A stretch of 64,000 bases of DNA from an uncultured Thermoplasmatales archaeon. GTDB taxonomy: Archaea; Thermoplasmatota; E2; UBA202; DSCA01. Position numbers and translations under genes: made by a program. Of this stretch, positions 1-64,000 are shown piece after piece (the first letter of the stretch is position 1; each line of letters starts with the position of its first letter). The DNA lies in NCBI GenBank assembly GCA_964514975.1, contig CAZESS010000001.1, forward strand, positions 35,736-99,735. The letters are read 5' to 3'. A model generated the notes under the pieces. That model saw only the letters and a list, made by a program, of their open reading frames with translations, ran no database searches and was not told the origin of the DNA.

Positions 1-4
1 ACCT

Positions 5-1222
5 ATGAAAAAACAACTACAGCATCTATATGAAAAAATAAAGAAGACCATCTGGCCGTTCTGGGGCACCGCCGTCGAGGGCACCCCGGTCTACTACGAG
101 GACACCGGCGACCGGATGGGCACCGTCGTCGAGGTCGTCAGAAATGCCGGAGGTGCGCCGTCAGGCTACCGGGTCCGCCATGGGGAAACCGGGACGGTGA
201 CCATGCTTCCCGCCGACGCGTTGCAGTCCACCAAGCGGGGACTGCTGTTCACGCCCGTCTGGCACGTGGAGGCCGTATCGCTTGTCAGAGAACTCGAATA
301 CGCGGCGCGGCATCCACGGCTCCATGACCTCGTCGACGGCGCCTCGCTGACAGACGACGAGCCGCAGGACATGGCGACATCCGACCCGGAGCTGCGGCGG
401 AAAATCGACCATGCACGGCAGGTCAGGCGGTCGCTCGCACGTCAGCTCGAGGAACTCGAGCGGAAACGCCAGGATGTCAGGGAGCAGCTCATGGCGCTCT
501 CGGAGCAGCGCCTGCTGCGGGACATCAGCCGCCGGGCGTTCGCCGAGGCGGTCACCGAGGCACGGCGCCGCGCCCGCATCCTGGACATCAACATTGAGCG
601 CTGCAACGACCTGCTCGTCCGCTTCAGCGATCTCCCGTTTCTGCCCGCGGAGGCGCCACGGCAGGATGACGCTGAGCCGGAGGGGGTCATGCCGCTCAGG
701 GAGCTCATGCACAGCATTCCCATAAACGTGGCCGTGATGGACCGGTCGGGCGTCATCCGGAGCGTCAACGAGCAGTTCACCGAAAACCTGCACTACGAGC
801 CCGGGGAGGTAACGGGACGGCCGCTGTCCGCGCTCATGGTCGGCGACGGGCAGCATGTTGCCGAGATGTGCGATGACGGCGGCGCCAGCGACATGGAGTT
901 CACCATCCGGGACGGCCGGGGGAAAGAGCGCTGCATGTACGGGCGGGCGATGCTGGTCTCCGACAACGGCCACGGCGAGGTCATGGCGCTTGCCTTCCAG
1001 GAGAAAATGGAGGAAAGCGACACGTTCCGGAAGATGCTTACCGACCAGATATCCCACGAGTTTTTCAACCCGCTCTGCATCGCCCAGGGTTACCTCTACC
1101 TGCTCGACGAGGGCAAATACGGCGACCTGACGCCGGAGCAGCAGCGGCAGGTCCGCTCGATCGCCAAAAACCTTAAACGGATAGAGCAGCTTGTCAAGGA
1201 GACGGTGCAAGTGAAACCGTGA
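5..1222 (+). CDS. CdvA-like (PRC-barrel + coiled-coil) / PAS / HisKA(DHp) fusion protein, no HATPase domain
   Basis: N-terminal PRC-like GTPVY..TGDRMGTVVEV and LLFTPVWHVEA, then a long heptad coiled coil. PAS-like region (VAVMDRSGVIRSVNEQF...GRPL). H-box ISHEFFNPLCIAQGY; protein ends about 50 aa later. Upstream context lies outside the window. Confidence 0.8.
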   Translation: MKKQLQHLYEKIKKTIWPFWGTAVEGTPVYYEDTGDRMGTVVEVVRNAGGAPSGYRVRHGETGTVTMLPADALQSTKRGLLFTPVWHVEAVSLVRELEYAARHPRLHDLVDGASLTDDEPQDMATSDPELRRKIDHARQVRRSLARQLEELERKRQDVREQLMALSEQRLLRDISRRAFAEAVTEARRRARILDINIERCNDLLVRFSDLPFLPAEAPRQDDAEPEGVMPLRELMHSIPINVAVMDRSGVIRSVNEQFTENLHYEPGEVTGRPLSALMVGDGQHVAEMCDDGGASDMEFTIRDGRGKERCMYGRAMLVSDNGHGEVMALAFQEKMEESDTFRKMLTDQISHEFFNPLCIAQGYLYLLDEGKYGDLTPEQQRQVRSIAKNLKRIEQLVKETVQVKP

Positions 1223-1611
1223 CCACCATCCTCCTTGTGGACGACGAGCCCGACATCCACCACATCCTCGAGATAGCGCTTGAGCGGCGCAGCAGCCAGC
1301 TCCAGATGGAGCACGCCTACGACGGTGCGGCAGCCATCGAGATGTACCGGCAGCTGCAGCATGACACCCCGGATGGATGTCTCGTCCTCATGGATATAAA
1401 GATGCCGGGCATGGACGGCATCGAGGCAACCAGACGCCTCGTCGACATCGATCCGGATGCGTTTATCTACATCTTCACCGCCTACGCACATACCGATTTT
1501 GCTGACGAGGCCGTCAACGCCGGTGCCCGAGGGCTCATCCAGAAGTCGGACGACATCAGGGAGATGCTGGCGTGCATCCACGAGGCGGCCGCCCGGCTGG
1601 ATAACATTTAA
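1219..1611 (+). CDS. Stand-alone response regulator receiver (CheY-like)
   Basis: ILLVDDE, LVLMDIKMPGMDG (phosphoacceptor Asp), FTAY, GARGLIQK. GTG start overlaps the upstream TGA (GTGA). Confidence 0.93.
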   Translation: MTTILLVDDEPDIHHILEIALERRSSQLQMEHAYDGAAAIEMYRQLQHDTPDGCLVLMDIKMPGMDGIEATRRLVDIDPDAFIYIFTAYAHTDFADEAVNAGARGLIQKSDDIREMLACIHEAAARLDNI

Positions 1612-1637
1612 ACCTCGTTGTGTATTACGGTATTTGG

Positions 1638-4600
1638 ATGGGTGACATTCAGACCTATTTTTCGGAGATAGAGCGGCATGTTGAGCGATGCTACGGCATT
1701 GCGGAGAAGGCTCGTGCCAGGGGCTACGACCCCACCAGGGAGGTCGAGGTCCCGACGGCCAACGATTTTGCGGAACGCGTCGAGGAGCTTGTCGGGCCGG
1801 AGGGCATCGCCTCAGTTATCCGCAAACGCCTTGCGGATATGAGCCGCGAGCAGACGGCGCTGTCCGTTGCCATCGACATCGCCGAGGAACACGCGGGCAG
1901 CACCGAGCAGACGGTCGATCAGGCGGTGCGGACGGGCCTCGCCATCCTGACGGAGGGCGTCCTGGTGGCGCCTATCGAGGGCATCTCGGCGGTGAAAATC
2001 GGGAGCAACGCCGACGGCGGCAGCTACGTCGACCTCTATTTTGCCGGTCCCATCCGCTCCGCTGGCGGCACGGGCGAGGCCATGAGCGTGCTCATCGCCG
2101 ACGTGGTCCGCCGCAGGCTCGACATCGGCCGCTACCGGCCGACGGATGACGAGGTCGAGCGGTACAAGGAGGAGGTCCCCCTGTATGACCGCATCACGAC
2201 GCTGCAGTATTCCCCCTCGCTTGAGGAAATCGAGACCATCGTCCGCAACTGCCCTGTCTGCATCAACGGTGAGCCGACGGAGCAGAAAGAGGTGACGGGC
2301 AAGCGAAACCTGCCGCGGGTACACACCAACCGGGTCCGGGGCGGCGCCTGCCTGGTCATCGCCGAGGGACTGTGCCTCAAGGCGCCCAAGCTCCTGAAAC
2401 ATGTCGACAGCATGCAGCTCGAGGGATGGGACTTCCTCAATGCGTTCATACAGGACAACGGGGAGGAATCCCGCACCATCGCCCCGTCGGCGAAATACAT
2501 GAAAAGCCTCATCGCCGGCCGCCCCGTGTTTTCGCATCCCTCCAGCAAGGGTGGATTCCGCCTGCGTTACGGCCGCGGCCGGACCTGCGGACTGGCGTCA
2601 ACCGCCATCCATCCGGCGGCGATGCACATCCTCGACGACTTCGTTGCCCTGGGAACGCAGCTCAAAACCGAGCGGCCCGGCAAGGGAACCATCGGGACGA
2701 GCTGCACGTCCATCGAGGGGCCCATGGTCCTGCTCGACAGCGGCGACTTCGTTCAGCTTTACACGTCGGCGGAGGCACAGGAGGTAAAGGAGCACATCCA
2801 GGAAATCATCGACCTCGGCGAAATTTTGGTTCCCTTCGGCGAGTTCGTCGAAAACAACGCCATCCTGCCGCAGGCAAGCTACTGCCATGAATGGTGGATA
2901 CAGGAACTGGAGGAAGCCATCCAGGTCACCGACGAGGACATGGCGGCGGAGCATGTAGCCGAGCGACTTGGCCGGACGATGTCGCTTCATGAGCCATCGC
3001 CGGAGGAAGCGTTTTTCATCGCGGAGACGTTCGACGTGCCGCTCCATCCACGGCACACGCTCTTCTGGCATGACCTTTCCACTGACGACATAGCTGCGCT
3101 CGCCTATGCGCTCCAGCAGGCATCCTACAACGATGGCCGCCTCGAGATACCGAATGATGGAGAGGTCAAGGAGCTGCTCATGCAGCTGGGCGCCCTGCAC
3201 GTGGAAAACGAGACACATGACAGGCTCATATTGGACCGGTGTGCGCTTCCGCTGCTGCGCTGCTGCGGCTATAGGGTGGAGGACGGCCGGGTCAGGCAGC
3301 ATACATCGCCGGGGTCGGTCGACGCCACGGATGTGCTGGAGCTCGTATCGGCGCTCGCCGGCGTTTCCGTCAGGGCGAGAGCTCCCTCGCGCATCGGCAC
3401 CCGGATGGGCCGGCCGGAAAAAGCGGCGAAGCGAACCATGCGAGCGACGCCCCATGTGCTGTTTCCCGTCGGGCGGGCCGGCGGGCGAGAGCGACTGGTC
3501 AATGCTGCAGCGCGGGCGAACAAGATATCGTTCGAGGCGGGATCCCGGCAGTGCCAGCGCTGCGGCAACGTCACCTACAAGACCCGCTGCCAGTGCGGCG
3601 GCACCACCGTTTCCACGGGACGAATCGAGCGGCGGGAGGTCAAGCTGTACATGGAGGTCGACGAGGCCAAGGAGCGCATCGGCATGGTGCACATGCCCGA
3701 CAAGGTCAAGGGCGTCATCGGGCTGTCATCCCGGAGCAAGACCCCGGAGAGCCTGGAGAAGGGATTGCTCAGGGCGAAGCATGACATCTACGTGTTCAAG
3801 GATGGCACCGCTCGTTTCGACATGACCAACATGCCGCTCACTCACTTTAAACCGGAGGAGATCGGGACATCGGTGGAGCGACTCCGCGAGCTCGGCTACA
3901 CTCATGACTGGCGAGGGGACCCCCTCGAACGGCCTGACCAGGTCTGCGAGCTCAGGGTGCAGGATGTCATCCCGTCATGCTCGTGCGGCCGGTATCTCGC
4001 TCGGGTCGCCCGGTTCATCGACGAGCTCCTCGAACACTATTACGACATGGAGCCCTTCTACAACGTTGACGATCCCGCGGACCTTATCGGCAGCATGGTG
4101 GTCGGCATGTCTCCGCACACCTCCGCCGGGGCGGTCGGCCGCATCATCGGGTTCATCGACGCCGCCGTGTGCTGCGCCCACCCGTTCTATCATGCGGCCA
4201 AGCGCCGGAACTGCGACGGCGACGAGGACACCCTGATGCTCCTGATGGACGTGCTGGTCAATTTTTCGCTGGAATACATCCCTGAGAAGCGGGGCGGCCA
4301 CATGGACCTGCCCCTGGTGCTCGCCACCCGGATATCGCCCGCGGAGATCGACAAGGAGGCGGAAAACCTGGACGTGCTTTCCCGCTACCCGCTCCCGTTT
4401 TTCCAGGCGACGACACGTCACGCGCACCCAAAAGAGGTGGAGGAGGAGATGGATCTCGTTGCCGGTCGCATCGGCACCGGTCGGGAATACGACGGCTTCG
4501 GGTTCACCCATGACACCGGGGACATCGCCGACGGCGTCACCGTCTCGGCATACAAGACGCTGGGCAAGATGGAGGAAAAATTGTATGCGCAGCTCGCCCT

Positions 4601-4964
4601 GGCTCGAATCATCCGCGCCGTCGACGAAAGCGACGTTGCAGCCAGGGTGATACAGACACATTTCCTGCCCGACCTCATCGGCAACCTCAGGGCGTTCACC
4701 AAGCAGCAGGTCCGCTGCGTCAAATGCAACACCAAATACCGGCGCATCCCGCTCAAGGGGCGGTGCACCAACTGCGGCAAATCGCTGACGCTGACCGTCC
4801 ACGAAAAGTCAATCAAAAAATACCTGGAGCCCGCCAAGCGCATCATAGAGGACTTCGAGGTGCCCACCTACACCAGGCAGCGCCTTCTTTTGTTCGAAAA
4901 ATCCGCCGAGTCATTGTTCACCAACGACAAGGTCACGCAGACGAAGCTGCCGGGCTTCGGATAA
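1638..4964 (+). CDS. polC: DNA polymerase D large subunit (DP2)
   Basis: GLAILTEGVLVAPIEG, YFAGPIRSAGGT, GGFRLRYGR, KRRNCDGDED catalytic motif and C-terminal CxxC zinc fingers. ATG at 1638 with TTTAAA about 30 nt upstream. Confidence 0.97.
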   Translation: MGDIQTYFSEIERHVERCYGIAEKARARGYDPTREVEVPTANDFAERVEELVGPEGIASVIRKRLADMSREQTALSVAIDIAEEHAGSTEQTVDQAVRTGLAILTEGVLVAPIEGISAVKIGSNADGGSYVDLYFAGPIRSAGGTGEAMSVLIADVVRRRLDIGRYRPTDDEVERYKEEVPLYDRITTLQYSPSLEEIETIVRNCPVCINGEPTEQKEVTGKRNLPRVHTNRVRGGACLVIAEGLCLKAPKLLKHVDSMQLEGWDFLNAFIQDNGEESRTIAPSAKYMKSLIAGRPVFSHPSSKGGFRLRYGRGRTCGLASTAIHPAAMHILDDFVALGTQLKTERPGKGTIGTSCTSIEGPMVLLDSGDFVQLYTSAEAQEVKEHIQEIIDLGEILVPFGEFVENNAILPQASYCHEWWIQELEEAIQVTDEDMAAEHVAERLGRTMSLHEPSPEEAFFIAETFDVPLHPRHTLFWHDLSTDDIAALAYALQQASYNDGRLEIPNDGEVKELLMQLGALHVENETHDRLILDRCALPLLRCCGYRVEDGRVRQHTSPGSVDATDVLELVSALAGVSVRARAPSRIGTRMGRPEKAAKRTMRATPHVLFPVGRAGGRERLVNAAARANKISFEAGSRQCQRCGNVTYKTRCQCGGTTVSTGRIERREVKLYMEVDEAKERIGMVHMPDKVKGVIGLSSRSKTPESLEKGLLRAKHDIYVFKDGTARFDMTNMPLTHFKPEEIGTSVERLRELGYTHDWRGDPLERPDQVCELRVQDVIPSCSCGRYLARVARFIDELLEHYYDMEPFYNVDDPADLIGSMVVGMSPHTSAGAVGRIIGFIDAAVCCAHPFYHAAKRRNCDGDEDTLMLLMDVLVNFSLEYIPEKRGGHMDLPLVLATRISPAEIDKEAENLDVLSRYPLPFFQATTRHAHPKEVEEEMDLVAGRIGTGREYDGFGFTHDTGDIADGVTVSAYKTLGKMEEKLYAQLALARIIRAVDESDVAARVIQTHFLPDLIGNLRAFTKQQVRCVKCNTKYRRIPLKGRCTNCGKSLTLTVHEKSIKKYLEPAKRIIEDFEVPTYTRQRLLLFEKSAESLFTNDKVTQTKLPGFG

Positions 4965-5000
4965 AAAAAGAAATACATAAATATTTCCAGTCGTTGGTAT

Positions 5001-5930
5001 ATGCGCCGTGCTGTACCGACACGTCCGGCATGGAGGAGTCCCGTGTTACAACGTTTCCGCAGCCTGTTTTTTCACGAGCCGGGAGCACCGGGCATGCGGT
5101 TTTCAACGGTGCAGGAATGGCGCGAAAACGTTTTCTACGCTATTTTCGTCGTCACGCTCATCCTCGGCACGGTCGCGCTCCTCGTCAGCGCATTCTACGC
5201 CGTGCGACATGGTGACTGGCTCAACCTGGCCGTTTTCTGCGGGGTATATGCCCTCGCTCTCATTTTTACGTTCACCGCCCGGGTGCCCTTCCGCGCCCGG
5301 GTGACCGGCTGGCTGGTTATTTTTTATCTGCTGGGCCTGGTGACGTTTCTGTCGCTCGGGCCGGTGGGCAGCTTTCGCATCTGGTGGTTTTCGCTGGCCG
5401 TCATCGCCGGCCTCCTGCTCGGGCTTTATGAGGGCATCGTCGCGGTGGTCGTCAACGCGGCGTCGCTGACCGTGCTTGGATACCTCGCCGCCGTCGGCCA
5501 TGTAAGCTGGTCATCCGCCGCGTTCGCACCAGAGACATGGGCGATTACCGGGGTAACCTTCGTTTTTTTGAACGCGGTGGCCGTGGTGTCTGTCGCGCTG
5601 CTCATCCGGGGTATCGAGCATCTTTTCGTCACCGCCACCCGTCACGCCGAGGCGCTCCGTGCGTCGCACCGCCGGCTGGAGACCGAGGTAATGGAGCGTA
5701 AAAGAGCCGAGGAGGAAATGGAGCGCGCCCTGGAGCTCGAAAAACGGTTCAAGGCCGATGCGGCGCATTTCTTTTTGAACCCTATCGCCATCGCCAAGGG
5801 CTACATGGACCTCGCCATGGAGCGGATGAGCCAGCCGGGGCGACGGCGCCTTGCCGCGGCGCGTGCCGCCATCCGGCGCGTGGAATCCGTCATCAAGAAC
5901 ATCGTTGAAAAGGGAGAGATACGCGAATAG
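5001..5930 (+). CDS. Polytopic membrane sensor-like protein with C-terminal HisKA(DHp), no HATPase domain
   Basis: About 6 hydrophobic segments, a coiled-coil linker (ERKRAEEE) and H-box AAHFFLNPIAIAKGY; ends at GEIRE. Start could be 5094. Confidence 0.75.
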   Translation: MRRAVPTRPAWRSPVLQRFRSLFFHEPGAPGMRFSTVQEWRENVFYAIFVVTLILGTVALLVSAFYAVRHGDWLNLAVFCGVYALALIFTFTARVPFRARVTGWLVIFYLLGLVTFLSLGPVGSFRIWWFSLAVIAGLLLGLYEGIVAVVVNAASLTVLGYLAAVGHVSWSSAAFAPETWAITGVTFVFLNAVAVVSVALLIRGIEHLFVTATRHAEALRASHRRLETEVMERKRAEEEMERALELEKRFKADAAHFFLNPIAIAKGYMDLAMERMSQPGRRRLAAARAAIRRVESVIKNIVEKGEIRE

Positions 5931-5933
5931 CCG

Positions 5934-6518
5934 CTATTCTTTGAGCTCGCCGTCGTAGATGACGTTTTTGACCACGGTTTCGATCCGGGCGAGCGCCTGT
6001 CTGGCCGCCTCGAGCATCGCCTCGTCGTCGCCGTTGCTTTCCCGGTTGAGCACGAGCTGGAGGTAGCCCTGGGCGATGCAGAGCGGGTTGAAGAAATGAT
6101 GGGAGATGCATTCCTTGAACAGCCGCTCCCGGCAGAGCTGGCTTTGCAGGTTGCGTTCCATCTGTTTGACCATGTCGAGGTTTCTGACGACGCCGACGTA
6201 CTGCGGGTGTCTGCCATTGCTGGCTACCCGATGGAACCGTATCTCCACCGTCGTCGCGTTGCCGTTGTTCCGGAGGGAGCGGTAGAGCAGCCGGCCGCCG
6301 TCCCGGAGCGTGTTCATTACGTTGTCGCCGTCCTCGGATGTGGGCTGGAGCAGCTCCTGCAGCGGTATATCCCGCGTTTTTTCCGGGTGTCTGCCTAGCA
6401 GCGAGGCGGCGGTGTCGCTGAGATGGATGCAGCGTCCGTCTGTGTCGAGCAGCATGATGCCCTCCTCGGTGCTGATGCCGGTGCGGGATGCCTCTCGGGT
6501 GACGGTACACAGCTCCAT
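5934..6518 (-). CDS. PAS + HisKA(DHp) protein, no HATPase domain
   Basis: EGIMLLDTDGRC...LLG PAS-like region and H-box ISHHFFNPLCIAQGY; ends at GELKE. ATG 6518 preferred over TTG 6557. Confidence 0.75.
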   Translation of the reverse strand: MELCTVTREASRTGISTEEGIMLLDTDGRCIHLSDTAASLLGRHPEKTRDIPLQELLQPTSEDGDNVMNTLRDGGRLLYRSLRNNGNATTVEIRFHRVASNGRHPQYVGVVRNLDMVKQMERNLQSQLCRERLFKECISHHFFNPLCIAQGYLQLVLNRESNGDDEAMLEAARQALARIETVVKNVIYDGELKE

Positions 6519-6650
6519 GGTTGCCTCGTTTGCTTGCAAAATACAAACATTATACAAACATTGGTATATATTGTTTACTTTTCACAATTTTGTGCCGATG
6601 GCGCAACACGGGCGCCGCATGTTTTTAGTACCGCGGCTGCTTCCCCATTC

Positions 6651-7094
6651 ATGGAGATACGAAGAGCCCGTTCAGGCGATGCGGTACACATCGCAGACCA
6701 CAACATCGCGCTTGCCCGGGAAACAGAAAACAGGTCCATCGCCCGGGACACGGCGCTCCGGGGCGTCCGCGCCGTCCTCGACGACTCCGGCAGGGGCTTC
6801 TACCTCGTTGCAGCAGACGGGGACACCATTGTCGGCCAGCTCATGGTCACCTCGGAATGGAGCGACTGGCGTGCCCGCCCGATATGGTGGCTGCAGAGCG
6901 TCTACGTCAGGCCTTCATGGCGGCAGCGAGGCATATTCCGCCGGATGCTCACCTCGCTGCGCCAGATGGCCCGCGAGCACGACGTCTGCGAGCTCCGCCT
7001 CTACGTCCACCAGGACAACCAAAAAGCATGCAGGGCCTACCGCCAGCTCGGGTTCACCCGGCTTCCCTACCAGATGTACGGCATCGACGCATAA
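6651..7094 (+). CDS. GNAT family N-acetyltransferase
   Basis: MEIRRA start, WWLQSVYVRPSWRQRGI motif A, LYVHQDNQKA..Y..LGF. Confidence 0.9.
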   Translation: MEIRRARSGDAVHIADHNIALARETENRSIARDTALRGVRAVLDDSGRGFYLVAADGDTIVGQLMVTSEWSDWRARPIWWLQSVYVRPSWRQRGIFRRMLTSLRQMAREHDVCELRLYVHQDNQKACRAYRQLGFTRLPYQMYGIDA

Positions 7095-7173
7095 CCAACG
7101 CATCCTTTTTATAGTCGCTGTTTATCAATACAGCCATCAACCATGCGGCCCGGATGCCGCGAGGAGACACCAC

Positions 7174-8025
7174 ATGTCCATGTCAACACATTTCGAGGAC
7201 CACTCCGGGTTTCTCTGCACCGGGGAGCCATATGAAACGGCAGACGTCACGCTCTTCGGCGTCCCCTATGACGGCACAGCCAGCTTCACCCCCGGCGCAC
7301 GACACGGCCCCGCAGCCATCCGCCATGCATCCTGGGGGCTGGAGCCATACAGCCCGGCGCTGGAACGCACGCTGCTCGACCTGTCCATCTGTGACCTCTA
7401 TGACCTGCCGACGTTTGGCACACAGCGGGAGATATTCCGCAACGTCAGAGCGGCAGCGGAGCAGGCTGCCAGGGACGGCATGCCATTTCTCGCGCTCGGC
7501 GGCGACCATTCCGTGACCTATCCACTCGTCGAGGGCACACACCGCGTGGTGGACACTCTCGCCGTGCTGGTCTTCGACGCCCATCTCGACCTCCGCGACA
7601 CCTACCAGGGCAACCCGCTCTCCCATGCCTGCACGGTCCGTCGCTGCCATGAAACAGTCCCCGAGGTCTACCATTTCGGCGGCCGCTCCGGCGTCGAAGA
7701 GGAATGGCAGGAACAGGAGATACATCGACATGCGGGGCTGCTCCCCGAAACAGTTGTCGAGGAGCTCATGGACGGCGACTGCCCGCTCTACGTCAGCATC
7801 GACATCGACGTGCTCGACCCCGCATATGCCCCCGGTGTCGGCACACCGGAGCCGGGCGGCTGCACCACCCGGGAGCTTATCAGCGCAATCCACCGGCTCA
7901 GCATGCTCCGGCCTCGCCTCGTCGGCTGCGACATCATGGAGGTCACCCCCGCGCAGGACCCCGCCGGGATAACCGCCAGCGCCGCGGCGTTTCTCGCACG
8001 CGAGCTCCTCATGCTGCTGGCATAG
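7174..8025 (+). CDS. speB: Agmatinase (ureohydrolase family)
   Basis: GVPYDGT, GARHGP, LGGDHS, FDAHLD, SHA, SIDIDVLDP..APGVGTPEPGG. GAGGAG RBS at 7161. Confidence 0.92.
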   Translation: MSMSTHFEDHSGFLCTGEPYETADVTLFGVPYDGTASFTPGARHGPAAIRHASWGLEPYSPALERTLLDLSICDLYDLPTFGTQREIFRNVRAAAEQAARDGMPFLALGGDHSVTYPLVEGTHRVVDTLAVLVFDAHLDLRDTYQGNPLSHACTVRRCHETVPEVYHFGGRSGVEEEWQEQEIHRHAGLLPETVVEELMDGDCPLYVSIDIDVLDPAYAPGVGTPEPGGCTTRELISAIHRLSMLRPRLVGCDIMEVTPAQDPAGITASAAAFLARELLMLLA

Positions 8026-8064
8026 AAATAGTTAAAAGAGGGGCGGCCATGTTGCCCTGATACC

Positions 8065-8982
8065 ATGGACACGGAGCTGGCAGTCATCGGGGCAGGAAGC
8101 GCGGGCTACACAGCCGCCATCTACGCCGGCAGAGCGGGCATCGACGCCATCGTCTTCGACACGGGCATGGGCGGCGGTCTCTCCACCTGGGCACCCCGGA
8201 TAGAAAACTATCCCGGCTTCCCCGACATATCCGGCGTCGACCTCATGGACCGGATGAAAGAGCACGCGGAGCCCTACGCCACGTTTCGCTACAACGAGGA
8301 GGTCGCCGCCATCGAGCCAGACGGCGACGGCTTCAAGGTCACCACGGCAAAGGATACCTACACCTCCGGCGCAATAATCATCGCCACCGGCACCACCCCA
8401 CGGCAGCTCGATGTCCCCGGAGAAAACAAGCTCCGGGGGCGCGGCGTCTCCTACTGCGCCACCTGCGACGGCTCCTTTTTCACCGGCAAAAAGGTAGCCG
8501 TGGTCGGCGGCGGCAACAGCGCCGTCAACGAGGCCATCTACCTCCACGGTCTGGGCTGCAACGTCACCCTCATCCACCGGCGCGACAGGCTCCGCGCAGA
8601 GGAAGCACTCGCCCGCGAAATTGATGACAAGGACATCCCGGTCATCTGGAACACCGTCGTCGAGGAGATACGGGGCGACCCCGTGGTCGAAACACTGGCG
8701 CTCAAAAACCGCAAGACCGGCGAAACCACCGAACAACAGTTTGACGGTGTCTTCATCTCCGTCGGCGAAACACCGCAGTCGTCGCTCGCCACATCCCTCG
8801 GCGTGGAAACCGACAGCCATGGATACATCAAAACCGACGAACGGCAACGCACCACCATCGAGGGCGTCTACGCCGCAGGCGACATCACGGGCGGCGTCCG
8901 GCAGATCATCACCGCCTGCGCCGAGGGCGCAACCGCAGCGCTCACCTCCATGCACACGCTGGGCAAAAGCTATCCGTTCTAG
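8065..8982 (+). CDS. trxB: Thioredoxin-disulfide reductase
   Basis: [17 protein letters not shown] redox motif, VGGGNSA, HRRD, GVYAAGD. Confidence 0.95.
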
Positions 8983-9704
8983 GCCACCCGGCTCATCCGG
9001 AAGGCGCCGGTCAGCCTGACCTCGTCCTGTTCGAGGAGGTAGTCGATCCAGTTGCGGGAGACGACCTCGCCGCAGCCCTGCGTCCGTATCTGCATGCGGG
9101 CGCCCTCCTCCTTCATTTCGATGACGCCGTCCATGAGATGCTTGATGGTTTGCACCTCGAGCTCCTCGTGCATCCCCCGGGTCATCGTGAAAATCGAGGT
9201 TGAGCCCATCCGCTTGCAGGTTCCGCTCACCACCTGCAGGAAGCGGAAGACGGCTTTTGCGTCGGCGTACACGATAAGGGTTGACAGCGAGTCCAGGATG
9301 AGCCGATGCTGCTCGTATTCCTGGGTGAACGCCTTCTCGGCTTTGATGATAGATGCGGTTATCTGCTCACGGTTGACGGGGCTGTCGACAAAGGTCACAT
9401 TGGGGCCGGTTTCGTCCAGCTCGACGCTTTTCGAATAGACGTCGATGTAGCGCACCATGCCCTCGTCCTCATAATTGGCGTAGTCGTCGTCCAGCTGGTC
9501 CATCTCCTTTTTTATGTCCATGAACGACCGGTCGGTCAGCACGAAGATAACCGGCTCGCCGTTTTGCAGCCCGGCCAGCGCATAGTATTTCATGATGATG
9601 TCCTTGCCGATAAAGGGCGCCGCATACAGCAGCGTGTTGGTCACCGCGGGCAGTCCGCCCTTCAGCAGCTCGTCCAGCCGGTCGATGCCGGTTTCAACAA
9701 GCAT
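8979..9704 (-). CDS. KaiC/RAD55-like RecA-superfamily protein
   Basis: [13 protein letters not shown], variant Walker A (AAPFIGKD), Walker B LILDSLS, DGVIEM. ATG at 9704. Confidence 0.85.
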
Positions 9705-10869
9705 CTGATACCTCCTCCAAAAGATTGGTGAGCGCCTCGAACGTCTCCAGCACGCCGCGCCCCGAGGTCGCCACGGTCCCGATGACGGGCACGTCGGGGA
9801 TGTCGAGCGCCCGGCGTATCTCCCCGTCGCTTGCGTCGTCCGGCAGGTCGCGCTTGTTGGCTGCGACCACGAACGGTATGCCGGCGTCGCGGATGTAGTC
9901 GACTGCCTCCCGCGCCTTTTCAAATGACGGGTTCGAGGCGTCGATGACCAGGATGGCGCACGAGGCGGTGGCGCCCATTTTTTCCATAAGCGGCGCAAAC
10001 CGTTCCTGTCCGGGAATGCCGAACAGCTCGGCCCGGTAGCCGCCATGGTCGACCGTTCCATGTTCGACTGAGACGGTGGCGCCCATCCGGTCGACCTGCG
10101 TGGAGCGCTCGGAGAGCGCCTTGATGAACGTGGTCTTGCCGGCCTTGAACGGGCCGACCACCAGCATTTTTGGAATGTAGAGCTTGATGCCGCCCGGCCG
10201 AAACACCTTGAAGGGCACCGACACGCCGGTGACGCCGTTCCAGTTCGTCTGCTTCACCCGGAACGCCTGGCCGGTGAACGCGCCCTGGCTGACCGAGTGC
10301 ACCTCGACGATGCCGTCAAAGCGGCGCTGTATCCGGTACATGATGTTTTCCTTGTAGGGCCAGGCCGTGAAATTGTAGATGGCGATGCTGTTCCGCTCGG
10401 AGATTTCCTCATTGATGCGCTTGACGCCCTTCAGGGCATCGCGTTCCCCGCAGAGGTCCATCACGTTGGACAGCGAGTCGAAGGCCAGCAGCGAGCCCTC
10501 TGGCACCGTTCCGAGCAGCAGCTCCTCGATGACGTCCTCGTAGCTCAGGATGTCATGTGGCTCGTAGATGAGATAGTCCTCGTCCGATGGAGCGCCGATG
10601 AGACGGGAGTAGCCGTCGACCATCCAGAGCCGCCCCGGGTAGTCGTCGAGCGGCCATCCGAACTCCTTGAAGGCCTGGCGGACCTGTCTGGGCGAGGACT
10701 TTGACACGATGTAGATACAGTCATTTCCCTGTTTCAGGTTGTGCTGCAGCACATGGATGCCCATGTTGCTTTCTTCTACCTCAGGCGAGATAGAAAACAG
10801 GAGGGATTTCTGCTCCGGAATACCGCCGTCCAGGTATGTATCCAGCCGCGGTATGCCTGTTTCTATCAT
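9694..10869 (-). CDS. Fusion of degenerate KaiC/RAD55-like domain and MglA/conservon-type small GTPase
   Basis: N-terminal TGIPRLDTYLDGG...FDSLS...FDGIVE. C-terminal G1 GPFKAGKTT, G3 FGIPGQERF, G4 NKRD, G5 TVATSG. Confidence 0.85.
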   Translation of the reverse strand: MIETGIPRLDTYLDGGIPEQKSLLFSISPEVEESNMGIHVLQHNLKQGNDCIYIVSKSSPRQVRQAFKEFGWPLDDYPGRLWMVDGYSRLIGAPSDEDYLIYEPHDILSYEDVIEELLLGTVPEGSLLAFDSLSNVMDLCGERDALKGVKRINEEISERNSIAIYNFTAWPYKENIMYRIQRRFDGIVEVHSVSQGAFTGQAFRVKQTNWNGVTGVSVPFKVFRPGGIKLYIPKMLVVGPFKAGKTTFIKALSERSTQVDRMGATVSVEHGTVDHGGYRAELFGIPGQERFAPLMEKMGATASCAILVIDASNPSFEKAREAVDYIRDAGIPFVVAANKRDLPDDASDGEIRRALDIPDVPVIGTVATSGRGVLETFEALTNLLEEVSDAC

Positions 10870-10876
10870 GTCACCA

Positions 10877-11233
10877 TCACACCATCTCGGTAATCGATTT
10901 GGCCGCCTTCCGCATGGCCTCACATACCTGTGTGCAGTCATCCGCCGGGGTGGCAACGGCGAGCAGCGCCTGCGGCCCGGCACCCATGACGATGAGGGTA
11001 TGTTCCTTTGTTTTGACCTGTACATGTGAGGGCACACCGCTCCCGATTTCGTCCATGGCGGTTTCGGCAGCTCCCAGCAGGGTAGCAGTCATCGCGGCGA
11101 GAGCCTCGGGGCTCGTCCCGCTGGATGCCTCCGCCGCCATCAGAAGCCCATCGCGAGAGATGATGAAGCTCTGCTCGACGTCTGCCTCGGCCTCCAGGTC
11201 GCTTAGAATGTTTTTATACTGCTTGCTCTGCAT
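10877..11233 (-). CDS. Roadblock/LC7 (MglB-like) protein
   Basis: 118 aa; IISRDGLLMA, ALAAMTATLLGAAE pattern; adjacent to the GTPase. Confidence 0.88.
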   Translation of the reverse strand: MQSKQYKNILSDLEAEADVEQSFIISRDGLLMAAEASSGTSPEALAAMTATLLGAAETAMDEIGSGVPSHVQVKTKEHTLIVMGAGPQALLAVATPADDCTQVCEAMRKAAKSITEMV

Positions 11234-11301
11234 GGTTCGCGCTCCTCTACCATGGATAAATGCCTTATTTTATAATAACTTTTCTAAATACGTCGCCCTG
11301 G

Positions 11302-13032
11302 CTACATGACGAGCTTGAACAGGATGTAGGTCACGATGACCATGATGGTGCCGTGGCGCAGCCCCGCCGCGATTTTTCCCTCGCCGAGCAGGCCGGCGAC
11401 GACGCCGTTGCCGATTGCCTGGACCAGGGCGGTGCTGACATAGATGAACTTGTATTCCTCGAGGTCGACGTTGCCGAACGAGATGCTGCCGACACTGGTC
11501 GAGTTTTCGGTTGCCGCGCCGAACTCGGGGAGAAACGTGGTGGTGAGGATGACGATGACCGCCAGGAAGACGAAAAAGGCGACGTATATGATCAGCAGGT
11601 ACATCTGCATCTCCATCTTCCGCTCGGCCTGCAAAATTTTTATCTCCCGGACGTTTTTCGCCGCGGCCTCGATAACCTCGGCGATTTTGCCGCCGGCCTC
11701 CGACGCCTTCACCACCAGGGAGGTCGTCCGCCGGACCAGCGGGGTCTTGATGCGCTCGCCGAACCGCCAGAAGGCGTCGGTGAACGAGGTGCCCCATGAT
11801 ATCTGGACGGCCATTTTTTTGATTTCGGTGCTCAGCAGCCCGTAGTCCCCGCGCGCCGAGGTTTCGACAGCCCGGGCCATGGTCATGCCGGCCTTGCGTG
11901 ACTCGGACAGGTCGCGCAGAAACTCGGGGAATCGTTCCTCCATCAGGTTCATCCGTCGGAAGCGCGCATATTCGTAGAAGCCGAACGGGCCGATGGCGGA
12001 GAGGATGGCGAACACGGTGAAATCGATGGCGTTTTTCTTGATGAGCGATATGGGGCCGAGACTGGTGATGACGCCGAACTGGATGAGCATGGCGATGGCG
12101 ATGAACACCGCGGTGAATGCGGCCGAGGTCGACAGCACCATGATGCGCTGCAGTGTTTCCTCGTCAAATTTTTCTTTCAGCGCCCCGGTCTGCTCCGGCA
12201 TGATGAGGATGATGTACAGGATGAGGCTGACCAGCAGGCCGACGCTGACCGCGATGAACGCGTATTCCCATGGAAAATTGCTCAGGCGGACGCCGCCGGG
12301 CAATCCGAACACCGCGACCAGGTTGACGATCACGAAGAGGATGATGAAGATGAGGATGCTCAGGTAGATGACGTTGCGCTGCATGATCATCGGGCGTTCT
12401 TCCCGGAACTTCGCTCGCTCGTAGACCCCTGTCACCGATGCAGTCGGCGAGGGCATTTCCCCGCCCAGCATCAGCGAGGTGACCTCGAACAGCAGCGCGA
12501 CGTTGAGGAGCAGCAACGGGTTTGACAGCTCGATGAGCAACGGCGCCGCGTCTTCGGGCAGCTCGATGCCGGTTTCCAGCTGCGACCCGATGACGATGAC
12601 GGTGAACGCCAGCGCGACGAGAAACAGGATGGTGTACCCCTTGCTTTTTTCGACCGTCGGGATGGACAGCACCGTGTACAGCATGAGCAGTATCACGCCG
12701 CCCAGCAGCACGGTGACCAGCACGTCGGATATCGGCATGTCGAAGAAGATGATGAACACGTTGAGAATCGTCGCGAAGATGACAACGATGAAGGCGACGA
12801 GCGACGACATGAAATATTTCCATTCGGATTCCTTGAACTCCTCGGACACGAACCCGAGCATGTCCTCCTTGATTTTCCGTTGCGCCCAGGAAAAAACCAG
12901 GAAGCCGCCCAGGGAGGCGCCGAGCAGCAGCGTGGAGGCCGTCGGCATGCCGACCGTCCGGGTCACCACGGCCAGGGCGATGAGGGTCAACAGCGACACG
13001 AACGAGATCCAGGAGATCTTTTTTCCTATCAT
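11302..13032 (-). CDS. T2SS-F/TadC/FlaJ-like membrane platform protein with long N-terminal multi-TM extension
   Basis: C-terminal EERFPEFLRDL...AGMT...YGLLSTEI...SWG...AGG T2SSF pattern; N-terminal half has many TM segments. Confidence 0.85.
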   Translation of the reverse strand: MIGKKISWISFVSLLTLIALAVVTRTVGMPTASTLLLGASLGGFLVFSWAQRKIKEDMLGFVSEEFKESEWKYFMSSLVAFIVVIFATILNVFIIFFDMPISDVLVTVLLGGVILLMLYTVLSIPTVEKSKGYTILFLVALAFTVIVIGSQLETGIELPEDAAPLLIELSNPLLLLNVALLFEVTSLMLGGEMPSPTASVTGVYERAKFREERPMIMQRNVIYLSILIFIILFVIVNLVAVFGLPGGVRLSNFPWEYAFIAVSVGLLVSLILYIILIMPEQTGALKEKFDEETLQRIMVLSTSAAFTAVFIAIAMLIQFGVITSLGPISLIKKNAIDFTVFAILSAIGPFGFYEYARFRRMNLMEERFPEFLRDLSESRKAGMTMARAVETSARGDYGLLSTEIKKMAVQISWGTSFTDAFWRFGERIKTPLVRRTTSLVVKASEAGGKIAEVIEAAAKNVREIKILQAERKMEMQMYLLIIYVAFFVFLAVIVILTTTFLPEFGAATENSTSVGSISFGNVDLEEYKFIYVSTALVQAIGNGVVAGLLGEGKIAAGLRHGTIMVIVTYILFKLVM

Positions 13033-13923
13033 TTATACCTCCGGGGTCATCGAGGTAATCACGACGGCGAAGCCGAGATGCGCCAGCGGCAGCATCACGA
13101 ATGCGACGAGGTACATGACCATCACTGAGCTCCCGCCCCCACCTCCGCCCTGGCTGACCATGCTCATCACGGAGATCATGACGATGAGGAACAATGGCGC
13201 CGCCACCACGACGGTGACATAGCTCTCTGCCATGACGCCCAGCGTCTCCATGAACTCCTTCTGCTCCCGGCGGTTTTCCCGCATGTATTCCTCGGCCTTG
13301 GTGAAAAAATAGCTTTTCAGGTTGCCGCCCGACGTCACCGTGGTGATGGCGCCCTGTATGAACTCCTGGAACTTTATCGACGGCGTCCGGTTGGCCGCGT
13401 TCCGCAGCGCGTTCACGATGTCGATATTGAAAATCGAGATGTCACGATAGATCCAGGCTGCCTCCTTCTGGACCTCCCCGTAGATGGGCTGCTCCGCCAG
13501 CGCCTTGAACGCGATCGCCGGGGTCACACCCGCTGAGGCCATCGCCGCCAGGAAGTTCAACGCATAGGGCAGCTTGTTTTTGATGTCCTTCCGCCGGCTG
13601 TTCGCCTTGCTCTCCGGGATCATCATCGTCACCAGGTAGGCGACGGCGCCTACGAGGATGGGAGCAGGAATGATGACAATAAGCAGCTTCGGGGGCAGCG
13701 TGGTGCCCATGGCCGGCATGACCACCAGCGCGAAAATGATAAACCCGACACCGGCGACGCCGCCCAGGATGCCGTTCATCCAGGCATAGGCGATATAGGC
13801 CTCCGGCCGCATCTCGAGATAGGCACGCTCGATGGAGCGCTTGATGTATTCTATCTGCGTCGACTTCGATGCCTTCTCGCCGAGGAGACGATAACACAGG
13901 CTCTGGTATCTATTCAGCGGCAT
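13033..13923 (-). CDS. T2SS-F/TadC/FlaJ-like membrane platform protein
   Basis: LPYALNFLAAMASAG, YGEV..E, RTPS..FQEF, SGG, LGVMAESYVT. ATG at 13923 overlaps the ATPase stop. Confidence 0.88.
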   Translation of the reverse strand: MPLNRYQSLCYRLLGEKASKSTQIEYIKRSIERAYLEMRPEAYIAYAWMNGILGGVAGVGFIIFALVVMPAMGTTLPPKLLIVIIPAPILVGAVAYLVTMMIPESKANSRRKDIKNKLPYALNFLAAMASAGVTPAIAFKALAEQPIYGEVQKEAAWIYRDISIFNIDIVNALRNAANRTPSIKFQEFIQGAITTVTSGGNLKSYFFTKAEEYMRENRREQKEFMETLGVMAESYVTVVVAAPLFLIVMISVMSMVSQGGGGGGSSVMVMYLVAFVMLPLAHLGFAVVITSMTPEV

Positions 13924-15871
13924 GGGATGCCTCGTCGTCGCGTTCATCCATTTCCGCGTCCGGCTCCACTGGTCCGGCGGCGGGCTGCTTTTGCTCCTCC
14001 GCCCCCTCGCCCTCCTCTGGCGGCGGGCGCTGCGGGGCGGGTATCTCCTCCACGTCGACATCCTCGGGGAATTCCTCTTCCTCGGCCTCGGCAGTCAGCG
14101 GCACCGGCTCCGGTGATGCCTCCTCTCCAGGTTCCGGCTCCGTGGCCTGGCCGTCGCCGCGGACGCGTTTCATCACCCGGTCGGGGTCCTTGTAGTAGGC
14201 GGCCAGTATCTCGCCGACGTCGACATAGTTCTTGATGCCGTTGTCAACCATCCATTTGATGACGTCGCGGCGGCGGTCGAACTCCTCGTTGAGCTCCCGG
14301 TCCGTCCAGTTCCGCTGCTCGGCGACCTTGTCCAAAACATGGCCCTTGCCATAATAATCGAAGGTGTCCTTCCGGGGATTCCAGCTGAACACCTCGTTGG
14401 TGAGAATGTCCTCGGTGTTCGGGTCGATGCCCACCACCTCGACCACTTTTCTGATGCGGCGCACGCGCTTCCGGCCGATGCGGAGCAGCGCCTGGATGGC
14501 CACCACGTTCAACGCCTGCAGCTGCACGCGGGGAATGTTGATGGGGTCGCCCTCGAGCCGGTGGACCACCGAGAAGATGGAGTCGGCGTGCATCGTCGAA
14601 TACACGGTATGGCCGGTCGCCATCGCCTGGAACAACACCACGGCTTCCTCGCCGCGAATCTCGCCGACCAGGATATATTCGGGTCGCTGCCGTAGCGCCG
14701 CCTTCAGCAGATCGAACATGCCCACGTTGGCGCCCTTTTCGGACTCCTCCGACCCCTCGCGGGTAATCGAGGCGATCCAGTTGGGATGAGGCAGGTTTAT
14801 CTCCCGGGTGTCCTCGATGGAGATGATCTTCATCTGCGGGGGGATGAACAACGACAGTGCGTTCAGCGACGTGGTCTTCCCCGAGGCGGTGCCGCCTGCC
14901 AGGACGGCGGAGGCGCCGTTTTCCACGGCCATCCAGAAATAGGCGGCGACCTCGGGAGAGATAGTGTTATATTCGACGAGATGGCTCGGCGTGAAGGGCT
15001 CCTCCCGGAAGCGCCGGATGGTGAAATTCGAGCCCATCGACGACACCTCCTTCGACAGGCAGGCCTGGATGCGGGAGCCGTCGGGCATCGTTGCGTCCAT
15101 CAGCGGCCGGGCGATCGAGATATGGCGGCCGCATTTCTGCGCGAGCTGGATGACGAAGCTGTCGAGCTCGTCGTCGGATGAAAACGTGACATTGGTGCGA
15201 AGCGACTCATAGTTGCGGTGATAAATGTAGATGGGCACCTGCGGCGAATCACAGGAGATATCCTCTATCATCGGGTCGATCATCAGCACGTCTATCTTGC
15301 CGTAGCCCAGGAAATCCCGGATGATGTAGTACATGATTTTTTCTTTCGGCTTGTCGTCGATGGAGATGGAATAATCGCTGAGAATCCGCTCGGTGTTTTT
15401 CCGCAGATAGTCCTTGGCCTCGTCGTCGGTGAACTCGGTTATCTCGACGTCCATGGTCTTGATGAGCGTTTCCTTCAAAAACTCAAATATTTTTTGCTCC
15501 TCGACCGAGAGCGTCGGCTCGATGACCTCATAGATGTACTCGTTCTTGTGGTTGTTAAACAAAACGCGGACGAAGGAAAACGGCTTCTTTATGGGATGCT
15601 GCTCGACGACCTCCATGTTTTCGTCCTTCGGCGGCGACAGGTCGACGACCTCCTCGTATTCACCGAGGATGTCCTTCACCCGCTTGCCCGCCTTGAGCGC
15701 CGAAAGCCGCTCCCGCGCCTTGGATTTTTCCTCCATCTGCTGGATGTTCAGCAGCTCCGACAGCTTATCATCGCGGGCGGACAGCCGGTCGCCTATCTCA
15801 AGGTCTTCTATGAGCTGCGACGCCCGTTTTTCTTCCTGCTTCTTCTGAAGCTCAAGCTCGCTCTTTGCCAT
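13910..15871 (-). CDS. Type II/IV secretion/pilus assembly ATPase (VirB11/TadA/FlaI family)
   Basis: DPMIEDISCD, Walker A GGTASGKTT, IEDTRE Asp box, LRQRPEYILVGEIRG Walker B, TGH..STMHA His box; acidic C-terminal tail. Confidence 0.95.
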   Translation of the reverse strand: MAKSELELQKKQEEKRASQLIEDLEIGDRLSARDDKLSELLNIQQMEEKSKARERLSALKAGKRVKDILGEYEEVVDLSPPKDENMEVVEQHPIKKPFSFVRVLFNNHKNEYIYEVIEPTLSVEEQKIFEFLKETLIKTMDVEITEFTDDEAKDYLRKNTERILSDYSISIDDKPKEKIMYYIIRDFLGYGKIDVLMIDPMIEDISCDSPQVPIYIYHRNYESLRTNVTFSSDDELDSFVIQLAQKCGRHISIARPLMDATMPDGSRIQACLSKEVSSMGSNFTIRRFREEPFTPSHLVEYNTISPEVAAYFWMAVENGASAVLAGGTASGKTTSLNALSLFIPPQMKIISIEDTREINLPHPNWIASITREGSEESEKGANVGMFDLLKAALRQRPEYILVGEIRGEEAVVLFQAMATGHTVYSTMHADSIFSVVHRLEGDPINIPRVQLQALNVVAIQALLRIGRKRVRRIRKVVEVVGIDPNTEDILTNEVFSWNPRKDTFDYYGKGHVLDKVAEQRNWTDRELNEEFDRRRDVIKWMVDNGIKNYVDVGEILAAYYKDPDRVMKRVRGDGQATEPEPGEEASPEPVPLTAEAEEEEFPEDVDVEEIPAPQRPPPEEGEGAEEQKQPAAGPVEPDAEMDERDDEASHAAE

Positions 15872-15949
15872 GGAGCCACCAGGTGCTAAAACAACACCAG
15901 CCCCTATTTATACGTTATTATTTTTATAGAGGCGGGCCGTGCGCGCCGG

Positions 15950-17059
15950 CTACGGCATGTTACCGATGATTTCCTGGGTCATCTCCAGCGTCGACGCGTC
16001 GCCGCCCATGTCATAGGTCAGCATGTCGCCCTTGCTGATGGTCGCAGCGATGCCCTGCTCAAGCCGCTCGGCCATGTCCCGCTCGCCCAGATATTCGAGC
16101 ATCATCTTCGCGGAGCGAAGCATCGCCGTCGGGTTGACCTTGTACATGCCCGCATATTTCGGCGCGGAGCCATGCGTCGGTTCGAACAGGGCATAGTCGT
16201 CGCCGATGTTGCCGCTGCAGGCGAAGCCCATCCCGCCGATGAGCTGCGCCGACAGGTCTGAAACGATGTCGCCGAACATGTTCGAGGTCACCAGCACGCC
16301 GTAGTCCTGCGGGTTTTTCACCAGCCACATGCACATCGCGTCGATATTGGTCTCCCAGAGCTCGATGTCCGGGTAATCCTTCGCGATCTCCCGTGCATGC
16401 TCGATCATCATGCCAGAGGTCTCCCGTATCACGTTGGGCTTCTCCACCACGGTCACCGTCTCCCGGTCGTTCTCATCGGCATACTCGAACGCCTTCCGGA
16501 GGATGCGGCGGCAGCCCTCCCGGGTGAAAATCCGCGTCGAAACGGCAAGTTCGTCCGAGGGCACATCCCGGAAGCGCTCCATGTTGGGATGCGTCATCAG
16601 CGCCTTCCTGACGTTATCCGGCAGGGGCCGGAACTCCACGCCCGCATACAATCCCTGCGTGTTCTCCCGGAAGATAACCAGGTCGATGTCATCGCGGAAG
16701 TTCAACGGGTTGCCGGGATACGCCTTGCAGGGACGCACATTGGCATACAGGTCGAAGAGCTGGCGGAGCTTGACGATCGGGCTGAAATACTCACGTCCCT
16801 TGAGCTCCGGGGGCAGCTCCTTTTCGGCCTCCTGCTTCGGCTTCGAGGTGATAGCGCCGAACAGGCAGCAGTCCGTCTCCCGCAGCAGGTTTACGGTGCG
16901 CTCGGGCAGCGGGTTGCCCTCCGTTTTCCAGAACTCCCAGCCAACGTCGCCCTCGATGTAGTCCGCATCCAGGCCGAGCGCGTCGAGCGCCATCCCGGCG
17001 GCTTCCATTACGTCTTTGCCCACGCCGTCTCCGGGCAGCCATGCAATCTTATATGTCAT
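15950..17059 (-). CDS. Isocitrate/isopropylmalate dehydrogenase family protein
   Basis: LPGDGVG, LRQLFDLYANVRP, RENT, NMFGDIVSD, FEPTHGSAP. Substrate specificity not resolvable by eye. Confidence 0.9.
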   Translation of the reverse strand: MTYKIAWLPGDGVGKDVMEAAGMALDALGLDADYIEGDVGWEFWKTEGNPLPERTVNLLRETDCCLFGAITSKPKQEAEKELPPELKGREYFSPIVKLRQLFDLYANVRPCKAYPGNPLNFRDDIDLVIFRENTQGLYAGVEFRPLPDNVRKALMTHPNMERFRDVPSDELAVSTRIFTREGCRRILRKAFEYADENDRETVTVVEKPNVIRETSGMMIEHAREIAKDYPDIELWETNIDAMCMWLVKNPQDYGVLVTSNMFGDIVSDLSAQLIGGMGFACSGNIGDDYALFEPTHGSAPKYAGMYKVNPTAMLRSAKMMLEYLGERDMAERLEQGIAATISKGDMLTYDMGGDASTLEMTQEIIGNMP

Positions 17060-17153
17060 GTTTTTTCCTCCTGGGTGTATAGCGTATTACGTCGCCATAT
17101 TAATGGTTTGCTTTCCATCGGAAGACATTAAAACGGCAGCGCCCTGTGCAGCC

Positions 17154-17771
17154 ATGGGCACGATGGATGACCTCCGCGCCGAATTGCGACAGCTCATCGA
17201 CTCCCCGGTCAGCGAAACCGTCAGGCAGCGCATGCAGCAGTTCGCCTCCATCGACGACCCGTTCTGCGAGCTCTGCTTCTGCACGCTGACCGCTAACACA
17301 TCAGCCGAAAAAGCCATCGAGGTACAGCAACAATTGGGCGACGACTTCTGCACCCTCGGGCAGGAGGAACTCCGGGCCAGGCTCAAACAGGTCGGCTACC
17401 GTTTCACCAACCGCGCCGCCTACATCTGCCACAACCGCCGCTACCAAAACATCGGCACCATTCTCCAGCGCTTCGACGATGCACACGAAGCACGGGGATG
17501 GCTCGTCGAGCACATAAAAGGCCTGGGCTACAAGGAGGCCAGCCATTTCCTCCGCAACGTCGGCTACACAGACGTCGCGATCATCGACCGGCACATCCTC
17601 CGGGTCATAGAGCGCCACGGCCTCATCGACACCATCCCGTCGTCGCTGGCCCGGCGGCGCTACCTCGCGATGGAGGACACGCTCCGCAGCCTCGCAGCCT
17701 CGCTCGACATATCCCTGGCGGAGCTCGACCTGTATCTCTGGTACATGGAAACCGGGAAGATACTGAAATAA
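17154..17771 (+). CDS. ogg: 8-oxoguanine DNA glycosylase/AP lyase (OGG2-type)
   Basis: ELCFCTLTAN, GYRF..RA.YI, HhH IKGLGYKEASHFLRNVG, AIIDRHILR, LDLYLWY..TG.ILK. Confidence 0.93.
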   Translation: MGTMDDLRAELRQLIDSPVSETVRQRMQQFASIDDPFCELCFCTLTANTSAEKAIEVQQQLGDDFCTLGQEELRARLKQVGYRFTNRAAYICHNRRYQNIGTILQRFDDAHEARGWLVEHIKGLGYKEASHFLRNVGYTDVAIIDRHILRVIERHGLIDTIPSSLARRRYLAMEDTLRSLAASLDISLAELDLYLWYMETGKILK

Positions 17772-17835
17772 TACGTTCGGACCGCAGATATACTCTTACA
17801 GCCTTGCGTTTTCGGACTACTTCTTTTCTAGCTCA

Positions 17836-18720
17836 TCAGGTGTGATGCTTGTAGGCGACGAACGGGCAGAAGCCGATGGCCGGCACGAGGCAGAAAATGA
17901 TGCCGGTGAATCCAAACGTTATCGCCTCGATGGTTTCTCTACCATCCAGTTCTATGTGTTGTCCTCCGCCGCCAAATCCTCGTACCTCTATACCGCCGGC
18001 GCCTGGTGCGGGGCCGGGGTTGAGAGAGCGTCCAATGTTCCAGTGGCCAATGGTGGTTGGACATGGAATTAAGTCAACTGTCACCAATATCCCGAGCAGA
18101 ATGATTGGTATCCGCCATGCGTCTGGGAAAAGATTATGCAGCAAATCGGTGAGGGCCAGAATGGGAACTTTGACAGGGAATGTTGCCCCAATTCCTCCCC
18201 ACGCATGTAGATAACACATGGCTTTCGTGCGCCATCCGTTTTGCTCGAAGAGATGCGCCATCCCCGGCAATCGCTGCCCCCTAGCATGGTCGTGCGCCTT
18301 GCGGTATCCGCCGGTAATGAGTGACTTCACCCTCGATACCGACGTGTCTCCCAGCAAACCATTTTCCTTCAGTTTGCGAAGGAATGTATCAATGATGTGG
18401 TGCGCTTCCCGTTTTCCTTCAGCCGAGGCCTGTACCATATGCAACGTTTGAACTGCCTTCCGTGTCTGGTTGAGCGTCGAATACAACGTTTTTACTGTCT
18501 CGACGGGTAGTTCCCTTGTTATCTCTCTGATGCCATCCAGCGTGTGAATCTCCACTGGCACCTCAACCATCTTTGTATCGGTGTAGGTTTCTCCTCCTGC
18601 AACGGGCGGCCCATCCCCCTGCTCGGTCAACGCCTTCTGCTGGCTGCCGACCACGGGAACCACCGATGCCGCCATCAGGATGACAATGGCGGCCACTGCA
18701 AATTCCATCCTCCCGTTCAT
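17836..18720 (-). CDS. Hypothetical protein with predicted signal peptide
   Basis: 294-aa ORF with hydrophobic N-terminus; visibly lower GC than the flanks; no recognised family. Confidence 0.6.
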   Translation of the reverse strand: MNGRMEFAVAAIVILMAASVVPVVGSQQKALTEQGDGPPVAGGETYTDTKMVEVPVEIHTLDGIREITRELPVETVKTLYSTLNQTRKAVQTLHMVQASAEGKREAHHIIDTFLRKLKENGLLGDTSVSRVKSLITGGYRKAHDHARGQRLPGMAHLFEQNGWRTKAMCYLHAWGGIGATFPVKVPILALTDLLHNLFPDAWRIPIILLGILVTVDLIPCPTTIGHWNIGRSLNPGPAPGAGGIEVRGFGGGGQHIELDGRETIEAITFGFTGIIFCLVPAIGFCPFVAYKHHT

Positions 18721-18902
18721 GGTATCATATCATCACCCACCGCGCGTATATAGGTTTCTTTTTCGTTCGGTTCCACGCCAGTATAAAAACCGTTGTCTAT
18801 TGTGTCTGAAATTGGAGAATGTCGGCGATGCCGTCGAAAGCACCCGGCAGGATACTGAGATGATACCCCGGCAGCTATATATACGCCGGGCGGAATAGCT
18901 GC

Positions 18903-21623
18903 ATGAGGCACATGAGAACCATACATGTATTTTTCGTCGTTGCGGTGCTGACGATGGCCCCGATTTTATCACTGACATTTCACGTGCTGCCTGCTGCGGC
19001 CGTCAACCCGGCGACGGGCCAACAGGTCACCGCCTACGGTGCATTTGCTATCAACTGGCAGTCAATGAAAAACAACCTTGCATCCAAGGGATTTACCGGT
19101 CCGTCATTTTCGAACAGCACGAACACACTACAGTTCATATTCAACACGTCTGGCGGCCCGGTTACCGGGCAGGGTACCGTGGCATGGACCGGCACAGGCA
19201 CTGGCACCAACTATACCTGGGATGGGCACTCACAGCGAACCTATACTTTTTCAGGCACGTATCACTCCCAATCAGGTTATTTTGGCGGGACTGGCACATG
19301 GGGCGTACAGGATAGCATCACGGTTCACTTTGCCGGTGGGGATGAAACATATCCTGGCTCTACATCCCAGAGTTTCACTTGGGATGCCGTCGCCGATGCC
19401 ACCGGACACATGCAGGGCAACATCACCATGCAGGGCGTCCAGGCCATGAAGTTCTCCGCCCAGTTCACCCCGCAGCCGCTTGCCGTGCAAAGCGACGTGG
19501 CTGGTGTCGTCGCCGACGGCTCGTCCAGCGCCGCCATAACGGTCACGCTCCCTGCCGCCGGGGATGCAACGGTCACGCTGACCGACGGGGCAGCCGCGAT
19601 GTCCACATCGGCGTCAGGCGGCCTGGCCACGTTTACCTACGTGCCCGATCCGGAGCAGCTCGGTATCCCCCTGGTGGACATCCCCGCCGCCGGCACTGAG
19701 ATAACGCTCACCGCTGCAACGTCCGATGGTGCCACTGGCAACGCAACGTTGCGCATCTTCCGGCCGCCGGTGCTGCTCGTCCACGGCCTCTGGTCGGGCA
19801 GCCACATGTGGGACAAGATGGTGCAGCGGCTGGCCGCCGACGGCTTCACCGTCTACACCGTCGACTATCCCAACGTGGACTCGCCCGCCCGCATCGCCAT
19901 CATGGAGTTCGCCGGCAAGATACAGACCATCCGGCAGGAATACCTCGCGCAGGGCATCAACGCCTCATCGGTGGATGTCATCGGGCACAGCATGGGCGGC
20001 GTCGTCGCCCGGCATTACATCAACCAATATCAGGGCGGTCCCGACGTTGACATTAACACCCTCATCACGGTGGGCACACCGCACAGGGGAAGCCCCTGGC
20101 CGCAGATATACTATGGCTGGGTGAACGCCCGCTCGAACCTCGAGATGGGGCTGCTCCTCGCCCAGCATTATCTGCCCGAGGGCTCGATGGGCAAGATGGG
20201 TCCCGCGCTGGTCGACCTGATGCCCGACAGCGGCTTCCTCCGGCAGCTCAACAGCCAGCCGCTCAACCCGCACGTGGACTACTATGCCATCTGCGGGACC
20301 TACAACCTCCTCTCAAACATCTGCCTCCTCGACATCTACGACAACCTTGACGACTATGAACGAGCCGTCGTCGGGCAGACCCGTTTCAGGCAGCTCGTGC
20401 AGAGCATCGCGGGGGGCAGCGCGCAGACCATCCGGGGAGACGGCGTCGTCGAGCTGAGCAGCCAGCGTTTCGCTGAGCGGATATCGGAGGGCTACTATGT
20501 CAACGCCTGGCACTGCGGCGAGGGCGGCAACCGCGGCGTCTACGAGATATCCTCCCATCTTCTCACCGGCCGCAGACAAGAGATATCGCAGGCATACCGG
20601 CAGCCGTCGCTGCCCTCGATAAAGGTATCGTATTTCTATGCCACGTCGGATATGTTTGAGCTCATCCGGCTGGGCTACATCCAGGGTATTACCGACGACA
20701 CACTAACCGTGGGCGACACCGTCGAGCCGGGCGACAGCATCGACATCATGTATGACAGTTACAGCACCTGCAAGGATGACTACGCCTGGGTGAAGCTCCA
20801 GGTGACAGACCAGGGCGCCACGGCGGGCACCGTGTTCGTACGCCTCTGCTTTCCACGGGACGACTATGTCCGGCTGAAACCATTCGTCCGCATAGACATC
20901 CTCAGCCCGCAGAGCTTCCATGTCCACAATCCCTACGAGGGCGACGTCCAGGCTCGCATTGTCTACGGCGGGGCGATGTCGGTGGTCACCGACACCGGCC
21001 TGTTCACCAGCCCCGACCCCGACCTTGTGCTCTCCCTTGACGATGCAAACAACACACAGGTAGCTCTCCTGGAAGGCGAGGTGACCGCGTACGACGCATA
21101 CAACGGCAGCGCCGCGGTGCAGCCCGGGCAGATGGTTGAACTCCCGGGGGACGCACCGATGCAGCCCCCCGTAAGCCTGACGAGCTCGGACATGACGCGA
21201 TGGTGGGCAGCCGACCTGCAGGAGCACGTCCTGTGCACCTGGGTTGACGCGGCAGGGCAGCCTGACCAGGAGACGTCGTCCTTCACCATCGCCGACGCGG
21301 CGCATTCATTGCTTCGCCTGGAAAACGTGTCACATGGCGACGTCGTCACCTGGCAGTTCACCGGACCCGGGAATCTGTCCCATGAATCATCATATACGGC
21401 AGACTGGAGCGGCGAGGGATGGTGCTCGTCATGGGTCAACCTTTCCGATTATGGCAGCGAAGCCCGCGGCGACTGGACCCTCGATGTCATGATGAACCAG
21501 GAGCCGTTGGTCACCGCCGGATTCACCGTTGCCGATAAGTCGTCCACGCCGGCCTTCGAGCTGCTCCTCGGCCTGGTGGCCCTTATGATGCTGGCATTCA
21601 TCCGGAAAAAACGTGGCGTCTAG
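18903..21623 (+). CDS. Secreted multidomain alpha/beta-hydrolase (lipase/PGAP1-like) with PGF-CTERM-like anchor
   Basis: Signal peptide, PVLLVHGLW, GHSMGG nucleophile elbow, GTPHRGS, GDGVV. C-terminal TPAFE + TM helix + RKKR. Confidence 0.85.
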   Translation: MRHMRTIHVFFVVAVLTMAPILSLTFHVLPAAAVNPATGQQVTAYGAFAINWQSMKNNLASKGFTGPSFSNSTNTLQFIFNTSGGPVTGQGTVAWTGTGTGTNYTWDGHSQRTYTFSGTYHSQSGYFGGTGTWGVQDSITVHFAGGDETYPGSTSQSFTWDAVADATGHMQGNITMQGVQAMKFSAQFTPQPLAVQSDVAGVVADGSSSAAITVTLPAAGDATVTLTDGAAAMSTSASGGLATFTYVPDPEQLGIPLVDIPAAGTEITLTAATSDGATGNATLRIFRPPVLLVHGLWSGSHMWDKMVQRLAADGFTVYTVDYPNVDSPARIAIMEFAGKIQTIRQEYLAQGINASSVDVIGHSMGGVVARHYINQYQGGPDVDINTLITVGTPHRGSPWPQIYYGWVNARSNLEMGLLLAQHYLPEGSMGKMGPALVDLMPDSGFLRQLNSQPLNPHVDYYAICGTYNLLSNICLLDIYDNLDDYERAVVGQTRFRQLVQSIAGGSAQTIRGDGVVELSSQRFAERISEGYYVNAWHCGEGGNRGVYEISSHLLTGRRQEISQAYRQPSLPSIKVSYFYATSDMFELIRLGYIQGITDDTLTVGDTVEPGDSIDIMYDSYSTCKDDYAWVKLQVTDQGATAGTVFVRLCFPRDDYVRLKPFVRIDILSPQSFHVHNPYEGDVQARIVYGGAMSVVTDTGLFTSPDPDLVLSLDDANNTQVALLEGEVTAYDAYNGSAAVQPGQMVELPGDAPMQPPVSLTSSDMTRWWAADLQEHVLCTWVDAAGQPDQETSSFTIADAAHSLLRLENVSHGDVVTWQFTGPGNLSHESSYTADWSGEGWCSSWVNLSDYGSEARGDWTLDVMMNQEPLVTAGFTVADKSSTPAFELLLGLVALMMLAFIRKKRGV

Positions 21624-22087
21624 CCGTCATCGCTCAGTGCTTGAAGTGCTTGCTCCAGCTCCCGCCGGCCATCCCGTATGAACGGCGCGCCGTGGTGCAC
21701 ATTGAGCCGCCCCGTTTGCAGATTCGCCGTCCAGGAGACGGTGGCATGGGAGCGCGCAATGTCTCGCTTGTTCTTCGGCATCTCTTCGGGGGCAGTATCG
21801 CTGAACATGAACACGACGATGGCTCCCGCCGGGAACAGCGGCGGTGTTGCTGCCTCACTTGTCAGAGAGTGCGCCTGCTCTAATGTCTCCTGCATCTCTA
21901 TCCGGGATAGTGCATCACCGTCGACGAAAAAGAGGGCCACTCGAGTGTGCACGACCAACATGGATTTTTCTCGGGCCAGTATCATGTCGAATCGTGCCGG
22001 CGCCTCGTCGATGGTGCGCCATCCCTGCTTGGTGAGCCGCCGTGCTGCCTCACGGAGAAATCGGATGACGATGGCTGTCGACGCCAT
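21620..22087 (-). CDS. Hypothetical protein
   Basis: 155-aa ORF filling the gap downstream of aRF1, with ATG start and stop overlapping the convergent gene. Confidence 0.55.
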   Translation of the reverse strand: MASTAIVIRFLREAARRLTKQGWRTIDEAPARFDMILAREKSMLVVHTRVALFFVDGDALSRIEMQETLEQAHSLTSEAATPPLFPAGAIVVFMFSDTAPEEMPKNKRDIARSHATVSWTANLQTGRLNVHHGAPFIRDGRRELEQALQALSDDG

Positions 22088-22120
22088 GACGTGTATCCGT
22101 TGCTGCTTAAAAACCGTTTT

Positions 22121-23341
22121 CTATCGTATCTGGAAGCGGAGGATGCCTGCCACGCCGCCGAACGCGTCCAGCAGGATGCTGCCCTCCTCCGTTTCGTTGG
22201 AGATGATGGTGACCTCGGATGAGACCTCCTCGGCCATGTCGGCATATTCCTCGAGCATGTCCTTTTTTTCCTGGATGGTGACGGAGCCATCGCATTCCGG
22301 GCAGGAGAGCTCCTTGGGGTTTTTGACGATGTCCTCGCCGCTATAGCCGCATTCGTCGCAGGAAAACGTGACCTTGTACTTGCGGAGCTCGTCGGAGAGA
22401 ATGAGCTCGTCGACGGCGCCAATGGTCAGCGCTCGTTTGACTTCGTCTTCGCCGTAGACGGCCAGCCCTGAGCCGGTTTTGAGTTCGCGCATGAACCGGT
22501 TCATGACTTTTTTTTCTCGGATGATGTCCATTTCTTCGAGGTCGTCGATGGCCGTGTCGACGAGCTCTCCGAGCCCGAATTCGTCGGTGTAGCCCGTGTC
22601 GTAGATGCCGATGAGGCTGTCTTTGACCCGGTAGTCGAGGTAGTCCTTGTTGGCGAATGTCCGCTTGGTGGGGCCGGGGCCGCCGAGCAGGATGCCTCTG
22701 AGGTTCTCTTTGTTCAGGAACAGCTGCGAGGCTTTTTCCCCGGCTTTTTTGAACCATTCGTTGGCCGCGATTTCGATGAGCCGTTCGAATCGGCCGGCTG
22801 ACTGGCCGCCGCGGCTGTGTTTGCCGGGCACCCGGGAGGTCATGTAGGCGGCCATCTCGATGTTGTTGCCGTGGAGGAAGCCGATGGTGCATTCCCGCCG
22901 GTCGATGAGCAGCAAACCGTAGACGTCTTTTTCTTCCAGCATCTCCTTGAGCGGCTCGATGTAGAACGAGGAGTCGCAGCGGTACAGGTACATGGAGATG
23001 GGTATCGGCGGCTCGATTATCTCGGAGACCATCTCTGTCTTGTTGCCGTCCGTCTTGCCTTCGCCGACGAAGAAGACGACCCCGTTTTCCGGGGGCTGGT
23101 TGAAGTATTTGAGTCGGGACATGATGGACTCGATGGCGGAGAGCACGTTTTTCCGGGTCTGCTTGGACTTGATGTTGGAGGACTGCGAGTATTCGTCGCG
23201 CAGCTGCGCCGTGACGTCGGATATCTGCTTGTCCGGCGGTATGTAGAGCGAGATGAGCTCGGTGTGCTGCCCTGATACCTGCTCGAGCTCTTCGAGCTGC
23301 CGTTTGAATCGATATTTTTCCGCCGGTGAGAGGCGCTGCAT
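22121..23341 (-). CDS. prf1: Peptide chain release factor aRF1
   Basis: TELISLYIPP, NIKS, YRCDS, GGQSA.RF and a C-terminal zinc-ribbon insert. Alternative start at 23404. Confidence 0.96.
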   Translation of the reverse strand: MQRLSPAEKYRFKRQLEELEQVSGQHTELISLYIPPDKQISDVTAQLRDEYSQSSNIKSKQTRKNVLSAIESIMSRLKYFNQPPENGVVFFVGEGKTDGNKTEMVSEIIEPPIPISMYLYRCDSSFYIEPLKEMLEEKDVYGLLLIDRRECTIGFLHGNNIEMAAYMTSRVPGKHSRGGQSAGRFERLIEIAANEWFKKAGEKASQLFLNKENLRGILLGGPGPTKRTFANKDYLDYRVKDSLIGIYDTGYTDEFGLGELVDTAIDDLEEMDIIREKKVMNRFMRELKTGSGLAVYGEDEVKRALTIGAVDELILSDELRKYKVTFSCDECGYSGEDIVKNPKELSCPECDGSVTIQEKKDMLEEYADMAEEVSSEVTIISNETEEGSILLDAFGGVAGILRFQIR

Positions 23342-23493
23342 GCCCGGCAAATCCCGCCCTCTTTTTAAACTTTGGGCATCGCCCTCTGGCAGAAGGCCGG
23401 CCATGTCGACGCCCGGTCCTTGTTCAATTTGGTTTAAACCAACTTAAACTCCGGTTTAAAATAAATGTTTTAATATGCCATCGATACAGCAGT

Positions 23494-24861
23494 GTGGACG
23501 GAACACCTGCTTTTACCCAGTACATACAGTCGTTCAATCAATGCCTGCAAAAATACATCGTGCCGGAGCCCTGGACACCCGCCGAGGAGGCGCTCATCCG
23601 GCCGGACAACCTGTTCGACGTTCCATCCGGGGAGGCTGACACCATGCGCATCAGAGCGATCCGGCATGCCTTCCAGCACCACTATGACAACAACCCATTC
23701 TACCGGAACTTTTGCCGGGACAGCGGGATGGCCCCTGAGATGCTCACGGACATGGACGACCTCGCCCGGATACCGCTCATCCCGGACACGTTTTTCAAGG
23801 AATACCCGGAGGGCGCGGACTTCGCCCGCTGGATAACCAGCCTGTACACCGGCCAGCTGCCCCCGGTGACCATCACCAGGCGGGAGCCCTCCTATGACGA
23901 CGTCATCAGCGCTCTCAACGAGGCTGGTATGCACATTGCCTACAGCAGCGGCACCAGCGGCCGACATACCTTCATCCCCCGCGACCAGCGGACCTTCTAT
24001 GCCTCCGAGTATGCCATCGCCAAGTCGGTCATCAGCATGATATATCCCTTCTGGCAGCACGACATGGACGGCTACCTGATGATGCCCAGCCCGCTCAAAA
24101 CAAACGTCTACGCGGGCAAGGTCTGCACCATGTATTTCGACGCCATCGAAAACGTCGAGGTTGCCATCGACCGCGACCTCCCGGCCGACCTCATCCAGCA
24201 GGTCATGCAGGACGGCGTCAAGAGCAGGCTCATCAGGTTCGCCATCCGGCGGGAGAACAAAAAGATGGTGGACCGCATCATCAGATGGCTCCGCCAGCGG
24301 GAGCAGAGCGACCGCAAGATCACAATGGCCGGCCTGCCGTTCATCCTGCACTTCGTCATGGAACGCCTCGAGCAAACCGGCGAGACATTCGACTTCGGGG
24401 AGCGAGGCGCCATCGCCACCGGCGGCGGCTGGAAGATATACGAAAACAGCCGGATGCCCGTGGAGGACTTCCGCAGGCGCGTCGAGGAGCTCCTGGGCAT
24501 TCCATCCCACCGCTGTCTCGACGTGTACGGCATGGTCGAGGGCAACGGCTGGATGGTCCACTGCCCCGAAGGACACTACTTCCATGTTCCCCATTCCTAT
24601 TTCCATCCGTTGATTCTCGACGAGACATATGAACCCGTCGGCCCTGGCGAATGGGGCCGGTTTGCATTCCTCGACCCGCTGGCGACGAGCTACCCGGGAT
24701 TCATCATGACCGGCGACCGCGTCCGCCTCCTCGAGCACTGCCCCGTCTGCGAGCGCCCCGGACCCGTCCTGGAACCCGAGATACAGCGCATCGAGGGGGC
24801 AGAGATGCGGGGATGCGCCGAGGAAATGCGCCGGGTGCTCGCCGTCGACCTTGGAGGATAA
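23494..24861 (+). CDS. LuxE-family acyl-protein synthetase
   Basis: HHY..N.FYR.FC, IPLIP..FFK, YSSGTSGR, TGGGWK, DVYGMVE, YPGF..TGD, C-terminal RGC acylation cysteine. GTG start is inferred. Confidence 0.85.
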   Translation: MDGTPAFTQYIQSFNQCLQKYIVPEPWTPAEEALIRPDNLFDVPSGEADTMRIRAIRHAFQHHYDNNPFYRNFCRDSGMAPEMLTDMDDLARIPLIPDTFFKEYPEGADFARWITSLYTGQLPPVTITRREPSYDDVISALNEAGMHIAYSSGTSGRHTFIPRDQRTFYASEYAIAKSVISMIYPFWQHDMDGYLMMPSPLKTNVYAGKVCTMYFDAIENVEVAIDRDLPADLIQQVMQDGVKSRLIRFAIRRENKKMVDRIIRWLRQREQSDRKITMAGLPFILHFVMERLEQTGETFDFGERGAIATGGGWKIYENSRMPVEDFRRRVEELLGIPSHRCLDVYGMVEGNGWMVHCPEGHYFHVPHSYFHPLILDETYEPVGPGEWGRFAFLDPLATSYPGFIMTGDRVRLLEHCPVCERPGPVLEPEIQRIEGAEMRGCAEEMRRVLAVDLGG

Positions 24862-24863
24862 CC

Positions 24864-25844
24864 ATGACAGGATTACATGAAATGAAGGAACGAGGGTACA
24901 TCCCGCAGCGAACCTACCTCAAGCTCATGCTCGGCGGCGCCCTTTCGCTCACCAAGACATTGCTCACCAACCTGCGGGCGCTCAAAAAAGTCCGCAACAT
25001 GGGGCCGGGGGAGCTCCGCTACGAGCGGCCACCGCGCTCCTATGACATCCCGGGCTACCGGGAGACCATGGAGCACTGTATATCCGACGAGAAATATCTC
25101 CGCCCGACCCTGTACTGCAATCCATGCCACTCGGACATCGTTGCCATGGCGCACGAGCTCGGTGCTTTCCGGCTGTCCGACAGCGAATATGCGGAGGCGG
25201 CCTTCGAGTTCGTGAAACGCAACGTCACCCTCGAGATACTGCCGATGGACGGCGTGGAGGCGACGCTGTGGCGGGGGACGGGCACCTGCTTCCATCAGAT
25301 ATCGCTGTTCATCGCGCTCTGCCGCGCCGCCGGCATCAAAACCCGCTACAAGATGTTCGCCATGAACATGATAAAGGCCTGGTATGATGCCACCATCGAC
25401 GTGGATCCGCTCATCAAAAAATGGTATGACTCGATGGGCTATTTCATGATAGAAGGCGAGGGCGAGGCATACATCGACGGCGAATGGACGGTCGCCCATG
25501 TCGGGCCGACGCCCGAGCGTCAGGCAGCCGCCGGTATCCCGATAACGAGGTTCGGCGAGGACTCCCTGGGCAAATGGTTCTTCGCGCTCCCCGGCACCAT
25601 CATGCGGATGGAGTCCATCCCCTACGGCCTGGGCGGCGTCACTGGACTGCTCAAAAAAATCGCTCCGGGCTCGATGGAGCGCGTCAACGCCAGCATCCAG
25701 CGGCAGATACGGCATGGTCGCGACATCCTGGAGGAGGCAGGCGGCGAACGGGCCTATGACCTCCGGGCAAGGAAAAAAAAGGCACCTAAAATGCCCAGGA
25801 TAGAGCTGGAAGAGGAAACACCGATAACGTTCACCGCCGGCTAG
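24864..25844 (+). CDS. Transglutaminase-like superfamily protein
   Basis: YLRPT.YC, AFEFVK, TL..G.G.C....LFIALCRAAGI..RY core, EAYIDGEW. GGAGG RBS; 2-nt gap to the LuxE-like gene. Confidence 0.85.
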   Translation: MTGLHEMKERGYIPQRTYLKLMLGGALSLTKTLLTNLRALKKVRNMGPGELRYERPPRSYDIPGYRETMEHCISDEKYLRPTLYCNPCHSDIVAMAHELGAFRLSDSEYAEAAFEFVKRNVTLEILPMDGVEATLWRGTGTCFHQISLFIALCRAAGIKTRYKMFAMNMIKAWYDATIDVDPLIKKWYDSMGYFMIEGEGEAYIDGEWTVAHVGPTPERQAAAGIPITRFGEDSLGKWFFALPGTIMRMESIPYGLGGVTGLLKKIAPGSMERVNASIQRQIRHGRDILEEAGGERAYDLRARKKKAPKMPRIELEEETPITFTAG

Positions 25845-25848
25845 CGGG

Positions 25849-26757
25849 CTACCAGCCGCGCTCCTGCAGCCGCTCCCCCTCGGGGATCTGGTCGATGTTG
25901 GTGCCCGCCATCGCCTTGCCGAGCCCACGGGAGATCTCCGCGATGACCTCGGGCTCGTCGAAATGCGTCACCGCCTCGACGATGGCCTTCCCCATTTTCA
26001 TGGGATTCGCGGACTTGAACACGCCGGAGCCGACGAACACGCCGTCGTTGCCAAGCTGCATCATCAACGCCGCGTCAGATGGCGTCGCGATGCCCCCGGC
26101 GGCGAAGTCGACGACGGGCAGCCGCTGCCGCTCCGCGACCTCTCGCACAAGATCAAATGGTGCCTCTATCTTCCGGGCGACGTCCATGAGCTCGCTGTCC
26201 TCTTTTTCCCTGAGCTCCCTGATCTGCCGCAAAATGAGCCGGCGGTGGCGGACCGCCTCTATAATGTTGCCCGTCCCTGCTTCGCCCTTCGTCCGGATCA
26301 TCGCCGCGCCCTCATGGATGCGCCGCAACGCCTCGCCCAGGTTGCGGGCGCCGCAGACAAACGGGGTATCAAAATCATGTTTCCAGACATGCTGGAACGG
26401 GTCAGCCGGGGTGAGCACCTCGCTCTCATCGATCATGTCGACACCCAGGCTCTCCAGCACCCTGGCCTCCGCGATGTGACCGATGCGGCATTTCGCCATC
26501 ACCGGAATCGAAACAGCTTCCATGATCTCCTGCACGATCTTGGGGTCAGCCATCCGGGCGACGCCTCCCGCTGTGCGAATGTCGGCGGGCACCCGCTCGA
26601 GCGCCATCACCGCGACAGCACCGGCATCCTCGGCCGTGATAGCCTCCTTCGGCGTGGTGACATCCATGACGACGCCGCCCTTCTGCATCTTCGCGAAGCC
26701 GCGCTTGATGAGCTCGGTGCCATAGGAAAGTCCTTCAAGGTCAAGGTCAAGGGACAT
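25849..26757 (-). CDS. pdxS: Pyridoxal 5'-phosphate synthase lyase subunit
   Basis: [56 protein letters not shown] end. Confidence 0.97.
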
Positions 26758-26868
26758 GGGTGGCATATTGCCCCGGCATTTTATAAATTTTGCGTAGACG
26801 GGCTGACGCTGCCCCTGCCACCTGAATATATAAATAATGGCATCTCCTACTCTTTACACATCGATACC

Positions 26869-27588
26869 ATGAGTGATATGCTACAAAAAATCAGTTTCGT
26901 CATCCCCACCCTCAACGAGGAGGCGGGCATCGGCCCGACCATCGACAGCATCGACCGCACGGCGTATGAGCAGCGGGGCCTGGACATCGAAGTCCTGGTC
27001 GTCGACGGCGCCTCGACTGACAGGACGAGGGAGATCGCCGAAGAAAAAGGCGCCCGCGTCATCCTGGAAAAACGCAAAGGCTATGGCCGCGCCTACAAGA
27101 CCGGCATGCCCGAAGCCACTGGCGACATCATCATCACCGGGGACGCCGACGGCACCTACCCGTTCCATCTCACCCATGAATACGTCGACATCCTCCTCGA
27201 CGACAACCTCGACTTCATCACCACCAACCGCTTCGCCGACCTGGGCATGGAGTCAATGAGCGCCAAACATTTCCTGGGCAACTTCATGCTCTCCACCACG
27301 CTCCGCTTGCTCTACTGGGTCGGCGTCCGGGACTCACAGAGCGGCATGTGGATATTCCGCAAAAAAGCGCTCGACCGGCTGCCCAAGCCCCTGCAGGTGT
27401 TCAACGACGGGATGCCCTTCAGCGAGGAAATCAAGATAGAGATGTTCCGCTGCCCCGAGGTCAGGGCACGGGAGATCCCATCTGAGCTATATGCCCGGAA
27501 GGGCGAAGCCAAGATAGAATCGTTCAGCGACGGCTGGAAAAACTTCAAGTTCCTCTTTGTCAACAGGTGCCGCACATGGACCCGTTGA
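26869..27588 (+). CDS. Glycosyltransferase family 2 (DPM1-like)
   Basis: VIPTLNEE, VVDGASTDRT, KGYG.A, DADGTY DxD motif, DSQSG, R.GE.K. Confidence 0.92.
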   Translation: MSDMLQKISFVIPTLNEEAGIGPTIDSIDRTAYEQRGLDIEVLVVDGASTDRTREIAEEKGARVILEKRKGYGRAYKTGMPEATGDIIITGDADGTYPFHLTHEYVDILLDDNLDFITTNRFADLGMESMSAKHFLGNFMLSTTLRLLYWVGVRDSQSGMWIFRKKALDRLPKPLQVFNDGMPFSEEIKIEMFRCPEVRAREIPSELYARKGEAKIESFSDGWKNFKFLFVNRCRTWTR

Positions 27589-27968
27589 TGCTCGCATGGA
27601 TATTCGTCATCGGCCTCCTCATCGGCTTCCTCGCCGGCGTCGCCATCATCTACCGGCGCGGCGTCAAGCCATGGAAAGAGGAGGCGCAGGAGGCCAGGCA
27701 CCGCAAGCGCTCGCTGTCCACCACCTACGGCAAAATCACCGAACAGTTCGCACCCTTCATGGACCGATATCCCTACAACGCAAAGCATTTCAGGTTCATC
27801 GGCTCTCCCATAGACGGCATACAGTTCACCGACGACGCCATCTACCTCGTCGAAATCAAGAGCGCCGGCAGCCAGCTCACGGCCAGACAGCGCAACATCC
27901 GGCAGCTCGTCGAAGATGGCCACGTGTTCTGGTACACGTTCGAGGTGAACGATGGGCGTCAACCTTAA
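27576..27968 (+). CDS. Membrane-anchored Holliday-junction-resolvase-related endonuclease (PD-(D/E)xK)
   Basis: N-terminal TM, GKITEQFAPF, FRFIGSPIDGI, EIKS, L...Q..I...V..G.V. Confidence 0.85.
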   Translation: MDPLMLAWIFVIGLLIGFLAGVAIIYRRGVKPWKEEAQEARHRKRSLSTTYGKITEQFAPFMDRYPYNAKHFRFIGSPIDGIQFTDDAIYLVEIKSAGSQLTARQRNIRQLVEDGHVFWYTFEVNDGRQP

Positions 27969-28962
27969 ACCGCTCACCGAGCCACACGAGCGCACCTGGA
28001 ACGACCTCCGGCACAGCAGCGTCGCCATCGACGCATACAACGCGCTCCACCAGTTTCTCTCCATCATCCGGCAGCGTGACGGCACCCCGCTCAAGGATGC
28101 CAAGGGCCGCATTACCTCGCATCTCACCGGATTGTTCTACCGGACTGCCAACCTGATAGAACGGGACATCCGGCCCGTCTATGTCTTCGACGGCGAACCC
28201 CACGAGCTCAAACAGGACACCCTGGACATCCGGCGGGCCCGCAAGGAACAGGCCAAACAGGACTGGCAGGCAGCAAAACAGCGAGGCGACCTCGAAGAAG
28301 CCAAAAAAAAGGCGCAGCAGACCTCGACGCTCACCTGGGACCGGGTCGAGGAAGCACAGCAACTGCTCCAGGCGCTCGGCATCCCCTACATCGAGGCACC
28401 AGGCGAGGGCGAAGCGCAGGCATCATACATGTGCAGCCGGGGCGACGTCGACTATGCAGGGTCGCAGGACTTCGACTGCCTGCTGTTCGGCGCCCCACAA
28501 TTGTTGCGCAATCTCACCATCTCCGGGCGGCGGAAGCTCCCAGGCAAACAAAAATGGGTGCAGATATCCCCGGAAACCATCACGCTTAAAGAGCTGCTCG
28601 AAGCACACGACATCACCCGGGAGCAGCTCGTCGATATCGCCATCCTCATGGGCACCGACTTCAACGACGGCATCAAGGGCATTGGCCCCAAGACCGGGCT
28701 CAAGCTGGTCAAAAAACACGGCGACATCGAATCCATCGACCGGGACATCACCATCGACCACCTCGACGACATCCGCAGCATCTTCCTGCACCCCCGGACC
28801 ACGGACGACTACCACGTCGAATGGCAGCCCGTCGACGAGGACGCAACCAGGGCATATCTCTGTGGGGAGCACCAGTTCAGCCGGCAGCGCGTGGACAGCA
28901 CCCTCGACAAGTTCCAGGGCTTCGCCGAATCGCTCGACCAGAAAAACCTGCTCGACTTTTAA
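27952..28962 (+). CDS. fen: Flap endonuclease 1
   Basis: MGV, DAYNALHQFL.IIRQ.DG, YVFDG, APGEGEAQA, SQDFD.LLFG, GTDFN.GIKGIGPK, C-terminal PIP-like QKNLLDF. Confidence 0.97.
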   Translation: MGVNLKPLTEPHERTWNDLRHSSVAIDAYNALHQFLSIIRQRDGTPLKDAKGRITSHLTGLFYRTANLIERDIRPVYVFDGEPHELKQDTLDIRRARKEQAKQDWQAAKQRGDLEEAKKKAQQTSTLTWDRVEEAQQLLQALGIPYIEAPGEGEAQASYMCSRGDVDYAGSQDFDCLLFGAPQLLRNLTISGRRKLPGKQKWVQISPETITLKELLEAHDITREQLVDIAILMGTDFNDGIKGIGPKTGLKLVKKHGDIESIDRDITIDHLDDIRSIFLHPRTTDDYHVEWQPVDEDATRAYLCGEHQFSRQRVDSTLDKFQGFAESLDQKNLLDF

Positions 28963-29067
28963 AACACAAAAAAAAAACACAAATACCGTTTTTAGAGGAG
29001 TTTTTAATATATATTAATATTCGAAGTATTTATATATACTGTAGCAACTTTGCGAGTGCGTGGAAAC

Positions 29068-32000
29068 ATGAAAGAAAAAATTGTAACCCTACTAACGGTA
29101 AGCTTGCTGATACTCGCTGGTCTGTCTTCACTGGCAGGCGGCCAATCAGCCGCGGACAGCACAGCGCCTGTAGAAGGCGCATCGGTCAATCTAGCTTGGA
29201 CTGATGGCACATACACTGACGGGAACTCTACCTCCACTAACGCTACCGGCTACTATGAAATGAATGTGGCAGAGGGAACCGTAAATATCACGGTGGAACA
29301 TTCAGACACACAGGAGAACGAAACCCTGAATGTCAAAAATTTCACGGGTAACTTCACCGTCGCTGACTGTCCATCCACATACTGGAAAAACATAACGTTG
29401 CCCGCCTTTCCGCAGGACAACGCCACCCTCGTCGGGACCGTCTACGACAATAGCACCGGCGACCCCGTCGAGGCCGATATTAGCATATCATTCACCGGCA
29501 GCTACTTTACCGGCAGCAACAGCACGACCTGCGCCACCGATGGATCCTACAGCATAGATCTTCCTCCATCGGAAGTGACGGTCACCGCCGATGCGACGGG
29601 ATACTATTCAGCGTCCAATACGACTACTATCGGCGAGGAGACGAAAACCCTTAACGTCTATTTGGAACCGGAGCCACCTGAAACAGCCACGGTCAAAGGA
29701 TACGTTACCAACAGCGACAACGGCACAGGCATAGAGAACATGTTTTTGTATTTCTCTAGTCTAAACTCCAGCTATTCCAACTACACGTATAGTAATGCAG
29801 ACGGATACTACGAATGCGACCTTGCTGCAGAAAACTTCAGCATTTCTCCATATCCGGATGAATATTTCTCGAACTCCACTATGTTTGAGCTAAACGACAG
29901 CGAGGTTAAATGGGTTAACATGTCCTTTATTCCGACTCCGCCGGACAACGCCTGGGTGGAAGGACATGTGTATGATAATGCAACCGGTTCACCGCTTGCC
30001 AATGCAGGTGTCTCTGTTTCCGGCTCTTCTCGCCTCGATTTCTATAATTACAGCCACTATTTCAACAACGGAACTATGACTAACAGCAGCGGCTATTACA
30101 ATGTTTCAATCCCGGCTGTCGAAGCAGTTGAACTCTATACTTATTATAAAAATAAAACAGAAATATATTCCATATATGCATATAAAGCCGACTACTTTGA
30201 CAATAGCAGCAGTGGGGACATCATCGAGCCGGGCGGTGTCATGGTCAGAGACATCAATCTGACGGCCAAGCCACCAGAAAACTGCATCGTGAAAGGGTAT
30301 ATCAACCAGAGTGGAGCCCCATCTGGCAATACGCCGCCGTCGGCGTCGTTCACGATTGAGCCGGGTAGTATTTCGACGGGTGAGACGGTTTATTTCAATA
30401 GCACCTCGACGGATAGTGACGGCAGCATCGCGAGCTGGAGCTGGGAGTTCGGCGATGGCTCCACTGCGACGGGTGCGGAGGTGACGCATAGCTACAGCGA
30501 TGATGGCAGCTACACGGTGAATCTGACGGTTGCGGATGATGACGGCGCCAGCGACACTGCCAGTGAGACGGTGACTGTGGGTGCTGATATCTATGTCGAT
30601 GACGATGCTCCTGATAGCTGGTATGACGCCACTCATGTCCACACCATTCAGGAAGGAGTAGATAATGCAACAGCTGGCGATACCATATTAACAGAACCAG
30701 GAGAATATGAGGAAAATATTGATATTTATAGATCAAATATCACGCTCAGGTCAAGCGAGAGTCATGAAGCAGTTATCAATGGCTCGGTAGAGATAACAGC
30801 AGATGGAGTAACCGTTGAAGGTATGAATATAACCAACGCTGATTATTATGAACTCCCTCAGAATTCTGGTACAGTTGGTATTTATGTAAACCAATCAGAG
30901 GATGGCTTTGAGGTTGACTTACGGGACAATAGAATCGCCGGAGCAGATTATGGAATCTATATAAGGGATAAAAACGAGGGGCATGGTGGTTTGGCAACCA
31001 TAGAAGGGAATGACATCACAGATATCGAAGAACACGCTATCTTCTTCCACGCTCATGGAACCTATACAGTTGAACACGTTACCGTAACCAACAACACCAT
31101 TACAGACAGCGTTAAAGGCATAAAGATATACGCATGTGATCAATCCATAATAGAGACTGTAACCGTAGAAAACAATACTTTCAAAGAAGAAAAATCCGAT
31201 AAGGGTCATGCCATCCGTGTACATGCCGGAGGCGGCTGGGAAGCAGATGAATACGGGGGCCGTATAGATGCGGTGACAATTGATAATAACATCGTTATCG
31301 GAGAAATAGACAGTGACCAAGGACATGGAATCCGGGTTCACTCAGGTTATTTGAGTCGTGGCATCGGCAGCGTTGATATAACTGACAACGTGGTTGAATA
31401 CCCTGGAGAGCAGGGAATCAGAGTGCAGTTGCATGGAAACTCTACAGAGGAAGGAGTAACCATCACAGACAACGAAGTAACAGGAAATGACTTTACAAAG
31501 AAGGGCATTCGAGTAGATACTGCCTCTTCTGAGCCTGGTCATATTATTACATTGAAGGATGTAGTTGTTGAGAACAACCTTGTCACCGAAATCGATGGTA
31601 GCGACAAGAACGTTATAGGAATTCGTGTCAAGGCAGGAGGATACGATGACGCTACTCATATTGAAAATGTTAGCGTAATAGGAAACGAGGTTACTGATGG
31701 TGCCGGAGAAGGAATCCGCGTCCAAACAGGAGGAATAGACGAAAACATAAGCACCATGGGGACAGTAATCGTAGAAAACAACACTGTAACCGATAATGAA
31801 GAACGAGGAATCCGTGTCCACGCAGGGGCAGGAAATTATTCGAAATCTTCTCATCCGGACAGTTATCCCACTGGATCTAGTATTGATACGGCAATTGTTG
31901 AAGGTAATATTGTCATTGATAATGGTGTTATCGGAGTTCGGGTCAGTGCAGGTAATAACTCCATTGTTAGCACGGCAACTATCGAAGACAACTACGTCGA

Positions 32001-33930
32001 AGGACACAAGGTAGGAATCTGGGATCGTGCATGTGATGAGGGAATCATTAAATCGTTGACCATCGATGAAAACGAAGTCAAGAAAAACACCGAATTCGGC
32101 ATTTTGCTCGATGACGGGTCTTGGGAATGTCCTAGAAGTGGGAGGACAAATCCTAGTGGCGCTATAGAAAGCGTTAACGTCACAAAAAACATGATTGAAG
32201 GCAATGGAGCGGGTGTTTTTGTTTTTGATATCAATGGAGACACTGAATCAGCAGTCACAATCAACTACAACAACATTAGCAACAACACCTGGGGCATTCA
32301 GGTGCATGAGACCTATCAGGACGACATCGTTGACAACGAGTTCTGGTACAACGGCGACAGTGCCAGCGGAAATGGCGGCGCAATCAATCTCTCTCGGGTC
32401 AACGACACCTATCTCTCCGGAAACACCCTGCGGTACAATTATCACGGCGTATGGATGGAGAACTGCGAGGACAACCTAGTTGAGTACAATGACATCCAAC
32501 AAACGTTGCCCGATTGCGATGGGAGTCCCTCTGAGATTCCCCCAATCGGCGTTGTAATTGTTGAGAGTGACTCCTTCAATGTCATCCAGCACAACAACGT
32601 TTCCAGTTATCCTATTGGAATAGCTTTGGCGGAAACGACGCACGAGAAGGTGAGATACAACGACGTTTCGTTCAACATGTACGGCGTGTTGCTAGCTCAG
32701 ACTAGCCTCAGCAATATCATCGGAAACGAGATATACAGCAACAGCGAAGACGGCGTCCTCTTTCAGGAATCCGACCACAATAACCTGACGGGAAACCACA
32801 TATACGACAACACCATCGGCGTGAACTTCACCACCTCTCCCTACAACAACCTGACCGGCAACGACATATTGAACAACGCCGACAAAGGCATCCACCTGTA
32901 TATGGGTTCCAGCTACAACAACCTCACCGAAAACTATGTGGCTGACAACAACTACGGCATCTACCTCGAGGGCTCATCGACCACACTCCCCGAAAATATC
33001 ACCATCCGCGACTGCGTTGCATCCGGCAACGCAGAGCACGACTTCTTTGCCACCGACCATACAGTCAACACGACGGTCACCAACCTCACCGTGTCCAGCT
33101 ATCCGACATCGGTTGATTTCACCTATGGATATGGCATCGCACTGAAGGGTGTTGCGCATGCAGAGCTGCATCCCAATCCTGGCTACGCTGACATCGGCAA
33201 GTTCTTGAATATCACCAACGTGACCGCGACCTCGTGGATCAACATCAGCATCCATTACGAGGAGGACGACCTCGACCAAACGGATGAGGATACGCTGATG
33301 CTCCATCGGCTGAACGATACATCATGGGAGCTAGCGAATCCGGACTACGAGATGGTCAACACGGCTGACAACTATCTGCGGGCCAACCTATCCGAGTTCA
33401 GCATCTTCGGCGTGTTCGGTGATTTCACCCGGTACTGGATGAACCTGTCGGAGGGCTGGAACATGGTCACGCTGCCGGTGTGGAACAGCAGCTTCGTCAA
33501 TGCGCAGGATCTCGGCGAATGGATACCGGATTGCACGATGGTATCCCGGTGGAACCCCCAGGAGCAGATGTATGTCACCCATGTGGTTGGCTATGGATCA
33601 GGCTTCAACCTGGTGAACGGCTCGGGCTACTTTGTATATGTGACCGCGGATGTGTCAAAGGAATACACGGGCATGGGGCAGGCAACGGCGAACCTGACCG
33701 TGATGGACGGCTACAACCTGCTCGGCTGGACGCAGACGATCGATACCAACGCTTCTGCATTGCTGGCATCGATCGAGAACTGCCTGAAGCTCGGCATGTA
33801 TGACCCGGAAGATGGATGGCTGCCGCAGTATTTCGCTGGGTCGCCTGCACCGCTGAACTTCGAGGTCGTGGCGGGTGACGGCGTGTTCGTGTACGTCACC
33901 ACGGGCAGCAGCACCTGGAACGGCAGCTAG
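29068..33930 (+). CDS. Large secreted surface glycoprotein: carboxypeptidase-regulatory-like repeats, PKD domain, right-handed beta-helix, shared C-terminal domains
   Basis: Signal peptide; three G.VY/VT..TG..NG.Y repeats; PKD (WSWEFGDG, HSYSDDGSYTVNLTV); many N/GI beta-helix coils; abundant N-x-S/T sequons. Confidence 0.9.
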   Translation: MKEKIVTLLTVSLLILAGLSSLAGGQSAADSTAPVEGASVNLAWTDGTYTDGNSTSTNATGYYEMNVAEGTVNITVEHSDTQENETLNVKNFTGNFTVADCPSTYWKNITLPAFPQDNATLVGTVYDNSTGDPVEADISISFTGSYFTGSNSTTCATDGSYSIDLPPSEVTVTADATGYYSASNTTTIGEETKTLNVYLEPEPPETATVKGYVTNSDNGTGIENMFLYFSSLNSSYSNYTYSNADGYYECDLAAENFSISPYPDEYFSNSTMFELNDSEVKWVNMSFIPTPPDNAWVEGHVYDNATGSPLANAGVSVSGSSRLDFYNYSHYFNNGTMTNSSGYYNVSIPAVEAVELYTYYKNKTEIYSIYAYKADYFDNSSSGDIIEPGGVMVRDINLTAKPPENCIVKGYINQSGAPSGNTPPSASFTIEPGSISTGETVYFNSTSTDSDGSIASWSWEFGDGSTATGAEVTHSYSDDGSYTVNLTVADDDGASDTASETVTVGADIYVDDDAPDSWYDATHVHTIQEGVDNATAGDTILTEPGEYEENIDIYRSNITLRSSESHEAVINGSVEITADGVTVEGMNITNADYYELPQNSGTVGIYVNQSEDGFEVDLRDNRIAGADYGIYIRDKNEGHGGLATIEGNDITDIEEHAIFFHAHGTYTVEHVTVTNNTITDSVKGIKIYACDQSIIETVTVENNTFKEEKSDKGHAIRVHAGGGWEADEYGGRIDAVTIDNNIVIGEIDSDQGHGIRVHSGYLSRGIGSVDITDNVVEYPGEQGIRVQLHGNSTEEGVTITDNEVTGNDFTKKGIRVDTASSEPGHIITLKDVVVENNLVTEIDGSDKNVIGIRVKAGGYDDATHIENVSVIGNEVTDGAGEGIRVQTGGIDENISTMGTVIVENNTVTDNEERGIRVHAGAGNYSKSSHPDSYPTGSSIDTAIVEGNIVIDNGVIGVRVSAGNNSIVSTATIEDNYVEGHKVGIWDRACDEGIIKSLTIDENEVKKNTEFGILLDDGSWECPRSGRTNPSGAIESVNVTKNMIEGNGAGVFVFDINGDTESAVTINYNNISNNTWGIQVHETYQDDIVDNEFWYNGDSASGNGGAINLSRVNDTYLSGNTLRYNYHGVWMENCEDNLVEYNDIQQTLPDCDGSPSEIPPIGVVIVESDSFNVIQHNNVSSYPIGIALAETTHEKVRYNDVSFNMYGVLLAQTSLSNIIGNEIYSNSEDGVLFQESDHNNLTGNHIYDNTIGVNFTTSPYNNLTGNDILNNADKGIHLYMGSSYNNLTENYVADNNYGIYLEGSSTTLPENITIRDCVASGNAEHDFFATDHTVNTTVTNLTVSSYPTSVDFTYGYGIALKGVAHAELHPNPGYADIGKFLNITNVTATSWINISIHYEEDDLDQTDEDTLMLHRLNDTSWELANPDYEMVNTADNYLRANLSEFSIFGVFGDFTRYWMNLSEGWNMVTLPVWNSSFVNAQDLGEWIPDCTMVSRWNPQEQMYVTHVVGYGSGFNLVNGSGYFVYVTADVSKEYTGMGQATANLTVMDGYNLLGWTQTIDTNASALLASIENCLKLGMYDPEDGWLPQYFAGSPAPLNFEVVAGDGVFVYVTTGSSTWNGS
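33079..33930 (+). repeat. 852-bp C-terminal cassette, copy 1
   Basis: Near-identical and same length as 36871-37722 and 43447-44298; encodes NLTVSSYPTS...WNG(S/T)*. Confidence 0.95.
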
Positions 33931-33940
33931 CCCTCCCGCC

Positions 33941-33972
33941 ACTTTTTCCCTCTTTTTTTCTGTGTTTTTATT
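33941..33972 (+). terminator. Pyrimidine/oligo-T tract, probable archaeal terminator
   Basis: acttttcc..ttttttt..ttttt directly after the stop codon. Confidence 0.5.
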
Positions 33973-34044
33973 GCAGAGTTAGGAAATTTTAAATACAGAA
34001 TCCGGGTTTATTCTTCACTCCATCGTAGGTAGGAGGCACAGATT

Positions 34045-37000
34045 ATGAAAGCAAGACATGCATATATCTTGGGAATTGTGGGAATAGCCGTGTTCATCGG
34101 AGTTATGGCGATGAACGCCGACGCAAGCGGAACCGAAGTCATATATTCAGATGACTTTGAGGCAGATGACGGTGGTTGGACCCCGTGGGCCAACTGGGAT
34201 CCGGTTGGTGACTGGGAATGGACAGACACCTATGATGTCAGTAGTTATGCCGGTAGCCATAATCCGCCGACCGTGGCGCATTCCGGTGATGGTCTCTGGG
34301 GCACCGTGCTCTATGACGACTACACAAACTCCGGTGGCGAGACATACATCAGCAAGACCTTTGACTTTTCCGGCTATTCCAATGTAAACATGACCTTCTG
34401 GTACTGGAGCGACCTCTTCGGCACATGGGACTATGCAAAGCTATATGTCAACGGTGTAGAAGTCTGGTATGTTGACACCCAGCCCGGTACGGCCTGGGAG
34501 CAGGCGGCCATCGACCTGTCCCCGTGGGACTACATGTCAGATGTCAACGTGACCTTCGAGGTGCATGCTAGCACCGTGGTGAACTATGCCGGCCTGTACA
34601 TTGACGATTTCAATCTGACCGGTGTTCTATCACGCTATGTGGACGATGACTTCGATGCCGCCACGCCGGGCTGGGGCACGACACATTTCGACAGCATACA
34701 GGATGCCATCGATGCTGCCGGCGAGGGCTGCACCATCTATGTCTGGGATGGCCTCTACAATGAGACCAACATCCATGTCGATAAGACCCTGACTATTATC
34801 GGAAACACCACCGTTGATGCGATGACCGGCGCCGTATCGTGCAACACCAATGTCAACTACACCGACAAGGGTTTCATCGTTAAGGCGGACCATGTCAACA
34901 TCTCGGGTTTCAACCTGACCAATAACGGCGTTATCGCTGGGTGTAGAGGCGTGCTGGTCAATCATTCCAGCCACTGTAATATCTCGGGTAACATTATCCA
35001 GGAGGACTATGATGGCATCAAGCTCAACCACTCGGATGACAACATCGTGTACAACAACATCATCCGCAACCAGTCGATGTATGGCATCTGGCTGAACAAT
35101 GCCAGCAACAACGTGGTCAACTCGAACGGCATCTACAACAATTATATCGGCGTTTTCTATCAGCCAGAGATGATGTATCAGGTCATGCCCGCCTGCTGGA
35201 ATACAATTGTGGGGAACAATATATCTCACAACGGCTGGGGCATCGAGATGTTCGGGACATATGAGGATGACATCCTGAGCAACACGTTCTGGTACAACGG
35301 GGAGATATCTGGAGGAAAGACACGTGAAAACGGTGGCCCTGCCGATGGCGGTGCAATCCATCTCCTTATGGCAAATGATACATACATCTCGGGCAATCAC
35401 ATGAAATACAATTTTCAGGGCATCTGGATGGAGAACTGCGATGATAATGTGGTGGAGCACAACGAAATCAACCAGTCCATGATCATTCCCAACGGAAATG
35501 GTAGGTCCTACCATATCTATGTCGAGGGCAAAGAGGGATGGACGCTGGTTGAAACGCTCCATCTTTCTCGCAACTATGAACGAACGACGGTTACGCTTCC
35601 ATCCGGAGCAGGCGAATACCGTGTCCGTATCGTGCAGTCCGGCGGCGTGGCAGCTCATGTTGACCAGATGGTGCTGCTTGACGGTGAAACGGTTGTCCCC
35701 GTGTCTGCTGTCTGCGACGGAAGCGACATCGTAGAAAAGCTGTATGCCGTTGATAACGACGTGGCAGATATCTGGGAACGGACAATCGAGCTGACCTGGC
35801 AGGGCACTTTTGTCTCTCCAACACTGCTGCTGGTGGCGAACGAGGAACAGCCAGCCTATATTTCGCCCATCCGTACACCCTCTATTATGCATCCCACTCT
35901 GATGGAGTTGTACACGCTGGAGGACAGTGGTGCTATAATGGTGGACGGCGAGCCCGATGACCTTGCGGTGCCTGATTTTTCCGATTACTGGGCACCGACC
36001 AGTGGTCACCCTGCCGGAGACACGTTGGTGTGGCTTCGGTCTGATGGCGAGTATCTTTATGGAGCGATGGAGGTAACCGCGGATAACACCTATGACATGA
36101 CGGGCTGGGGTTCACTCTACATCGCGACCGATAATGTTGTGCGGGAGTTCCGAGTCGATGCATCCGATGAATCCTACGGCGTTGGTGGTTTTGTATACAC
36201 CGACACCGTCGGCTGGCAGCACATGCTCTACGAGTTCCAGATACCGCTGGCGGACATCGATGCCTCCATCGGCGACACCATCCGGGTTGGCTACGGTAGC
36301 TACGGGACCCTTGGGGGTATGCCCGCAGGTGTGCAGATCGATGGCATGGACGGCGATGGCTCCTACAACGTTATCCAGTACAACAATATTTCAGGATATA
36401 ACTCGGGCATATATCTTGTCCACACGGACCATGAAGAAGTTTGGTACAACAACATCTCATCCAATGGATATGGGGTATACATAGATAACACCTGGTATAG
36501 CAACGTGACATGCAACCACATCTATAGCAACGGCGACGGTATCTATGCTTACTATGCAGAATACAACAATATCACCGGGAATGATATTGATAACAACCAC
36601 CATGGGGTTGGCCTGACATATTATAGCAGGAACAACAATATCGCGGGCAACAATATACAGGATAACACCAACTGGGGTATTGCTCTCCATCCATATGCCG
36701 ACAACAACCATGTAATCGACAACGACATAGCAGCCAACCGCTATGGCATCTACATATCCGGGAATTCCCCCTCTTTTGCACCCGATGGCAATACCATCCT
36801 CGACTGCAGAGCCAGCACCAACACCATGTATGACTTTTACGCAACAAACTACACCTATAACACCGTCGTAACCAACCTCACCGTGTCCAGCTATCCGACA
36901 TCGGTTGATTTCATCTATGGCGACGGCATCGCGTTGAAGGGTGTTGCGCATGCAGAGCTGGCGTTGAATCCGGGCTATGCCGCCATTGACAAGTTCTTGA

Positions 37001-37722
37001 ACATCACCAACGTGACCGCGACCTCGTGGATTAACATCACCATTTATTACGAGCAGGATGACGTTAGCGAGACCGATGAGGATACGCTGGCGTTGCAGCG
37101 GCTGAACGGTACAGCCTGGGAGATGGCGTCTCCGGACTACGAGATGGTCAACATATGTGAAAACTATCTGCGGGCCAACCTATCCGAGTTCAGCATTTTT
37201 GGCGTGTTCGGCAACTTCTCCCGGTACTGGATGAACCTGTCGGAGGGCTGGAACATGGTATCGTTGCCGGTGTGGAACAGCAGCTTCGTCAATGCGCAGG
37301 ATCTCGGCGAATGGATACCGGATTGCACGATGGTGTCCCGGTGGAACCCCCAGGAGCAGATGTATGTGACCCATGTTGTTGGCTATGGTTCCGGCTTCCA
37401 ACTGGTGAACGGCTCGGGCTATTTTGTATATGTGACCGCGGACGTGTCAAAGGAATACACGGGCATGGGGCAGGCAATGGTGAACCTGACGGTGATGGAC
37501 GGCTACAATTTGCTCGGTTGGACGCAGACGATCGATACCAATGCATCTGTGTTGCTGGCATCGATCGAGAACTGCCTGAAGCTCGGCATGTATGACCCCT
37601 CGCTTGGATGGCTGCCGCAGTATTTCGCTGGGTCGCCTGCACCGCTGAACTTCGAGGTCGTGGCGGGCGACGGCGTGTTCGTGTACGTCACCACGGGCAG
37701 CAGCGCCTGGAACGGAACCTAG
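34045..37722 (+). CDS. Large secreted surface glycoprotein: N-terminal jelly-roll (MAM-like) domain, beta-helix with inserted domain, shared C-terminus
   Basis: Signal peptide; DDFE...W...AHSG...FDFS...IDD jelly-roll pattern; NosD-like coils; GGAGG RBS. Confidence 0.9.
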   Translation: MKARHAYILGIVGIAVFIGVMAMNADASGTEVIYSDDFEADDGGWTPWANWDPVGDWEWTDTYDVSSYAGSHNPPTVAHSGDGLWGTVLYDDYTNSGGETYISKTFDFSGYSNVNMTFWYWSDLFGTWDYAKLYVNGVEVWYVDTQPGTAWEQAAIDLSPWDYMSDVNVTFEVHASTVVNYAGLYIDDFNLTGVLSRYVDDDFDAATPGWGTTHFDSIQDAIDAAGEGCTIYVWDGLYNETNIHVDKTLTIIGNTTVDAMTGAVSCNTNVNYTDKGFIVKADHVNISGFNLTNNGVIAGCRGVLVNHSSHCNISGNIIQEDYDGIKLNHSDDNIVYNNIIRNQSMYGIWLNNASNNVVNSNGIYNNYIGVFYQPEMMYQVMPACWNTIVGNNISHNGWGIEMFGTYEDDILSNTFWYNGEISGGKTRENGGPADGGAIHLLMANDTYISGNHMKYNFQGIWMENCDDNVVEHNEINQSMIIPNGNGRSYHIYVEGKEGWTLVETLHLSRNYERTTVTLPSGAGEYRVRIVQSGGVAAHVDQMVLLDGETVVPVSAVCDGSDIVEKLYAVDNDVADIWERTIELTWQGTFVSPTLLLVANEEQPAYISPIRTPSIMHPTLMELYTLEDSGAIMVDGEPDDLAVPDFSDYWAPTSGHPAGDTLVWLRSDGEYLYGAMEVTADNTYDMTGWGSLYIATDNVVREFRVDASDESYGVGGFVYTDTVGWQHMLYEFQIPLADIDASIGDTIRVGYGSYGTLGGMPAGVQIDGMDGDGSYNVIQYNNISGYNSGIYLVHTDHEEVWYNNISSNGYGVYIDNTWYSNVTCNHIYSNGDGIYAYYAEYNNITGNDIDNNHHGVGLTYYSRNNNIAGNNIQDNTNWGIALHPYADNNHVIDNDIAANRYGIYISGNSPSFAPDGNTILDCRASTNTMYDFYATNYTYNTVVTNLTVSSYPTSVDFIYGDGIALKGVAHAELALNPGYAAIDKFLNITNVTATSWINITIYYEQDDVSETDEDTLALQRLNGTAWEMASPDYEMVNICENYLRANLSEFSIFGVFGNFSRYWMNLSEGWNMVSLPVWNSSFVNAQDLGEWIPDCTMVSRWNPQEQMYVTHVVGYGSGFQLVNGSGYFVYVTADVSKEYTGMGQAMVNLTVMDGYNLLGWTQTIDTNASVLLASIENCLKLGMYDPSLGWLPQYFAGSPAPLNFEVVAGDGVFVYVTTGSSAWNGT
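36871..37722 (+). repeat. 852-bp C-terminal cassette, copy 2
   Basis: Same-length direct repeat; more diverged in its 5' third. Confidence 0.95.
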
Positions 37723-37950
37723 CCCCTTCCCCCCTCTCCTTTTCCCGTTTTTCTCTCATATTTAAACAGGTAAAAGGCCAGATGGTGGTGAATACTATCC
37801 GCCTGAAAAACGTTTGCCCCTGTGTTTTATAGCCATTATGTCCTGTATGGCATCTTTCGAGAGTATTTAGATAGGTTTTTATACTATGCACTTGTTATAA
37901 TGTAATTCCATAAACCATGGATATGTATAGGATATAGGAGGAATAAAACC

Positions 37951-40900
37951 ATGAAACGAACAACACATATTTTAGCGATAGCGGGAGTAGTGGCGGTGGC
38001 GGCCCTGGCAGTGATGGCGTTTGGCGCCACGCAGGCAGATGCAGAAACCATAAATGTACCAAGTGACTATTCCGCCATACAGCAAGCAATAGACAATGCC
38101 ACCAGTGACGACACCATTGACATCGCCAGTGGATATACGCATGATGGGACAAGGATTATCGTCGACAAGGATTTGACCATCGAGGGCAACAACGCGGTGA
38201 TAGATGCAGGGATAGATATTGAAAGCGGCGCTGACGTCGTCATCAATAATCTCACCATCCAGGATCTCTCTACCGCAGATACCTCATCGTGGTCGGGTCT
38301 TTCAACAGCGGGCTCTGAATGGATTGTGGTCGGTGTGCGAAGCGGAACACTGACAGCGACCAACCTGGACATAACGCAGACAAACACTCTTTCAGCACAA
38401 TATGTTAACCTGGTCGGCATTTCAGTCCAAAACGGCGAGGAGATGACGTTGAACGATTCCACCTTCGATCTTACCAATGTAAACTATAGTCTGACGTACG
38501 GTGTCTATGCTCAGCAGGGGGCGACTGGTGTATCTCTTAATGATAACACATTTAACTTGTGGAGCGAGAGACGGACAATGTTTATCGGAACGGAGTTCTA
38601 TGCAACCGGGGAGCAGGTTCCGATACAGATGACGAACAATGTGTTCAATGCGGCCGGCTCTGATTTTGGATACTGGCTGCAGGTTTTCAGTGGTTCGTCA
38701 ATCACCAGGGAAATGGTAAATAACTACATTGATGGCAACCTGACCGCCGGGAGAATCTCGCATGTGTATCTTGGAGGATGGTATGACTATATCTCCGGAG
38801 GACCATGTGACGCTATTATCTACGACGGACAGTCAATACAGACCGCCATTGATGAAGCAAGCCCCGGCCATACAATCTGCGTTGCAGCGGGAACGTACAC
38901 CGAAAACATTGTCATCCCAAAGCCTCTAGTTTTAAAGGGTCCCAATGCTGGTATTGACCCAAATACAGGTAATCGTGTTGCAGAAGCAAACATTACTGCT
39001 AAAATTACTGTAGACGCAAACGATGTGAGCATACTGGGATTCAATATCAGTGACTCTACAGCGATGGATTTCTACAATGGCAACTTGGATAATCTGACGA
39101 TTTCCTGGAATTATATCATCGGGATGAATGATGGAATACAGGTGAACTATTTTGAATGGAGCGGCACGAGCTATGATTCACATAATGTAACCATCAGCCA
39201 CAATTACATCGGTGATATGACGGGAACAGCAACGAGGAGTCCATTTTATATTGGTGGGCTTGTCAGCTCTGATATCTCGTACAACACATTTTCAAATACA
39301 TTGTGGGGCGGGATACAGTTAGCTGGTTGTAGCGACCTGGATTTCACCTATAATAGGTTCGTGAATATTACGGAGAAGAAAAGCTACTGGGTCCAGTTCA
39401 CAAAAGATAATGAAAACGTTAGGATACTGTACAATACCGGCATCAACACGACCGGAGGAGTGAAATTGTATGGTAATGATCAAACGGATTACCATATCGA
39501 TTTTGAAATCGCACACAATACGTTTAACTCTCTCGTTCCACCAGATTCTGGGACAGGGAGCCACCAGGAGCCCCATATCACAGTTTGGGACTTCTACGGA
39601 GCTTACGCAGATGGGTTGGATATACATGATAATAAGATAAACCAAGAACTCGATAACCTCATCGCTGGTACGTCATCCACCTCTGCGATGGCATTCTTTG
39701 GTGTTCTGGACGATATAACGGTACAGAACAATAATTTGACAGTGACAGGGTCCCTTGCCTCTGCTTCAAATTACTATGGGATGTATATCCGTGGGGGGCC
39801 CAAGAGTTACACCATCCAAGGGAACTCATTCATTGGTTCCTCAGCAGATGGTACGATGGGCATTAAACTGGCTATCAATGAGCATCCTGCATATACTGGA
39901 TACGCTAGCGACGGGACAACCGTTTTAATACCATGGTCGCCGTCAGATACTGATATTCAGATTACTCAGAATGCGTTCGATGCATTTGACTACGGGCTGA
40001 AATTCTTCCGAAATTATCCGCAGGAAGACGGCCTGGTGGCAGGTGCTACGGTTGATGTCAACTATAATACAATACAGAACAGTGTTACTGCCGGCATAAG
40101 CAATGCAGGCGGCCAGCAAATTGTGGATGCCACTTACAACTGGTGGGGTCATCCATCCGGGCCGAACCATACCAGCAATCCGTCGAAGGACAACGGCATG
40201 GGCGACAACGTGAGCGACAACGTCCACTTCTCGCCGTGGCTCAACGCGCCGTATCCTGGCGGCAAGGCCATCGACTACTGGAACCCCATTTCTGTTGATG
40301 GCGAGGCAGACATTAACGAAAAAGCGAACGCAGACACCACGGTAAATATCACGACCACCGAAGAGCAAAACGTTACCGTCCAGAACTATGTGGGCGACCC
40401 CCAACCCGGTGCAGGCTCCCCGCAGGGTATCGGTCCTATCGGCAAATACGTCAATGTATCCGTCGAGAACGAAACAGCGGTTGAATGGCCGGTGAACATC
40501 ACCATATACTACACTCAGGCGGATCTCGATGCGGCTGGCATCCCCGAGACGATGCTGGCGGCGATGCTCTACTACAACGAGACATCCGGTGATTGGGAGG
40601 CATACAACGATACCGGCGTCAACACCACGTATTCCGAGGACGGATACGAGGGCTACGTCTGGGCGAACGCCTGGAACAGCGACCAGCTTTCGCCGAAAGC
40701 CCAGAGCGGCTTTACCGATGTGTGGGTGGACGATGACCAAGATCCGAGCTGGTATGACACCCGGCATGTCAGGACCATCCAGGAGGGCATCGGCAACGTC
40801 ACCGAGGGCGGCACCGTCCATGTCTGGGATGGCCTGTACAGAGGGACCAACATCCTTGTTGACAAGAGCGTTGACATCATCGGCAACACATCGGTCGACG

Positions 40901-43900
40901 CGTTGAACGGTGCGGTATCATACAATACCAATGTTACCTATACGGACAAGGGCTTCGTCGTCGAGGCGGATTATGTCAACATCACGGGTTTCAACCTGGC
41001 CTATTGGGGAATGAATCCGGCTCCATGTGGCGGCGTGCTGGTCAATCATTCCAGCCACTGTAACATCTCCGGCAACATCATCCAGGATGACGCGGATGGC
41101 ATCAAGCTCAACCATTCGGATGACAACATCGTGTACAACAACATCATTTCCGGCCAGTCGGATTTCGGCATCTGGCTGGTGGACGCCGCGAGCAACGTCA
41201 TCGAGGCGAACAACATCACCGACAACTCTTTCGGCATATACTATGAGACGTCTGAACCTGTGCCTGCCTCATGGAACACCATCGTGGCTAACAACATTTC
41301 CTCTAACGATTACTGGGGCATCTACATGGAGGACACGGACAACGAGACCATCATGTACAACTGGTTTTATGGCAACGGCATCACGGAGGGCGGCGCGGTT
41401 TATTTCTGGGACGTTGAGAACAGCACCGTAGCGGAGAACGAGATGTACGGCAACCTCGAGGGCATCGTGCTGGAGAATTGTTACAATGTGACCGTCGAGT
41501 CCAACATCATCATCGGGCTGTCTATACCTGACGATGGCGGCGAGACCTACACCGTGTCTGTCAACACGGGCGAGGGATGGGAGGTCTGTGAGGAGCTTCG
41601 TTTCCCCCGATATTATCGAACTGAGCATGTCAGATTGCCCTCATCGACAGGTGACACCTATCGGGTGCGCATCGAGCAGCATGGCGGCATCGCCGCGCAT
41701 GTCGACTATGTCGCCCTGGGTCGCGGCGCGTTACACACCCCTGACCAGGCCATCGTGCATGGCGACGGGACGAGCGTGATGGACAAGCTGCTTGCCCGGG
41801 ACAACGACGTTGCAAGTGCATGGGAGCAAACCATTGAGCTGACCTGGAACGAGCGATTCACTGAGCCCGTGCTGGTGATGGTGGCCAACGAGGAGCAGCC
41901 GATGGAGATGGAGATACCGCTGCGGACCCCGTCGGTGATGACCCCCGACAACATGGAGCCATATACGCTGCAAAACAACGGCGCCATCGAGGTCGATGGC
42001 ACACCTGACGGGCTGGGTGAGGCTGACTTTTCTGATTTCTGGATGCCCATGAGCGGTCATCCATGGGGAGATACCCAGGTATGGCTTCGCTCGGATGGCG
42101 AGTATCTCTACGGCGTGATGGACATAACATCGGATAACACCTGGGATGACACCGGCTGGGCGTCGCTCTACGTTGCGGTTGGCGACGAGGTACAGGAGTT
42201 CCGGGTTGATACTGACGACCAGACCTATGGCACCCCCGGTTTCGTGTACACCGACGCTGTTGCATGGCAGCACGTGTATTACGAGTTCAAAATACCGCTG
42301 GCGGACATCGAGGCCTCCCTCGGTGACACCATCCGTGTTGGCTACGGCAGCTATGGAACAAGTGCGCAGATAATTGGCAGCACCGGTGTTCGCATCAGCG
42401 GTGGCCGTACCAACAACACCGTCCGAGGCAACGTGCTGGAGGAACACGCCCATGCCATCGCGTTGCAGTGGGTGGATAACGAGACCATCGAGGACAACAT
42501 TTTGTACAATAATTCCTATGGCATATGGGTGGAGATGTGCCGCGATGTCAATGTGACCGGCAACATCATCGACAACGCTCCCGGCTGGGGGGAGGAGGGC
42601 ATCCATGTAGCCGATATCGGGATGATGGTTGGCTATCCGGTTGATGAGTATTGCTACAACAACGTCAGCGACAACGTGGTGATGAACTGCTCATATGGCA
42701 TCTATCTCCAGTATACCGACAACGAGACCGTGGCGGACAACATCCTGTACAACAACACATATGGCATCTTGCTCGAGGGATGCCGCGACATAGACGTGAC
42801 CGGCAACCTGGTCGACAATCCGCCGATGTGGGGAGAGTTTGGCATAGTGGTTACGGACATGTACTTGAACGGAGACACCGCTCCAGAGCGGTGCTTTAAC
42901 AACCTCAGCTACAACATGGTTGCAAACAGCTCGTATGGCATCGCCCTTGTATCTACAGATAACGAGACCGTCTATGCCAACACCGTCACTAACTGCACAT
43001 CATATGGCATAGCCCTTGACGCGGTGAGAGATTCCCTTATATGGGACAACGTTCTGACTGCCAACGGGTACTCCTCCATGTATATCAGTCCGGCGAGCGG
43101 TATTATGCTCTATGACTGTTACAATGTGACCGTGCTCTCCAACGATATCAACGGCAGCTTCGTCGGCGATAACGCCGGCATATCCATCATTGGGATGAGC
43201 GAGGGCGGAGGCAGTGTCGAGGGCTCGTACAATACCATTGTGGATAACACGATCTGGCAGTGCTTCGGCGCCATCGCACTATTCGGTACCGACCACGAAA
43301 CACTTGAGGGCAACACAATGTATGACAACGGGCAATACGGCATCTACATTGCGGCCTCGTATGACAGCGTTATCGCGAACTGCACGGTGTCCGATACCGC
43401 AGGATATGACTTCTGGTCTGATTCACCCTCGTATAATAACACGGTCGCCAATCTCACCGTATCGAGTTATCCGACATCGGTTGATTTCACCTATGGCAAC
43501 GGCATCGCGTTGAAGGGCGTTGAACATGCAGAGCTGCATCCCAATCCTGGCTACGCTGACATCGGCAAGTTCTTGAATATCACCAACGTGACCGCGACCT
43601 CGTGGATCAACATCAGCATCCATTACGAGGAGGACGACCTCGACCAAACGGATGAGGATACGCTGATGCTCCATCGGCTGAACGATACATCATGGGAGCT
43701 AGCGAATCCGGACTACGAGATGGTCAACACGGCTGACAACTATCTGCGGGCCAACCTATCCGAGTTCAGCATCTTCGGCGTGTTCGGTGATTTCACCCGG
43801 TACTGGATGAACCTGTCGGAGGGCTGGAACATGGTCACGCTGCCGGTGTGGAACAGCAGCTTCGTCAATGCGCAGGATCTCGGCGAATGGATACCGGATT

Positions 43901-44298
43901 GCACGATGGTATCCCGGTGGAACCCCCAGGAGCAGATGTATGTCACCCATGTGGTTGGCTATGGATCAGGCTTCAACCTGGTGAACGGCTCGGGCTACTT
44001 TGTATATGTGACCGCTGATGTATCCAAGGAATACACGGGCATGGGGCAGGCAATGGTGAACCTGACCGTGATGGACGGCTACAATTTGCTCGGCTGGACG
44101 CAGACGATCGACACCAATGCATCTGCGTTGCTGGCATCGATCGAGAACTGCCTGAAGCTCGGCATGTATGACCCCTCGCTTGGATGGCTGCCGCAGTATT
44201 TCGCTGGGTCGCCTGCACCGCTGAACTTCGAGGTCGTGGCGGGTGACGGCGTGTTCGTGTACGTCACCACGGGCAGCAGCACCTGGAACGGCAGCTAG
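37951..44298 (+). CDS. Giant (2115 aa) secreted beta-helix surface glycoprotein with shared C-terminus
   Basis: Signal peptide; three IQ.AI/GI.N/E beta-helix caps; DATYNWWG.PSGP motif; AGGAGG RBS. Confidence 0.9.
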   Translation: MKRTTHILAIAGVVAVAALAVMAFGATQADAETINVPSDYSAIQQAIDNATSDDTIDIASGYTHDGTRIIVDKDLTIEGNNAVIDAGIDIESGADVVINNLTIQDLSTADTSSWSGLSTAGSEWIVVGVRSGTLTATNLDITQTNTLSAQYVNLVGISVQNGEEMTLNDSTFDLTNVNYSLTYGVYAQQGATGVSLNDNTFNLWSERRTMFIGTEFYATGEQVPIQMTNNVFNAAGSDFGYWLQVFSGSSITREMVNNYIDGNLTAGRISHVYLGGWYDYISGGPCDAIIYDGQSIQTAIDEASPGHTICVAAGTYTENIVIPKPLVLKGPNAGIDPNTGNRVAEANITAKITVDANDVSILGFNISDSTAMDFYNGNLDNLTISWNYIIGMNDGIQVNYFEWSGTSYDSHNVTISHNYIGDMTGTATRSPFYIGGLVSSDISYNTFSNTLWGGIQLAGCSDLDFTYNRFVNITEKKSYWVQFTKDNENVRILYNTGINTTGGVKLYGNDQTDYHIDFEIAHNTFNSLVPPDSGTGSHQEPHITVWDFYGAYADGLDIHDNKINQELDNLIAGTSSTSAMAFFGVLDDITVQNNNLTVTGSLASASNYYGMYIRGGPKSYTIQGNSFIGSSADGTMGIKLAINEHPAYTGYASDGTTVLIPWSPSDTDIQITQNAFDAFDYGLKFFRNYPQEDGLVAGATVDVNYNTIQNSVTAGISNAGGQQIVDATYNWWGHPSGPNHTSNPSKDNGMGDNVSDNVHFSPWLNAPYPGGKAIDYWNPISVDGEADINEKANADTTVNITTTEEQNVTVQNYVGDPQPGAGSPQGIGPIGKYVNVSVENETAVEWPVNITIYYTQADLDAAGIPETMLAAMLYYNETSGDWEAYNDTGVNTTYSEDGYEGYVWANAWNSDQLSPKAQSGFTDVWVDDDQDPSWYDTRHVRTIQEGIGNVTEGGTVHVWDGLYRGTNILVDKSVDIIGNTSVDALNGAVSYNTNVTYTDKGFVVEADYVNITGFNLAYWGMNPAPCGGVLVNHSSHCNISGNIIQDDADGIKLNHSDDNIVYNNIISGQSDFGIWLVDAASNVIEANNITDNSFGIYYETSEPVPASWNTIVANNISSNDYWGIYMEDTDNETIMYNWFYGNGITEGGAVYFWDVENSTVAENEMYGNLEGIVLENCYNVTVESNIIIGLSIPDDGGETYTVSVNTGEGWEVCEELRFPRYYRTEHVRLPSSTGDTYRVRIEQHGGIAAHVDYVALGRGALHTPDQAIVHGDGTSVMDKLLARDNDVASAWEQTIELTWNERFTEPVLVMVANEEQPMEMEIPLRTPSVMTPDNMEPYTLQNNGAIEVDGTPDGLGEADFSDFWMPMSGHPWGDTQVWLRSDGEYLYGVMDITSDNTWDDTGWASLYVAVGDEVQEFRVDTDDQTYGTPGFVYTDAVAWQHVYYEFKIPLADIEASLGDTIRVGYGSYGTSAQIIGSTGVRISGGRTNNTVRGNVLEEHAHAIALQWVDNETIEDNILYNNSYGIWVEMCRDVNVTGNIIDNAPGWGEEGIHVADIGMMVGYPVDEYCYNNVSDNVVMNCSYGIYLQYTDNETVADNILYNNTYGILLEGCRDIDVTGNLVDNPPMWGEFGIVVTDMYLNGDTAPERCFNNLSYNMVANSSYGIALVSTDNETVYANTVTNCTSYGIALDAVRDSLIWDNVLTANGYSSMYISPASGIMLYDCYNVTVLSNDINGSFVGDNAGISIIGMSEGGGSVEGSYNTIVDNTIWQCFGAIALFGTDHETLEGNTMYDNGQYGIYIAASYDSVIANCTVSDTAGYDFWSDSPSYNNTVANLTVSSYPTSVDFTYGNGIALKGVEHAELHPNPGYADIGKFLNITNVTATSWINISIHYEEDDLDQTDEDTLMLHRLNDTSWELANPDYEMVNTADNYLRANLSEFSIFGVFGDFTRYWMNLSEGWNMVTLPVWNSSFVNAQDLGEWIPDCTMVSRWNPQEQMYVTHVVGYGSGFNLVNGSGYFVYVTADVSKEYTGMGQAMVNLTVMDGYNLLGWTQTIDTNASALLASIENCLKLGMYDPSLGWLPQYFAGSPAPLNFEVVAGDGVFVYVTTGSSTWNGS
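43447..44298 (+). repeat. 852-bp C-terminal cassette, copy 3
   Basis: Essentially identical to copy 1 over about 43526-44014; shares AMVN and DPSLG variants with copy 2. Confidence 0.95.
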
Positions 44299-44345
44299 CC
44301 CCTTCCCCCTCTTTTTCCCCTCTCTTTTCTCTTTTTTTCTCCCAA
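44299..44345 (+). terminator. Pyrimidine/oligo-T tract, probable archaeal terminator
   Basis: Long C/T-only tract after the stop; a similar tract lies at 37723-37757. Confidence 0.5.
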
Positions 44346-44377
44346 AACCTTTTTTAACGCGCGCTTGATGTCTTAGC

Positions 44378-44956
44378 ATGGCTGACGAGCAGGAGTTACA
44401 GCATCTCAGAGTCGTTCTTGATTACCTTCCCTGTGAGGACTGCGAGCACCGCGTTCCCGAGGAGGAGCGCCGGTACATGTGCTCCATGTGCGGCAGGATC
44501 AACAGAAACGTTTCAGCGGAGATAGCGGTGCCCCGCTGGCGAACCGAAAACGGCAGCGTTGTCGCAGTGGAGGGCCGTGACATCGAGGAGCTGCGCCCCG
44601 AGGTGTCGATGAAAACGGAGACGGAGGAGGAACCCGAGGAGCCAGAGGGGCCAGAGGAGGACATGACCGAGGAAATCGAGGTGCTCGAGATTGGCGTCGA
44701 CGTGCCGGAGGAGGAAGAGGAACCCGATGAGGAGGAGCTTCCCGAATGGGAAACCGTGGAGGAAACACCGCACACCGTCGGCGAATACACCCTGTACACC
44801 AAGGAGGCAACCCTGCGAGGCGGACGCAAACAGCAGATATTTTTTTATGCGAAAAAAGAAAAAAAGGATGCCACTCCCTGCGCCAAGCCCGAGGGCTACG
44901 ATGTCAAGGTCAACGAAAACACCGGCTTGCCCGTCCTCAAAAAGAAAAAAAAGTAG
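44378..44956 (+). CDS. Hypothetical protein: N-terminal CxxC..CxxC, acidic linker, basic C-terminal domain
   Basis: CEDC/CSMC, Glu-rich middle, YTLY...LRGG..Q..FF...PEGY.V..N..TGLP.LKK. TTTTTAA 27 nt upstream. Confidence 0.75.
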   Translation: MADEQELQHLRVVLDYLPCEDCEHRVPEEERRYMCSMCGRINRNVSAEIAVPRWRTENGSVVAVEGRDIEELRPEVSMKTETEEEPEEPEGPEEDMTEEIEVLEIGVDVPEEEEEPDEEELPEWETVEETPHTVGEYTLYTKEATLRGGRKQQIFFYAKKEKKDATPCAKPEGYDVKVNENTGLPVLKKKKK

Positions 44957-44962
44957 CCGACA

Positions 44963-45967
44963 ATGCACATCGAGGAGTTCGACTACCCTCTGCCACAGGA
45001 GGCTATCGCGCAGCATCCCGCCATCCCCCGGGACAGCTGCCGCCTGCTCGTCATGGATGACGGCATCCGTCATCATCGTTTCACCGACATCACGGGCTAT
45101 CTCCACGAGGGAGACGTCCTGGTGGTCAATGACACCCGGGTCAGGCATGCCCGCATCCACGCCCGGAAGAACACCGGCGGAAAAATCGAGCTGCTCGTGC
45201 TCGGGCAGGAAAACGGCGCATACCGATGCATGATCAAGGGACGCGTCCACGAGGGCACCGCTGTCGAGCTGCCCGACGGCGAAACCGCCACCGTTATCCG
45301 CAAAAACGGTGGCATCTGCCACCTGGACATCCCACACGGGATTGAGCAGCTCGAGGCGATGGGCGAGATGCCGCTGCCACCGTACATCAAAGCCGACCTC
45401 GCCGCCGAGACAAAGGAGCGATACCAGAGCGTCTACGCCGACGAAAAAGGATCCGTGGCCGCGCCGACAGCCGGCCTGCATTTCACTCCCGAGCTGCTCG
45501 ACCGCATCCGCCACAAGGGTGTCACCATCGCCGCCATCACCCTGCACGTCGGCATCGGCACCTTTATGCCCATCCGGGACAGGCACGTCGAAAACCACAG
45601 CATGCAGCGCGAATGGTACCGCATCGATGGGAGAGCAGCCGCAGCCATCAACCGGGCATCGGGCGACGTCATCGCCGTGGGCACCACCACCATCCGGGCG
45701 CTGGAGAGCGCCACCGTAGACGGCGAGGTGCAGCCCGGCGAGCGGAGCACCGACCTGTATATCTATCCCGGATACCGCTGGCAATCGCCGGTCGACGGCA
45801 TGCTCACCAACTTCCATCTGCCGCAGTCCACACCCCTGCTCATGGTCTGTGCCTACGCCGGCAGAGACTGCATCATGCGGGCATACCGGGAGGCGCTCCG
45901 GCATGGCTACCGGTTTCTCAGCTTCGGCGACGCGATGTATATCCGGGGGGCGCCATGTTCGAGATAG
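44963..45967 (+). CDS. queA: S-adenosylmethionine:tRNA ribosyltransferase-isomerase
   Basis: FDY.LP...IAQ.P, VNDTRV..AR, PLPPYI, YQSVYA..GSVAAPTAGLHF, TLHVG.GTF, AVGTT..RALES, TNFHLP.ST, YRF.SFGDAM. Confidence 0.96.
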   Translation: MHIEEFDYPLPQEAIAQHPAIPRDSCRLLVMDDGIRHHRFTDITGYLHEGDVLVVNDTRVRHARIHARKNTGGKIELLVLGQENGAYRCMIKGRVHEGTAVELPDGETATVIRKNGGICHLDIPHGIEQLEAMGEMPLPPYIKADLAAETKERYQSVYADEKGSVAAPTAGLHFTPELLDRIRHKGVTIAAITLHVGIGTFMPIRDRHVENHSMQREWYRIDGRAAAAINRASGDVIAVGTTTIRALESATVDGEVQPGERSTDLYIYPGYRWQSPVDGMLTNFHLPQSTPLLMVCAYAGRDCIMRAYREALRHGYRFLSFGDAMYIRGAPCSR

Positions 45968-47013
45968 CGGCGGAGCAGGAACAGGCCAGAGCCGGCGTGC
46001 TGCACACCAGCCACGGCGACATTGCCACCCCGGTGTTTTTGCCCGTCGCGACCAAGGGAGCCATCAAGACGCTGACGCCGGAGGAGGCATGGAGGACGGG
46101 CAGCAGGATGCTCATCGTCAACTCGCTGCATCTCTACCGCCGGGGCATGTCGCGCATCCGGCGTGCCGGCGGCATACACGAGTTCATGCAGTGGAATGGT
46201 GCCGTCGTCAGCGACAGCGGAGGATTCCAGCTGATAAAACAGTTTCCCTGCGAGATAGACACCGACGGCATCCGGTTCACCATGCCCGACGGCTCCAGCG
46301 ACCTGTTCACCCCCGAAAAATCAGTAGCGGTGCAGGAGCAGCTCGGTGTCGACATCGCCCTCGCGCTCGACGACTGCCCGTCCCACCCGGCGGAGCAGGA
46401 GCGCGTCGCCCGGGCGGTCGACACCACCATCAGATGGGCAGAGCGATGCCAGGGCGATGGCCGCTTCGCCATCCTGCAGGGCGGTATCGATGCCGGACAG
46501 CGTGTGCGCTGCGCCCGCGCCATCGCCGGGATGGACTTCGACGGCTACGCCATCGGCGGCCTCTGCATCGGGGAGCCAAAGGACACGATGCACCGCATGG
46601 TCGCGGCGACCATCCCGCATCTGCCATCCGGGAAGCCCCGCCACCTTATGGGCGTCGGCTCACCCGGGGACATCTGGCGCGCCGTCGCCGCCGGCGTCGA
46701 CATCTTCGACAGCGCCTATCCGACGCGCAACGCCCGGCATGGCACCATTTTCATTCCAGGCGGCAAGGTCAACCTGGGGCGAGCGAAGACATCCGGCAGC
46801 GTGATAGACGACACATGCGACTGCTACGCCTGCCGGCATTTCAGCCTCGACTACCTCAACCACCTGTTCCGGGAAAAAGACCCGCTTGGGCCGCGGCTGG
46901 CGACGGTCCACAACCTCACCCATGTCAACCGGGTCGTTGCGGCGGCGCGGGAGCGCATCCTGGCGGGAAAAACGCTAAAAACGAACACGGGCATACAGTT
47001 TGATGCTGTTTGA
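45955..47013 (+). CDS. tgt: Bacterial-type tRNA-guanine transglycosylase
   Basis: TPVFLPVAT, DSGGFQ, LDDCP, QGG, GGLCIGE, HLMGVG, DIFDS..PTR.ARHG, Zn site CDCYAC...HN. About 350 aa with no arcTGT C-terminal PUA domain. Confidence 0.93.
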   Translation: MFEIAAEQEQARAGVLHTSHGDIATPVFLPVATKGAIKTLTPEEAWRTGSRMLIVNSLHLYRRGMSRIRRAGGIHEFMQWNGAVVSDSGGFQLIKQFPCEIDTDGIRFTMPDGSSDLFTPEKSVAVQEQLGVDIALALDDCPSHPAEQERVARAVDTTIRWAERCQGDGRFAILQGGIDAGQRVRCARAIAGMDFDGYAIGGLCIGEPKDTMHRMVAATIPHLPSGKPRHLMGVGSPGDIWRAVAAGVDIFDSAYPTRNARHGTIFIPGGKVNLGRAKTSGSVIDDTCDCYACRHFSLDYLNHLFREKDPLGPRLATVHNLTHVNRVVAAARERILAGKTLKTNTGIQFDAV

Positions 47014-47716
47014 AACCAATCACGGGGTCATCGTCGCCTGTGACGTCGACACCCATAACGCTTTTGAACATCTCGTCCAGCAGACCTGTCACCTCGAGGG
47101 TGTCGTCGGATACAAAATCGGTACCCTCCTGGGTCTGACCTATGGCCTCAGGCCGCTCACCGAGATGGTGGCGGAGCACTGCAATCTGCCCGTCATCTAC
47201 GATCATCAAAAAGCGGCGACGGACATCCCGCAGATGGGCGAGCCCTTTGCCCGGGTCTGCAAAAACGGTGGCGTCGACAGCGTCATCCTGTTCCCCCAGG
47301 CGGGCCCTGAAACCGAAAAAGCGTTCATCCGGGCCGTCATCGAGCATGACATGGTGCCGATGGTCGGCGGCGAGATGACCCATCCCGGTTATCTCACGGA
47401 GGAGCAGGGATACATCCGGAGCGACGCGCCACCCGACATGTACCGCCTTGCCGCCCGGCATGATGTATCCTATTTCATCGTCCCCGGCAACCGGCCGGCG
47501 GCGCTACAGCGCTACCATGACCTGCTCACCGGCATTATGGACATGCCGGCGTTCTGCATGCCCGGCATCGGCCGGCAGGGGGGCTCCATCCGCAGCGCCT
47601 TCGAGCAGCTTGGCAGCACGGCGAAATATGCCATTGTGGGCTCCGCCATCTACACGAGCGATGACCCCGAGGCAGCGGCACGTGAGCTGGCCCGGGAAGC
47701 CCTGGAGTTCGAGTGA
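47003..47716 (+). CDS. pyrF: Orotidine 5'-phosphate decarboxylase family (atypical DHQK...DIP motif)
   Basis: IVACD, GYKIG, YDHQKAATDIP, PGIGRQGG, IVGSAIY; adjacent to a PRTase. Confidence 0.8.
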   Translation: MLFETNHGVIVACDVDTHNAFEHLVQQTCHLEGVVGYKIGTLLGLTYGLRPLTEMVAEHCNLPVIYDHQKAATDIPQMGEPFARVCKNGGVDSVILFPQAGPETEKAFIRAVIEHDMVPMVGGEMTHPGYLTEEQGYIRSDAPPDMYRLAARHDVSYFIVPGNRPAALQRYHDLLTGIMDMPAFCMPGIGRQGGSIRSAFEQLGSTAKYAIVGSAIYTSDDPEAAARELAREALEFE

Positions 47717-47720
47717 TATC

Positions 47721-48437
47721 ATGGAAGCCAAAGACATCATGGAGGAACTGTACCGGCACGGCCTCGTCAAAACATGGCACCGTGACCGGCCCGAGGGATG
47801 GACACTGGTGTCCGGTCTCTGGAGCCCTTTTTACATCAACCTCAGGGCGCTCCCCGGTCATCCCCGGCTGTTCATGGCGGTCGGCGAACGCCTGGGCGAG
47901 ATGATACTGGAGCGCTGCGATCTCGACAGCGTCATGGGCATCGCCATGGCCGGTATCCCGCTTGCATCGGCGGTTGCGGTGCAGCACGGCGTCCCCATGC
48001 TCTACACCCGGAAGCTCAGGGGCGTGAAATCGCTGGAGGCGCTCCGCGAGGCCGCACAGCAGTACGGGCAGCATTCCCTGGTCGAGGGAGCCATGCATGA
48101 CGGCGACCGGGTGGTCGCGCTCGATGATTTGGTCACGCGGTTTGACAGCAAGCTCGTCGCCGTCGAGCAGCTCGCGATGGAGGCAGACCGCCGCGGGGTG
48201 GATATATCCTGCTGCGACGTCGCGGTGCTCATCGACCGGGAGCAAGGCGCCGGCGACATCGCCGCCCGGCACGGCATCAGGCTGCACGCGTTGATACCAT
48301 TCCAGAGCCATGGCATCGACTGGCTCCACGATGTCTTCACCGACGTGGAATACGAGGTCATCAGCGACTACCTGCACGACAGCGACAAATACCAGGACGA
48401 GCAACGCCGCCGTGACATCATCGACTCCTTCAAATAA
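47721..48437 (+). CDS. pyrE: Orotate phosphoribosyltransferase-like
   Basis: TLVSG..SPFYINLR, GIP.A, RK, YG...VEG, PRPP loop VALDDLVT, LIDREQG. Confidence 0.82.
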   Translation: MEAKDIMEELYRHGLVKTWHRDRPEGWTLVSGLWSPFYINLRALPGHPRLFMAVGERLGEMILERCDLDSVMGIAMAGIPLASAVAVQHGVPMLYTRKLRGVKSLEALREAAQQYGQHSLVEGAMHDGDRVVALDDLVTRFDSKLVAVEQLAMEADRRGVDISCCDVAVLIDREQGAGDIAARHGIRLHALIPFQSHGIDWLHDVFTDVEYEVISDYLHDSDKYQDEQRRRDIIDSFK

Positions 48438-49473
48438 TGCGCCGGCGGAAGCCGCGCATGGTCCACCATCGCACGAGCTTTTCGAGCAGCCCGGGCAGCC
48501 GTCCGTCCATGCTCCAGTGGTGCCATGACAGGATACCATGGCGGCTGCCCAGGCTGATGATCAGGGGGATGGGCCGCGGCCGATACACGGCCATCGACGC
48601 GTCATCATTTTTGGTGACGTTTTTCACGATAATCCGGGCGTGGCGCTCGGCGTTCTGCGCCGTTTTTTCCTCTTTGATGGCGGTGACGTCGCCGCCGGCG
48701 TAGATGTGCGGATGGCCGGGCAGCTGCAAAAACCGGTTCACCTGTACGGCGTTGCGTTCGTCGAGCACGTCGCCCAGCCCATCAAGAAAAAAGGGGTTGT
48801 GGCGGATGCCCGTGCACCAGACCACGACGTCCGCCGCTATCTCCCGCCCCATGTCGGTAACATACATGCCGGCATGGCGGTCGACCACCTTTTCCTCCAT
48901 TACCAGCCGGATGCCATGTCGCTCCAGGAACTGGCCGGCATGTTGCGAGGCCGACGGCGGGTTTCGCTCGAGCAGCCGGCGGTGCGCATGCACCAGGGTT
49001 ATATGAAGGCGAGGGAGTTTCTCCACGAGCTCGGCGGCCAGCTCCACGCCGATCAGCCCGCCACCCACAATCAGCACCCGGTCGGCGTCACGGAGCGCCG
49101 CGGCGAGCGCCATCGCCTCCCCTGTGGAGGTGAGCGTAAACATATCGGTGGTGTCGTCGAGCAGCACGGGATATTCGACGCCGGATGCGACGATCGCCCG
49201 GTCAAACCGTATCTGCACGCTGTCGGTTTCGATCACGTGTGGGGTCATCCGGACGACGTCGCCGGTAATGATATCCGCATGCGGCAAAAAATCCCGGTAG
49301 GGAACCGATAACATGCGACTGCGGCCCGGCTCGCAGACCAGCCGGTGGACACCCGGCGTGTACTCAAAAAACGGTGTCCGGTCAACCAATATGACCTGCA
49401 CCCCGGGGCGCTGCTGCAGCTTTCTGGCGACCAGCGCACCGCAGAAGCCTCCCCCGACGATGGCGACATCCAT
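48430..49473 (-). CDS. FAD-dependent pyridine nucleotide-disulfide oxidoreductase (NDH-2/AIF/FSP1-like)
   Basis: IVGGGFCG, IVGGGLIGVELAAE, WCTG, VNRFLQ, YAGGD. Confidence 0.88.
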   Translation of the reverse strand: MDVAIVGGGFCGALVARKLQQRPGVQVILVDRTPFFEYTPGVHRLVCEPGRSRMLSVPYRDFLPHADIITGDVVRMTPHVIETDSVQIRFDRAIVASGVEYPVLLDDTTDMFTLTSTGEAMALAAALRDADRVLIVGGGLIGVELAAELVEKLPRLHITLVHAHRRLLERNPPSASQHAGQFLERHGIRLVMEEKVVDRHAGMYVTDMGREIAADVVVWCTGIRHNPFFLDGLGDVLDERNAVQVNRFLQLPGHPHIYAGGDVTAIKEEKTAQNAERHARIIVKNVTKNDDASMAVYRPRPIPLIISLGSRHGILSWHHWSMDGRLPGLLEKLVRWWTMRGFRRRII

Positions 49474-49475
49474 GG

Positions 49476-50849
49476 TCAGCCATGCCGGTAGCAGTTCAGT
49501 GTTTTCACGTTCACGAACTCGTGCAGCCCGTGCCGGGCGAGCTCCCGGCCGATGCCGCTCTGCTTTATGCCGCCGAAGGGCAGCCGGGGGTCGGACTTGG
49601 TGATATGGTTGACAAACATGCAGCCTGCCTCTATCCGCCGGGCGATGGCCATGCCCCGCGCTGTATCGCGCGTCCACACGCTGCCACCCAGCCCGAACCG
49701 GGTTTTGTTGGCCAATGCTACCGCCTCCGCATCGTCGGCTACGGTGAACACCGGCGCAACGGGCCCGAACACCTCGTTCCTGGCGACGCGCATGTCACAG
49801 GTGACATCGGCGAGCACCGTCGGCTGAAAGAAAAAGCCGGGCCTGTCCAGCCCGTGGCCCCCGGTCACAAGGTGTGCCCCGCCATCCAGGGCATCCTCGA
49901 CGAAGGTCTCCATCTGCGCCACGGCTGTCTCGGATGCCAGCGGACCCGCCTCGGTCGCCATGTCCAATGGGTCGCCCACCCTGAGATGCTCCATCTTATC
50001 AGCGAGCATTTCGATGAACATCTCGGCTACATCTGCATGGACGATAAACCGCTTCGCGGCGATACAGCTCTGCCCCGTGTTTATCATCCGCCCACGGACC
50101 GCCTGCGCTGCAACAGCGTCCATGTCGACGTCGTCCAGAACGATGAACGGGTCGCTGCCACCCAGCTCCAGCACCATTTTTTTGAGATGCCGTCCCGCGG
50201 TCGCGGCCACCGCCCGGCCTGCATCGACGCTCCCGGTCAGCGAGACACCCCGCACGACGTCGGCGGCAACCAGCCGCTCGATCAGGTCATGTCCGGCTAT
50301 AACGGTCCGGAAGACATCCACGGGAAACCCGGCCTCCCGCAATGCTGCCTCGATGGCGAGCGCGCTCCCCGTGCAGATGCTGGCATGCTTGAGCAGCACC
50401 GTGTTGCCCGCCAGGAGCGCTGGAATGGCGCAGCGGAGCGCCTGCCAGAACGGAAAGTTCCAGGGCATGACGGCCAGGATGACACCCAATGGCTGAAACA
50501 CGATGCGGTGCTCGAGGCCGTCCGCCTCGACATGTTCGTCGGCCAGCCATGCGGGGGCATTGTCCGCATATACCTCGGCCATCCATGCACATTTCTCTAT
50601 CTCGGCCACCGACTCCCGCAGGGGCTTGCCCATTTCCCGGGTCATCAGCTCCGCATATTCCTGCCTGTGTTCGCGGAGCACCGCTGCCAGGCGTTGCACA
50701 TATGGCACTCGCTCCTCGACGCTCAGCCTGCGCCATTCCCCGAAGGCCAGGTGCGCCCGATCCGCGATGTCGAACAGCTCGTCCTCGGCCATCGTCTCGT
50801 AGGTGGCGATGGGCTGCCCTGTCGCCGGGTTCACGGTTTCAACCATCAT
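49476..50849 (-). CDS. NAD(P)-dependent aldehyde dehydrogenase (succinate-semialdehyde dehydrogenase-like)
   Basis: NPATG, MPWNFP, LTGS, LELGGSDP, GQSC, EVFGP, PFGG.K.SG.GRE. Confidence 0.93.
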   Translation of the reverse strand: MMVETVNPATGQPIATYETMAEDELFDIADRAHLAFGEWRRLSVEERVPYVQRLAAVLREHRQEYAELMTREMGKPLRESVAEIEKCAWMAEVYADNAPAWLADEHVEADGLEHRIVFQPLGVILAVMPWNFPFWQALRCAIPALLAGNTVLLKHASICTGSALAIEAALREAGFPVDVFRTVIAGHDLIERLVAADVVRGVSLTGSVDAGRAVAATAGRHLKKMVLELGGSDPFIVLDDVDMDAVAAQAVRGRMINTGQSCIAAKRFIVHADVAEMFIEMLADKMEHLRVGDPLDMATEAGPLASETAVAQMETFVEDALDGGAHLVTGGHGLDRPGFFFQPTVLADVTCDMRVARNEVFGPVAPVFTVADDAEAVALANKTRFGLGGSVWTRDTARGMAIARRIEAGCMFVNHITKSDPRLPFGGIKQSGIGRELARHGLHEFVNVKTLNCYRHG

Positions 50850-50958
50850 TGTATGCTCCCATAGGGCATATCAGGCAGCCATCATTTAATGGTTTGTTCT
50901 CCCCATGTCCCCGGGCGGTGAACCTATATACGCCCGGCAGATTTAAACAGGAGACAGC

Positions 50959-51285
50959 ATGGCACATGTGCAGTCCGGCTCGCACACCACGGGATGGACG
51001 GAGCGACACGTCTACCGGGCGAGAACCACCGACTCATCGTTTTCAACGGGAGATGGACGGTGCGACATATGCGGAGAAAGCCACCGCAATCCCTACGAGG
51101 GCAGCCCGCACTATGTCACAATGAGGGTGCCCGTCCGCGTCGCCAAAAACTGGGCATCCCATCACGGCATCGTGGTGCACATGGAACAGCGGATGGCATA
51201 CGTCCACAAAAAAGGCCGGAGGCCGGACCATGTCCAGCTCGTTCCCTACACCGAATGGGAAACGGTCAGGACGATAGGGCCGTAA
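50959..51285 (+). CDS. Small hypothetical protein (CxxC, His-rich)
   Basis: AGGAG RBS before the ATG and TATA-like tract upstream; CDICGESH. Confidence 0.5.
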   Translation: MAHVQSGSHTTGWTERHVYRARTTDSSFSTGDGRCDICGESHRNPYEGSPHYVTMRVPVRVAKNWASHHGIVVHMEQRMAYVHKKGRRPDHVQLVPYTEWETVRTIGP

Positions 51286-51355
51286 AGATGATACATCTCA
51301 CCATGTCTGCATCCCGGCCAATACTTTTTAATATTTTAGGGCATTTTGATGGCCA

Positions 51356-51862
51356 ATGACATCGATAGAAACCGTTTTCCCGTTGCTCGGAGACATTAAA
51401 GATGAGGAACTGCGCGGCAAGGTCGTCGAATGCTGGACGCTGGCGATGGAACGTGGCGGCTGGGACAGCCTGGACGGCATCCCGTTCACGCTGCTTTTGC
51501 CGGATGCGGGCGAGTTCACCGGCCATGTCAACCGCGTCACCGCGATGGCCGCCGCCGTCGGCAGGGAGCGCGACGACCTGGACATGGACGTGCTGATTGC
51601 CGGAGCGCTGCTGCACGACGTCGGCAAGCTCCTGGAATACGAGCGCGCTGACGGCCAGGTACAAAAATCGGCTATGGGACACATCATCCGTCATCCGGTG
51701 AGCGGCGCCGCGCTCGCCGCCCTTGTCGGCCTGCCCGACAACATCGTGAGCATCATCGCCGCGCATTCCAAGGAGGGCGAGTATGTGGAGCGGATCCCCG
51801 AGGCCGTCGTCGTCCACCACTGCGACTTCATCGACTTCCACATCGCGAAGGGGAAACGATGA
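51356..51862 (+). CDS. HD-domain metal-dependent phosphohydrolase
   Basis: H..V, GALLHDVGK, RHP..G, HS.EG, HHCD. Confidence 0.9.
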   Translation: MTSIETVFPLLGDIKDEELRGKVVECWTLAMERGGWDSLDGIPFTLLLPDAGEFTGHVNRVTAMAAAVGRERDDLDMDVLIAGALLHDVGKLLEYERADGQVQKSAMGHIIRHPVSGAALAALVGLPDNIVSIIAAHSKEGEYVERIPEAVVVHHCDFIDFHIAKGKR

Positions 51863-52974
51863 TACGTGGCCAGGGCGCGGCGGGCACGGACAACAAGCGC
51901 GACTGCCATGTGAGCGTGCAGGAGGGCTCCTCCATAGAGATTGAGAGCAAGTATGCCGGCATGTTCGGCGATCACATCAAATCGCTGGTGCAGCGCCGTC
52001 TCGACGAGCTGGATACCGATGCCGCCGTTACTGTTCAGGAGCGGGGCTGCTATGACTACGTCGTCCTGGCGCGGCTTGAGGCCGCCCTGCATCGTGCGGG
52101 CATGGAGCAGCTGTCCGACGGGATGGCGGAGCGTTCGCCGCCGCAGCGACAGTTGCGGCGGAGCCGGATGTATGTGCCGGGGAACAACCCCAGGATGCTG
52201 AACAAGGCGGGCATGTACGGCGCCGACTGCCTCATCCTCGACCTCGAGGATTCCGTGGCGGTGGACCAAAAGCTCGACGCCCGCTATCTGGTCAAAAATG
52301 CATTGCAGTATCTCGATTTCGGCGGGGCTGAGCTCTGGGTGCGCATCAACAAGGCGAAGGCGAAGGAGGACATCTCGGTCGTCAAATACGGCAGTCCGCA
52401 TGGCATCTGTCTGCCGAAGGCGGAGATCCCGGAGGACGTGGTTATCCTGGAGAACATGCTCGAGGAGGAGGGCCTCGATGCTGCTATCATGCCCATCGTG
52501 GAGACCGCCCGGGGTATCCGGAACGTTGACGCCATCGCCGGGGCGAGCGACGCCGTCGTGGCGCTTGCCTTCGGCGCCGAGGATTTCACGGCTGACGTGT
52601 GCGGCCGTCGTTCGCGTGAGGCGTTGCTGTATCCGCGCAGCCGGCTTGTCGTGGCCGCCCGTTCCCATGACGTGCAGCCGCTTGACACCGTGTATGCCGA
52701 TGTCGCCGACATAGGGGACCTGCGGGAGGAAACCATGCACGTCATCGAGCTGGGGTTCGACGGGAAGGGCGCCATCCATCCCAAGCAGGTGCCGGTCATC
52801 CATGACTGTTTTACCCCTGGCGATGCGGAGGTGGAGGAGGCCAGAGAGGTCATCGCCGCTGTCGAGGCAGCCCGCGAGAAAGGGCTGGGCAGCGCATCGC
52901 TGCATGGCAAGATGATCGATTTGCCGGTGGAGAAACGAGCCCGTCGCATCCTCCGGCGGGCGGACATGAGCTAG
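51859..52974 (+). CDS. Citrate lyase ACP (CitD)-like / CitE (HpcH/HpaI aldolase-citrate lyase) fusion
   Basis: N-terminal AGT...D...S....FG..I...RG.....ARLE.A..RA (CitD-like). C-terminal RRSRMYVPGN, DLEDSV, VRIN, ET..G, GAED, GF.GK..IHP.Q, GKMID.P. Confidence 0.88.
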   Translation: MIRGQGAAGTDNKRDCHVSVQEGSSIEIESKYAGMFGDHIKSLVQRRLDELDTDAAVTVQERGCYDYVVLARLEAALHRAGMEQLSDGMAERSPPQRQLRRSRMYVPGNNPRMLNKAGMYGADCLILDLEDSVAVDQKLDARYLVKNALQYLDFGGAELWVRINKAKAKEDISVVKYGSPHGICLPKAEIPEDVVILENMLEEEGLDAAIMPIVETARGIRNVDAIAGASDAVVALAFGAEDFTADVCGRRSREALLYPRSRLVVAARSHDVQPLDTVYADVADIGDLREETMHVIELGFDGKGAIHPKQVPVIHDCFTPGDAEVEEAREVIAAVEAAREKGLGSASLHGKMIDLPVEKRARRILRRADMS

Positions 52975-52979
52975 CTCTC

Positions 52980-53633
52980 ATGCGTCTCACCATTTTGTAT
53001 GACAACACGGTGTATCGTGCCAGTAGAGGTCTGATGGCCCGGTGGGGGTTTTCCTGCCTGGTGGAAACTGGAAAGCGGCGTATTCTCTTTGACACGGGTG
53101 GCGACGGCCAGGTGTTGCTGTCCAACATGGCCGCGCTGGATGTGCATCCGGAGACCATCGATACCATCGTTATCTCGCATGAGCACTGGGACCATGCTGG
53201 CGGGCTCCCATCGCTGCTTGAGCGAAATCCGGATGTCCGGGTCTATCGGCTGAAAAAGCCGTCGTCGCCCGCGGCAGAAACCATCCCGGTGGATGAGCCC
53301 CGTTCCATAGCCGACGGCGTGTTCAGCACCGGCCGGCTGCCCGGCTCGCCGGTCGACGAGCAGTCGCTGGTTATTCGCTGCGGGAAACGATGGTGTGTGC
53401 TGGCTGGCTGCTCGCATCCCGGTGTCGCCGCCATTCTTGATGCAGCGGGAAGGCATGGCCATGTTGATGGTGTCATTGGTGGACTGCACGGCTTTGACAG
53501 CTACGGGCTGCTCGACGGCATGATGCTGGTCTGTCCGACGCACTGCACGCGGCATGTCGACGAGATACGGCGGCGCTATCCCGACCGCTATATTAAGGGC
53601 GGTGTCGGCCGGGTCATCCATCTGGAGCGGTGA
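52980..53633 (+). CDS. MBL-fold metallo-hydrolase (COG1237-like)
   Basis: WGFSCLVE, LFDTG, SHEHWDH.GG, EQSL, GCSHPG, GGLH, PTHCT. Confidence 0.9.
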   Translation: MRLTILYDNTVYRASRGLMARWGFSCLVETGKRRILFDTGGDGQVLLSNMAALDVHPETIDTIVISHEHWDHAGGLPSLLERNPDVRVYRLKKPSSPAAETIPVDEPRSIADGVFSTGRLPGSPVDEQSLVIRCGKRWCVLAGCSHPGVAAILDAAGRHGHVDGVIGGLHGFDSYGLLDGMMLVCPTHCTRHVDEIRRRYPDRYIKGGVGRVIHLER

Positions 53634-53669
53634 GCCAACGTTTAAATAGGCTACCGACGATATGTCATT

Positions 53670-54434
53670 ATGATTATCCCGCTTCCCGTGCTGGCGCTGC
53701 TGGTTCTCATCGTTATTATCATCCTGGCTGCGGCAATCAAGATCGTCAGGGAATACGAGCGCGGCGTGATTTTCCGTCTCGGTCGATTGCTTGGTGCCAA
53801 GGGGCCCGGCGTGTTTTTCATCATCCCGATTTTTGACAACATGATCAAGGTCGACCTCCGGGAGCACGTGCTCGACGTGCCGGCGCAGGAGGCCATCACC
53901 TCGGACAACGTCCCGGTTCGGGTGAACGCCGTCGTCTACTTCCGGGTGATGAATCCCGAGGACGCGGTCGTGCGCATCCAGAACTACATGCAGGGCACCC
54001 AGCAGATGGCGCAGACCACGCTCCGGAGCATCATCGGGCAGGCGGAGCTCGACGCGATACTCAAGGAGCGCGACCGGATAAACCAGCGCCTGCAGAGCAT
54101 CCTTGATGAGGCAACCGACGAATGGGGTGTCAAGGTTACCGCCGTCGAGATAAAAGACGTCGAGATACCGGAGTCGATGCAGCGTGCCATGGCGAAGGCG
54201 GCGGAGTCGGAGCGCGCTCGTCGTGCTCGCATCATCGCCGCTGAGGGCGAGCTCCAGGCGTCGGAAAAGCTGGCTGAAGCGGCACGGGTGATATCGCAGG
54301 AGGAGGGCGGCTTACAGCTGCGCTTCCTGCAGACTGCCTCCGACATGGCGGAGGAAAAAAACACGACGACCATCGTGCTTCCCATCCCGGTCGAGCTCCT
54401 TCGGTTTTTTGAGAGTAAAAGCAAGGAGAAGTGA
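53670..54434 (+). CDS. SPFH/stomatin (slipin) family protein
   Basis: N-terminal TM, EYERGVIFRLG, GPG, VDLR, AQTTLRS..G, WGVKV..VEIKD, AEGE. Confidence 0.95.
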   Translation: MIIPLPVLALLVLIVIIILAAAIKIVREYERGVIFRLGRLLGAKGPGVFFIIPIFDNMIKVDLREHVLDVPAQEAITSDNVPVRVNAVVYFRVMNPEDAVVRIQNYMQGTQQMAQTTLRSIIGQAELDAILKERDRINQRLQSILDEATDEWGVKVTAVEIKDVEIPESMQRAMAKAAESERARRARIIAAEGELQASEKLAEAARVISQEEGGLQLRFLQTASDMAEEKNTTTIVLPIPVELLRFFESKSKEK

Positions 54435-54462
54435 TGTCTGTACGGCCGATAGCGCCCCTGTG

Positions 54463-55134
54463 TTATGGCAGCAGCAGCGCGAACGATGCAACGGCCAGGA
54501 GGGCGCAGGTTCCCATGGCGGCATAGTGGCCGACCCGGCTGCACGAGCGCTCCGTCGTCCTTTTTTTCTCTGCTGTTGTATACCACAGCAGCGGTATCGA
54601 CAGGGCAGCTACGGTCGTCATGGTGGACAGCAGATGCCACAGCGTGAACGGCAGCGCCATGGTGTAGCAGGTTGCCAGGCCTGCAGTGCTATGAGGATAC
54701 CATCCGAGCCAGCAGCCCAGGTTTGTCCAGGCGTCGTAGAGCAGCACGCTCCCTATGCCCATGCCGGCGATGCCCAGCGGTGAACGTGTCAGGCCGTGCC
54801 GTTTGCCCGTTGCGCCGAGCAGCCCGATGAACGCGAAGCCCGTCCAGGTGAACAGGAAGATAGCGGTGTTGCCATGGTAGAGGTCGGTGATGGCCATGAC
54901 TGCCAGGGGCACGACGAGGCTGTACAGGCCGCCGAGCAGGATGCCGCTGAACAGTGCCACGGCTCCGACGACGAAGAACAGGTCGAGCATGAACATGGGC
55001 TGGGTGATGCCGTTGAGCGTCATCGTGGCGTGTGGTGCGTGCGGCAGGAGCTGGCCGAGCATGATGCGCCCGATGACGCCGGCTGCGATGAGCAGGCCGG
55101 CGGCCAGCAGCTGTTTTCTGGTGTCCTGGATCAT
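54463..55134 (-). CDS. Membrane protein, ECF S-component-like (possible cobalamin uptake)
   Basis: About 6 TMs; GAVALF.G, P...M..TD, YD.WTNLG.W, CYTMALPF; adjacent to the DUF4430 gene. Confidence 0.65.
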   Translation of the reverse strand: MIQDTRKQLLAAGLLIAAGVIGRIMLGQLLPHAPHATMTLNGITQPMFMLDLFFVVGAVALFSGILLGGLYSLVVPLAVMAITDLYHGNTAIFLFTWTGFAFIGLLGATGKRHGLTRSPLGIAGMGIGSVLLYDAWTNLGCWLGWYPHSTAGLATCYTMALPFTLWHLLSTMTTVAALSIPLLWYTTAEKKRTTERSCSRVGHYAAMGTCALLAVASFALLLP

Positions 55135-55174
55135 GTGGTTCCTCCGTGGTTAAAGCTCATGAGCATATTAAAGG

Positions 55175-55612
55175 TTAACTGTACCCGGTGAACTTCCATG
55201 CAACGACATCGTGGTTATGTACGGACTGTTTGTCGGCGCCAACGGTGGCATAGCTGTCGTTAATCCAGTATTGCCAGTATTTGTTGTCCTGGCCGTTTTC
55301 CACGCCGTTGATGGCCGTTATCAGATTGCTGTCGTACTGGGGATAAAATGTGCTTGATATGGAGAAGTTGCCTGCCTCGCCTGCTTTAAACAGAAGCCTG
55401 TATACGGTGGCGTTCGAGGTGCTGATGGAGAGGTTGTCATAGGTCCATGTGGTCTCGTTGCTGAATGTGATAGTAACCGAGGCGTTTATCATCGTGGTTG
55501 TCTCTCCATCTGAGTCTGCTGTTCCATCCTCCATGGCGTAGATGCCGACGATGATGCCCACTGTCGCGATAAGAATCATGGCTGCTATCAACACGCTTTT
55601 TCTCATATTCAT
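55175..55612 (-). CDS. Membrane-anchored DUF4430 (transcobalamin C-terminal-like) protein
   Basis: N-terminal TM; ITAINGV.N...YWQYWIN....VGA......D.V.W. Confidence 0.8.
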   Translation of the reverse strand: MNMRKSVLIAAMILIATVGIIVGIYAMEDGTADSDGETTTMINASVTITFSNETTWTYDNLSISTSNATVYRLLFKAGEAGNFSISSTFYPQYDSNLITAINGVENGQDNKYWQYWINDSYATVGADKQSVHNHDVVAWKFTGYS

Positions 55613-55710
55613 TCAATCACCGTAAACTTTTTTTTACAAACGTAAAGTAAATTTGCTATTTAAAGTTTGCGGGCCGGAAACATTTAAGAGCACTCCGCCG
55701 TTGAAACCCA

Positions 55711-56508
55711 ATGGACCTCCTTCGAGAAAAAGCGCTGTCCACCCGGGTGCTCATAATCCTCGAAATCGCCACCGGCCGCCACTCCCGGCTGGCATCCATC
55801 GCCGAACAGATTGGTATCACCAAGCAGGCCGTCTCCGACTACATAAAAAAAATGCGGAGCGACGACCTCGTCCAGGTCATCGACGGCGAATACCGGCCCA
55901 CCATTCAGGGCACACAGTTCATGCACCGGCACCTTCTCGACCTCAAACAGTTCCTGGAGGATACCCTCGCAAAGCTCAATATCGTCGAAAGCGACGCGGC
56001 GCTCGCCGGCGACGACCTCGTCGCGGGAGACACGCTCGGTCTGTTCATGGAAAACGGCGTCCTGACCGCCTACAGCAGCCGCCCATCGCCATCACGGGGC
56101 ACCGCCCGCCATGATGCAGCCCCTGGAGAGGACGTCGCCATCGACGACATGGAGGGCATCATGCAGTACGAGCTCGGTACCATCCATCTCTACGAGCTCC
56201 CCGGCCCCCAGCAGGGCGGCACCCGGGCCCTGGACATCGAGGCGCTCGCCGCCGCCCTCGACGAGGCGCAACCGGACCGCATCGCCATCGCCGACGTCAT
56301 CGCCCGGGCAGCGCTCAACCGGGCAGCCATCGCATACGACATCGAGTTCGCCCCATGCCACGCGGCCATCGCGGCGGCGCAGCGCGCCCTGGACGTCGCC
56401 ATCCTGGGCTGGAGCACGGCCATCGAGGAAGCGCTGACCGCCATCCAGGATTTCAACAGCTCATCGGTCGAGCGTATCGGCTACCAGGTATCCTCGTTTT
56501 GCCCATAA
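55711..56508 (+). CDS. Winged-HTH transcriptional regulator (COG1497-like)
   Basis: IAEQIGITKQAVSDYIK HTH, Y..T..G, GD..GL.M..G.L.A. Confidence 0.85.
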   Translation: MDLLREKALSTRVLIILEIATGRHSRLASIAEQIGITKQAVSDYIKKMRSDDLVQVIDGEYRPTIQGTQFMHRHLLDLKQFLEDTLAKLNIVESDAALAGDDLVAGDTLGLFMENGVLTAYSSRPSPSRGTARHDAAPGEDVAIDDMEGIMQYELGTIHLYELPGPQQGGTRALDIEALAAALDEAQPDRIAIADVIARAALNRAAIAYDIEFAPCHAAIAAAQRALDVAILGWSTAIEEALTAIQDFNSSSVERIGYQVSSFCP

Positions 56509-56537
56509 AAGTAAAAAGCCGTCTGCGATGTAGACAC

Positions 56538-58073
56538 ATGACATTGGTTGATGTGCTTGAGGAAAGCGCCCGTCTTCATGGCGACGATACGGCAGTTGTT
56601 TTCGACGACGACAGGCTGAGCTACCGGGAGCTGGCAGACCGGGCCGCCCGCATCTCATCGTCGCTTCATGCCCTGGACGTCGAACGGGGCGACCATGTTG
56701 CCGTGTGGATGTCGAACAACCTGGAATATCTGCCCGTCTATCTCGGCATCGCCGCCGCCGGCGCGGTCATGGTGCCCATGAACACCCGCTACCGGACGCA
56801 TGAGGCCCGCTACATCCTCTCCAACTCCGACGCCGGCGCCATTTTCATGACTCCCCGGTTTCTCAAGATGCGGTATGACGACATGCTGCGGGAGATAGCG
56901 CCCTCGCTCGGGCACCTGGAACATGCCATCGTGCTCGGCGACGACGCAGACGTCGGCGTGCCGTCCATGGGCTACGAAACGTTTCTGTCCACCGGCGATG
57001 ATGCCGCGCCGCCTGCGGTTTCCGATGATGACATCTCGCAGATATTGTATACCTCGGGGACAACGGGCAAGCCCAAGGGGGTCATGCTGAGCCATGCAAA
57101 CGTCTGCGACAACGCCCGGGTCACGGGCGAGGTCATGGAGGTGACATCGGCAGATCGCTATTTCGTCCCGTTGCCCCTGTTTCATTCCTTCGGCCTGGTG
57201 CTCGGTTGCCTGACCCCGCTGACCTTCGGGGCGAGCATCGTCCTCCAGGACGTCTTCGATGCAGAAATGGCGCTGCGCATCATGGAAAAACAGCGGTGCA
57301 CCATGAACTTCGGCGTCCCGGCCATGTTCATGATGGAGCTCGAGGCCTACCGGGAGGGCGATTACGCGCTGGAGCTGCGCAGCGGCATGATGGGCGGCGC
57401 TCCCTGCCCCGTCGAGGTGGTGAAGGGCGTCCGGGAGGAGATGGGCTGCGACGTCTGCATCGGCTACGGCATCACCGAGACCTCGCCGCTTATCTCGCTC
57501 ACCAGGTTCGAGGACGACGACCAAAAACGGGCGGAAACCGTCGGGTTGCCGCTGCCCGGGGTAGAGGTCAGGGTGGTCGACGACGAGCGCCGGCCATTGC
57601 CGCCGGGCGAGGTCGGCGAGATAGCCATCCGGGGAAACGTGATGCAGGGCTACTACGGCATGCCCGAGGCCACAGATGAGGCAGTCGATGAGGGCGGCTG
57701 GTATTACAGTGGCGACCTCGGCGTTATCGACAGCGATGGCTACCTGTCTGTCACCGGGCGGAAAAAGGATATGATCGTCGTCGGTGGCTTCAACGTGTAT
57801 CCCCGGGAGGTCGAGGAGGTGCTCTTCGAGCACCCGGAGGTCAAAAACGCGGCCGTGGTCGGCGTTCCCGATGACCGTCTCGGCGAGGTCGTCAAGGCAT
57901 ACATCATCCCCGGCGGCGACCTCGGCGAACAGGAAATCAGGCACTTCCTCGGTGAGCGCGTTGCCAACTTCAAGATACCCCGCTACGTCTCGTTCATGGA
58001 TGCGCTTCCCATGACCGCCAGCGGCAAGGTCCAGAAGTACAAGCTCCGGGAGCACCATGACCCATCCCAGTGA
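56538..58073 (+). CDS. Acyl-CoA synthetase (AMP-forming), long-chain fatty acid-CoA ligase family
   Basis: YTSGTTGKPKG, PLFH.FG, GYGITETSP, SGDLG, GRKKD, P.EVE, TASGKVQK. Confidence 0.94.
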   Translation: MTLVDVLEESARLHGDDTAVVFDDDRLSYRELADRAARISSSLHALDVERGDHVAVWMSNNLEYLPVYLGIAAAGAVMVPMNTRYRTHEARYILSNSDAGAIFMTPRFLKMRYDDMLREIAPSLGHLEHAIVLGDDADVGVPSMGYETFLSTGDDAAPPAVSDDDISQILYTSGTTGKPKGVMLSHANVCDNARVTGEVMEVTSADRYFVPLPLFHSFGLVLGCLTPLTFGASIVLQDVFDAEMALRIMEKQRCTMNFGVPAMFMMELEAYREGDYALELRSGMMGGAPCPVEVVKGVREEMGCDVCIGYGITETSPLISLTRFEDDDQKRAETVGLPLPGVEVRVVDDERRPLPPGEVGEIAIRGNVMQGYYGMPEATDEAVDEGGWYYSGDLGVIDSDGYLSVTGRKKDMIVVGGFNVYPREVEEVLFEHPEVKNAAVVGVPDDRLGEVVKAYIIPGGDLGEQEIRHFLGERVANFKIPRYVSFMDALPMTASGKVQKYKLREHHDPSQ

Positions 58074-59235
58074 CGACATCCGCGGGACGCTCACACGGCA
58101 CCTCGAGGGGAAAACCATCGTCCTGGGGGTGACGGGCAGCATCGCCGCCGTCGAGACCATCCGTCTCGCCCGGCAGCTCATCCGCCACGGTGCCACCATA
58201 ATACCCGTGATGACCCCTGCCGCCATGGACATCATCCATCCATATGCACTCGAGTTCGCAACCGGTGTCCTGCCCATCATGGAGCTGACAGGCGCCGTCG
58301 AACACGTCGAACGCTGTGGCGACCGGCCCGACAATGCGGATGCGATACTCGTGGCTCCCTGCACCGCCAACACGCTCTCCAAGATGGCGCACGGCATCGA
58401 CGACACCCCGGTGACAACGTTTGCGACCACCGCCTTCGGCTCCGACGTCCCCGTCATCGTGGTCCCGGCGATGCATGCCTCGATGTACGACAACCCCTTC
58501 GTTATGGACAGCCTTGCCCGGCTCAGGCAGCACGACGTCACGGTTATCGGCCCGCGCATGGAGGAGGGCACGGCCAAAATCGCCGGCGTTGACGACATCG
58601 TCGCAGGCGTGCTCCGAACACTCGGGCGAGGTGACCTCGACGGCAGGCGGGTCATCATCGTGGGCGGCGCCACCGCCGAGCCCATAGACGACGTCAGGGT
58701 GCTCACCAACCGCTCATCGGGAAAAATGGCCATGGCCCTCGCCACCGCGGCCTATCGCCGGGGCGCCGACGTGGAGCTCTGGCACTCCGGCATCGCGGTG
58801 CCCGGTTACATCGCAACGCAGCGCTTCACCACACACCGAGACATCATCGAGCTCACACGGATAGCCGGCCATGCCGACGTGGTTATCAACTGCGCCGCCA
58901 TCTCGGATTTCGTTCCCGAGCGACATGAGGGCAAGCTCCCATCCGACCGTCCGCTGCAGCTCCAGCTCACGCCGGCGGAGCGCATAAACCCGCATCTCCG
59001 GGATATCGCCGACGTTGCCGTCATGTTCAAGCTGGAGCCATCTAAAGAGCGGGCGGTCCAGCGAGGGCGGCAACGATTGCAGGAGGACGACTTCGACGTC
59101 GTGGTTGCCAACACCACGGCATCGCTCGGCAGCGACCAGACGGAGGCATGGATAATCGACCGCTCGGAACAGCACACGCCGGTCGAGGGCAGCAAGCACA
59201 TGGTCGCCGACCGGCTGCTCACCCATATAGCATGA
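58057..59235 (+). CDS. coaBC: Phosphopantothenoylcysteine decarboxylase/synthetase
   Basis: GVTGSIAA, APCTANT..K.A.GI.D, PAMH..M, GG.T.EPIDDVR..TNRSSGKM, AAISDF, FKLE, VAN. Confidence 0.93.
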   Translation: MTHPSDDIRGTLTRHLEGKTIVLGVTGSIAAVETIRLARQLIRHGATIIPVMTPAAMDIIHPYALEFATGVLPIMELTGAVEHVERCGDRPDNADAILVAPCTANTLSKMAHGIDDTPVTTFATTAFGSDVPVIVVPAMHASMYDNPFVMDSLARLRQHDVTVIGPRMEEGTAKIAGVDDIVAGVLRTLGRGDLDGRRVIIVGGATAEPIDDVRVLTNRSSGKMAMALATAAYRRGADVELWHSGIAVPGYIATQRFTTHRDIIELTRIAGHADVVINCAAISDFVPERHEGKLPSDRPLQLQLTPAERINPHLRDIADVAVMFKLEPSKERAVQRGRQRLQEDDFDVVVANTTASLGSDQTEAWIIDRSEQHTPVEGSKHMVADRLLTHIA

Positions 59236-60071
59236 GCGTCACCGTCTTCGCGCCCGGCCACGTCACCGGCCTGTTCGAGATATGCAGCGCCGTCGACCCG
59301 GCCATGGCTGGCTCCCGCGGCGCCGGCATCTGTCTCTCCCGCGGCGCCACAAGCATTGTTGCGCCGCATGCATCCAGGACGACGGTGACGGTCAACGGCA
59401 AACCGGGCGGCGAGGTCACCCGGGATGCCATCCGCGAGCTCATCAGGCATCATGTCGCGGCGGAGATAACGCTTGAGCTGCCGCAGTCCCAGGGCTTCGG
59501 GATGAGCGCTGCCGGGACGCTGGCGACGACGCTCGCCGTGGCAGACCTGTACGGCCTTTCCCGGGCGGCGGCGGTGCGGGCGGCCCATGTCGCGGAGGTC
59601 CGGCATATGACGGGGCTCGGCGACGTCGTTCCCGCCGCCGTCGGAGGCATCGAGATACGGATGACATCGGGAGCCGAGGGAGCCATCCGTCACATCCATG
59701 GCGAGGGCGAGATGGTCGTCGCCACGGTTGGCCCGGAGCTCCGGACCGCACGGGTGCTCCAAGACGCGGAGACGCGAGATGAGATAACCAGTGTCGGCCG
59801 TCGCTGTATGGAGAGCCTGCTCGTCCAGCCGTCGCTTGAGCACCTGTTCACGCTGTCACGCCGCTTCGCCATGGAGACCGGCCTGCTGTCCGACAGGGTG
59901 CAGCAGGCGCTGGATGCCGTCGCGCCATATGGCATGGCGTCGATGTGCATGCTTGGCAACGCCGTGTTTGCGATGGGGGACACCGACGCCCTGGTCAACG
60001 TGCTGTCACGTCACGGCGATGTCTGGGTGTGCGACATCGACCGGCGGGGTGCCCGCCTGCTCGAGAAATAG
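59232..60071 (+). CDS. Pantoate kinase (archaeal GHMP family)
   Basis: FAPGHVTGLF, GSRGAG, P.SQGFGMSAA, AH.AEV...TGLGDV, M.MLG..VF; follows coaBC. Confidence 0.9.
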   Translation: MSVTVFAPGHVTGLFEICSAVDPAMAGSRGAGICLSRGATSIVAPHASRTTVTVNGKPGGEVTRDAIRELIRHHVAAEITLELPQSQGFGMSAAGTLATTLAVADLYGLSRAAAVRAAHVAEVRHMTGLGDVVPAAVGGIEIRMTSGAEGAIRHIHGEGEMVVATVGPELRTARVLQDAETRDEITSVGRRCMESLLVQPSLEHLFTLSRRFAMETGLLSDRVQQALDAVAPYGMASMCMLGNAVFAMGDTDALVNVLSRHGDVWVCDIDRRGARLLEK

Positions 60072-60106
60072 GCAACGTTTTTATAGAAACATGTCATCAT
60101 GGTGAC

Positions 60107-60292
60107 ATGGACATATCCATTCTCGGCGTGCACATTCCGCTCTGGCTGCTGTTCCTCATCATCATCCTGGTGCTGTTCATCGGCTGGAAGCTCATCAAGT
60201 TCGCGGTAAAACTGCTCATCATCCTTGTGCTCATATTTGGCATCCTGCTCATCGGCGACCTCGTCTGGCCGGTCCTGTCATCGTGGCTCTAG
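60107..60292 (+). CDS. Small hydrophobic membrane protein
   Basis: 61 aa with two hydrophobic helices; TTTATA about 28 nt upstream. Confidence 0.6.
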   Translation: MDISILGVHIPLWLLFLIIILVLFIGWKLIKFAVKLLIILVLIFGILLIGDLVWPVLSSWL

Positions 60293-60328
60293 CGTAAACC
60301 TTTATACTGCCAGCTCTTTTTTTCGTCC

Positions 60329-61498
60329 ATGTTGCTCATCAAAGACGCCGGCGAGATATTTCTCCCGGACGGCTGCGCCAAAGATGTCTCCGTTCTCATC
60401 GGCGACGGACGGATACAGGACATCGGCAGCGACCTCGACGCCGGCGACGCAGACGTCATCGACGCCACCGGCAAAACGGTGCTGCCAGGATTCGTTGACT
60501 GCCACACCCATGCGGTGTTCGCCGGCGCCCGGGAATTCGAGCTCGACATGAAGCTCAAAGGCGCCTCCTACCAGGAGATAGCAGAGCAGGGCGGCGGCAT
60601 CGGCTACACCGTCCGGCATACCCGTGATGCCTCAAAAAAGGAGCTCATCGAGCAATCCCGCCATCGTCTCGACCGGATGCTCCGTCATGGCACCACCACC
60701 GCGGAGATAAAAAGCGGCTACGGTCTCGACACCGCCACCGAGCTCAAAATACTCGATGTCGCCCAACATCTCGGCGACGACCACGCAGTCGATATCGTCC
60801 CCACATTTCTCGGGGCACATGCCATCCCCGGAGGCATGGACAAAGAAGACTACATCCAACTCGTCATCGAGGACATGATACCCCGGGTCGCCGAACAGGG
60901 GCTGGCGGTCTTCTGCGACGTCTTCTGCGAAAAGGGCTACTTCACCCCCGACGAAACGAGGCGTATCCTCACGGCAGGCATCAAGCACGGCCTCACGCCC
61001 AAAATACATGCAGACGAGTTCACCGACATCGGCGGTGCAGCGCTGGCGGCCGAGCTCAACGCAGCCAGTGCAGACCATCTCCTCATGGCCTCCCGGGAGG
61101 GCATCGAGGCGATGGCCCATGCAGGCGTGGTTCCGGTGCTGCTGCCCGCGGTGCCGTTTTCCATGATGCAGGAGCGCTACGCCAATGCCCGGGGGATGCT
61201 CACCGAGGGGCTCCCCGTTGCCCTGGCCACCGACCTCAATCCCAACTGCTGGACGGAAAACATGCAGCTCGTCATCCAGCTCGCCTGCTTCCAGATGGGC
61301 ATGACCCCGCGGGAAGCCATCGAAGGAGCGACGATCAACGCGGCGCGCGCCATCGACTGTGCGGAACAGATTGGCAGCATCGAAATCGGCAAGCAGGCGG
61401 ACCTCCTCGTCATCAACGCGCCCTCGCACCGCTATCTTCCATACCATTTCGGCGTCAACCTCGTAGAGACGGTCATCAAGACCGGAGCCGTTGTATGA
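60329..61498 (+). CDS. hutI: Imidazolonepropionase
   Basis: PGFVDCHTH, Y.EI...GGGI, GTTT.EIKSGYGL, FLGAH, DVFCE, HADE, SADHL, ATD.NP. Confidence 0.95.
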   Translation: MLLIKDAGEIFLPDGCAKDVSVLIGDGRIQDIGSDLDAGDADVIDATGKTVLPGFVDCHTHAVFAGAREFELDMKLKGASYQEIAEQGGGIGYTVRHTRDASKKELIEQSRHRLDRMLRHGTTTAEIKSGYGLDTATELKILDVAQHLGDDHAVDIVPTFLGAHAIPGGMDKEDYIQLVIEDMIPRVAEQGLAVFCDVFCEKGYFTPDETRRILTAGIKHGLTPKIHADEFTDIGGAALAAELNAASADHLLMASREGIEAMAHAGVVPVLLPAVPFSMMQERYANARGMLTEGLPVALATDLNPNCWTENMQLVIQLACFQMGMTPREAIEGATINAARAIDCAEQIGSIEIGKQADLLVINAPSHRYLPYHFGVNLVETVIKTGAVV

Positions 61499-62121
61499 GC
61501 GCCGTCGCGCTGCTCTCCGGGGGCATCGATTCACCGGTGGCGCTCTACATCATGGCCCGGCGGATGGACTGTACCGCCCTGTTCATGGACACCTATCCCT
61601 TCATGGAGGAGCCACCGGGCAAAATACATGCCCTCGTCCGGCAGGTCATGCATGTAGCCGATGCATCCATCCCGCTCTACACGGCTCCCTTTGGCCGGCT
61701 CGTGCAGCAGGAGATACGGCGGCATGCGACACCCCGGTTCCGCTGCCTGCTCTGCAAGCGCATGATGTACCAGGTGGCGGCGGCGCTAGCTCAACAACGG
61801 GGTGCGGACATCCTGGTCACCGGTGAAAACCTGGGGCAGGTGGCCTCCCAGACCCTGTCCAACCTGGCGGTGCTCGACGACGCGGTAGCGATGCCGGTCG
61901 TCCGGCCGCTCATCGGTCTCGACAAGCAGGAAATCATCGAGATAGCGGAGCGCATCGGGACCTATGAGCATTCCATCGCCGGCGATGCCTCCTGCAGCCT
62001 TGTGCCCCGGCAGCCGGCGACCATGTCGAAGCGCGCTGCGCTCAGGGATGAAGAGACGAAGCTGGACGTCCGGCCGCTCGTTGCAGCCACGATGGAGCAG
62101 ATGACGCAAGAGAAACTTTAA
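61495..62121 (+). CDS. ThiI-like PP-loop sulfurtransferase, catalytic domain only
   Basis: LLSGGIDSPVA, CLLCKRMM, TGENLGQVASQT..NL, RPLIGLDK.EI...A..IGT; no THUMP domain. Confidence 0.85.
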   Translation: MSAVALLSGGIDSPVALYIMARRMDCTALFMDTYPFMEEPPGKIHALVRQVMHVADASIPLYTAPFGRLVQQEIRRHATPRFRCLLCKRMMYQVAAALAQQRGADILVTGENLGQVASQTLSNLAVLDDAVAMPVVRPLIGLDKQEIIEIAERIGTYEHSIAGDASCSLVPRQPATMSKRAALRDEETKLDVRPLVAATMEQMTQEKL

Positions 62122-62147
62122 AAAATACGCCTCCATTACCCCACGTT

Positions 62148-62221
62148 GGGCTCTTGGTCTAGCTGGTTATGACGTCGCCTTGACATGGCGGAGGTCCTGG
62201 GTTCAAATCCCAGAGAGCCCA
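62148..62221 (+). tRNA. tRNA-Val(GAC)
   Basis: Acceptor GGGCTCT/AGAGCCC, anticodon arm TCGCC-TTGACAT-GGCGG, T-arm CTGGG-TTCAAAT-CCCAG; no encoded CCA. Confidence 0.95.
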
Positions 62222-62233
62222 TTCCCACATCAT

Positions 62234-62318
62234 GCAGGGGTAGCCAAGCCAGGTTAACGGCGCAAGGTTCAGGGCCTTGTCCTGCAGAGGTCCAAGGGTT
62301 CGAATCCCTTCCCCTGCA
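62234..62318 (+). tRNA. tRNA-Leu(CAG)
   Basis: Acceptor GCAGGGG/CCCCTGC, anticodon arm CAAGG-TTCAGGG-CCTTG, long variable arm, T-loop TTCGAAT. Confidence 0.95.
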
Positions 62319-62375
62319 TTTTTATCCGGGAAAAATGGCAAGTGTTAAGAAACAACCCGGCGTTGCAGTACCATT

Positions 62376-63392
62376 ATGGACCTCGACGACCCTGAGGGCA
62401 TGACATCGCTCGACCCGTCCGGCATGCTCGATGAAACGGCGGCGTTTCCCGACCACATAGCTGACGCTATAAGGCTGGGCGCAGACCCGGCTGTCAGGGA
62501 TACGATAAACGCCATCCTTTTCGTGGGCATGGGCGGCTCGGCCATCGGCGGCGAGCTCGTACAGCAGTTGTTCGTCGACAGCTGTACCATACCGATAATG
62601 GTACATCGGGGATACGAGCTGCCTGCATGGGCTGACGAAAAAACGCTCGTCGTAGCGACCAGTTACAGTGGCAACACCGCCGAAACCATCTCATGTTTCA
62701 GGGAGGCACTGAAGCGCGGCTGCACGACGGTCTCTATATCCTCCAACGGCATGCTCGAGGAGCTTTCCGGTAGCAGCGACTGCCACATCGCAATCCCGCA
62801 GGGTATGCAGCCCCGGGCGGCGCTCGCCTATCTCATGCTGCCGCCGCTGAAAATCATGGAGCAACATGGCCTCGTTGCGCTCCCCGACATGGAGCAGGTC
62901 GCCGGCGAGGTCAGGGAGTATAGCGAGCATCTGAACCCGGATGTTCCGTCCGTGGACAACCCGGCGAAGCAGCTCGCTACCAGTACCCGGGGAATGCCCG
63001 CCATCTATGGCCATGGATACCTTGGAGCCGTGGCGACGCGATGGCGGCAGCAGTTCAACGAGAACGCGAAGATGGCCGCCGCAGATTACGCGGTGCCGGA
63101 GGCAAACCACAACGAGCTCATGTCGTGGGTCGACGGGCAGCGGGATGTCACCTGTATTTTTCTCCGCCAGCCCGACGAGCCCGATGCTATCGCCAGGCGC
63201 ATCGACTACATGGCGGAAATATATGGGCGGCATGCCCGGGTGGAGGAGATAACGGCCCATGGCCAGAGCCATCTCGCCCGCATGCTTTGCATGGTGTATC
63301 TCGGCGACTGGGTCAGCGTCTACCTGGCGCTCCGCCGCGACGTCGATCCCACGCCGGTGTCGCTTATCGAGGCGTTGAAGCAACGATTGTGA
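62376..63392 (+). CDS. Bifunctional phosphoglucose/phosphomannose isomerase
   Basis: GMGGSAIGG, SYSGNT.ET, QPRAA, N.AK.LA, RW..QFNENAK, PE.NHNE, GD..S.YLA....DPTPV. Confidence 0.93.
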   Translation: MDLDDPEGMTSLDPSGMLDETAAFPDHIADAIRLGADPAVRDTINAILFVGMGGSAIGGELVQQLFVDSCTIPIMVHRGYELPAWADEKTLVVATSYSGNTAETISCFREALKRGCTTVSISSNGMLEELSGSSDCHIAIPQGMQPRAALAYLMLPPLKIMEQHGLVALPDMEQVAGEVREYSEHLNPDVPSVDNPAKQLATSTRGMPAIYGHGYLGAVATRWRQQFNENAKMAAADYAVPEANHNELMSWVDGQRDVTCIFLRQPDEPDAIARRIDYMAEIYGRHARVEEITAHGQSHLARMLCMVYLGDWVSVYLALRRDVDPTPVSLIEALKQRL

Positions 63393-63421
63393 TGTGATCA
63401 GCACTCAAGATCTTCATCACT

Positions 63422-63493
63422 GAACCCTTTCTTTTAAAAAGAAAGCGTTTCATCGGAAAGAAACGTCCGGGCTTCCCCTCAAAGAAAGGGTTC
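63422..63493. repeat. Intergenic 13-bp perfect inverted repeat with nested palindrome
   Basis: GAACCCTTTCTTT (63422-63434) / AAAGAAAGGGTTC (63481-63493). Confidence 0.7.
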
Positions 63494-63603
63494 TCAGCAA
63501 GGGTTCGCTCATCACAGCCATACAATGCCCCCGGCATTTTATAATTGTTTCTGCGCCATCGCTCAAACTATTTATATCGACGCATCCTTAACAGCACTGG
63601 CGT

Positions 63604-64000
63604 ATGCAATCCCTCCTTAACCCCCGGATGGTCTACCAGTTGCTCAAGGGATATCTCCGGGACAAGGACCGGGTGTGGCGGGCCAGCCGGGAGGAGTTCC
63701 GGCGGCTGCAGGACCGGGCGCTGCGCCGTATGGCTCGCTACGCCTACGAGGTCCCGCTCTACCGGCAGAAATACCGGGAGGCAGGAGTGCACCCCGACGA
63801 CATCGCGGGCATCGCGGACATCAAACGGCTGCCCTCTGTCTCCAAGGACGACCTCCGCCGGCATTTCCCGGACGGCATCGTGCACCCCCGTTTCAGGCGG
63901 GACAGGGGGAACCTGGTGAGCACCTCGGGGTCGACCGGCCAGCCGGTGTCGCTGTACACCGATACCTCGGCGGTCATCACCGCCCTCCTCGGCTTTTTGC
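63604..64000 (+). CDS. Phenylacetate-CoA ligase (PaaK/CapK)-like protein, truncated by the window end
   Basis: My translation from ATG 63604: ...LQDRALRRMARYAYEVPLYRQKY...LP..SKDDLR...STSGSTGQP; open to the end of the window. Confidence 0.85.
   Translation, partial: MQSLLNPRMVYQLLKGYLRDKDRVWRASREEFRRLQDRALRRMARYAYEVPLYRQKYREAGVHPDDIAGIADIKRLPSVSKDDLRRHFPDGIVHPRFRRDRGNLVSTSGSTGQPVSLYTDTSAVITALLGFL

Follow-up and report, generated by a model that had tools for sequence, protein, structure and literature searches.

Organization of the queA-tgt locus

We examined a window of 64,000 nucleotides, the whole stretch of DNA analysed here, in which two genes of queuosine synthesis overlap. The first, queA (44963..45967, + strand), is predicted to encode a tRNA preQ1(34) S-adenosylmethionine ribosyltransferase-isomerase of 334 aa, based on matches to NF001140, TIGR00113 and PF02547. 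The second, tgt (45955..47013, + strand), is predicted to encode a bacterial-type tRNA guanosine(34) transglycosylase of 352 aa, based on its match to TIGR00430. Both reading frames are intact and overlap by 13 bases, and both products score above the NCBI equivalog cut-offs, in agreement with the earlier note, which had read the pair from the sequence as an intact queA overlapping a short tgt. The program-made list gives the tgt ORF as 45613-47013; we chose the ATG at 45955 as its start, which fits the family and all relatives.

The cluster begins with up192 (44378..44956, + strand), which encodes an uncharacterised protein of 192 aa and ends 6 bases 5' of queA. Centred ~24 bases 5' of the up192 ATG, we read from the sequence a TATA-like element, TTTTTTAA (44350..44357, + strand), which could possibly act as an archaeal promoter for a leaderless transcript. 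A giant surface protein gene lies upstream of this element and ends at 44298. On the other side, a probable pyrF of the OMP decarboxylase family (47000..47716, + strand) overlaps the end of tgt and is followed by a probable pyrE, which is orotate phosphoribosyltransferase-like (47721..48437, + strand). The interlock with pyrF and pyrE that had been claimed for the locus is therefore present, with both identities only probable, since their scores are below the NCBIfam cut-offs. Specifically, the pyrF product scores 47.2 bits against Pfam OMPdecase (cut-off 27) and 69.4 bits against NCBIfam PRK13813, under the cut-off of 208, while the pyrE product scores 66.6 bits against TIGR00336, under the cut-off of 106.8, and has no Pfam match at E 0.001. 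Both are nevertheless the best candidates in the genome for their models, and the one other OMPdecase-family match in the genome lies inside a 437-aa frame on contig C11. Of the 11 family f1 genomes, 8 have the probable pyrF after tgt, and no family f2 locus does. The gene after pyrE (48430-49677) is on the opposite strand.

Continuity of the locus

The assembly is a metagenome bin of 66 contigs with 2.92% estimated contamination, and one of its contigs (C6) looks foreign, with a GC content of 0.46 against the genome mean of 0.577. Such a bin could contain bacterial DNA misjoined to an archaeal contig, through chimeric assembly or binning contamination, and queA-tgt could be such a piece. The locus itself contradicts this explanation, which we give next to no probability. 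The two genes are flanked by archaeal genes on a 172-kb contig, and profile matches recovered, in the same window, the three archaeal genes that had been noticed beside the locus: the PolD large subunit at 1620-4964 (1492 bits), aRF1 on the minus strand at 22121-23404 (558.6 bits) and archaeal FEN1 at 27952-28962 (464.3 bits). The GC contents of queA (0.638) and tgt (0.651) match those of their neighbours pyrF (0.619) and pyrE (0.63) and are in line with that of the genome's own arcTGT (0.653), so the composition is host-like, as first described.

Independent assembly of the sequencing run that contains the window gives a Logan contig of 2615 bases that matches 44272-46886 with no differences and takes in the gene 5' of queA, queA itself and the greater part of tgt; overlapping identical pieces at a depth of 9.7-15 extend to 48663. 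A contig from another study, ~92% alike, crosses the queA/tgt junction. The gene order is also conserved: up192 lies directly 5' of queA-tgt in 29 of the 30 genomes of the order for which the locus was fetched (in the exception it starts 273 bases before queA), and all order-level loci fetched have queA next to tgt. Together with the occurrence of the whole pathway in single-contig and closed archaeal genomes, described below, these results confirm the continuity of the locus. Two further sequencing runs, X2 and X3, contain only small shares of the sequence words (0.13 and 0.06). The runs listed for 43500-49000 include none of RNA.

QueA and Tgt are members of bacterial-type families

QueA scores 385.3 bits against NF001140 (cut-off 324) and 343.3 bits against TIGR00113 (cut-off 267.45), with residues 1-328 of 334 covered, and 381.2 bits against Pfam PF02547 (Queuosine_synth) over residues 4-327. 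It thus resembles bacterial QueA in a full-length match above the equivalog cut-offs, and in being encoded 5' of tgt and overlapping it. It differs in its identity to the best bacterial matches (44-49%) and in its cluster, which includes an order-specific zinc-ribbon gene and the probable pyrF and pyrE and not the yajC-secDF or ruvAB genes known as neighbours in bacteria. An alignment of 25 Thermoplasmatota QueA sequences contains 51 invariant columns. Based on family membership and on the co-occurrence of Tgt, QueF and QueH, the protein is predicted to carry out S-adenosylmethionine-dependent ribosyl transfer and isomerisation on preQ1-tRNA.

Tgt scores 351.7 bits against TIGR00430 Q_tRNA_tgt (cut-off 306.75), with residues 2-340 aligned to model positions 1-352 of 368, and 132.7 bits against the archaeosine model TIGR00432, far from its cut-off of 350. 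Since the family match spans residues 2-340 of 352 and the protein ends 12 residues past it, Tgt has neither a PUA domain nor any other C-terminal extension, as claimed for it. Its nearest solved structures are bacterial TGTs (such as 10fb, 2ash and 1enu), to which it aligns end to end at E 3e-83 to 1e-74, in contrast to just 2.9e-22 for the arcTGT 1iq8. With arcTGT/TgtA it shares the TIM-barrel fold of the TGT superfamily and the zinc site; it differs from that family in lacking the C-terminal domains and in the branch of 4.4 changes per column that separates the two in our tree. Thus family scores, structure matches and trees agree that this protein groups with the bacterial-type enzymes and not with arcTGT.

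The active site of Tgt closely follows the bacterial one. D87 lies in DSGGFQ and D252 in DIFDS. Each aligns with the matching aspartate of solved bacterial TGTs, a catalytic pair that we take to be Asp102 and Asp280 of the Zymomonas enzyme. The CxCxxC...H zinc site (C288, C290, C293 and H319) likewise aligns with the bacterial one. The pocket is formed by DDC (D139 and C141, in the motif DDCP) and GGLCIGE (G201 to E207), and both motifs align with their counterparts in the solved bacterial enzymes. In 25 Thermoplasmatota sequences, D87, D139, C141, G201-G202-L203, G206-E207, D252, C288, C290, C293 and H319 are invariant, and Ile205 is nearly so in the clade. A pocket of the form D-x-C plus G-G-L-x-(V)-G-E is preQ1-type, as opposed to one with the eukaryotic queuine-type changes. 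The match to the Zymomonas preQ1 pocket that the earlier note had proposed therefore stands for both motifs and fails at one residue, as Ile205 occupies what we take to be the position of Val233. Overall, Tgt is like bacterial Tgt in its lone catalytic domain, its catalytic, pocket (D-x-C and GGL-x-x-GE) and zinc residues, and its queA neighbour, an arrangement found in many bacteria. It is unlike bacterial Tgt in the Ile, in an identity of 40-47%, in the separate clade formed by the Thermoplasmatota-clade sequences, and in an archaeal host that also has arcTGT and ArcS.

The genome encodes predicted enzymes for the remaining steps of the pathway

We searched the genome for the other enzymes of 7-deazaguanine synthesis. 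A MptA/FolE2 protein is encoded on contig C4 (248.3 bits) and a queD-queC-queE operon on contig C12, in which QueC scores 211.4 bits (cut-off 150.3), while QueD (73.9 bits, cut-off 89.25) and QueE (229.1 bits, cut-off of the best model 300) are best matches below their cut-offs. QueF, on contig C36, scores 154.5 bits against TIGR03139 QueF-II (cut-off 86.9), which sets it apart from the archaeosine-making QueF-like proteins. It has the Cys of CPxxGxPDF and matches the NADPH-binding motif at 7 of 8 positions, with one Lys replaced by Gln. QueH, on contig C4, scores 206.1 bits against PF02677 (cut-off 23.5) and contains the motifs CCAPC, CQRC and CGC. A search of the genome for QueG (TIGR00276) found none, so the reduction of epoxyqueuosine would fall to QueH alone. 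Of the partner genes that had been listed for checking, queF, queH and queD-queC-queE are thus present and queG is not.

The genome also encodes its own arcTGT/TgtA on contig C17 (531.7 bits, cut-off 350), with a PUA domain, and ArcS (465.7 bits, cut-off 440), which settles the question of a separate archaeosine enzyme in the affirmative. Among the potential substrates, genes for tRNA-Asn(GUU), tRNA-His(GUG) and an intron-containing tRNA-Tyr(GUA) are present, all of them carrying U33-G34-U35, and ARAGORN did not find tRNA-Asp(GUC) in this 98.9%-complete assembly.

These genes suggest a complete route to queuosine. GTP would be converted to preQ0 by the MptA-type GTP cyclohydrolase together with QueD, QueE and QueC, and preQ0 to preQ1 by QueF. 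The bacterial-type Tgt would then replace G34 with preQ1 in GUN-anticodon tRNAs, QueA would add the epoxycyclopentanediol ring from S-adenosylmethionine, and QueH would reduce the resulting epoxyqueuosine to queuosine. In a parallel branch, arcTGT and ArcS would turn preQ0 into archaeosine at position 15; since this branch also uses preQ0, both would draw on one precursor supply. Given mptA, queD-queC-queE, queF and queH alongside arcTGT and ArcS, the archaeon can probably make queuosine at tRNA position 34 as well as archaeosine. We therefore propose, with a probability of about 0.8, that queA and tgt are working archaeal genes that form the tRNA-bound core of a complete bacterial-type pathway of de novo queuosine synthesis. 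This reading is drawn from the genes found, the families to which they belong, the conservation of catalytic and pocket residues, synteny, distribution and the agreement of the trees with taxonomy; the enzyme activities, the tRNA substrates and queuosine as the end product are predictions.

The genes could also be functional and have another product or target: the pathway could stop at preQ1 or epoxyqueuosine, or Tgt could act at another tRNA position or on another nucleic acid. The Ile in the pocket would fit such a difference, and so would up192, whose co-oriented and almost abutting position throughout the order could mean a lineage-specific twist. However, every catalytic, pocket or zinc residue with a counterpart in bacterial TGT is invariant, position 15 is already served by the separate arcTGT, and QueA, QueF and QueH co-occur with Tgt across the order, a pattern to be expected only when preQ1-tRNA, oQ-tRNA and Q-tRNA are all formed. 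We consider a different product or target unlikely.

Queuosine genes are widespread in Thermoplasmatota

We determined how far the genes extend among relatives of this archaeon. In this genome and 40 relatives, QueA is present in 34 of 41, QueH in 35 and QueF in 36, while a Q-type Tgt is found in 33, with 30 above the cut-off. Across the phylum Thermoplasmatota, QueA is found in 94 of the 401 genomes sampled, closed ones included, and in 58 of the 162 genera, and it is absent from three large families (0/54 genomes in f4, 0/48 in f10 and 0/36 in f13). Two single-contig genomes (G090 and G160) contain QueA, a Q-type Tgt (448-465 bits), QueH, QueF and arcTGT. Closed genomes of family f34 have the full set, and the QueA of one shares 95% identity with the QueA of a MAG whose title reads Aciduliprofundum sp.; the genus Aciduliprofundum has a cultured member. 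Thus the pathway is common to the whole order and to about a quarter of the sampled Thermoplasmatota genomes, and the suggestion that archaeal occurrences are sporadic gives way to a lineage-wide one, with QueA in 34 of the 41 related genomes.

The genes are old and vertically inherited

Trees of Tgt and QueA were built from the archaeal sequences and bacterial rows that were the best matches of one query. ORFs under 200 bits, or with fewer than 300 (Tgt) or 290 (QueA) aligned residues, were dropped before de-replication at 70% identity, which kept 81 of 177 Tgt and 102 of 186 QueA sequences; all trees are 'quick' searches with support by SH-aLRT only. In both trees the order forms one clade (SH-aLRT 100 for Tgt, 99 for QueA), which splits into families f1 and f2 with support of 95-99, matching taxonomy. 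The 43 Tgt rows of the Thermoplasmatota clade, including one titled just 'uncultured archaeon', form a single group apart from the sampled bacteria (SH-aLRT 100 unrooted, 96 with an outgroup). The genes are therefore old in Thermoplasmatota and vertically inherited, not recently gained.

A recent horizontal gain from bacteria by this genome or genus, with GC content already ameliorated, might be expected from the near-universal occurrence of queuosine genes in bacteria and their patchy occurrence in archaea, and the best matches outside Thermoplasmatota are indeed bacterial for both proteins. Yet the order is a single clade whose family split is exactly that of taxonomy, the 43 Tgt rows stand apart from the sampled bacteria, and the sequences are no closer in identity to those of other Thermoplasmatota families than to bacterial ones, which points to an old split. 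We regard a recent gain as highly improbable. Of the description of the pathway as acquired and ameliorated, the host-like GC content stands, while the trees do not demonstrate acquisition. In the rooted Tgt tree the clade is not nested within the sampled bacteria, and the trees indicate no bacterial donor or sister group among the 37 bacterial Tgt rows, which are the best matches of one query.

Conversely, the Tgt/QueA set could be ancestral to Thermoplasmatota or older still in Archaea, repeatedly lost and never derived from bacteria. Rooting the Tgt tree with five arcTGT sequences divides Q-type Tgt at its root into the 43 rows of the Thermoplasmatota clade (support 96) and the 37 rows from bacteria (74), so that the archaea are not nested, and QueA is spread over more than a third of the sampled genera. 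However, this root is unreliable, because the outgroup branch from arcTGT to Q-type Tgt measures 4.4 changes per column, and the bacterial side of the tree comprises just those 37 rows. In addition, three archaeal QueA rows, from families f11 and f21, group on the bacterial side of the QueA tree, where the archaeal side has a support of only 90, and QueA is missing from the three large families named above. An ancestral set that owes nothing to bacteria is, in our view, improbable. Inheritance that is old within Thermoplasmatota is the reading we retain.

An order-specific gene precedes queA

up192 encodes an N-terminal Cys4 zinc ribbon (C19, C22, C35 and C38, all invariant), an acidic linker and a C-terminal beta domain that is basic and conserved. 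Neither Pfam nor NCBIfam has a match to up192, and its homologues form 42 clusters, of which the named ones are all Thermoplasmatota or Thermoplasmatales. An AlphaFold2 model has a mean pLDDT of 59.5, with only residues ~130-190 near 80, and a Foldseek search of this model against the PDB returned no match at E 0.001. Complex predictions of QueA or Tgt with up192, using alignments as input, scored 0.00 in two runs, a result that bears neither way on binding. One may speculate that Q34 is a normal and ancient trait of about a quarter of Thermoplasmatota, so that bacteria and eukaryotes would have no monopoly on it, and that in this order a co-transcribed up192 works with the enzymes and fits them to archaeal tRNAs, or regulates the split of preQ0 between the archaeosine and queuosine branches; we hold this combined proposal to be unlikely.

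Relation to published archaeal systems

Reviews and recent papers continue to treat queuosine as bacterial and eukaryotic and archaeosine as archaeal, among them a 2017 paper (PMC5372724) and a 2026 preprint (10.64898/2026.04.08.717055). The main text of Castelle et al. 2021 (PMC8204110) reports QueA, QueH and Tgt in 34 archaeal genomes, with sets in DPANN and Methanosarcinales that are partly co-localised and were read as a bacterial pathway in archaea. The expectation that archaeal cases might already have been noted is thus borne out in print, and the window is a further instance of a pattern published for other archaea. It resembles those systems in combining QueA, a QueH-type reductase and a Q-type Tgt. 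Unlike the sets described in that text, the present one has no co-localised queH and extends across the whole order; queF and queD-queC-queE also occur in the genome, which points to de novo synthesis. For queuosine, that text names DPANN and Methanosarcinales and not Thermoplasmatota, although its Supplementary Table 5 may list some among the 34.

Our literature search with queuosine and the names of Thermoplasmatota lineages found, among the papers listed, none discussing the two together, and nothing in the literature searched documents queuosine in an archaeon by biochemistry or mass spectrometry. If these archaea do contain Q34, one preQ0 pool would feed both 7-deazaguanine tRNA branches within the same cell, with consequences for how archaea tune the decoding of GUN anticodons and for the question of when the two types of TGT and their pathways parted. 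The word 'Thermoplasmatales' occurs once in the text of PMC8204110, on another matter.

A bacterial-type queA-tgt pair in an archaeal gene cluster

We examined the locus that the earlier note had described as bacterial-type queuosine (Q) genes in an archaeal chromosome. Five plus-strand genes, each abutting or overlapping its neighbour, occupy 44378-48437. An uncharacterised gene for 192 amino acids (up192, 44378-44956) is followed after a 6-base gap by queA (44963-45967), which shares 13 bases with tgt (45955-47013). The end of tgt overlaps a gene of the OMP-decarboxylase family (47000-47716) by 14 bases, or by 11 if that gene starts at the ATG at 47003, and an OPRT-like gene (47721-48437) lies 4 bases further on, with a convergent gene next. 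On NF001140, QueA reaches 385.3 bits against a cut-off of 324. The GC content of queA and tgt (0.64-0.65) is that of their neighbours and of the genome's own archaeosine transglycosylase (arcTGT), and the same window encodes the PolD large subunit, aRF1 and archaeal FEN1. Every particular of the note's description of this locus was confirmed: the queA/tgt overlap, the interlocking with pyrF/pyrE-like genes, the host-like GC, the archaeal context, and the motifs and missing PUA domain of Tgt. The pyrF/pyrE-like genes lie 3' of tgt in family f1 of the host's order only (8 of 11 f1 genomes, none in its sister family f2), and their linkage to tgt is probably incidental. Upstream, GC falls to 0.44-0.56 over 29000-44300, across three giant genes for secreted proteins (1626, 1225 and 2115 aa), which finish just before the queuosine cluster.

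The note had named a chimeric contig as grounds for rejection, and we compared the locus with independently assembled contigs. One public run contains 96% of the sampled words of 43500-49000; an independent contig of that run spans 44272-46886 (2615 bases) with zero differences, and identical overlapping pieces from it, at a depth of 9.7 to 15, tile on to 48663. The queA/tgt junction is also crossed by a 1369-base contig of a different study, about 92% alike. These independently built contigs and the comparative distribution of the genes contradict a chimeric assembly, which is left with next to no probability.

Using model scores and structure searches, we found that the window's Tgt is of the queuosine type. 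Its 351.7 bits exceed the 306.75 cut-off of TIGR00430, the model for the queuosine type, and its 132.7 bits on the model for archaeosine TGT fall far below the 350 required there. Its family match stops at residue 340 of 352; there is therefore no PUA extension. Among all solved structures, bacterial TGTs come top (E 3e-83 to 1e-74), followed by eukaryotic catalytic subunits, while a Pyrococcus-type arcTGT reaches just E 2.9e-22. Both DDCP and GGLCIGE are present in the sequence. Structure alignments show that the DSGGFQ Asp, the D-x-C motif, GGL-x-x-GE, the DxFD Asp and the CxCxxC...H zinc site are shared with bacterial TGT, and none of them varies among 25 aligned Thermoplasmatota Tgt proteins. 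In the Zymomonas TGT numbering that the note uses, the pocket position that we take to match Val233 is Ile here. Grouping with arcTGT, another of the note's grounds for rejection, was not seen: in a rooted tree the protein sits with Q-type Tgt and apart from the arcTGT outgroup. The queA-tgt finding is real and well supported, and the pair is probably functional.

A predicted queuosine route beside the archaeosine branch

The source genome is a 1.96-Mb bin of 66 contigs, estimated to be 98.9% complete with 2.9% contamination. An MptA/FolE2-type GTP cyclohydrolase (248.3 bits) and QueH (206.1 bits on Pfam) are encoded on contig C4, a queD-queC-queE operon on C12 (QueC above its cut-off, QueD and QueE as best matches below theirs), unimodular QueF on C36 (154.5 bits, cut-off 86.9), a separate arcTGT with a PUA domain on C17 (531.7 bits) and ArcS on C18 (465.7 bits). 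The search that the note had proposed thus recovered queF, queH, queCDE and arcTGT; QueG was not found in the genome. With queA and tgt, all steps from GTP to queuosine are thus encoded, as judged by family membership, beside a complete archaeosine branch. ARAGORN detected tRNA-Asn(GUU), tRNA-His(GUG) and an intron-bearing tRNA-Tyr(GUA), and had no match for tRNA-Asp(GUC) anywhere in the assembly. The tRNA-Tyr gene (C18:29761-29851, 15-base intron), a presumed queuosine substrate, adjoins arcS.

We propose that MptA, QueD, QueE and QueC make preQ0, which would supply two branches. In one, arcTGT would place preQ0 at position 15 and ArcS would complete archaeosine. In the other, QueF would convert preQ0 to preQ1, the window's Tgt would insert preQ1 at G34 of GUN tRNAs, QueA with S-adenosylmethionine would turn it into epoxyqueuosine, and QueH would yield queuosine. 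We put this two-branch reading, with de novo queuosine through the window's Tgt and QueA, at a probability of roughly 0.8. It builds on the observed gene content, residue conservation and co-occurrence, with every enzymatic step assigned by family. The main remaining doubt is a product or target unlike bacterial Q34, which we consider improbable.

Contig C6 (91 kb; locus at 52000-68000) has a GC of 0.46, against 0.577 for the genome. Besides another copy of queC and two tRNA genes, it encodes a FolE-type GTP cyclohydrolase I that is the only one in the genome, a MetK of bacterial/eukaryotic type, a Cas4-like nuclease, and helicases resembling UvrD and SNF2. The contig has the look of foreign DNA binned with the genome (a replicon, a virus or a contaminant), and may carry 7-deazaguanine genes of its own.

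Distribution and phylogeny of the queuosine genes

Among 41 genomes (the source genome and 40 relatives), QueA was found in 34, Q-type Tgt in 33 (30 over the cut-off), QueH in 35 and QueF in 36, and most genomes with no match are incomplete. QueA is present in 11/12 f1 and 22/25 f2 genomes, and queA adjoins tgt in every order-level locus fetched. The two genomes from other orders of the class, G039 and G040, lack QueA, QueH and QueF. G039 (family f4) has a lone Q-type Tgt on its contig C13 (461.7 bits) that clusters with bacteria and outside the Thermoplasmatota clade. This gene is either a contaminant or was acquired separately, perhaps for salvage.

Across an evenly sampled set of the phylum, 94 of 401 genomes, 58 of 162 genera and 56 of 262 high-quality genomes have QueA; it is absent from the large families f4 (0/54), f10 (0/48) and f13 (0/36). 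In family f34, QueA, Q-type Tgt, QueH, QueF and arcTGT occur together in G090 and G160 (one contig each) and in G381 (ten contigs); the G090 QueA shares 95% identity with the QueA of a MAG titled Aciduliprofundum sp. A Q-type Tgt ORF lies within the fetched 3 kb on either side in 14 of 39 phylum-level QueA loci. In family f38, nine genomes show no more than a weak hit to QueA (E 1e-36 to 1e-63, beginning near model position 20; for example G255:C1:1398680-1399615), and the closed genome G255 lacks both Q-type Tgt and QueH. This protein probably belongs to a QueA-related family with another function.

We built quick maximum-likelihood trees from the ORFs of all fetched loci, after removing short or weak ones and de-replicating bacteria at 70% and archaea at 95% identity. 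In the Tgt tree (81 rows), a branch with SH-aLRT 100 parts 43 rows, all from Thermoplasmatota genomes bar one titled only 'uncultured archaeon', from 37 bacterial rows and the lone G039 Tgt; the order forms a clade (100) dividing into f1 (95) and f2 (99). The order is likewise one clade (99) in the QueA tree (102 rows), dividing into f1 (95) and f2 (96); a weaker branch (90) sets off 59 archaeal rows, with three more (f11, f21) on the bacterial side. These gene trees exclude recent acquisition of queA and tgt, making the recent transfer that they contradict very improbable, and fit long vertical inheritance with losses. With five arcTGT sequences as outgroup and a mixture model, the Q-type root falls between the archaeal clade (96) and bacteria (74), so that the archaeal genes do not arise from within the bacteria sampled. 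An archaeal origin is not established by this, given an outgroup branch of 4.4 changes per column and a small, biased set of bacteria. As for the note's 'acquired' pathway, a recent acquisition is excluded, and a bacterial donor is suggested by the distribution, not shown by the trees.

The pair is an old trait shared across the lineage, and its kind has published precedents in other archaea. According to Castelle et al. 2021 (PMC8204110), 34 archaeal genomes, including 12 from DPANN, have all or part of a bacterial queuosine pathway; genes for QueA, a QueH-like protein and Tgt were found co-localised, and Methanosarcinales appear in a figure legend. The text covered draws no link between Thermoplasmatota and queuosine; Supplementary Table 5, outside that text, may list them. 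Searches of the literature for queuosine with Thermoplasmatota lineage names gave nothing on the matter, and no paper found describes Q in archaeal tRNA. Passages of a 2017 paper (PMC5372724) place Q synthesis beyond Archaea's ability, and those of a 2026 preprint (10.64898/2026.04.08.717055) still give Q to Bacteria and Eukarya.

An upstream gene kept with queA

The up192 protein combines an invariant Cys4 zinc ribbon with an acidic linker and a basic C-terminal domain that is conserved. It matches no Pfam or NCBIfam family, its predicted fold has no match among solved structures, and no such gene turned up beside queA in other Thermoplasmatota families. Its homologues form 42 clusters, and those with names are Thermoplasmatota. 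It stands directly 5' of queA in 29 of the 30 order genomes examined, so up192 is possibly an order-specific member of the queA operon. A TATA-like TTTTTTAA lies ~24 bases upstream of its ATG.
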